Below, piece by piece: positions 1-21,531 of a stretch of 21,531 bases of DNA. Below the pieces are notes generated by a model. That model was given only the letters and a program-made list of their open reading frames with translations, did not search any database and was not told the DNA's origin. The DNA is from an uncultured archaeon (lineage in GTDB: Archaea > Asgardarchaeota > Thorarchaeia > Thorarchaeales > Thorarchaeaceae). A program made the translations under genes and the position numbers. Numbering within the stretch: the first letter of the stretch is position 1; every line of letters begins with the position of its first letter. The stretch covers positions 1-21,531 of the forward strand of contig CAZPWM010000050.1 of the NCBI GenBank assembly GCA_964590575.1. Reading direction: 5' to 3'.

Positions 1-1
1 A

Positions 2-130
2 CATGGCGTCAAGCGGAGTCAAGTGATAGAGCGAAATTTGCACATAGAAAAGGGGTCTGTTGAACTTTGGGAGTTTGCCAGACAGCTGATTGACGATTCT
101 GTCAGAAAGGGATACCTACTTGATGGCTGA
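2..130 (+). CDS. HD-domain hydrolase, C-terminal fragment (truncated by window edge)
   Basis: Not in the ORF track. Frame 2 reads HGVKRSQVIERNLHIEKGSVELWEFARQLIDDSVRKGYLLDG* (TGA 128-130), which resembles from memory the C-terminus of HD_3/YfbR-like proteins. Confidence 0.65.
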   Translation, partial: HGVKRSQVIERNLHIEKGSVELWEFARQLIDDSVRKGYLLDG

Positions 131-190
131 TACAATGTTCGAAATGTGTATAACCCTCTAATGAGAAGGTCGCACTGGAGTTGTTTCTTT

Positions 191-640
191 TTGACTGAAG
201 AACAGGATGAGGACAGAATCAGACAAATTGCTATGGAACTTGATAATGCTATAGAGTCAAAGGATATAGATCAGATAGTTTCATTCTTTACTGATGACAC
301 TGAGATAGAACTGATGGGGATAAAGCTCTTAGGAAAGGATGGTGCTAGAAGATGGTTAGATTGGTTATTTGGTACTCTTGCTGAAGTCAAATTCAAACCA
401 ATCATCATTATGGTTGAAGGAAACATATTCTTTGAAGAGTTCATTCTTGTGGGAACCTTACCTAATGGGAAAATTGTTGAATCCAAACAATCTGAAGTTT
501 TAGTATATGAAAACTATAAGATTAAGAATCTACGTGTTTATTTTGATAGACTTGATTTCGCAGATATTGTAGCAGAAGACTTCATCTCTAGAAAGATTGT
601 CAAAACTCTGATTTCACGCTCTCTAAAGGGACTTGTGTGA
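191..640 (+). CDS. SnoaL-like / NTF2-fold protein
   Basis: AIESKDIDQIVSFFTDD ... GKDGARRW ... KIKNLRVYFD is a typical SnoaL pattern. The track starts at 146; the TTG at 191 follows a GGAG and is the more likely start. Confidence 0.8.
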   Translation: MTEEQDEDRIRQIAMELDNAIESKDIDQIVSFFTDDTEIELMGIKLLGKDGARRWLDWLFGTLAEVKFKPIIIMVEGNIFFEEFILVGTLPNGKIVESKQSEVLVYENYKIKNLRVYFDRLDFADIVAEDFISRKIVKTLISRSLKGLV

Positions 641-659
641 AGCATGCATTCTCAACGAT

Positions 660-1028
660 TCACACTAGTTCCTCAGCATCTGGTTGCCACTCTGGGTATA
701 CGATGCACAAAAATTCTAGATTATCTTCTCCAATATTTTCTATGTACTGAACACCTTGAGGAGGGATATAGATAGTATCCCCAGAACCTACACTCTCTTC
801 TTCGTCATCGATATGCATCAGGCCGTTTCCCTTTAATATATAATACACCTCTGAAGCGGTTTTGAATCGATGAGGAAGTGATTTTTTCTTTGGTGGGAGG
901 GTTGCATGTGCAAGACTATACCCGAGATGAAGTGGGATTTTATCATGCTTGGGATTCAGCATCTCTCGTATTATTGTATCATCGAGTGCCACAATTTCTT
1001 TGAGTCCCTTCATTTTTTTCAATATCAT
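660..1028 (-). CDS. Cupin-domain protein (Cupin_2)
   Basis: Cupin motifs PHRFKTASEVYYILKGNG and GDTIYIPPQGVQYIENIG. Confidence 0.9.
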   Translation of the reverse strand: MILKKMKGLKEIVALDDTIIREMLNPKHDKIPLHLGYSLAHATLPPKKKSLPHRFKTASEVYYILKGNGLMHIDDEEESVGSGDTIYIPPQGVQYIENIGEDNLEFLCIVYPEWQPDAEELV

Positions 1029-1049
1029 CGCAGAATCTTCTTCTATTTT

Positions 1050-2249
1050 TTAGAAATCTGGAGGTTGCTTGTTATACCACTTTGGAATCTTCTCCATAGC
1101 TGGTTCATACCCACTAAGTACATGACGACCAAGAATGAGCCTTTGAACTTCGCTAGTTCCTTCATATATTTGGTAAAGCTTGGCATCTCTGAACAACTTT
1201 TCAAGTGGATACTGGTCGATGTAACCATATCCTCCGTGAATTTGGAGGGCTTCGCTAGCTGTTTCCATTGCTACATCCGTAGCGAATGCTTTCGCCACAC
1301 TTGCAGGTATAGTAGCATCTCCAACATTATCAGTGGTCCAAGCAGCCTTCAGATACAGTGCTCTTGAGGCTTCAATCTTCATGAACATTTCAGCCAATTT
1401 GAACTGAATTACCTCAAATTCCCGTAATTTTTGAGTGAAAACCTCTCGCTTATTGACATAGTCTCGGGCATACTCCATCGCTGCACGTGCGAGTCCTGTG
1501 GCAAATGCTGCAATTGATGGACGAGTCATGGCGAAAGTCTTCATAGCTATAGCAAAGCCTTTCCCTTCACCGCCCAAGATGTTCTCTTCAGGAACTTTGG
1601 CATCTCGAAATACTACTGAGGACGTTGTGGAAGCTCTGTGTCCCATCTTTTCCACAGGGCGGCCTGTTTTAACTCCAGGAGTGTCAGCATCCACAATGAA
1701 GGCGCAAAGTGTTTTGTGTCTCTTACTTGGATCAAGAGTAGCAAAAACTGTGAAGTAATCAGCATGGGGTGCATTTGTGATCCAAAACTTTGACCCATTT
1801 AGCACATAATGGTTTCCTTCCTTCTTTACTAGTGTCTGGATTCCAGCGACATCTGAACCCATACCTGGTTCTGAGCATGCAAAACTGACAAATTTGAGGT
1901 CTTCAGTGAGTGGACGCAGATACTTCTCTTTCTGTTCATCAGTTCCAGCGATAAGGATGGGCTCAGCACCAAGAGAGTTCACATAGATGCTGGTGGTCAT
2001 TCCTGCGCATCCTGCAGCCATCTCTTCTACTGTGATACACTGTTCAATTGAACCTAGGCCCTGGCCTCCAAACTCCTTCGGGATTGAGAGGTTCATGAGT
2101 CCTTCTTCCCAGCACTTCTGTATTATCGGACGTGGAAATTCTCCGGTCTTATCATAATAGTGTGCATATGGAATCATATACTCCTGTGCGAATCTTCTCG
2201 CTTTGTTCTGTAGCTCTTGTTGTTCATCTGTTAACCTGAAATCAACCAT
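1050..2249 (-). CDS. Acyl-CoA dehydrogenase
   Basis: FACSEPGMGSD, LNGSKFWITN, KMGHRAS, QIHGGYGY and IYEGTSEVQRL (catalytic Glu); 399 aa. Confidence 0.97.
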   Translation of the reverse strand: MVDFRLTDEQQELQNKARRFAQEYMIPYAHYYDKTGEFPRPIIQKCWEEGLMNLSIPKEFGGQGLGSIEQCITVEEMAAGCAGMTTSIYVNSLGAEPILIAGTDEQKEKYLRPLTEDLKFVSFACSEPGMGSDVAGIQTLVKKEGNHYVLNGSKFWITNAPHADYFTVFATLDPSKRHKTLCAFIVDADTPGVKTGRPVEKMGHRASTTSSVVFRDAKVPEENILGGEGKGFAIAMKTFAMTRPSIAAFATGLARAAMEYARDYVNKREVFTQKLREFEVIQFKLAEMFMKIEASRALYLKAAWTTDNVGDATIPASVAKAFATDVAMETASEALQIHGGYGYIDQYPLEKLFRDAKLYQIYEGTSEVQRLILGRHVLSGYEPAMEKIPKWYNKQPPDF

Positions 2250-2278
2250 TGTGCTCCCTCAGAGAAATGTACAGTTCC

Positions 2279-2302
2279 TGACCTTTGGTCAAACAGTATA
2301 AG
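2279..2302 (-). promoter_or_regulatory. Putative promoter (CTTATA) with adjacent palindrome TGACC-TTT-GGTCA upstream of the acyl-CoA dehydrogenase
   Basis: Inverted repeat with perfect 5-bp arms at 2279-2291, just downstream of a TATA-like box (2297-2302, minus strand) and about 30 bp before the ATG. Confidence 0.5.
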
Positions 2303-2341
2303 TTAGTTGCTAAAGGACATTGGTATCATTCAGATGTGATA

Positions 2342-4606
2342 CTAGGAAGTAGATGTGATATGTCTCACAACTTCTGGTAGGTTCCATTTCAACTCCAGTT
2401 CTAATGCTCCGCTTTCAGGACCAGGACATCGCCGGACACAAGTACGGCACGCAACACAAAGCCAAAGGTCCACCTCGACAGAGCCGAATCCTGGAGCTTC
2501 CTTTTCAAGCGAGATGTCCTTTGAAGGCTTGACCGTAGCAAGATTCTGAACTGTCTTGTAGAAAAGCGACCGACTGGATGGCAATTGTGAGAGAGCTTCT
2601 TCCGAGATTTCAAAGAATTTCGGTAACTCTATGCGTGGTTTCAATTCAATTGCGTTCTCTGGACATGCAATCTCACATGACTTGCAACCAAGACACTTTG
2701 ATTGCTCCCACTCAATTGTACCAAATCCTAGCAGAGGCGCGTAGCCCATTTGATTTCTGTATTCATCAAGAACTGATGGTATATCCACATCTACTAGGTC
2801 TTCAAGAGTGACTTTGGGTCTTGTGCTTGGAATCTTTGCACGAGTCCGATAAGCAAGCAGAACAGCAGAACGTATTGAATCCTCCACTTCCTTCAAGGTC
2901 GTTTCATCAATCACAGCACCACTCACACACACTGTTGCAAGCTTATCTCGAGCCTTTGAAAAGACTTCCAATGAGTTTGCTAGTCTGCCAATATCGGGTG
3001 CCTTCAGCTCACTCAATATTCTCTCAAGCTCTGCTTTGGCTTCGGAGAGTTGAAGAGCGATGTTAGTTGTTGTCTGTATAATAATCTCAGCTTCGGAGGG
3101 TGTCCTTGGAACATCATAAAGAAGGTACCCATGACTCTCGCCAGCTATCGTAAGAAGTTCATCACGTTTCATTCTCAGCAGATGGCTAAGAATTCTGTCC
3201 CGGGGTATGTTTGTTCTCTCAGCAAGATCATGCGCGGTTAGGGCGCCCAGCTCTCTAATGAGAATCAAGATTGTGCCACGTTCGAGTTCATTATCAAGAT
3301 AGGTATCCATCATTATCTGATAGACTTCAGGGTCTAACTTCTCTCCATAGACATTGGTTCCAGAAACAAGAGTGGGACCCTTTTCCAATGTGATTTTGAG
3401 ACGAAAGCGTGCGAACGCTTCAAGTCCTGCGGAAACGAGAAGTTTGAGATTTTCAGCATCATCAGAGGTTTGAGAAGTCAAGAGTGCTTCGGTGGCATTA
3501 TCAACTGTTTCTCTTAGTTTGTTCATTGGTTCTGAAAGACCAGTTTCATCATAAGCCCCCAGAATTTTCAAGCGCTCGAGTAGTGACTGGAGATTCACCA
3601 TGGATTCGTTTGCAGTTTCTGTAATATTATCGTCCAGTGACTTGATTATTCCTCGAACCTGTTGTACGATTATTTTCAGAACCAGTGTTGAATTTGGTAT
3701 TTCTGTGAGGACCTTCGAGAAAACAGGAGCATCACCATCAAGTCCTACCATCTCAATTTCGCCTCTCTGTATCATAGTCACAAGAGCGTTCTGTATGGCT
3801 TGAGATGAGGTTTGCATGAGTTCTCCTATCTGTACAACTGTTTTGGAACCCATCTTTCCAAGTATGAACATAATCACTCCACGATTGGCTTCAGTGAGCA
3901 TATTGTCTAAGACGAGCTTGTGGAAGCGTGCGTCATCAATTCGACCTTCTCGCTTTCCTCGTTTCACTTGAGCTGCAGCTCTCATCCCTGGACCGTACCT
4001 AGTTTTCGCCCCAATTTTTTGTAGCTCATCTAAAGCTGTTTCAGGATCTGTTTCAGCCTTTGTTTTAATCAGATTGAGGGTTTCGACCAAGGACACTAGT
4101 TCAGCCTGTGCAGATTCTGCTTCAGCTTCAGAGGCTTTCTCTAATTCATCTGTGATTGACTCAATTTCAGATACTAAATCAGATATTGTAGAAAGTGTAG
4201 CGGGTATGTTAATATCCACACTTGTTTCAGAGGTTTCCTCAACCTTCGTCATGCGACCAAGTGCGTCAACAAGCAGTTTGTTCAGTCCCTTCAACGATTC
4301 AGACTCAGTTGTGGATAATACCTTTTCAAGGTTAGAAATTGACTCTTTGAGAATGCCTCTATCACTAATCTCAGAAACTATTTTGCTTTTCTCAACTGTT
4401 TCTAAGAATTTCGTAAAATAAGAGTCAGGAAATGCAAGAATTGCATCAGTCAGAGGTGCTAGTTCGATTTTAAGCTTATCAAGCTCCTCCTTGACCCTGC
4501 TAAGTGGAATTGCAGACTCTTCTTTGAGACCTCCAATAGCTAATATCATGTCTAGCATACGTTGTCTCTTAGGTGCAATAGCCTTCTCAAGTTGTGATTG
4601 TTTCAT
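2342..4606 (-). CDS. Uncharacterised 754-aa protein: helical/coiled-coil N-terminus, two wHTH-like repeats, C-terminal 2x[4Fe-4S] ferredoxin-type domain
   Basis: CLGCKSCEIACP and CVACRTCVRRCP motifs; HTH-like LTAHDLAERTNIPRDRILSHLLRM and KTVVQIGELMQTSSQAIQNALVTM; start overlaps the upstream stop (ATGA 4603-4606). Confidence 0.75.
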   Translation of the reverse strand: MKQSQLEKAIAPKRQRMLDMILAIGGLKEESAIPLSRVKEELDKLKIELAPLTDAILAFPDSYFTKFLETVEKSKIVSEISDRGILKESISNLEKVLSTTESESLKGLNKLLVDALGRMTKVEETSETSVDINIPATLSTISDLVSEIESITDELEKASEAEAESAQAELVSLVETLNLIKTKAETDPETALDELQKIGAKTRYGPGMRAAAQVKRGKREGRIDDARFHKLVLDNMLTEANRGVIMFILGKMGSKTVVQIGELMQTSSQAIQNALVTMIQRGEIEMVGLDGDAPVFSKVLTEIPNSTLVLKIIVQQVRGIIKSLDDNITETANESMVNLQSLLERLKILGAYDETGLSEPMNKLRETVDNATEALLTSQTSDDAENLKLLVSAGLEAFARFRLKITLEKGPTLVSGTNVYGEKLDPEVYQIMMDTYLDNELERGTILILIRELGALTAHDLAERTNIPRDRILSHLLRMKRDELLTIAGESHGYLLYDVPRTPSEAEIIIQTTTNIALQLSEAKAELERILSELKAPDIGRLANSLEVFSKARDKLATVCVSGAVIDETTLKEVEDSIRSAVLLAYRTRAKIPSTRPKVTLEDLVDVDIPSVLDEYRNQMGYAPLLGFGTIEWEQSKCLGCKSCEIACPENAIELKPRIELPKFFEISEEALSQLPSSRSLFYKTVQNLATVKPSKDISLEKEAPGFGSVEVDLWLCVACRTCVRRCPGPESGALELELKWNLPEVVRHITSTS

Positions 4607-6774
4607 TCAGTCACCTCCATCCACTTCCCAGCAGTTCCATCATGGACAGGGGTGGGGCCTAGCTTTTTGGCACGTTTCACCATTTCATTGATTGCATTGG
4701 TGAAGCGCTCTGGCTCTGCACTGAACATTCTGAACATGTCAACTCGTTCACCTTTCCAACCAATAGCATTCAATATGTCGCGAGCAACGTCTACTTGCAC
4801 CTGAGCAATCTCATTACCAGTCCCTCCGATGTGGCATCGATCTTTCTCACAAGCTGCAATCATAACAGTGCTAGCACCATTTTCGAGAGCCTTGAAAATG
4901 TCTATGATACTTACACGACCAGCACAAGGTACAGGAATCAGACGTGTGCTTGCGGGATATTCCATCTTTCTTGTCCCAACAATATCAATTGTGGATACTG
5001 AACATTCCTCACAGTAGAAACAGAGTGTGATTGGATAGTCTGGACCTGCACCCTCAAGCACGGCTTCAATTTCGGACCATAGCTGATCGTTAGATAGGAA
5101 GTTGAGCTGAGTTGCACCTGATGGACATAAACTCTGACAGACTCCACAGGAATGACAATTCAGTATGTCAATCGAGGCCTTGAAGAGGATCTTTTGCTCT
5201 TCATCGGCTTCCTCCGCTTCTGTCTGTTCAATCATAAGTGGAACTCCACGAGGACACTGTTGTGCACAGAGACTGCATCCAACACAGTCATCCACATTAA
5301 GTACGGCTCCACGTGCGACGGATTCGATTTTTCCACCTTGTAATTCATTATGGATTATGATTGCACCAGCTTGAGCGTCAGTCACAGCTTCAAATACAAA
5401 CTGGGGACGTGTGACTCCTCCAACTGCAACTACACCACGCCGACGGGTTTCGTTCCTTCTCAGTTTACCATAAAGTTCCTTTACATGTCCATCATCTTCA
5501 ATTGCATAGCCCAAGGTTTCTGAAAGCTCGAAAGTTCCATCTGCGGGCAGAATTGCGGAGGACAGAACCAGTAGGTCTACTGGTGTTTCTAGATACTTGT
5601 CAAGGAGAGAGTCATAGACCCGTACATACGTAGTGCCATCTTGTTCCCAAGTCATACTTACGCGACCACGGATGTAGTCAATCCCCTTCTCACGTGACTC
5701 CTTGTATATCATTTCGTTCTCGAATGGAACTCGTATATCCATGTAGACAATCCTTACGTTTGCATCAGGATTTTTCTTGAGGATTTCTAGAGAGTTGTCA
5801 ATTGCGAATGTGCAACACAGTTTGCTGCAGTCCTTCTTGTAGTCTTCAGACCTGCTGCCAACGCATTGGACCATTACAACTTCCTTGACTGGTTTTCCAT
5901 CAGATGGCCGACTAAGTTCACCCTCAGATAGCATGCATGAGAGCTCGAACTGTGTAATGACATCTGGATTCTTACCATAACGGTATTCGTCCATAGCTAT
6001 AGGTTTGAACTCCTTGAATCCAGTTGCTAGGACTATGGCGGAAGTTTGTAAGGTCTTCTCCTCTTCATAATCATCCTCTGACAAATAATGAACTGTGAAA
6101 TTCCCCATCTCTCCAGTGACGTACTTGATTTGGGTCTTGGTCATTATTGTGATTTTGTTTTCGTTCTGGAGTGCTTCCAATCGACCGCTAAGTATCTCCT
6201 TACCAGATTTACCAGTGGGAGCAACAACAGGGAGGCTTTTGACGTGTCCTCCTAGTTCATCTGTGAGTTCCAATAGAGCGACCTCGTAACCGAGGTTTGA
6301 AAGGCTGAGTGCGGACTCAATTCCAGCAATTCCTCCACCAATGACAGTTACGTGTGTGGCAACCTCCTTTTGTTCTAGTGACCGCTTCATTGATTTGGCG
6401 GACCTTGCTAGTGTGCCACGAATCATATCCACAGATTTCTTGCTTGCTTCATCAACATCATTGTGGACCCATGCTGAGTGTTCTCTGAGGTTCACATATT
6501 GGATTTGAGTGCTGTCAATACCATGTGAGTCAAGATACTGATCAATTCGTGGTTGGATTTTCTGACTGGAACATGCAGCTATCACAAGATGTCCATCACT
6601 GGTCTTGAGAAGCTCTGCAATCTTCTCCAGACCTCCTTCCTGACAGACAAGATCATGAACAGTCACGGAGGATGTCAGGTCCATTTTCTTGACCTGCGTT
6701 TCGAGGAAGTCAAATTCTAACTGAAGTTGTTTACCACAGGTGCAGATGAGTACTGCTGATTTTTTGTCATCCAT
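4603..6774 (-). CDS. hdrA: HdrA-like flavoprotein fused to MvhD (QmoB-like architecture)
   Basis: N-terminal CTCG/C/AACS domain with NLREHSAWVH; FAD motif VIGGGIAG; QCVGSR..CSKLCC; two CxxCxxCxxxCP motifs; C-terminal MvhD with CFYCEEC, VPCAGRV and CEKDRCH. Confidence 0.92.
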   Translation of the reverse strand: MDDKKSAVLICTCGKQLQLEFDFLETQVKKMDLTSSVTVHDLVCQEGGLEKIAELLKTSDGHLVIAACSSQKIQPRIDQYLDSHGIDSTQIQYVNLREHSAWVHNDVDEASKKSVDMIRGTLARSAKSMKRSLEQKEVATHVTVIGGGIAGIESALSLSNLGYEVALLELTDELGGHVKSLPVVAPTGKSGKEILSGRLEALQNENKITIMTKTQIKYVTGEMGNFTVHYLSEDDYEEEKTLQTSAIVLATGFKEFKPIAMDEYRYGKNPDVITQFELSCMLSEGELSRPSDGKPVKEVVMVQCVGSRSEDYKKDCSKLCCTFAIDNSLEILKKNPDANVRIVYMDIRVPFENEMIYKESREKGIDYIRGRVSMTWEQDGTTYVRVYDSLLDKYLETPVDLLVLSSAILPADGTFELSETLGYAIEDDGHVKELYGKLRRNETRRRGVVAVGGVTRPQFVFEAVTDAQAGAIIIHNELQGGKIESVARGAVLNVDDCVGCSLCAQQCPRGVPLMIEQTEAEEADEEQKILFKASIDILNCHSCGVCQSLCPSGATQLNFLSNDQLWSEIEAVLEGAGPDYPITLCFYCEECSVSTIDIVGTRKMEYPASTRLIPVPCAGRVSIIDIFKALENGASTVMIAACEKDRCHIGGTGNEIAQVQVDVARDILNAIGWKGERVDMFRMFSAEPERFTNAINEMVKRAKKLGPTPVHDGTAGKWMEVTE

Positions 6775-6783
6775 CTATCAGTT

Positions 6784-8034
6784 TCACTTCCTCCTCTGGA
6801 GTATCTTAGACACGACTGCACGAGCTTGGGTCACACTCTCGGGAACTTCAGCAGGACCCAAGGCGGCGCCACATGCATAGACATGGTCACCCACCACGAC
6901 TTCATTCTCTGAAGCTGGATCTGCTATTCCCACAAATCCACTTGCAGACTTTAATCCAAGTGATTCAATGAGTTTGTCAGTACCCTTTGTTGGTTCCAAT
7001 GCTGATGAAAGCACAAAAAGGTCCACTGTAAACTTGAGATATTTATTCAGAAGAGAGTCATAGACTGTTATGTCTAAGGTATCATCATTACGAGGTTGAA
7101 CGAGAGAAACTCTGCCTCGGACAAACTCTACACCGGAGTTTCGGGAGTCACGATAGTATCGTTCATACCTATCATATGTGCGGATATCCATGTATACGAC
7201 ACTTACTGAAACATCATCCCGTTCCTGTCTTAGAATATTGGCATGTTTGAGGGCGAAGATACAACATATCTTAGAGCAATAAGGGTAGTAGTTCTCATCT
7301 CTACTCCCAACACACTGTACCATCATCACTCGCTTTGCGGGCTTTCCATCGGATGGTTTCACAGGTACCCCACCTGATTCTCCATTGGGGTCAATTATCT
7401 TGGCTAGTTCAAGCTGGGTTATGATGTTGGGGTGTTTTCCGTAGTTATACTCATCCACGTTGACTGGTTGCATCTCGTGATAACCCGTAGCAATGACAAT
7501 ATCTGAAACTTGGACTGTTTCTTCAGTGGGTTGTGCACCCAGATTGATTGCCTTAGTTGGGCACTCCTCTTCGGCCTGTTTAGCACCAGCATCTTCTTTT
7601 GTTGGGTCGAAGATGACAGCTTGAGGTTGACACTGAGGGGACAATAAACGGAATGCCTCTGACTTTTCTAGACAAAGACCGCACATCGTACATTTCTTTG
7701 GATTGACATACTCAGGGCCCACCTTGAGCTTGGCAGAGAATTGACCTGGAGTGCCGGAGATTTCGTCTACTTCACTATGCATCCTCAATGTTATGTTAGG
7801 TTGGTCAGTGAGCGCGCTCCTATAGAAGCATTTGCGGATTCCAGGACGCGAACGATTCCCCTCAAAACAGTAGAAACAATCATCGGTTGGGAATGCCTTG
7901 TAAAGGTCTAGAGCATTGCCCCCTACGGTTTCTTGACGTTCAACAAGGACCGTCTTGATTCCAGAGTCTGCAAGCTCAACAGCAGCTGTCATACCTGCAA
8001 CACCAGCTCCGATGATAAGGACCGGATTGGACAC
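6784..8034 (-). CDS. hdrA: Short HdrA-like flavoprotein (QmoA-like architecture)
   Basis: GTG start after GAGGTGA RBS; IIGAGVAG; KAFPTDDCFYC; inserted CTMCGLC..CP; QCVGSRD..YCSKICC. Lacks the N-terminal Cys domain and the C-terminal ferredoxin. Confidence 0.9.
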   Translation of the reverse strand: MSNPVLIIGAGVAGMTAAVELADSGIKTVLVERQETVGGNALDLYKAFPTDDCFYCFEGNRSRPGIRKCFYRSALTDQPNITLRMHSEVDEISGTPGQFSAKLKVGPEYVNPKKCTMCGLCLEKSEAFRLLSPQCQPQAVIFDPTKEDAGAKQAEEECPTKAINLGAQPTEETVQVSDIVIATGYHEMQPVNVDEYNYGKHPNIITQLELAKIIDPNGESGGVPVKPSDGKPAKRVMMVQCVGSRDENYYPYCSKICCIFALKHANILRQERDDVSVSVVYMDIRTYDRYERYYRDSRNSGVEFVRGRVSLVQPRNDDTLDITVYDSLLNKYLKFTVDLFVLSSALEPTKGTDKLIESLGLKSASGFVGIADPASENEVVVGDHVYACGAALGPAEVPESVTQARAVVSKILQRRK

Positions 8035-8045
8035 TCTTTTTCACC

Positions 8046-8912
8046 TCACCCGGTCAAATGATCAAGAATGGGAGCTGCTGGGACCCTATTCATGCTTAGG
8101 CCTACTTCTTCTTCATCCATTCCCATGGCCAGCCCAAGAATTTGTGGATACAAGAGTACTGGTAAGTTGTATTCCTCACCGTATGATTCTTTCAGGCCTA
8201 GTTGTTGTAAATCAAGCTGGTTACCACAAGCAGGACAGACTACAGTAATAAATTCCGCTCCAGATTCTTTAATTGACTTCAACTTATCACGGGCCAATCT
8301 AATAGCAAGATTTTCATCGACGGGTAGAACAGTTGCACCGCAGCATTGTTTCCATATCGGGTACTCAACAACTGAAGCTCCAGTAACCCGAATCAGCTCG
8401 TCTAGATATTCTGGTTTGAATTCAGTCACGTCAGCGGGACGGAGAACATGACAACCATAGTGGATTGCAATTCCTACCCCATCTAATGGTTTTGTGACTT
8501 TCTTTTTGATTTCTTCAATTCCAATGTCAGTATATAGAGCTTCTACAAAATGACGGGGAGTTATTGTGCCTTTGAACTCCAAGCTCTCCTTCTTTAAGAT
8601 AGCATTGACCTTCTTCCTGTAGTCGGTATTAAGTTTGAGAAAGTGGTATACATCTTTGAGAGATCCGAAGCACCCATTACATGGAGTGACGATATCATGT
8701 CCATTCTTCTCTGCAATAGCCAAGGTTCTCGCATTTACAGTAAGCCATCCCATGTAGTCAATAGCACGAAGATTAGGACTGCCACAACAGGCGACACCCT
8801 CCATATACTCCAATCGCATATCATAAGCTTCTGCGACCTTTATCATTGCTGCTTCATAATTCGGATAGTTTGCAGGCACACTGCAACCTATGTATAAGTT
8901 GTACACTGGCAC
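8046..8912 (-). CDS. hdrB: Heterodisulfide reductase subunit B
   Basis: Two CCG domains (GC..CCG..CNGC; HYGCH..CCG..CPAC). The track starts at 8933; the GTG at 8912 follows GGTGGTGA and the hdrC stop. Confidence 0.95.
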   Translation of the reverse strand: MPVYNLYIGCSVPANYPNYEAAMIKVAEAYDMRLEYMEGVACCGSPNLRAIDYMGWLTVNARTLAIAEKNGHDIVTPCNGCFGSLKDVYHFLKLNTDYRKKVNAILKKESLEFKGTITPRHFVEALYTDIGIEEIKKKVTKPLDGVGIAIHYGCHVLRPADVTEFKPEYLDELIRVTGASVVEYPIWKQCCGATVLPVDENLAIRLARDKLKSIKESGAEFITVVCPACGNQLDLQQLGLKESYGEEYNLPVLLYPQILGLAMGMDEEEVGLSMNRVPAAPILDHLTG

Positions 8913-8913
8913 C

Positions 8914-9456
8914 TCACTCACCACCAGCCACAAGCTTGCCGGTCCGGGTTTCCTTCAGTATGTCTTTCACTTCATCAACTGATAGACCAGGTACCTCTGG
9001 CTCAAGACCCATATCTTCGCGCTCCCAATCTGCTGTCACTGTATAGAGTTGACCTTTCTCAAGCAATTCTTTACCCAAACCAACAACATTTGATGGGACC
9101 TTACCCTCTTCAGCAGCTAGATTCTTACATTCAAAGAAAATGTCAGTGACTCGAACTTTCTGAGGGCAACGTTCTTGACACTGGAAACATGTCAGACAAA
9201 GCCAAATCTCATCAGATGAGAGAACCTCATCACGCATTCCTAAAAGTATCATCCGAATCAACTGGTGTGGTTTATACGTCCAGACATTCGCAATGGGACA
9301 TGCTGCTGTACAAGTTGAACAGGCAAAACAAGCAGAGAGTTCTTCACCGTTCGGCATACTGTGAATCTCTTCACGAAACTTCTTATCAAGTTTTGACATT
9401 TCAATAGGATCAATCAGTGTAGCTGGGGGTCCAGTCGATTCTTCAGTTTCAGCCAT
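8914..9456 (-). CDS. hdrC: Heterodisulfide reductase subunit C
   Basis: CFACSTCTAACP and IWLCLTCFQCQERCP, PHQLIRMILLG; adjacent to hdrB. Confidence 0.95.
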   Translation of the reverse strand: MAETEESTGPPATLIDPIEMSKLDKKFREEIHSMPNGEELSACFACSTCTAACPIANVWTYKPHQLIRMILLGMRDEVLSSDEIWLCLTCFQCQERCPQKVRVTDIFFECKNLAAEEGKVPSNVVGLGKELLEKGQLYTVTADWEREDMGLEPEVPGLSVDEVKDILKETRTGKLVAGGE

Positions 9457-9480
9457 GGATACGCACCATATGTATGTATA

Positions 9481-9531
9481 GGCTTATCGCCAGTTGGCTG
9501 AGCGATTTGGTAGCCCATATTAAAAGTTTGC
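9481..9531 (-). promoter_or_regulatory. Putative hdr operon promoter (BRE-TATA) with downstream inverted repeat
   Basis: Minus strand reads GCAAAC-TTTTAATA (TATA 9518-9525); imperfect inverted repeat at 9481-9515. Confidence 0.5.
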
Positions 9532-9560
9532 AGAGAAGACAAAAATTGAGTTCATAATTA

Positions 9561-9767
9561 TTAATTCGAAAATCCCTTCAGATATATCAGACGAAGAAGG
9601 CCGAGTGTACCAAGTACAATTACGAATACGTATAGGATGGGTACAAGAACTCCCCAAGGGGTTGGAGGATACATTATTCCACCTACTATAGCAAGCGCAA
9701 CGCAAACCAGACCTGTTAGATAAAAGAGCCATTTTCGGTGTAATGACATGATTTTAACAGTGTTCAA
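9561..9767 (-). CDS. Small membrane protein, two predicted TM helices
   Basis: Hydrophobic stretches WLFYLTGLVCVALAIVGGIMY and WGVLVPILYVFVIVLGTLGLL; fills the gap on the operon strand. Confidence 0.65.
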   Translation of the reverse strand: MNTVKIMSLHRKWLFYLTGLVCVALAIVGGIMYPPTPWGVLVPILYVFVIVLGTLGLLRLIYLKGFSN

Positions 9768-9789
9768 GGGGCTCTTAGGATTTTCTATA

Positions 9790-10077
9790 TTAGGGGGCTT
9801 GGATCAGACTTCGTATTGTTTCAACCTTAGTTCTCAGATGTAAGTATGGATCTATGGAAGTCTGACGTATCTCTGTACTTGTTCTGATTAAGTATGCCTT
9901 AAGATCCATCACATTGCCTTTCATTTTCGTGAGGGTTGGACTGCTCTCATCTAGCAATCGTAGAGTGTTAGTGAGTGCAACCTGAAATTTGTCATGCTCT
10001 AGACCAATTCTATTACGAGTTTCATCAATGAAATCAATAAGAGACGTGATTTCAGAAACTATAACATCTTTCTTCAT
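9790..10077 (-). CDS. Hypothetical helical protein, coupled to GINS
   Basis: 95 aa, amphipathic helices; ATGA overlap with the GINS stop (10074-10077). Confidence 0.75.
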   Translation of the reverse strand: MKKDVIVSEITSLIDFIDETRNRIGLEHDKFQVALTNTLRLLDESSPTLTKMKGNVMDLKAYLIRTSTEIRQTSIDPYLHLRTKVETIRSLIQAP

Positions 10078-10721
10078 TCAGAGAATCCCTCCTCTGCAAC
10101 GATGCGGATGACTGTACCATCACGTAACCATGTCTTCGCATTAGCTGTAGGAATCATAGCAATATCCTCTTTCTTGAACGGACCATAAGTCTTCTCATCA
10201 AGACCTAAGAAAGCATCACTGATCGAGCGTAGGAATCGCACAGTTACGTACTCGACAGTTTCAGAAGCAGATGGAGTCTTGAATTTTTTCCCATGTTCAC
10301 TAGTCTTCTTTTTCTTCTTTGGTTTAGAGCCAGCTAAGGAATCCTTGACAAACTCGGTATGACCATCAAAAGCACGTTGAACTCTGTTGTATAGTTCTTC
10401 CTCTGCGAGTATCATATCGCCTCTTGGTCGGTGCCCTGAGAGCGCAGCCTTCAATATCTTCTGTTTTCGGAGATTCAATAAATCTTCAATCATGAATTCA
10501 AGGTTGAGAGCTTCTTGTGTCAGTATATCAGCTTGAATCCGCTTTTCGGCATCAGTAGATGCCAAAGATAGACGCACACTGGAAAGGTAATCGATCATTT
10601 TGCTTAGTTGAAGGTCGCCCAAATTTTGAAGACTCTCATTCTCTATTTCAGTTTCCCAAGTAGATTTGATATCGTTATATCCCAAATCACTCAATGATAG
10701 CAACTCCCTTGCATAATACAA
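10074..10721 (-). CDS. gins15: GINS subunit, Gins15/Gins51 type
   Basis: Helical A-domain (LLNLRKQKILKAA, EEELY) then B-domain VRFLRSISDAFLGLDEKTYGPFKKEDIAMIPTANA; directly downstream of priS. The true start may be the TTG at 10694. Confidence 0.88.
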   Translation of the reverse strand: MYYARELLSLSDLGYNDIKSTWETEIENESLQNLGDLQLSKMIDYLSSVRLSLASTDAEKRIQADILTQEALNLEFMIEDLLNLRKQKILKAALSGHRPRGDMILAEEELYNRVQRAFDGHTEFVKDSLAGSKPKKKKKTSEHGKKFKTPSASETVEYVTVRFLRSISDAFLGLDEKTYGPFKKEDIAMIPTANAKTWLRDGTVIRIVAEEGFSE

Positions 10722-12093
10722 AAGCCGCAGCAGCTGTTGGCATCTCTACAGACTCCCCATGATAAGGCCCATATGTTTCATCTCCGATTCTAAAGCGAGG
10801 AACTCCAGGAGATTTGTATAGGAACTTGACCTTCATTTGTCCATCATTGAAAGCAATGGCATCTCGAAAAGGATCAAAGTCATCAAGCTCATCTCTGGAC
10901 AGCTGGTTGACTAAGAATCCAGTCTTGCCATTCAAGCTTCCGATTAGACGAATGACTCTGTGAATGTCGTGGGTCACAGGGCGGTCTATCTCACCACCGT
11001 AAAACTCTGCAGCTTTCTCTGCGATCTCCTGCCATGACTTCAGTCCAATGTCCTTAGCCTCTTTGTTCAAAATGGGAGGGTTCCGGAGAAGTCCTTCTAT
11101 TGCTGCTACCTTTCCCTTTCTTAGCGGTTTGACCCATCTCTCTGTACCATCGTATGAATCTATATTCTGTACAAACTCGATGATTGCATCAGCCATTTTA
11201 CCAGACCAGCCTGGAAAGACACGGTCTGGAACTCGATTCACATTACCCTGAGTGACTATTACTTTCTCAGTGTTGAGACCAAGACCCATGATATAGTGCA
11301 CAATCTGAATGCGACCACTTGAGTCAAGTGAGTAGACTCGTGGGTCTCGAACACGAATATGATACCCTCTATGACCACTATAGTTGAGCTGAATAGATTC
11401 AGGATCAAACCCAAAATCATTCATAATGAATTCATCATAGAGCTTCACAGTATGCTTCTTTGCTTCAGCTAAACATTTCTCACATACCCATTTCCTTGTA
11501 CTGAAGCTCGTTCCACTACAATCTGGACAGTTTTCGGGGGGGAGACCTACTCCTGTTTTATGACATCCCTCAACATTACAACGCCATGCATCATGCTCCT
11601 TAGCACAAGGTAAATCCAAATGATCAGCATCAATATCAAAAACAAGTTCAGCCCCGAACCATTCCTTCTCATCCATATGGCGAGCGACTGGGATTTTGTA
11701 AAATGCAGCTGAGTGATAGATACTGTGCGGTGCAATAGATACTAAATCTTGTACCAGTTCGTCACGATTCAGGTATCCAACATGTCTCCTCCAAGTTGTC
11801 GTCTGGATATCACTAGATCCACATTTTGGACACTCTTTGAGGTTTGAGAAGGATTTTCCCGATTGGCCACATCCGGTTGTTGTTTCACGACCAGATTCGT
11901 CACGGCCCTTTCTCTTAGGACAATACCAATTATAGTCCCAGCTTTGGATACCGAATTCACGTGTGTGAACCTTTTCAGGAATGTCAATGGAATCGGGATT
12001 TGATTTGTAAAATTCATGGAACATAAATCGCAGTTTCAAAACCGTGCTTGTGAAACCTTGATTCTGATTCGACATATAGTGGAACTCCATCAA
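10687..12093 (-). CDS. priS: DNA primase small (catalytic) subunit with extra Zn-ribbon
   Basis: REFG, ELVFDIDAD (DxD), YSGHRGYHIRV, IDRPVTHDIHRVIRLIGSLNGKTG. Confidence 0.96.
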   Translation of the reverse strand: MMEFHYMSNQNQGFTSTVLKLRFMFHEFYKSNPDSIDIPEKVHTREFGIQSWDYNWYCPKRKGRDESGRETTTGCGQSGKSFSNLKECPKCGSSDIQTTTWRRHVGYLNRDELVQDLVSIAPHSIYHSAAFYKIPVARHMDEKEWFGAELVFDIDADHLDLPCAKEHDAWRCNVEGCHKTGVGLPPENCPDCSGTSFSTRKWVCEKCLAEAKKHTVKLYDEFIMNDFGFDPESIQLNYSGHRGYHIRVRDPRVYSLDSSGRIQIVHYIMGLGLNTEKVIVTQGNVNRVPDRVFPGWSGKMADAIIEFVQNIDSYDGTERWVKPLRKGKVAAIEGLLRNPPILNKEAKDIGLKSWQEIAEKAAEFYGGEIDRPVTHDIHRVIRLIGSLNGKTGFLVNQLSRDELDDFDPFRDAIAFNDGQMKVKFLYKSPGVPRFRIGDETYGPYHGESVEMPTAAAAFVLCKGVAIIE

Positions 12094-12127
12094 TTGGCAC
12101 CGATGTGTTCGGGACCTCTTGTCTTTT

Positions 12128-12883
12128 TTACCTACGTTCTACTCGTGGTGCAAGAACGAAGCTTATACTTCCAGCTTCTGCTATTCCGAATTCTAACATC
12201 ATTGGTTTATTGGAAGTGAATTGAAGCATTAGGCTGTCACTGGCAATCGCTTTTGATATTTCTGTAAGATAATTCAGGGCGTACATCGATGCCGATTTGC
12301 CTGATACTTCCAGTTGAAAAAGTGCTGGCGCGTCACCTTTGGTAGTCAGCGCAACATTGGCTTCACCAGTATCACCCTCACCAGCGAAAGCGAGCTGTCC
12401 TTGCTCTGCACTGATCTTTACATGACTAGAAACAACTCCAATATCTTTGATTGCCTGTTTGAAAGTATCAGATAGTAGTTCAGCCTTTACATCGAATTGA
12501 ATTCCGGGTTTCTTTGTCTGATCATCTGGCGGTGTTAATAGTTGCAGTTTGAACACTCGATTTGCCTGTCCAATCATTCGAATCTCAAAACGGTTTTCAG
12601 ACTCATCAAGATTGAACTCGAGATGCTCATCCCCTGTCATCCGTTTGCTCACCTTAGCGAGCTCATCGATACCCAAACAGATGTCATGTTCACCCTTGCA
12701 TGAATACTCCTGGAAAATTCCAGAAGGAAGGGTCAAATCAACCATTGCAGCCTTTGATGAGTCGAGCTGACGTAGCGATATTCCAGATTCAGATACCCGG
12801 AAATGTGCTTCTGTGAGCAGTGTTGCAAGAGCGTCTACAATCTGCTTCCATGTCTTGGTACTATCAAGAGTCGCGTGAAACAT
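12128..12883 (-). CDS. pcn: PCNA sliding clamp, paralogue B
   Basis: 251 aa; LDSSKAAMVDL, FQEYSC, MYALNYL, C-terminal FVLAPR. Confidence 0.97.
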   Translation of the reverse strand: MFHATLDSTKTWKQIVDALATLLTEAHFRVSESGISLRQLDSSKAAMVDLTLPSGIFQEYSCKGEHDICLGIDELAKVSKRMTGDEHLEFNLDESENRFEIRMIGQANRVFKLQLLTPPDDQTKKPGIQFDVKAELLSDTFKQAIKDIGVVSSHVKISAEQGQLAFAGEGDTGEANVALTTKGDAPALFQLEVSGKSASMYALNYLTEISKAIASDSLMLQFTSNKPMMLEFGIAEAGSISFVLAPRVERR

Positions 12884-13071
12884 ACCGTTATCTCCAACCG
12901 TCTATTGAAGCGCAAACTGAGTATTATTAGTCTGAACAACGGATTATCATTCAAATATTCAGTTCTTGCTCTTTGTTTGTGAACTAGATTCTCAAAATGA
13001 ATTTCACATTTAAAGAGTTACTCTCGGTTGATTTTGTATTCTTTTTATAGGTAAGATGGATGTGCTTGTTG

Positions 13072-13824
13072 TTATCTTCTCTCTATTCTTGGAGCCAGAA
13101 GGAAACTGATTTTTCCACCTTCCGCAATTGGAAACTCAAGCATCATAGGTTTATTCCCGGTCATTCTGAGTGTCAGGATATCACTTGAGATTGCCTTGGC
13201 AATTTCTGTAAGATAGCTAAGGGCATACATTGTGACAACGTCCTGTTTCACCTCTAAAACATGAAGAAGAGAGTCGTCTCCAAGTTTCAAAGAAACCTCG
13301 GCTTCACCAACATCACCCTCTCCTCCAAAACTTAGCGATTCCTTTGTAGCTTTAATTTTCATATGATTTGAAACAACGCCAATATCCTTTACGACTTGTT
13401 TGAATGAGTCAGAAAACATTTCAGCCCTAATTTCAAATGTTGGACTTATCTTCTGGGTCCTTTCTTCTGGCGGAGTAAGTAAATGAATTTTGAATGTCCG
13501 TTCAGCTTGACCTATCATCTTAATTTCAAAACGATTTTGAGATTTGTCAAGATCAAATTCTAATTTATCATCACCAGCCATACGTTTACTCACTTTTCCG
13601 AGCTCGTCTAATCCTAGGCATATCTCATGTTCGCCTTTGCAGTTGTATTCTTGGAAAATATCTGAAGGAAGAAAGAGGTCGACCATAGCTGCTCTGGATG
13701 AGTCATATTGAATCAGTGAGATGCCATCCTTTGTGATTAGGAAATGCGCTTCTGTGAGCAGTGTTGCCAGAGCATCAACTATTTGTTTCCATGTCTTGCT
13801 ATTGTCAAGAGTTGCATGAAACAT
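13072..13824 (-). CDS. pcn: PCNA sliding clamp, paralogue A
   Basis: 250 aa; DSSRAAMVDL, FQEYNC, MYALSYL, C-terminal FLLAPR. Confidence 0.97.
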   Translation of the reverse strand: MFHATLDNSKTWKQIVDALATLLTEAHFLITKDGISLIQYDSSRAAMVDLFLPSDIFQEYNCKGEHEICLGLDELGKVSKRMAGDDKLEFDLDKSQNRFEIKMIGQAERTFKIHLLTPPEERTQKISPTFEIRAEMFSDSFKQVVKDIGVVSNHMKIKATKESLSFGGEGDVGEAEVSLKLGDDSLLHVLEVKQDVVTMYALSYLTEIAKAISSDILTLRMTGNKPMMLEFPIAEGGKISFLLAPRIERR

Positions 13825-13837
13825 GATAATTCATTCC

Positions 13838-14212
13838 TCACTCACTCATTGTTTTAGTTACTTTTCCCTCCATATCTTGGACTTCCTTAAAGAGTGCAAC
13901 ATCCAAAGTATCGATATCATGAGCAATTGACGCATTCAATCTTAGCTCTTTTCCATCATCGACAATCTTCTCAGTGACTTCCCCGATGAATAGGTATCGT
14001 TTTTTCAGCTCGAGTGAAGCTTCAACAATGACTTGAATCTTACCTGCTTTTTTAACATCATCATCGTATATGTCTTGGATAACCGCAAGTCCTGGACTTG
14101 CGTCTACAACAATTCCCATTATTCTAACAGGACCACTTGTATCTGCAGAGAGGTTTCGTATTGTGGTGAGTTTTGATGGTTTTCGAGGGGTGAATCTTTT
14201 CTCTTCGGTCAA
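13838..14212 (-). CDS. Small OB-fold protein, RPA3/RPA14-like
   Basis: TTG start after GGTG; VRIMGIVVD..IQD..IGEV..ASIAHDIDTLDVALFKEV resembles archaeal RPA14 with a C-terminal trimerisation helix. Confidence 0.7.
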   Translation of the reverse strand: MTEEKRFTPRKPSKLTTIRNLSADTSGPVRIMGIVVDASPGLAVIQDIYDDDVKKAGKIQVIVEASLELKKRYLFIGEVTEKIVDDGKELRLNASIAHDIDTLDVALFKEVQDMEGKVTKTMSE

Positions 14213-14250
14213 TTTGTTACACCATTCAGTCTATAGGAGGAATTTAACAA

Positions 14251-14289
14251 TAGGTCACCTAGGGAGCAGTATCTAGACGGCTATAAATT
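14251..14289 (-). promoter_or_regulatory. Putative internal promoter for rpa3-pcna
   Basis: TTTATA at 14282-14287 (minus); short palindrome TAGGT-C-ACCTA at 14251-14261 near the expected transcription start. Confidence 0.4.
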
Positions 14290-14298
14290 TGTCAGTGC

Positions 14299-14622
14299 CT
14301 AGTACCTACGCCAAGTATGCTTACAAGATGTACATCTATAGAACTCTGTTGCACCTTCATCCCCTCTTCTTGTCTGGACTGTCCAATAATAGGCATCATT
14401 GTTACCGCATTTGGGGCATGTTTCCTTAGTTATGGGCATAGGAATGGAATCATCCTCTACAACGATTATCTTATCACGTGGTGTTTTCTCTATGTTTTGA
14501 GATACTGTCAATCTTCCTTTGATTTCTTTAGTGTGCCCACAGCTTCGACATTTCAGGACTCTAGTACCATCATCTTCTGTGGTTGGAACCATCATTGCGC
14601 TACATTTGTCACAGAATTCCAT
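14299..14622 (-). CDS. tfs: Transcription factor S (TFS/RpoM family)
   Basis: MEFCDKC..CRSC and CPKC..QTRRGDEGATEFYRCTSC with the acidic DE hairpin. Start reassigned from 14694 to the ATG at 14622. Confidence 0.95.
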   Translation of the reverse strand: MEFCDKCSAMMVPTTEDDGTRVLKCRSCGHTKEIKGRLTVSQNIEKTPRDKIIVVEDDSIPMPITKETCPKCGNNDAYYWTVQTRRGDEGATEFYRCTSCKHTWRRY

Positions 14623-14690
14623 GCGATGTTCACTTATCCGCTGCAGCGTTAAAATTTCAATTAAGCATTGCGACAACGAACATTTCTGAA

Positions 14691-15101
14691 TCAAGGCAAA
14701 GAACCAATATGTTGTTCTAGAAAGTGTTGGAATGCTTGTGCTGCGATTTCACCTTCTTTTTTCCTGTTGGTCTTAGTGTCTATGTGAAGTGTTTGAGCGA
14801 GAGCATCGACAGCGCTTTGGACTGTGATTTTACCTGTCATCCACAAATAAGCTATAATTGCTTCATAGGCATCTGCAGCCTTTCCAACATCTGTTCTACG
14901 TGATATATGTCTGTAGACCTCTGTTGCACGAATTGCTTGAGCTAGCACACTGTCTCGAACTTTTTCACCAGTGGCATAACCAAGCACTCTAGATTTAGTC
15001 AAAGAATAACAGAGATTGATGATGCCATCACCCACTTTTGCGAGCCCTTTATCATTCATGATTTCTTCAACGGATTCATGCTGAACAAAGGCTTCCCACA
15101 T
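14691..15101 (-). CDS. Archaeal RNase III-like protein
   Basis: DKGLAKVGDGIINLCYSL and ADAYEAIIAYLW match the archaeal RNase III-like family. The ATG at 15101 follows GGTGG; the track start at 15203 overlaps rpoL. Confidence 0.8.
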   Translation of the reverse strand: MWEAFVQHESVEEIMNDKGLAKVGDGIINLCYSLTKSRVLGYATGEKVRDSVLAQAIRATEVYRHISRRTDVGKAADAYEAIIAYLWMTGKITVQSAVDALAQTLHIDTKTNRKKEGEIAAQAFQHFLEQHIGSLP

Positions 15102-15126
15102 ATGAAAGGCCACCGTTTGATAGTGT

Positions 15127-15417
15127 TCAATCAACACTATGATCTGATACTGCTTGTTTGAATTTCTTACGGAACTCTTCAGTTCTAGCAAGCATCTTCT
15201 CAAGAGCTTCTCTTAGAACAACATTAGACTGACGTTTCTTTGTCTTTAGTGTTAGAATTGGGCTAGCTAGTAGTGGGTGTTCAATGTTGTATCCAGCAAA
15301 CTCCACTGAAGGCTCTTCCAAGAGTGTCTTACGAAGCAAGTTTGGGAATGAATGTCCTTCCCCACCAATCTCAAATTTAATTTCAAATTTAGTATGTTCA
15401 ATAGTTCTTGGCTTCAT
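15127..15417 (-). CDS. rpoL: RNA polymerase subunit Rpo11 (L)
   Basis: GEGHSFPNLLRKTL..VEFAGYNIEHPL. Confidence 0.96.
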   Translation of the reverse strand: MKPRTIEHTKFEIKFEIGGEGHSFPNLLRKTLLEEPSVEFAGYNIEHPLLASPILTLKTKKRQSNVVLREALEKMLARTEEFRKKFKQAVSDHSVD

Positions 15418-15419
15418 GT

Positions 15420-16166
15420 TTAGCGTCTCCTATCGTTTCTACGGCGATCATCGCCTCTTCCACGGGGACCATCGAAGCGTCTACCACTGCGGTCTCCACG
15501 GTCATCACGGTCGTACTCTCGGCGTTCATATTGTCGTCGGCGGGGTGCCAAATCGGGTCTTGCTTCAAGACCAAATCTCAGTCCATAGTCATTAGCGACT
15601 TCGCGAGTTTCTCGATTCTCACATCGAAGACAGAACATGTTGTTGTGTGTAGTGAGCGTCAGGGGATTGCCACATTTTGTACATACCCCAAACACAACGC
15701 CAAGTTCAGGACCCACAAGGGTTAGTTTTACAGGAAAATCATGTGTGTTAAGAGCTGCGGCACGAACGATATCATTTTGTTTGAGTACATCTTGCATACT
15801 TTTCACATATCTCCGTGTTACATTACTTATGTGCAATTCACCTACAAGACCACTGTAATAATCCTCTTCGTTAATCCTCGCAATTCGAACTTCAGCACGC
15901 TGATCAAATACAATAGTAACTTTTCCCATGAGGATATCACCTTGTACCGGAAGGGCTAGTTTCATTTCGCCATCAGGACTGATCACTCTGATGCTGCGTT
16001 CTTTTAGGTTCATATCAACTTGCCCAGGAGAAGCGGCATAAACAATACCATCCTTCTCATACGTACCAAAACTTGGCATCAACTCTTCGATGACACACAG
16101 TTGATCTCCAGGCACTACGATATCGCCGCTCTTTACATCTGCCATTCTATTCACGCTCTTCGACAC
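15420..16166 (-). CDS. csl4: Exosome RNA-binding cap subunit Csl4 with Arg/Asp/Gly-rich tail
   Basis: VVPGDQL, S1 domain (GELHISNV, DIVRA), LGVVFGVCTKC..CLRCENRETREVA; upstream of rpoL. Likely start is the ATG at 16145. Confidence 0.95.
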   Translation of the reverse strand: MSKSVNRMADVKSGDIVVPGDQLCVIEELMPSFGTYEKDGIVYAASPGQVDMNLKERSIRVISPDGEMKLALPVQGDILMGKVTIVFDQRAEVRIARINEEDYYSGLVGELHISNVTRRYVKSMQDVLKQNDIVRAAALNTHDFPVKLTLVGPELGVVFGVCTKCGNPLTLTTHNNMFCLRCENRETREVANDYGLRFGLEARPDLAPRRRQYERREYDRDDRGDRSGRRFDGPRGRGDDRRRNDRRR

Positions 16167-16785
16167 ATATGCGATACAGGTCTACATCCACTAAATGTTT
16201 AGGTTTTTTATGATACTCGAACAGTCGACCAATTGGAAACTGAAATGTTTCAAGCTGTGTCACTGTGGCTCCTAGCTTCTCTATCTCTTTGCTCAAGAAA
16301 ACCCTGTTCTTATCACCAGCGAGGTGTATGCTGTATGTCACATCAGCAATCGAGATAGCCGTTTTCAGAAATCTCAAATCGGCACCCCGATTTTTCACTC
16401 CGAACGGGGGATTACTTACCACGGTGTCTATCCGACTACATAGTTGGAAGGAGGAAACATCCCCCAGAACCCAATCTACGGTGTCTTCTATTCCGAGCAA
16501 TTGCGAATTCATTTGAGACGCCTTTAAGGCTTTGGTTTGTACATCAACTCCGATTGCCTTGCGTGCGCCCAAGAGTACTGCTCCGATGGCGAAGATTCCG
16601 TCACCGCAACCTAAATCACACACTATTCTATCTTTGATATCCCTGTGTTCCATTTGTGCTGCATAAAGAACAGAAGCCGCTATAGGAGCAGGGGTTGGAT
16701 ACTGTTCTAGAGATACGTCGTACTCCTCTAACCGCTTTATTGATTCAAGTGTAATCTCAAGATCTCTTAGACGCAAGAATTCCAC
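16147..16785 (-). CDS. METTL5-family N6-adenine RNA methyltransferase
   Basis: LEQYPTP, DLGCGDG, NPPFG, YSIH. The start may be the TTG at 16776. Confidence 0.93.
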   Translation of the reverse strand: MEFLRLRDLEITLESIKRLEEYDVSLEQYPTPAPIAASVLYAAQMEHRDIKDRIVCDLGCGDGIFAIGAVLLGARKAIGVDVQTKALKASQMNSQLLGIEDTVDWVLGDVSSFQLCSRIDTVVSNPPFGVKNRGADLRFLKTAISIADVTYSIHLAGDKNRVFLSKEIEKLGATVTQLETFQFPIGRLFEYHKKPKHLVDVDLYRICVEERE

Positions 16786-16872
16786 CTATTTGATGCTTTA
16801 TTCTATGAGTGAACCAAAGTCTGTACTGATGAAATGTGTGGTTTGTACGTGAAACAGCCGTTGGTAATACCC

Positions 16873-16954
16873 ACTCTTATGAGTTCCATGTACTCCATAG
16901 GCTCCAGTAGAAATCCATTGGAACTTACCTTAAGTTCTTATGGAAATATTTATG
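16873..16954. promoter_or_regulatory. Cluster of ORB/mini-ORB-like Orc1/Cdc6 binding motifs (candidate oriC or cdc6 autoregulatory site)
   Basis: GTTCCATG (16883), CTCCATAG (16893), CTCCAGTAGAAAT (16902), ATCCATTGGAAC (16913) and TTCTTATGGAAAT (16935), compared with the ORB core TTCCAGTGGAAA; immediately upstream of cdc6. Confidence 0.65.
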
Positions 16955-17004
16955 TTCTAGGTAGGTGTGATTAACGTCAGGTTCGGATTGGAGTAGATGT
17001 TTCG

Positions 17005-18252
17005 ATGGAAAAACCGCTCGATAAACTGTTTGATAAATTCTTGCAAGGCCAGGCGATTTTCAGGGATAGAACTGCGTTGAGACCCACATACGTACCTGAG
17101 AGTCTTCCATATAGAGATGACCAAATGAGTCGAATTGGGTCCATACTAGGACCGGCGCTCAGAGGGGCTCCGCCCTCCAATATTCTCTGTTACGGGAAGA
17201 CTGGTACTGGAAAAACTGTGGTGGCTAGATACGTACTTGATATGCTAGTGAAGAAAGCCGAAGAGAGTGGAATAAACGCACCTTTGACAGCTTTTGTGAA
17301 TTGTAGGATAGTCGGGACCAACTATAGAGTATTGAAACGATTGTGTGACGCAGTGGATGCAACCATGCCTGATGGGTCTGAGGTCCCGTTCACCGGACTC
17401 CCTACAGATGAGATTCGAGAGGTCTTGAAGAACAAGTTAGACTCCAAAACGAATATCCTTACAGTGGTACTTGATGAAGTTGACAGTTTATTGAAACGTG
17501 ATGTAAGTCAAGGTAACGATATTCTCTATGGTTTGACTAGAATGAATGGAGAGTTAGAGAGTAGTAGAATATCGATTATAGGGATAAGTAATGACTTAAC
17601 ATTCAAGGAGATGCTCGACCCAAGGGTCTTGTCAACTCTAGGGGAGGAAGAGGTAATTTTCTCACCCTACAATGCTGTAGAACTTAAGGGCATTTTGAAA
17701 CAGAGAGTGGAGCTAGCTTTCAACAAGACAGCTATTGGCGATGAGGGAGTAATCAATTTGGTTGGGGCTTTGGCAGCTCAAGAACATGGAGATGCACGTA
17801 GAGCACTCGATTTGTTAAGAACAGCAGGTGAGCTTGCAGAGAGAAGAGGGGATGAAGCGGTCACCCAGGATCACGTGCGTGAGGCACAGAAGGTTATTGA
17901 ACGTGACACAATAACTGAAACTGTGAAGACCCTTCCAATGCAGTCGAAAGCTGTTCTATTCGCAGTATACGTTTTGACGAGTAAAGGACAGCGAGATATC
18001 TTCACTGGTGAGTGTTATAACATCTATTCTGAGATAGCAAAATCCCTTTCTCTAGACACATTGACTCAAAGGCGTGTTTCCGATTTAATTTCGGAACTGG
18101 ATATGTTAGGTCTGATCAATACTACAGTGATCTCAAAGGGCCGCTATGGAAGAACGAAGAAAATTAAGCTGGCTGTAAGCAAGAGTCAGATTGGGGTCAT
18201 TTTGGATGATGATATTCGTCTCAGTAAGGTAGCTAAGGATATTCTTGACTGA
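17005..18252 (+). CDS. cdc6: Orc1/Cdc6 replication initiator
   Basis: Walker A GKTGTGKT, Walker B VLDEVD, GDARRALDLLR, C-terminal wHTH (RRVSDLISELDMLGLI, SKGRYGRT). Confidence 0.98.
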   Translation: MEKPLDKLFDKFLQGQAIFRDRTALRPTYVPESLPYRDDQMSRIGSILGPALRGAPPSNILCYGKTGTGKTVVARYVLDMLVKKAEESGINAPLTAFVNCRIVGTNYRVLKRLCDAVDATMPDGSEVPFTGLPTDEIREVLKNKLDSKTNILTVVLDEVDSLLKRDVSQGNDILYGLTRMNGELESSRISIIGISNDLTFKEMLDPRVLSTLGEEEVIFSPYNAVELKGILKQRVELAFNKTAIGDEGVINLVGALAAQEHGDARRALDLLRTAGELAERRGDEAVTQDHVREAQKVIERDTITETVKTLPMQSKAVLFAVYVLTSKGQRDIFTGECYNIYSEIAKSLSLDTLTQRRVSDLISELDMLGLINTTVISKGRYGRTKKIKLAVSKSQIGVILDDDIRLSKVAKDILD

Positions 18253-18271
18253 AATGGCTCGTATCCGACTA

Positions 18272-19894
18272 TTACGTGGACATATCATAGAAGAATCTCA
18301 CATCAGGTGCACCAGTTCTAAGATTCAGAAACGTGACAATGCCAGGAGTTGGTATGACTCCTTGTTTACGCATAAATTCGGTCTGGGATTGAAAAGTTCC
18401 TGAGTTGATGATTTGGACGCCACGATAGTTGTCAACAGCATTGTGATGAGCATGACCAAAATGCACTACATCGGGAGGTGTGTCAATCACCATCCAGTCT
18501 CTATTCAGAGGAGCAAGTTCGGTCTTCCCCCCATATATCGGTGCGAGATGACGTTTTTTGAGAAGTTCTTTCATTGGCATAGCAGGTTCGGTATATGAAG
18601 CTCCGGGAATACTCGTTACTAAATCATCTAAGCTGTCACCATGGGTCATCAGAACATTCACACCCTCAACAATTACCTGACTCGGATCACCCAACATTGT
18701 GATTTGGCTTCCAAGATTGTATAGCGGTTTCGCGAATTCCTCTGAAATTGGGGGTTTAGGTAGAGCCTGTCTAGTTGCATCGTGATTACCAGGGATACAG
18801 AAAATCTTGATGTGATTAGGAAGTTTGTTTAACTTGCTTGCAATGAGCGTATATTGGTCATAGATGCTCGTGATTGCCAAATCGTCTCTCTGTGAGGGAT
18901 AAACACTAATCCCATCTACCATATCACCAGCAATGAAGATGTATCTGATTTGTTTTACAATGGTTTTGTCCTCTTCATCAACATCATGCCCATTTAACCA
19001 ACTAATGAATTGGTCAAACTCATCTTCTAGAAATTCCTTACTTCCACAATGGATGTCTGATATGAAGACCGCAAAGACGTCTCGTTTAGCTCGGCCTACT
19101 TCTCGAGCAGTTGGGATATCAGGGAAGATGACATCATCAGCAATCATCCTAGCATCATCATCAACGAATCCAGAAATACAAGTAATTTCGTCTAGAAGTA
19201 AGGAGTTTGCCTTTTCTGAGAGTTGTTGTCCCTTCAGACCATCTCTAGTAGTAGGGACTATGCAGATTATTGATTCTTCTGCATCTTCCAGTTCAATAAT
19301 CACATTTCGCGACTGAGATATGCTCTTGTTCTTTACAATTCCAAGTACTGTCTGGGTTGTGCGGCTTGATGTACGCATACCCTCCTTGGTCATTGCTTTC
19401 CTCTGCCTTGCTGAATCCTTTCTTATCTTGGCAATTTGTGGGGATACCGCATTCTGTGTGTCAATTCGACTCATGTATATTCGTTTGATTCGATTGAACC
19501 GGTCTCTAAAGAGGGCTAAGAAATCGTCTACTGTTCCTTCTGATCCAACCTGCTCAGAGCTGGGGGTTTTTTCTATACGAAATGACCATTCTATGTCATC
19601 ATCGGACATAGGATTTGGTAGTAGTGTTTCAGGAGGAATTATTTCAGGTTCTTTGACAACTATCTCAGCTGCTTCTTCAAGTATTGTATCAGAACTCTGT
19701 CCTTCGATAAGTGATTCCACATAGAAACGAGAGAGCACGGGAGGATGTTTTATGGTTTCGTCAGCAAATATAATTGACTTGACTGTTTCAATAGGAGTGG
19801 CTAGGTGTAGAATGTAGTCTAATGCTTCAGGGGCTACTTGGAGTCCTGACTCGATTAACAACTTGAGTACATTGCGTCGAATTGAAGATGTCAA
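18272..19894 (-). CDS. DNA polymerase D small subunit DP1 (3'-5' exonuclease)
   Basis: FRDRFNRI, OB fold, calcineurin-like motifs SDIHCGS, GDMVDG, PGNHD, THG, GHAH; INSGTFQSQTEF; TTG start. Confidence 0.96.
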   Translation of the reverse strand: MTSSIRRNVLKLLIESGLQVAPEALDYILHLATPIETVKSIIFADETIKHPPVLSRFYVESLIEGQSSDTILEEAAEIVVKEPEIIPPETLLPNPMSDDDIEWSFRIEKTPSSEQVGSEGTVDDFLALFRDRFNRIKRIYMSRIDTQNAVSPQIAKIRKDSARQRKAMTKEGMRTSSRTTQTVLGIVKNKSISQSRNVIIELEDAEESIICIVPTTRDGLKGQQLSEKANSLLLDEITCISGFVDDDARMIADDVIFPDIPTAREVGRAKRDVFAVFISDIHCGSKEFLEDEFDQFISWLNGHDVDEEDKTIVKQIRYIFIAGDMVDGISVYPSQRDDLAITSIYDQYTLIASKLNKLPNHIKIFCIPGNHDATRQALPKPPISEEFAKPLYNLGSQITMLGDPSQVIVEGVNVLMTHGDSLDDLVTSIPGASYTEPAMPMKELLKKRHLAPIYGGKTELAPLNRDWMVIDTPPDVVHFGHAHHNAVDNYRGVQIINSGTFQSQTEFMRKQGVIPTPGIVTFLNLRTGAPDVRFFYDMST

Positions 19895-20041
19895 TTGGCC
19901 ACCGATTAAGGTGGTACGAGTTTCCTGTTTTAAACATCATCTATAGTGAATGGTAATTAAGGAGAGAAAGTACCTGCGGGAAATGTAATAAGCCGCCTAC
20001 ATGAAATTCAATTAGTATTCTTCTTTGTAAGGTGAAAGGAT

Positions 20042-21019
20042 ATGGTCAATATCAGGAGACTCCAGCAGACTGGTGGGAAAAATGGAAGTTCATTTTTGAT
20101 AATACTACCAAAAGACTGGGTGGTTCGACAAAAGCTGAGTAAAGGAGACCCTGTTGTAGTTGCAGAACGTGAAGATGGTTGTCTGATTGTCGATCCGCGC
20201 CTTCCAAAGGCTGGAGAAAGAAGAACAACTACTGCGCAGATAGAACAGAACCTACGATGGGAGATAACGAGTAGGTATCTGCTTGGTTTTGACGAAATTC
20301 GTATTGTCAGCAATGAACCCATCACAAATAGTCAAAGAGATGACCTGAAGCGGATAATCAAGCGATTTGTAGCCCTTGAGGTCACTGAAGAGGACGACCG
20401 TCAGATAGTAGTGCGATGTCTTGTAGACCCCGCAACTCTGCCCGTAAATACCGCTATGCGTAGAATGCATATCATCGCATCCAGAATGATTAGTGATTCA
20501 ATGGCAGCTTTTTTTGCAGGTGCAAAAGACCTAGCTGATGAAGTTGTGCAGCGAGATGAGGAAGTTGACCGTCTATTTTTCCTTATTGTCCGGGAATTGA
20601 GATCTGCAATTCAATACCCCAGAATGAGCGAAATGATGAGTATCACACCAGTTGAAGCCCTTGATTTTCGGCTTGCAGTACAGTATATTGAGAGAATAGC
20701 AGACTTGGCTGTTGATATCGCGCGGAGAGTTGAGGATCCCATCGAGGCTTCTCTGAAGAAAAAGATTGAACCTATCGTGGAAAAAGTATGTGAAATGTTC
20801 TCAGATGCGGTCAACAACTTGTTCAAGTTTAATACAAAAAAGGTGCAATCAGTTATTGAATCTGAAAGAGATTTGATTTCCGAAACAGGAAAACTTAGAC
20901 AGCATATCGTAGCTACTCCAAATGGACAGCCACAAACACAAGTCCTAGTTGTGGATAGCCTATTGAGAATGGGTGAAGCAGCAAAAGATATTGTGGACTT
21001 GGCACTACCACATAGTTAG
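20042..21019 (+). CDS. phoU: AbrB-PhoU phosphate uptake regulator
   Basis: RRLQQTGG..ILPKDWV (AbrB domain); RDEEVDRLFFLIVR and YIERIADLAVDIA (PhoU repeats). Confidence 0.93.
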   Translation: MVNIRRLQQTGGKNGSSFLIILPKDWVVRQKLSKGDPVVVAEREDGCLIVDPRLPKAGERRTTTAQIEQNLRWEITSRYLLGFDEIRIVSNEPITNSQRDDLKRIIKRFVALEVTEEDDRQIVVRCLVDPATLPVNTAMRRMHIIASRMISDSMAAFFAGAKDLADEVVQRDEEVDRLFFLIVRELRSAIQYPRMSEMMSITPVEALDFRLAVQYIERIADLAVDIARRVEDPIEASLKKKIEPIVEKVCEMFSDAVNNLFKFNTKKVQSVIESERDLISETGKLRQHIVATPNGQPQTQVLVVDSLLRMGEAAKDIVDLALPHS

Positions 21020-21030
21020 AGGGATGAAAA

Positions 21031-21531
21031 TTGACTCAGAAACTGTTTGGCACATCCGGCATCAGAGGATCTATCATTGAGAAATCAACCCCCGATTTAG
21101 CACTTGGCCTTGGGAGAGCACTTGGTTCATTTCTTGATGGAAGAGGAGTTGTAGGAGTTGGCGTCGATGCTCGAACATCACGAGAGATGTTGAGAAGTGT
21201 TCTTATTGGAGGATTACTCTCAACAGGAACTCATGTGGTGGACTTGGGTATTGCACCTATGCCCACTGTGGCATATTATAGCTCCATTAATGAAATTTCT
21301 TCATCTATTATTATAACAGCCAGCCACAATCCACCGACTGATAATGGATTCAAGTTCTTCGTTTCTGGTCGAGAATTCATCAGGTCGGAGGAGGTTTTCT
21401 TAGAAAATTCTGTGTACAATAAAGACTACAAAGTTGCATCCTGGGACAAAATTGGTCAAATTTCAAAGAAAGATATCAAAATAGACTATTTGTCCAAAGT
21501 GAAAGAATTTCTGTTGAGTAGGGGTGGAATA
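21031..21531 (+). CDS. Phosphohexomutase (PGM/PMM/GlmM family), 5' part, runs off the window
   Basis: Not in the ORF track. From the TTG at 21031: MTQKLFGTSGIRG ... GVDARTS ... DLGIAPMP ... ITASHNPPTDNGFKFF (phosphoserine motif). Confidence 0.93.
   Translation, partial: MTQKLFGTSGIRGSIIEKSTPDLALGLGRALGSFLDGRGVVGVGVDARTSREMLRSVLIGGLLSTGTHVVDLGIAPMPTVAYYSSINEISSSIIITASHNPPTDNGFKFFVSGREFIRSEEVFLENSVYNKDYKVASWDKIGQISKKDIKIDYLSKVKEFLLSRGGI

Follow-up and report, generated by a model that had tools for sequence, protein, structure and literature searches.

A winged-helix and split-ferredoxin protein encoded after HdrA-MvhD is a probable adaptor subunit of a soluble Hdr-like complex in Asgard archaea

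Our results suggest, with a probability of about two-thirds, that a gene of an Asgard archaeal hdr cluster, here called X, encodes a subunit that serves a soluble Hdr-like complex as a dedicated adaptor and electron wire, and whose winged helix-turn-helix (wHTH) domains are protein docking pieces. Such an adaptor subunit is undescribed. Flavin electron bifurcation by HdrA lies at the heart of anaerobic energy metabolism, and Asgard archaea contain many hdr clusters. The window analysed here is a stretch of 21,531 nucleotides from a Thorarchaeota-type Asgard archaeon. The X family appears to be a lineage-restricted (Thorarchaeota- and Helarchaeota-type) input or adaptor subunit at the docking site on MvhD.

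X occupies positions 2342..4606 of the minus strand (754 aa plus stop); the plus-strand translation of this interval is riddled with stops. Its ATG (4606-4604) shares the letters ATGA with the TGA of the 723-aa HdrA-MvhD ORF (4603..6774), an overlap already pointed out in the initial annotation. Profile searches confirm the identities of the neighbouring genes, all on the minus strand. The product of hdrA-mvhD is a long, QmoB-like HdrA with an N-terminal domain, a ferredoxin domain and MvhD (FlpD at aa 584-706, E 1.3e-32; HdrA2 model, E 7.9e-136). Before it lie a short, QmoA-like hdrA of 416 aa (6784..8034; HdrA2 model, E 1.6e-87, model positions 140-556), which has the FAD domain only and lacks the N-terminal and ferredoxin domains, then hdrB (8046..8933; CCG, E 2.1e-30 in two stretches corresponding to two CCG domains; TIGR03288, E 1.6e-83) and hdrC (8914..9456; TIGR03290, E 1.8e-30). 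An acyl-CoA dehydrogenase (ACAD) gene with the Pfam ACAD N, M and C domains (1050..2249) lies 92 nt downstream of X.

Full-length homologues of X are present in 83 of the 85 genomes of its own family and in 7/7 genomes of three Helarchaeota-type families, where they are 22-28% identical to the Thorarchaeota-type form. In a gene-neighbourhood survey, X stands directly after hdrA-mvhD within an hdr cluster at all 27 loci examined, which bears out the expectation that homologues would be linked to hdr genes. Twenty of these loci come from 20 genomes of the same family (20/20, one with a 2.7-kb insert before X), and seven are of Helarchaeota type. The order is hdrC-hdrB-hdrAs-hdrA/mvhD-X in the former and hdrAs-hdrA/mvhD-X-hdrC-hdrB in the latter. 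The start/stop overlap of hdrA-mvhD and X is seen in the window and in one Helarchaeota-type locus (L043).

To our knowledge, Qmo complexes have no X-like subunit. QmoABC and other tandem-HdrA clusters likewise combine a short FAD-only HdrA and a long HdrA near HdrC and HdrB; the comparators are QmoA/QmoB, the ANME HdrA5/6- and 12/13-type pairs and hdrCB-qmoAB arrangements. The portions of the published descriptions of these clusters available to us include no X-like subunit, and, unlike at the QmoABC comparators, apr and sat genes are absent from the X locus. In the available text of one study, the products of tandem HdrA genes in ANME are suggested to pair as heterodimers (PMC9012536).

The X protein comprises a helical N-terminal domain, two wHTH modules and a split 2x[4Fe-4S] ferredoxin. 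In the AlphaFold2 model the domains are well folded (mean pLDDT 78.8, pTM 0.40), and the whole protein has a charge of -28 and a pI of 4.95. The N-terminal domain (aa 1-124; 4235..4606, minus strand; modelled helices at 12-124) contains a nearly invariant K13 R14 pair and is present in all three architectures described below, including the long forms P0123 and P0313. Module 1 (aa ~130-345; 3572..4219, minus strand) consists of long helices, a TRYG loop, wHTH1 and a helical hairpin. Module 2 (aa ~346-600; 2807..3571, minus strand) is built of two paired helices in which E396, E408 and K409 are invariant, an NVYGEK loop (aa 418-423), wHTH2 and a helical hairpin.

The internal repeat noticed in the initial annotation, with segments at aa ~221-297 and ~421-498 that are about 200 aa apart, was recovered by two methods. 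Pairwise blastp of residues 151-350 against 351-560 gave an E value of 3e-6 (22% identity over 124 columns), and hhalign with 34 homologues aligned residues ~150-345 with ~347-555 (98.3%, E 1.3e-14, 185 aligned columns). Because the hhalign span reaches beyond the ~77 residues first quoted, the repeat unit is about 200 residues and includes helices, wHTH and hairpin.

Both repeats were predicted to be wHTHs, and Pfam, the AlphaFold2 model and structure alignment agree on this fold. wHTH1 (aa 225-298; 3713..3934, minus strand) is modelled as three helices and a beta-hairpin and matches MarR_2 at 247-286, with a whole-protein score of 28.3 bits, above the cut-off of 27, but with all individual stretches below it. 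X is not among the 19 MarR_2 matches of its own genome at E<=0.001. wHTH2 (aa 426-498; 3113..3331, minus strand) matches TrmB at 448-488 (E 5.5e-3), and its conservation peaks at the wing, Y494..Y497-D498. The Pfam scores for MarR (22.5 versus 24.6) and TrmB (17.0 versus 25.6) fall short of their cut-offs. In the modelled structure, residues 235-299 superpose on AdcR (5jls; Z 8.0, rmsd 1.6 Å over 62) and wHTH1 on CadC (1u2w; Z 7.6). Residues 436-501 of wHTH2 superpose on TrmBL2 (5bpd_B; Z 9.1, rmsd 2.2 Å over 75), and wHTH2 also on PH1932 (2cwe; Z 9.1, rmsd 1.7 Å over 63) and Zalpha (1qbj; Z 8.8, rmsd 1.2 Å over 62).

The C-terminal ferredoxin domain (aa 625-754; 2345..2734, minus strand) matches Fer4_7 (PF12838) with 38.2 bits, well over the cut-off of 27. 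Its two CxxCxxCxxxCP motifs, each with GFG ahead of it as originally described, span C638-P649 (2660..2695) and C717-P728 (2423..2458) on the minus strand. The eight cysteines (C638/641/644/648 and C717/720/723/727) are invariant in 34/34 aligned homologues. The fold superposes on PsaC (9m4f_C; Z 9.0, rmsd 3.4 Å over 74), FwdF (5t5m_F; Z 9.0, 32% identity over 71 residues) and the ferredoxin domain of HdrA (8rvu_A; Z 8.8). In contrast to bacterial-type 2x[4Fe-4S] ferredoxins of the Fer4_7 type, X carries a ~55-residue insert between the motifs; FmdF (7bkb_K) has a split dicluster of similar spacing. The insert (aa ~655-706; 2489..2644, minus strand) is the predicted docking element on MvhD and contains the conserved residues L675, P676, A690, P694, I698 and G706.

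We then modelled the complex of X and HdrA-MvhD. The model reached an ipSAE of 0.85 (runs 0.83, 0.87 and 0.85), and the best of three controls reached 0.00. Among solved complexes 116 of 157 attain that mark, and among mismatched pairs 2 of 215; these counts are rough here because our own alignments were supplied. The 157-162 contacts agree by at least 81% between runs, and the partner pLDDT is at least 56. In the model, the ferredoxin and insert of X rest on two domains of HdrA-MvhD, the MvhD domain and the ferredoxin domain: residues 639-732 of X, including 639-647 in cluster motif 1 and 659-707 in the insert, face residues 496-553, 622-631, 656-673 and 709-719 of HdrA-MvhD. The pairs with least predicted error are X 681-692 with MvhD 623-631 and 667-673. 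The modelled interface on X overlaps residues conserved between Thorarchaeota- and Helarchaeota-type forms at 20-28% identity. The confidence of the model may be partly owed to solved Hdr complexes that have ferredoxin-like subunits on MvhD or HdrA. Thus, the earlier proposal that X docks on MvhD is retained as a predicted, model-level interface, but the contact runs through the ferredoxin and its insert and not through a wHTH; wHTH2 (supplied as aa 380-500) is absent from the confident interface.

The proposed kinship of the NVYGE..wHTH unit with the extension that long MvhD proteins carry at the C-terminus is confirmed by hhalign of X 386-498 against that extension (alignments A2 versus A4; 98.3%, E 1.7e-14, 110 columns). 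We found 427 proteins with MvhD and a wHTH extension related to module 2 at E<=1e-5. These long MvhD proteins (FlpD plus C-terminal wHTH, ~256-310 aa) differ from X, in which the module stands apart from MvhD, occurs twice and is joined to a ferredoxin. X has no Pfam match to FlpD, a domain that lies at aa 584-706 of the upstream HdrA-MvhD, and is therefore a relative of the MvhD extension and not an MvhD. Long MvhD genes and a 122-aa ORF for a stand-alone wHTH module are found inside hdr clusters. The ferredoxin unit, too, occurs elsewhere. MvhD is fused to an X-type, insert-bearing split-ferredoxin unit in P0155 and in a 304-aa protein of the genome from which the window comes, encoded in a second hdr/etf cluster. 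Split ferredoxins of ~165 aa stand alone beside hdrAs/hdrA-mvhD at 5/5 loci of other Asgard families.

The region of the first wHTH module varies within the family: at least 8 relatives carry a GltD/NfnB-like NAD(P)H-flavoprotein domain either in place of module 1 or ahead of it. At least 7 of the 83 family genomes encode a 972-998-aa X with Fer4_20+Pyr_redox_2 (E 4e-36 and 1e-16) in place of aa ~120-416, and in one relative of at least 1109 aa the same pair is inserted between the TR[YF]G loop and wHTH1. X thus takes three architectures at one locus: two wHTH modules, the flavoprotein domain instead of the first, or both.

We propose a mechanistic model for X. The complex would consist of HdrC, HdrB, a heterodimer-type HdrA pair (the short QmoA-like protein and the QmoB-like HdrA-MvhD) and X. 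The ferredoxin of X would exchange electrons with the route from the [2Fe-2S] cluster of MvhD and the ferredoxin clusters of HdrA to the bifurcating FAD; if wired in this way, X would therefore occupy the place taken in methanogens by Mvh hydrogenase, formate dehydrogenase or Elp. The first ~620 residues, with the helical N-domain and the two duplicated helix+wHTH modules, would be a non-catalytic scaffold whose modules probably derive from the wHTH extension found in long MvhD adaptors. These modules are most likely protein-protein docking platforms for the true electron donor or acceptor. In some Thorarchaeota-type lineages, the donor may be built into X as the GltD/NfnB-like NAD(P)H:FAD domain, giving an NAD(P)H-linked complex. 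The 754-aa form has no catalytic site, and its partner would have to come in trans. The anatomy, the homologies, the gene linkage and the domain swaps are observed; we infer the docking role of the wHTHs, the direction of electron flow and the nature of the partner.

A cryo-EM study of class II benzoyl-CoA reductase offers a parallel. In the part of that preprint available to us, the wHTH of BamF, a long MvhD homologue, is described as interfacing with BamI, and it reportedly helps to link the electron-input module to the HdrA-like core (bioRxiv 10.64898/2026.04.10.717634). BamF (of BamBCDEFGHI) is here likened to the X module by this published description, not by sequence.

The initial annotation had cast X as a candidate sensor coupling the redox state of the complex to DNA binding. 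In such a reading, the state of the two [4Fe-4S] clusters, set by contact with Hdr, would gate DNA binding by the tandem wHTHs, with hdr or neighbouring genes as the regulated targets. The wHTH folds are genuine, the MarR_2 score passes its whole-protein cut-off, TrmBL2, Zalpha and ArsR, which do bind nucleic acids, align structurally with wHTH2 at Z ~9, and all 24 Thorarchaeota-type forms have a basic recognition helix in wHTH2 (+3/+4). Some JGI annotations of homologues append 'DNA-binding MarR/IscR/ArsR family regulator', and weak, short imperfect palindromes (10-15 nt, 73-90% complementary) precede hdrC and the ACAD gene. However, over 73 residues wHTH1 (aa 236-308) and wHTH2 (aa 436-508) have net charges of -2 and -4, their wing tips are acidic (GLDGDAP and AGESHG), and helix 3 of wHTH1 has a charge of 0. 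The median of 18 MarR_2-type wHTH segments from the same genome is +3; since two of these 18 are also negative (-3), charge alone cannot exclude DNA binding. The recognition helix of wHTH2 varies between the two lineages and ranges from -2 to +4 in Helarchaeota-type homologues, whereas the YxxYD of the wing is conserved, as are the helices that lead into the wHTH. Further arguments against a sensor are that module 1 is dispensable or swapped for a flavoprotein domain, that hundreds of MvhD proteins carry the homologous module as a constant element at the C-terminus, and that the wHTH of BamF reportedly contacts a protein. X shares the fold of MarR/ArsR/TrmB-type regulators (Z 7.6-9.1) with weak Pfam matches; it differs from them in architecture, in its size of 754 aa, in being translationally coupled to an enzyme subunit and in lacking a MarR/ArsR-type dimerisation interface. 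DNA binding by X is thus unlikely, and the reading of X as a redox-sensing DNA-binding protein, which we judge equally improbable, is not supported. It is very unlikely that the wHTHs bind nucleic acid in a stoichiometric Hdr subunit that doubles as a redox-gated DNA/RNA binder, which, if true, would tie the redox state of the Hdr complex directly to Asgard gene expression.

It is tempting to speculate that the partner is the neighbouring ACAD, a special case of the adaptor model in which the wHTHs recruit ACAD and acyl-CoA/enoyl-CoA redox is wired through the clusters of X into the bifurcating HdrA. The ACAD gene directly follows X on the same strand at 19 of 20 Thorarchaeota-type loci, including all three long-form loci, and another hdr cluster in this genome has etfB/etfA as its last genes, which makes links between Hdr and acyl-CoA redox plausible here. 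Metatranscriptome contigs cover parts of X and of ACAD, a weak sign with none bridging both. The adjacency is weak evidence because the whole region is syntenic in the Thorarchaeota-type family, with the unrelated PCNA, primase and GINS genes included; one locus (L036) lacks the ACAD gene, and none of the seven Helarchaeota-type loci has it within about 10 kb. One genome shows what looks like a fusion of X and ACAD in a single ORF, but this ORF crosses a run of N and is an artefact; moreover, the normal electron acceptor of ACADs is ETF and not a ferredoxin domain. We regard this coupling as doubtful. X might instead be a free-standing, non-stoichiometric large ferredoxin-like carrier or assembly factor, which visits Hdr transiently or aids assembly or oligomerisation through its long helices. 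The pTM of 0.40 despite well-folded domains suggests a flexible, extended protein, a ~165-aa ferredoxin alone suffices in other Asgard families, and the top whole-chain Foldseek likenesses include extended multi-winged-helix scaffolds, RPC62/RPC82 and cullins (TM <=0.17). The best of them, 7d58_O (RPC62/RPC82; E 6.7e-4, TM 0.08/0.12), is an architectural likeness only; HTH_9 scores 18.4 bits against a Pfam cut-off of 23.4. On the other side, the ATGA overlap kept in a distant lineage suggests co-translation at a fixed ratio, the modelled interface is large and confident, and the fusion of the split-ferredoxin unit to MvhD in paralogues argues for permanent contact. A transient carrier or assembly factor is accordingly improbable in our judgement.

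The adaptor reading makes X a testable handle on how the Hdr complex is fed or drained, with NAD(P)H as a candidate for the long form, and on the way in which bifurcating complexes came to use wHTH domains as protein adaptors. A further consequence is caution in annotation: X proteins and hundreds of long MvhD proteins should not be annotated as transcription regulators.

As the initial annotation anticipated, we found no characterised family that spans full-length X, with Pfam and NCBIfam profiles among those searched. MvhAG hydrogenase, FdhAB, Elp and the polyferredoxins are Fe-S proteins that dock at MvhD/HdrA and send electrons towards the bifurcating FAD, as proposed for X, but the scaffold of ~620 helical and wHTH residues has no counterpart in Hdr electron-input modules or polyferredoxins. 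The polyferredoxins MvhB, FwdF and VhuB have at least six tandem [4Fe-4S] motifs, whereas X has only two and no catalytic site, and X scores far below the NCBIfam cut-offs for FwdF (24.9 versus 375) and VhuB (21.7 versus 600). HdrL and other HdrA-NfnB fusions carry a GltD/NfnB-like domain within HdrA; long-form X carries it on the adaptor subunit, and in the 754-aa X it is entirely missing. The available text of one study describes an NfnB-like insert in ANME-1 HdrA9-11 (PMC9012536). In our data, the flavoprotein domain of long-form X is 51-53% identical to the insert of two giant HdrA-like proteins of the same genome.

The gene at 2342-4606 lies on the minus strand and encodes the full 754 codons of the protein, hereafter X; a plus-strand reading was ruled out, since its translation is packed with stops. 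As the initial annotation had described, the X start overlaps the hdrA-mvhD stop, ATG and TGA sharing ATGA, and a start/stop overlap of X is also found in the Helarchaeota-type locus L043. On the same strand lie hdrC (8914-9456; TIGR03290, E 1.8e-30), hdrB (8046-8933; two CCG domains), a short 416-aa HdrA whose alignment with HdrA models is confined to their FAD/thioredoxin-reductase part, and a 723-aa HdrA-MvhD that ends in an MvhD/FlpD domain (E 1.3e-32) and has, besides an N-terminal Cys domain, a single ferredoxin domain. An acyl-CoA dehydrogenase gene (ACAD, 1050-2249) lies 92 nt downstream of X. By the names given to close homologues, the organism belongs to Thorarchaeota, an Asgard group. 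A TATA-like A/T-rich element at ~9515-9530 (minus), ~60-70 nt upstream of the hdrC ATG and within the 333-nt gap between hdrC and the small ORF orf95, is likely the promoter of the hdr operon, and an inverted-repeat search of the two intergenic regions singled out earlier returned short, imperfect palindromes only. Contigs of 151-281 nt from two metatranscriptome runs, 90-100% alike, partly cover X, hdrB, ACAD and the two hdrA genes; none in those runs bridges genes and DNA carry-over is possible, and they give a weak hint of expression.

The AlphaFold2 model of X, built from 34 sequences (mean pLDDT 78.8, pTM 0.40), comprises a helical N-domain (aa 12-124), long helices leading into a first winged helix-turn-helix (wHTH1, aa 225-298), a helical hairpin and a further helix set, wHTH2 (aa 426-498) followed by another hairpin, a disordered linker (aa 597-624) and a ferredoxin domain (aa 625-754). 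The internal repeat and the wHTH character proposed for it both hold: homology between the two halves extends across ~185 columns (hhalign 98.3%, E 1.3e-14; pairwise blastp E 3e-6), and in structure alignments of the model each half superposes on solved wHTHs, X 436-501 on TrmBL2 (Z 9.1, rmsd 2.2 Å over 75 residues) and PH1932 (Z 9.1, rmsd 1.7 Å over 63 residues), and X 235-299 on AdcR (Z 8.0, rmsd 1.6 Å over 62 residues). With Z scores of 8.8-9.0, the ferredoxin domain aligns to PsaC, to FwdF repeats and to the corresponding domain of HdrA. The two CxxCxxCxxxCP motifs are likewise present, with all eight cysteines invariant in 34/34 homologues, and in the ~55-residue insert between them a helix and a strand are conserved (L675, P676, A690, P694, I698, G706). 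No characterised family spanning full-length X was found in Pfam, NCBIfam or PDB sequences. PDB sequence matches were confined to the ferredoxin region (best 7qv7_B, E 4.2e-5), with no credible match for aa 1-620, and the top ESM Atlas score for aa 1-600 (0.75, a hypothetical protein) was too low to use. Nor was a description of the family found in the openly accessible literature, including PMC6478937, PMC11237513 and PMC9012536.

To analyze the distribution of X, we surveyed 400 genomes of the phylum. Within the window's own family, 83 of 85 genomes contain full-length X, both misses being 60-62% complete, and so do all seven genomes of three other, Helarchaeota-type families. At E<=1e-15 no match was found in the largest other families (0/135, 0/31, 0/22 and 0/19 genomes). 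In four more families the matches were restricted to the ferredoxin part and in one to the wHTH part; an earlier search of 201 genomes showed the same distribution. The predicted linkage to hdr genes was borne out, with the order hdrC-hdrB-short hdrA-hdrA/mvhD-X in 20/20 loci from 20 own-family genomes (2.7 kb separate hdrA-mvhD and X in one family genome; L027, 5370-8086) and ACAD downstream of X in 19. This adjacency alone is weak proof, because the entire region is syntenic, PCNA, primase and GINS included. It is the comparison with the Helarchaeota-type loci, whose X is 22-28% identical, that singles out the five-gene core: all seven have the order short hdrA-hdrA/mvhD-X-hdrC-hdrB and no ACAD nearby (four from a later retrieval were the same contigs as in the earlier one). 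Thus, X stays directly behind hdrA-mvhD in both arrangements, down to ~25% identity.

Both modules of X are found elsewhere joined to MvhD, as seen in an all-against-all search of representatives combined with Pfam. The resemblance between the NVYGE-wHTH unit and the C-terminal extensions of long MvhD proteins, pointed out in the initial annotation, was recovered by profile comparison (98.3%, E 1.7e-14, X 386-498). These proteins (~256-340 aa) carry a FlpD/MvhD domain followed by a helix pair, an NVYGEK loop and a wHTH; 427 proteins of this type were found at E<=1e-5, those named being “hydrogenase iron-sulfur subunit” from Bathyarchaeota and Thermoplasmata among others. Long MvhD genes (L081 8227-8997, L082 8032-8814) and a stand-alone module ORF of 122 aa occur within hdr clusters of other Asgard families. 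The split ferredoxin, that is, the 2x[4Fe-4S] domain with its insert, is fused to MvhD in protein P0155 and in a 304-aa protein from a second hdr/etf cluster of the window's genome. In other Asgard families, 5/5 loci have it as a stand-alone protein of ~165 aa beside short hdrA/hdrA-mvhD; three place it directly downstream, and the remaining two in divergent orientation at ~1.6 kb. A 449-aa version, P0142, has one module. Since the modules occur separately with MvhD and Hdr, X combines two modules associated with Hdr/MvhD, of which one has been duplicated. A word-index search with X 380-505 among shorter proteins, using an insensitive index, returned 12 Thorarchaeota-type X fragments and no MvhD fusion. 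A search of PDB sequences with the long MvhD P0169 returned six MvhD chains whose alignments were limited to the FlpD part, and no solved chain covering the wHTH extension.

The architecture of X varies within the family. Of the 83 family genomes with a match, at least seven, including five from the window's own genus, encode at the same locus a 972-998-aa form in which Fer4_20 and Pyr_redox_2 (GltD/NfnB-like; E 1.1e-16 and 4.1e-36) stand in place of X aa ~120-416. One further genome has a form of at least 1109 aa (L103 3-3329, ended by the contig edge), where the NfnB-like domain directly follows the TR[YF]G loop and precedes wHTH1, module 2 and the ferredoxin. Three architectures thus occur at one locus in one family: two wHTH modules, an NfnB-like domain replacing module 1, and an NfnB-like domain with both wHTHs. 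The first two are both found in the window's genus, with 972-980 aa for the longer form (L038-L040). The swapped-in domain shares 51-53% identity with its counterpart in two giant HdrA-like proteins that the window's genome encodes, and an NfnB-like domain inside HdrA is known from ANME-1 HdrA9-11 (PMC9012536). Because a NAD(P)H-flavoprotein domain can replace or accompany a wHTH module, X would act, judged by domain content, as an electron-input scaffold and not as a regulator. A stand-alone NfnB-like gene of the window's genome was considered as a dedicated trans partner; this was unsupported, as it adjoins an NfnA-like gene and forms an ordinary NfnAB/SudAB pair.

We modelled HdrA-MvhD aa 480-722 (25-row alignment) with X aa 380-754 (34-row alignment). 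The complex reached an ipSAE of 0.85 (runs 0.83, 0.87, 0.85) versus 0.00 for the best of three controls; among solved complexes 116 of 157 attain this mark, as do 2 of 215 mismatched pairs, counts that are only approximate here because the alignments were custom-made. Agreement between contacts was 81% or more, and partner pLDDT 56 or more. The confident interface comprises X 639-732, where the insert 675-707 contributes most alongside the two cluster motifs, MvhD 622-631, 656-673 and 709-719, and the HdrA ferredoxin domain at 496-506, 525-531 and 549-553; it overlaps residues conserved between Thorarchaeota and Helarchaeota types and is consistent with the ferredoxin-MvhD fusions. For the docking on MvhD suggested initially, the predicted contact lies in the ferredoxin and its insert; X aa 380-624, wHTH2 included, made no confident contact, which is uninformative on whether it binds. 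As a prediction, the model supports binding of X to HdrA-MvhD, and it may lean on solved Hdr complexes.

Together, our results suggest, with a probability of about 0.66, that X is an adaptor and electron-wire subunit. Within a tandem-HdrA/HdrBC complex it would take up the docking site on MvhD and wire electrons, the wHTH modules would serve as protein docking pieces for the electron donor or acceptor, and in the long forms that partner would be built in as the NAD(P)H domain.

One alternative, close to the initial annotation, is a redox-gated DNA binder. The wHTH folds are genuine, the MarR_2 match lies slightly over the cut-off (28.3 versus 27), and the wHTH2 recognition helix is basic in all 24 Thorarchaeota-type sequences. 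However, wHTH1 and wHTH2 have net charges of -2 and -4 (73-residue windows), versus a median of +3 for 18 MarR_2-type segments of the same genome (range -3 to +11, two negative), both wings are acidic, and X as a whole is acidic (charge -28, pI 4.95). The recognition helix is neutral in wHTH1 and ranges from -2 to +4 for wHTH2 in the Helarchaeota type, conservation peaks at the wing YxxYD and in the helices ahead of the wHTH, and module 1 can be exchanged for another domain. The wHTH of BamF, a long MvhD homologue in the cryo-EM structure of class II benzoyl-CoA reductase, is described as interfacing with BamI (bioRxiv 10.64898/2026.04.10.717634), a possible parallel for the wHTHs of X. These features make DNA binding improbable. 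That X is specifically an adaptor coupling ACAD, a special case of the adaptor reading, is unlikely given the Helarchaeota-type loci that have no ACAD nearby, and an apparent X-ACAD fusion (open frame of 1155-1161 aa in G389, locus L075) is an artefact whose frame crosses an intergenic run of N. A transient carrier or assembly factor seems to us about as improbable as the DNA binder.

Beyond the hdr operon, the window holds an adjoining island of replication and transcription genes (9790-19894). It starts with orf95 (9790-10077, minus), a 95-aa ORF that overlaps the GINS stop, has no Pfam match and is tblastn-detectable between GINS and hdrC in 12/20 family loci, and continues with GINS51 (10074-10721), primase PriS (10687-12093), two PCNA paralogues (12128-12883 and 13072-13824), a TFS/RPB9-like zinc-ribbon protein (14299-14694), Orc1/Cdc6 (17005-18252) and the PolD small subunit DP1 (18272-19894); a replication origin may lie near Cdc6. 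Downstream of ACAD are a SnoaL-like protein (146-640, plus) and a small cupin (660-1028, minus), the latter syntenic in 13/20 family loci.

The window's genome has a second, larger hdr cluster (L047 751-11952, contig C63) encoding hdrC-like, hdrB-like, short hdrA, hdrA-mvhD (654 aa), the 304-aa protein (5498-6412; two split-ferredoxin units fused to MvhD), hdrA (679 aa), hdrC, hdrB, etfB and etfA, the last with an N-terminal ferredoxin. The giant HdrA-like proteins with an inserted GltD/NfnB-like domain (1126 aa, L054 6808-10188, contig C58; 924 aa, L055 7142-9916, contig C32) belong to two further hdrB/hdrC/mvhD clusters, so that this genome has at least four. In Helarchaeota-type loci, including L043 1-6229, the X cluster is immediately preceded by additional HdrA genes in tandem or fused form, comprising an 817-aa HdrA-MvhD and a 1016-aa double HdrA together with a separate MvhD; downstream, the opposite strand carries genes for two ferredoxin-domain proteins of 377 aa each and one gene of 4-hydroxybutyryl-CoA-dehydratase/HpaB-like type.

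What the first reader, a model, noticed from the sequence alone, without database searches (positions are those of the whole stretch)
12128..13824. Tandem PCNA paralogues that differ most around the interdomain connector loop
Seen: two intact PCNA genes 188 bp apart. By manual alignment they are about 68% identical overall and about 78% over the first 100 aa, but only 7/20 over aa 121-140 (ERTQKISPTFEIRAEMFSDS vs DQTKKPGIQFDVKAELLSDT). Established: the connector loop forms part of the PIP-box pocket; most Euryarchaeota and eukaryotes use a homotrimer, whereas Sulfolobales use a heterotrimer of far more divergent subunits. Inference: a lineage-specific duplication heading toward partner-specialised clamps or a mixed ring.
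Basis: partly seen in the sequence, partly recalled or inferred. Interest (0 to 1): 0.7.

Follow-up and report, generated by a model that had tools for sequence, protein, structure and literature searches.

The report
Tandem PCNA clamp paralogues in Thorarchaeia
One genus of Asgard (Thorarchaeota-type) archaea carries a second, faster-evolving copy of the DNA sliding clamp next to the standard one, with its own conserved changes in the partner-binding pocket, and many species have since lost that extra copy.

Summary
Two intact PCNA genes lie on the minus strand: A at 13072-13824 (250 aa) and B at 12128-12883 (251 aa). They are 188 nt apart and 67% identical. Independent metagenome contigs bridge the spacer.

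The pair is not peculiar to this genome. Across 87 genomes of the class, two tandem copies occur in 15 of 28 genomes of the window's genus and in 0 of 59 genomes of 16 other genera.

Trees put all upstream copies in one clade and all downstream plus single copies in another. That fits one duplication near the base of the genus, followed by 2-6 losses of A. A is never found alone.

Both copies are under purifying selection (dN/dS 0.04-0.14 for A, 0.02-0.10 for B), and A changes about twice as fast.

The connector loop is a low-identity window, but it ties with residues 181-200. Both windows are also the most variable among single-copy orthologues. What is specific is narrower: 5 of 8 A-only conserved substitutions align with eukaryotic PIP-pocket residues, against 0 of 6 for B.

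My reading: B is the housekeeping clamp, and A is a dispensable accessory clamp with a remodelled partner pocket. A mixed ring is untested. A 2025 paper's supplement already records multiple PCNA copies in Thorarchaeia.

The parts
13072..13824 (-). PCNA copy A (250 aa): the upstream, faster-evolving, dispensable paralogue. It sits in the ancestral slot, 13 nt after the RPA3-like gene.
   Evidence: ORF. PCNA_N and PCNA_C hits. AlphaFold2 model with mean pLDDT 93.6. Member of the A clade, support 100/99. dN/dS 0.04-0.14.
12128..12883 (-). PCNA copy B (251 aa): the downstream, conservative paralogue. It is orthologous to the only PCNA of the 12 single-copy genomes of the genus.
   Evidence: ORF. 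Pfam hits. Member of the B clade, support 100/100, together with the single copies. dN/dS 0.016-0.098. A 222-nt contig from an RNA library is identical over 12635-12856.
13432..13482 (-). Codons for the interdomain connector loop of A (residues 115-131), holding the A-specific Q124, I126 and P128.
   Evidence: Loop limits from the DSSP string of the model. Residue patterns.
12491..12541 (-). Codons for the connector loop of B (residues 115-131). It keeps the K-K-P-G-I pattern, with K124 and P126 as in the other genera (which mostly have L at 128).
12884..13071 (-). A-B spacer. It is homologous to the spacer between the RPA3-like gene and B in the single-copy genomes.
   Evidence: Alignment of the region upstream of B in 26 genomes of the genus.
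13007..13027 (-). Conserved promoter-like element upstream of B (CCGAGAGTAACTCTTTAAATG here: a purine-rich stretch followed by an A/T box). It aligns upstream of B in all 26 genomes compared, with or without A, with small variations.
   Evidence: Its function as a promoter is inferred, not shown. My narrow regular expression for it found nothing upstream of PCNA in the 42 loci of other genera.
12892..12895 (-). GGAG, a ribosome-binding-like motif 8 nt before the B start codon.
   Evidence: Sequence; conserved.
13838..14212 (-). Small OB-fold gene (RPA3/Ten1-like, 124 aa) directly upstream of A and probably co-transcribed with it.
   Evidence: Weak Pfam hits below the curated cut-offs: Ten1_2 at 9.6e-6 and Rep_fac-A_3 at 8e-4. 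Found upstream of PCNA in 38 of 42 loci of other genera, with a gap of 37 nt or less in 25 of those 38.
10687..12093 (-). Primase small subunit PriS, directly downstream of B. The order OB-fold gene, PCNA, PriS is conserved across the class.
   Evidence: Pfam DNA_primase_S; synteny.

Best explanation
A tandem duplication of the single PCNA gene happened at or shortly before the base of this Thorarchaeia genus. The duplication lies inside the conserved cluster of OB-fold gene, PCNA, PriS and Gins51.

Copy B keeps an ancestral-like partner pocket and evolves slowly. It lies behind a conserved promoter-like element of its own and is retained in every genome of the genus that has a PCNA. I take B to be the housekeeping replicative clamp, and it must form a working ring by itself.

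Copy A stays in the ancestral position, 13 nt behind the OB-fold gene. It evolves about twice as fast but under clear purifying selection. It has fixed its own residues around the PIP-box pocket: Y40, R44, a re-arranged connector loop with Q124, I/L126 and P128, and L242. It has been lost 2-6 times.

I read A as a dispensable accessory clamp with altered client preference. It most probably forms its own ring, because its interface strands stay ancestral-like. The closest analogue is the PCNA1/PCNA2 pair of Thermococcus kodakarensis, not the Sulfolobales heterotrimer.

Shown: the duplication pattern, the selection, the losses and the site pattern. Inferred: the promoter, separate rings, and changed partner choice.
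For: Distribution. Two tandem matches occur in 15 of 28 genomes of genus g1 (G000 included) and in 0 of 59 genomes of 16 other genera. The own genome has only these two copies.

Trees.
- In the 83-row quick tree, the A clade (15 rows) and the B clade (15 downstream plus 11 single copies) each have SH-aLRT 99.
- In the 44-row careful tree, A has 100/99 and B 100/100.
- The main splits of the A and B subtrees match.
- Holding A and B together as one clade is not rejected (AU p 0.428).

Losses. The single-copy rows need 6 changes on the tree, of which at least 2 are forced by well-supported branches. In single-copy genomes the OB-fold gene is followed by a 98-205-nt spacer and then B, with no tblastn trace of A. 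That spacer is homologous to the A-B spacer.

Selection. NG86 dN/dS between orthologues is 0.042-0.136 for A and 0.016-0.098 for B. The median dN(A)/dN(B) is 1.96 over 105 genome pairs.

Sites.
- The A-only conserved residues are Y40 and R44 (15/15 each, against L and K in 26/26 B), T110, Q124, P128, L181, M221 and L242. P126 is also replaced by I or L in A.
- Five of these 8 fall among 17 positions aligned with eukaryotic PIP-pocket residues named in PMC8319368, PMC8191301 and PMC10087552 (passages read). The hypergeometric p is 3.9e-5. Without the loop positions it is 3 of 6, p 0.002.
- None of the 6 B-only sites falls in that set.
- A's interface strands (108-114, 174-180) resemble those of single-copy orthologues.

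Precedent. In T. kodakarensis two PCNAs form separate trimers and only one is needed (PMC3504372 and PMC3914693, passages).
Against: - No direct evidence on ring composition, partner binding or expression of A.
- The pocket list was compiled after the sites were seen. Its connector-loop positions rest on an HMMER alignment through a loop, so the enrichment figure is indicative only.
- Several of the substitutions are conservative (K to R, V/I to L).
- No candidate dedicated partner was found. Fen1-type, PolB, RfcS-type and ligase family matches are as frequent in genomes without A as in those with it.
- The sisterhood of A and B is unresolved: it appears in 22% of bootstrap trees, and the careful tree puts A beside genus g12. 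The duplication could therefore be somewhat older than the genus.
- The two genes also differ in regulatory context, which alone could explain retention.
Confidence: 0.55

Rival explanations
1. Mixed ring. A and B co-assemble into heterotrimers (AAB or ABB) in the genomes that have both. This would be a young, second origin of a heteromeric archaeal clamp that places different clients on defined subunits.
For: The two genes are adjacent and have been co-inherited since the base of the genus. At 67% identity the interface strands are similar. B carries derived, clade-wide changes next to interface strand 174-180: T181, a one-residue insertion and P186. Such changes could tune pairing. The Sulfolobales precedent is described in PMC3504372 (passages).
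Against: B is the only PCNA in 12 genomes of the genus, and it carries the same derived interface residues there. B therefore forms a working ring alone, and its changes are not tied to A. A was lost 2-6 times, which is hard to square with an obligate subunit. The two genes look separately regulated. No assembly test was possible.
Confidence: 0.17
2. Regulatory subfunctionalisation or dosage only. A and B are biochemically equivalent clamps kept because they are expressed under different conditions: A with the OB-fold gene, B from its own promoter. On this reading the pocket changes in A have no functional consequence.
For: A lies 13 nt behind the OB-fold gene, while B has a conserved promoter-like element and leader of its own. 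A is dispensable. No partner family co-varies with A. The connector loop is variable in all orthologues.
Against: Y40 and R44 are invariant in 15/15 A copies, whereas L40 is in 26/26 B and 35/42 others, and K44 is in 26/26 B and 40/42 others. The A loop motif is conserved across a clade whose members are only 66-89% identical to each other. Neutral changes would not stay fixed in this way, nor cluster in the pocket.
Confidence: 0.2
3. A was acquired from outside, from a mobile element, virus or another genus, as proposed for T. kodakarensis PCNA2. On this reading it did not arise by duplication in place.
For: Sisterhood of A and B is unresolved, and the careful tree puts A next to genus g12 with weak support of 70/0. 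Extra archaeal PCNA copies often come from integrated elements (PMC3914693, passages).
Against: A sits head-to-tail with B inside the core replication cluster, and no integrase or viral gene is among the Pfam hits of the 22 neighbouring ORFs scanned. It branches within the Thorarchaeia family. A single g1 clade is not rejected (AU p 0.43). The A and B subtrees are congruent.
Confidence: 0.05
4. A is a decaying or neutrally drifting duplicate, or the pair is an assembly or strain-mixing artefact.
For: A evolves faster and is often lost. No RNA contig covered A (this is not evidence of silence).
Against: A is intact in 15 of 15 genomes with dN/dS of 0.14 or less. Identical contigs from two other DNA runs bridge the junction. 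The copies differ at 33% of residues and dS is saturated.
Confidence: 0.02

Closest known systems
Thermococcus kodakarensis PCNA1 (TK0535) and PCNA2 (TK0582)
   Same: A single archaeal genome has two PCNA genes. There, each forms its own homotrimer, the rings differ mainly at the subunit interfaces, and only PCNA1 is required (PMC3504372 and PMC3914693, passages). Here likewise one copy (B) is always kept and the other (A) is naturally dispensable. Both T. kodakarensis structures are among the sequence matches (3lx1 at 3.5e-35, 3lx2 at 1.9e-27).
   Different: The T. kodakarensis extra copy lies in an integrated virus-like element (TKV3) and counts as a 'shell' gene (PMC3914693). Here the copies are tandem in the core replication cluster and have been inherited vertically through a whole genus. 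Here the marked differences of the extra copy are in the partner pocket. Ring composition has not been measured here.
Heterotrimeric PCNA1-2-3 of Sulfolobales and other Crenarchaeota
   Same: The paralogues arose by duplication. Partner specificity there is set by the connector loop and pocket: the loop of Sso PCNA2 blocks Fen1 (PMC3504372, passages).
   Different: That system has three much more divergent subunits that assemble in a fixed order, and it is ancestral to a phylum (PMC3914693). Here there are two copies of 67% identity confined to one genus, and B occurs alone in 12 genomes. An obligate heterotrimer is therefore excluded for B.
Multiple PCNA copies already counted in Thorarchaeia (Nat Ecol Evol 2025, PMC12680538)
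   Same: The supplementary text says multiple PCNA paralogues occur in Lokiarchaeales and Thorarchaeia. Supplementary Table 1 lists PCNA counts of 2 or more in 6 of 15 Thorarchaeia genomes. This is very probably the same duplication.
   Different: In what I read (main-text passages, supplementary text parts 2-3, table rows), the paper gives counts only and treats PCNA as 'mostly single-copied'. I saw nothing on tandem arrangement, genus restriction, losses, rates or pocket residues. Its figures and two picture-only supplementary PDFs could not be read.

Membership tests
PCNA sliding clamp (Pfam PCNA_N PF00705 + PCNA_C PF02747) | Two PCNA domains in one chain of about 250 residues | tested here: met
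   A: PCNA_N 7e-14 and PCNA_C 6.5e-20. B: PCNA_N 1.1e-15 and PCNA_C 5.2e-13. All are above the curated cut-offs.
PCNA sliding clamp (Pfam PCNA_N PF00705 + PCNA_C PF02747) | PCNA fold: two similar domains of helices and strands joined by a long connector loop | tested here: met
   AlphaFold2 model of A has mean pLDDT 93.6 and pTM 0.89, with a repeated strand/helix pattern and a loop at 115-131. It aligns end to end with solved archaeal PCNAs (P. furiosus 1ge8, E 4e-38). B was not modelled.
PCNA sliding clamp (Pfam PCNA_N PF00705 + PCNA_C PF02747) | Forms a closed trimeric ring around DNA | not testable with these tools
   No assembly test was run. For B it is inferred from its being the only PCNA in 12 genomes.
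PCNA sliding clamp (Pfam PCNA_N PF00705 + PCNA_C PF02747) | PIP-box pocket formed by the connector loop, the 40-48 region and the C-terminal L-A-P-R segment | tested here: inconclusive
   The C-terminal A244 and P245 are invariant and L243 and R246 nearly so, and A45-A46-M47 are kept in both copies. In A, positions 40, 44, 124, 126, 128 and 242 carry clade-specific residues. Binding was not tested.
Obligate heterotrimeric PCNA (Sulfolobales type) | Subunits cannot form the functional ring alone and all paralogues are retained together | tested here: not met
   B is the sole PCNA in 12 of the 27 g1 genomes that have a PCNA. A was lost 2-6 times.
Obligate heterotrimeric PCNA (Sulfolobales type) | Each subunit binds distinct clients through a different pocket or connector loop | tested here: inconclusive
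   A has a conserved, distinct pocket and loop signature. No binding data exist, and no client family co-varies with A.
Two independent homotrimeric PCNAs (T. kodakarensis type) | One copy essential, the other dispensable | tested here: met
   This rests on comparative evidence only. B is present in all 27 g1 genomes that have a PCNA, A in 15 of them, and A is never alone.
Two independent homotrimeric PCNAs (T. kodakarensis type) | Each copy forms its own trimer | not testable with these tools
   A's interface strands are ancestral-like. This is suggestive only.
Two independent homotrimeric PCNAs (T. kodakarensis type) | Extra copy carried by an integrated mobile element | tested here: not met
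   The copies are tandem inside the core cluster of OB-fold gene, PCNA, PriS and Gins51. There are no mobile-element genes among the 22 ORFs scanned.

The most novel reading that the evidence does not exclude
In the species that keep both genes, A and B co-assemble into mixed rings. B would hold the standard clients and A, through its re-shaped pocket (Y40, R44, the Q-K-I-S-P loop, L242), would hold a different one. That would be a young, independent and still reversible origin of a heteromeric sliding clamp in an Asgard lineage. The repeated natural losses of A would show which step of such a transition can still be undone.
Probability: 0.12. Interest if true: 0.7.

Novelty: new member of a known kind. 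Interest (0 to 1): 0.4.

Why it matters
Extra PCNA paralogues are the classic example of how a homomeric replication ring can become a specialised or heteromeric one. The known archaeal cases are either very old (Crenarchaeota) or imported with a mobile element (T. kodakarensis).

This pair is an in-place, genus-age duplicate at an intermediate stage. It is 67% identical, both copies are constrained, one has pocket-specific substitutions, and there are natural 'knock-outs' of the extra copy in sister species. That makes it a convenient system for asking, with a few recombinant proteins, whether partner specialisation comes before or after changes in ring assembly.

The interest is limited. The copy-number fact is already in print, the lineage is uncultured, and the pair has no direct bearing on the origin of the eukaryotic clamp.

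Tried and rejected
- **Careful tree of all 83 rows.** It did not finish in two runs. I report the quick tree for 83 rows and a finished careful tree for a 44-row subset. The subset held 8 A rows, 12 B rows, and up to two rows from each of the other genera except g17.
- **Partner co-occurrence within the genus (28 genomes).**
  - XPG_I (Fen1-type): two matches in 9 of 15 genomes with A and 9 of 12 without.
  - DNA_pol_B: two or more matches in 13 of 15 with A and 9 of 12 without.
  - Rep_fac_C (RfcS-type): two or more in 12 of 15 with A and 12 of 12 without.
  - DNA_ligase_A_M: two or more in 10 of 15 with A and 10 of 12 without.
  - None tracks A. Matches are not exact copy numbers.
- **Expression.** Only contigs of two RNA libraries were available. 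One 222-nt contig identical to B (X19) and two contigs on the TFS gene (X20) were found, and none on A. The lack of cover on A says nothing. The B contig could also stem from DNA in the library.
- **Complex prediction.** Not run. Its controls replace the partner by unrelated proteins, so it cannot tell AAA or BBB rings from mixed ones, and any PCNA pair would pass by likeness to solved rings.
- **Remnants of A in single-copy genomes.** None found by tblastn at E 1e-3 or lower. For G050 only 214 nt upstream of B are on the contig, so absence of A there is not certain. G045's B is cut by the contig end but directly follows the OB-fold gene.
- **Earlier findings of this scan.** Nothing near this place.
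- **Origin-type repeats beside cdc6.** Only two short inverted repeats and no direct-repeat family.
- **Model coordinates.** These are not available to scripts. Pocket membership therefore had to be taken from alignment to eukaryotic PCNA plus residues named in papers, not from distances.
Full report
**What is there**

The minus strand carries two complete PCNA genes. Copy A is at 13072-13824 (250 aa) and copy B at 12128-12883 (251 aa), with a 188-nt spacer between them. They are 67% identical (169/251, one single-residue gap). Both match PCNA_N and PCNA_C above Pfam's cut-offs.

Identity is 78% over the first 100 residues and 7/20 over residues 121-140. The window 181-200 is equally low at 0.35.

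The own genome (194 contigs, 91% complete) has no third PCNA at E 0.001 or lower.

The junction is not an assembly artefact. Contigs from two other DNA runs are identical across the end of A, the spacer and the start of B (X5: 12806-13526; X2: 12828-13123).

**Setting**

The genes sit in a replication and transcription cluster, all on the minus strand. In order it reads: a methyltransferase, Csl4, RpoL, an RNase III-like protein, TFS, a small RPA3/Ten1-like OB-fold protein, PCNA-A, PCNA-B, PriS, Gins51. Cdc6/Orc1 and the small subunit of PolD lie just upstream.

Sources name the closest database proteins PCNA of 'Candidatus Thorarchaeota', with a few other Asgard labels.

**How widespread**

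I searched 87 genomes of the class with copy A.
- 85 genomes have a match.
- Two matches, always adjacent and in the same orientation, occur in 15 of 28 genomes of the window's genus g1 (G000 included).
- Two matches occur in 0 of 59 genomes of the 16 other genera.
- Within g1, 12 genomes have one copy and one genome (G035, 89% complete) has none.

A Pfam PCNA_N scan of 332 Asgard genomes at least 80% complete gave two or more matches in 15 of 25 g1 genomes and in 19 of 307 others. I did not examine those 19.

**One duplication, then losses**

I extracted 83 PCNA proteins from 68 genomes. Left out were:
- G024, whose start my pattern did not find;
- the truncated G045 copy;
- 15 further genomes of other genera that I did not fetch.

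In the quick ML tree all 15 upstream copies form one clade (SH-aLRT 99). All 15 downstream copies plus the 11 single copies of g1 form another (99). A finished careful tree of a 44-row subset gives 100/99 for A and 100/100 for B.

The main splits inside A and B match, so the two copies have co-diverged.

Whether A and B are each other's closest relatives is unresolved.
- The quick trees put them together with weak support (59 and 34).
- The careful tree puts A beside genus g12 (70/0).
- 22% of bootstrap trees unite A and B.
- Forcing one g1 clade costs 0.44 log-likelihood units (AU p 0.43).

The tandem position and the genus-limited distribution make an in-place duplication near the base of the genus the simplest reading.

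Single-copy genomes are scattered through the B clade. They need 6 changes on the tree, of which at least 2 are forced by well-supported branches. In these genomes the OB-fold gene is followed by 98-205 nt and then B, with no tblastn trace of A. A is never found without B.

**Which copy is 'the' PCNA**

In other genera the single PCNA follows the OB-fold gene closely. The gap is 37 nt or less in 25 of the 38 loci where that gene was found. Copy A keeps this slot, with a 13-nt gap.

Copy B lies behind a spacer that is homologous in two-copy and single-copy genomes. The spacer holds a conserved promoter-like element (window 13027-13007) and a GGAG before the start codon. My narrow pattern for the element did not match upstream of PCNA in other genera. 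The promoter function is an inference.

In sequence the roles are reversed, and B is the conservative copy. NG86 dN/dS between orthologues is 0.016-0.098 for B and 0.042-0.136 for A. The median dN(A)/dN(B) is 1.96 over 105 genome pairs (range 0.81-5.66). Between the paralogues dN is 0.25-0.32 and dS is saturated. Neither copy is decaying.

**The connector loop**

The AlphaFold2 model of A (mean pLDDT 93.6) places the loop at residues 115-131. The two lowest-identity windows between A and B, 121-140 and 181-200, are also the most variable among single-copy orthologues of other genera (entropy 1.34 and 1.57). Raw divergence there is therefore mostly low constraint.

The informative signal is narrower. 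I looked for residues fixed in at least 13 of 15 A copies and present in 10% or fewer of B and of the other genera. These are Y40, R44, T110, Q124, P128, L181, M221 and L242. In addition, P126, which is near-universal in B and most other genera (genus g2 differs), is I or L in A. So where other genera read K-K-P-x-L (B here has K-K-P-G-I), A reads Q-K-I-S-P.

N-terminal numbering equals that of eukaryotic PCNA, and C-terminal numbering is eukaryotic minus 8 (alignment to yeast PCNA). On that basis:
- A positions 40, 44 and 242 align with M40, H44 and Y250;
- A positions 124, 126 and 128 align with L126, I128 and Q131, though the loop alignment is uncertain.

All of these eukaryotic residues are named as lining the PIP-box or T2AA pocket in passages I read in PMC8319368, PMC8191301 and PMC10087552.

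Five of the 8 A-only sites fall in the 17 positions so defined (hypergeometric p 3.9e-5). Without the loop positions it is 3 of 6 (p 0.002). For B-only sites (E86, I145, E160, T181, P186, G195) it is 0 of 6. The position list was compiled after I had seen the sites, so this is indicative, not a clean test.

**Ring assembly**

Strands 108-114 and 174-180 are the ones I recall forming the subunit interface in solved PCNAs. This was not checked against coordinates. In A they are close to those of single-copy orthologues.

B has derived residues just after 174-180: T181, a one-residue insertion and P186. These are identical in genomes with and without A. B therefore works alone, and A plausibly can as well. 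Mixed rings are neither supported nor excluded. I did not run the complex predictor because its controls cannot separate homo- from hetero-rings.

**Partners and expression**

Fen1-type, PolB, RfcS-type and ligase family matches are as frequent in g1 genomes without A as in those with it. No dedicated client emerged.

Of the two RNA libraries available as contigs, one has a 222-nt contig identical to part of B, and none covers A. This does not bear on whether A is expressed.

**Comparison with what is known**

The nearest analogue in behaviour is T. kodakarensis PCNA1/PCNA2, which form two separate homotrimers with only one required (PMC3504372, PMC3914693). That extra copy, however, came with an integrated element.

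The Sulfolobales heterotrimer shares the idea of pocket and loop-based client specificity. An obligate heterotrimer is excluded here for B.

The supplement of PMC12680538 already states that multiple PCNA paralogues occur in Thorarchaeia, and its table lists counts of 2 or more in 6 of 15 genomes. Its main text treats PCNA as mostly single-copy. In the parts I could read I saw no account of the tandem arrangement, genus restriction, losses, rates or pocket residues. My two literature searches on the topic turned up no other treatment.

**Verdict**

This is a real, well-conserved paralogue pair. It is a new, better-characterised member of a known kind (lineage-specific extra PCNA), of moderate interest. 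Its main value is as a tractable intermediate stage of clamp specialisation.

Noticed in passing
window 16786-20041: Cdc6/Orc1 (17005-18252, +) is divergent from the minus-strand cluster and is followed by the PolD small subunit (18272-19894, -). GC skew changes sign near 17000. The 219-nt gap before cdc6 has a 14-nt inverted repeat at 16914-16944 but no direct-repeat family. This is a possible replication origin region, not shown.
   Followed up: partly
window 13838-14212 (-): A 124-aa OB-fold protein has only sub-threshold hits to Ten1_2 and RPA3 (Rep_fac-A_3). It is conserved directly upstream of PCNA in 38 of 42 loci of other Thorarchaeia genera. This is a fixed partnership between an RPA3/Ten1-like gene and PCNA that may deserve its own look.
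   Followed up: partly
window 12884-13006 (-), and the same region in 12 other g1 genomes: In the subgroup of 13 genomes around G000 (7 with A, 6 without), the stretch between the promoter-like element and the B start codon is about 120 nt long. It is well conserved and includes a GATGAT...ATCATC-type inverted repeat. Other g1 genomes have a leader of only about 35-60 nt. This may be a regulatory leader.
   Followed up: no
Asgard genomes G186-G188 (genus g44), G341-G342 (g75), G161-G162 (g39), G225, G226, G301 and others: 19 of 307 non-g1 Asgard genomes at least 80% complete have two or three PCNA_N matches. Three of 6 are in g44 and 2 of 2 in g75. I did not check whether these are tandem duplicates, mobile-element copies, Rad1/Hus1-like proteins or contamination.
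   Followed up: no
window 2342-9456 (-): A redox gene cluster downstream of Gins51 holds heterodisulfide-reductase-like CCG-domain and 4Fe-4S proteins, two large FAD/ferredoxin proteins (one with an FlpD/MvhD domain), and a 754-aa protein with weak MarR-like hits. An acyl-CoA dehydrogenase follows at 1050-2249.
   Followed up: no
window 10687-12093 (-): PriS is long as listed (468 aa from a TTG start). Relatives align from residue 7, which suggests the ATG at 12075 as the real start. The Pfam primase domain covers only residues 203-395, and the N-terminal 200 residues contain several CxxC pairs.
   Followed up: no
genus g1, whole genomes: Most of the 28 genomes of the genus, with or without PCNA-A, carry two Fen1-type, two PolB-type, two RfcS-type and two ATP-ligase-type matches. 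This agrees with the counts for Thorarchaeia in Supplementary Table 1 of PMC12680538.
   Followed up: partly
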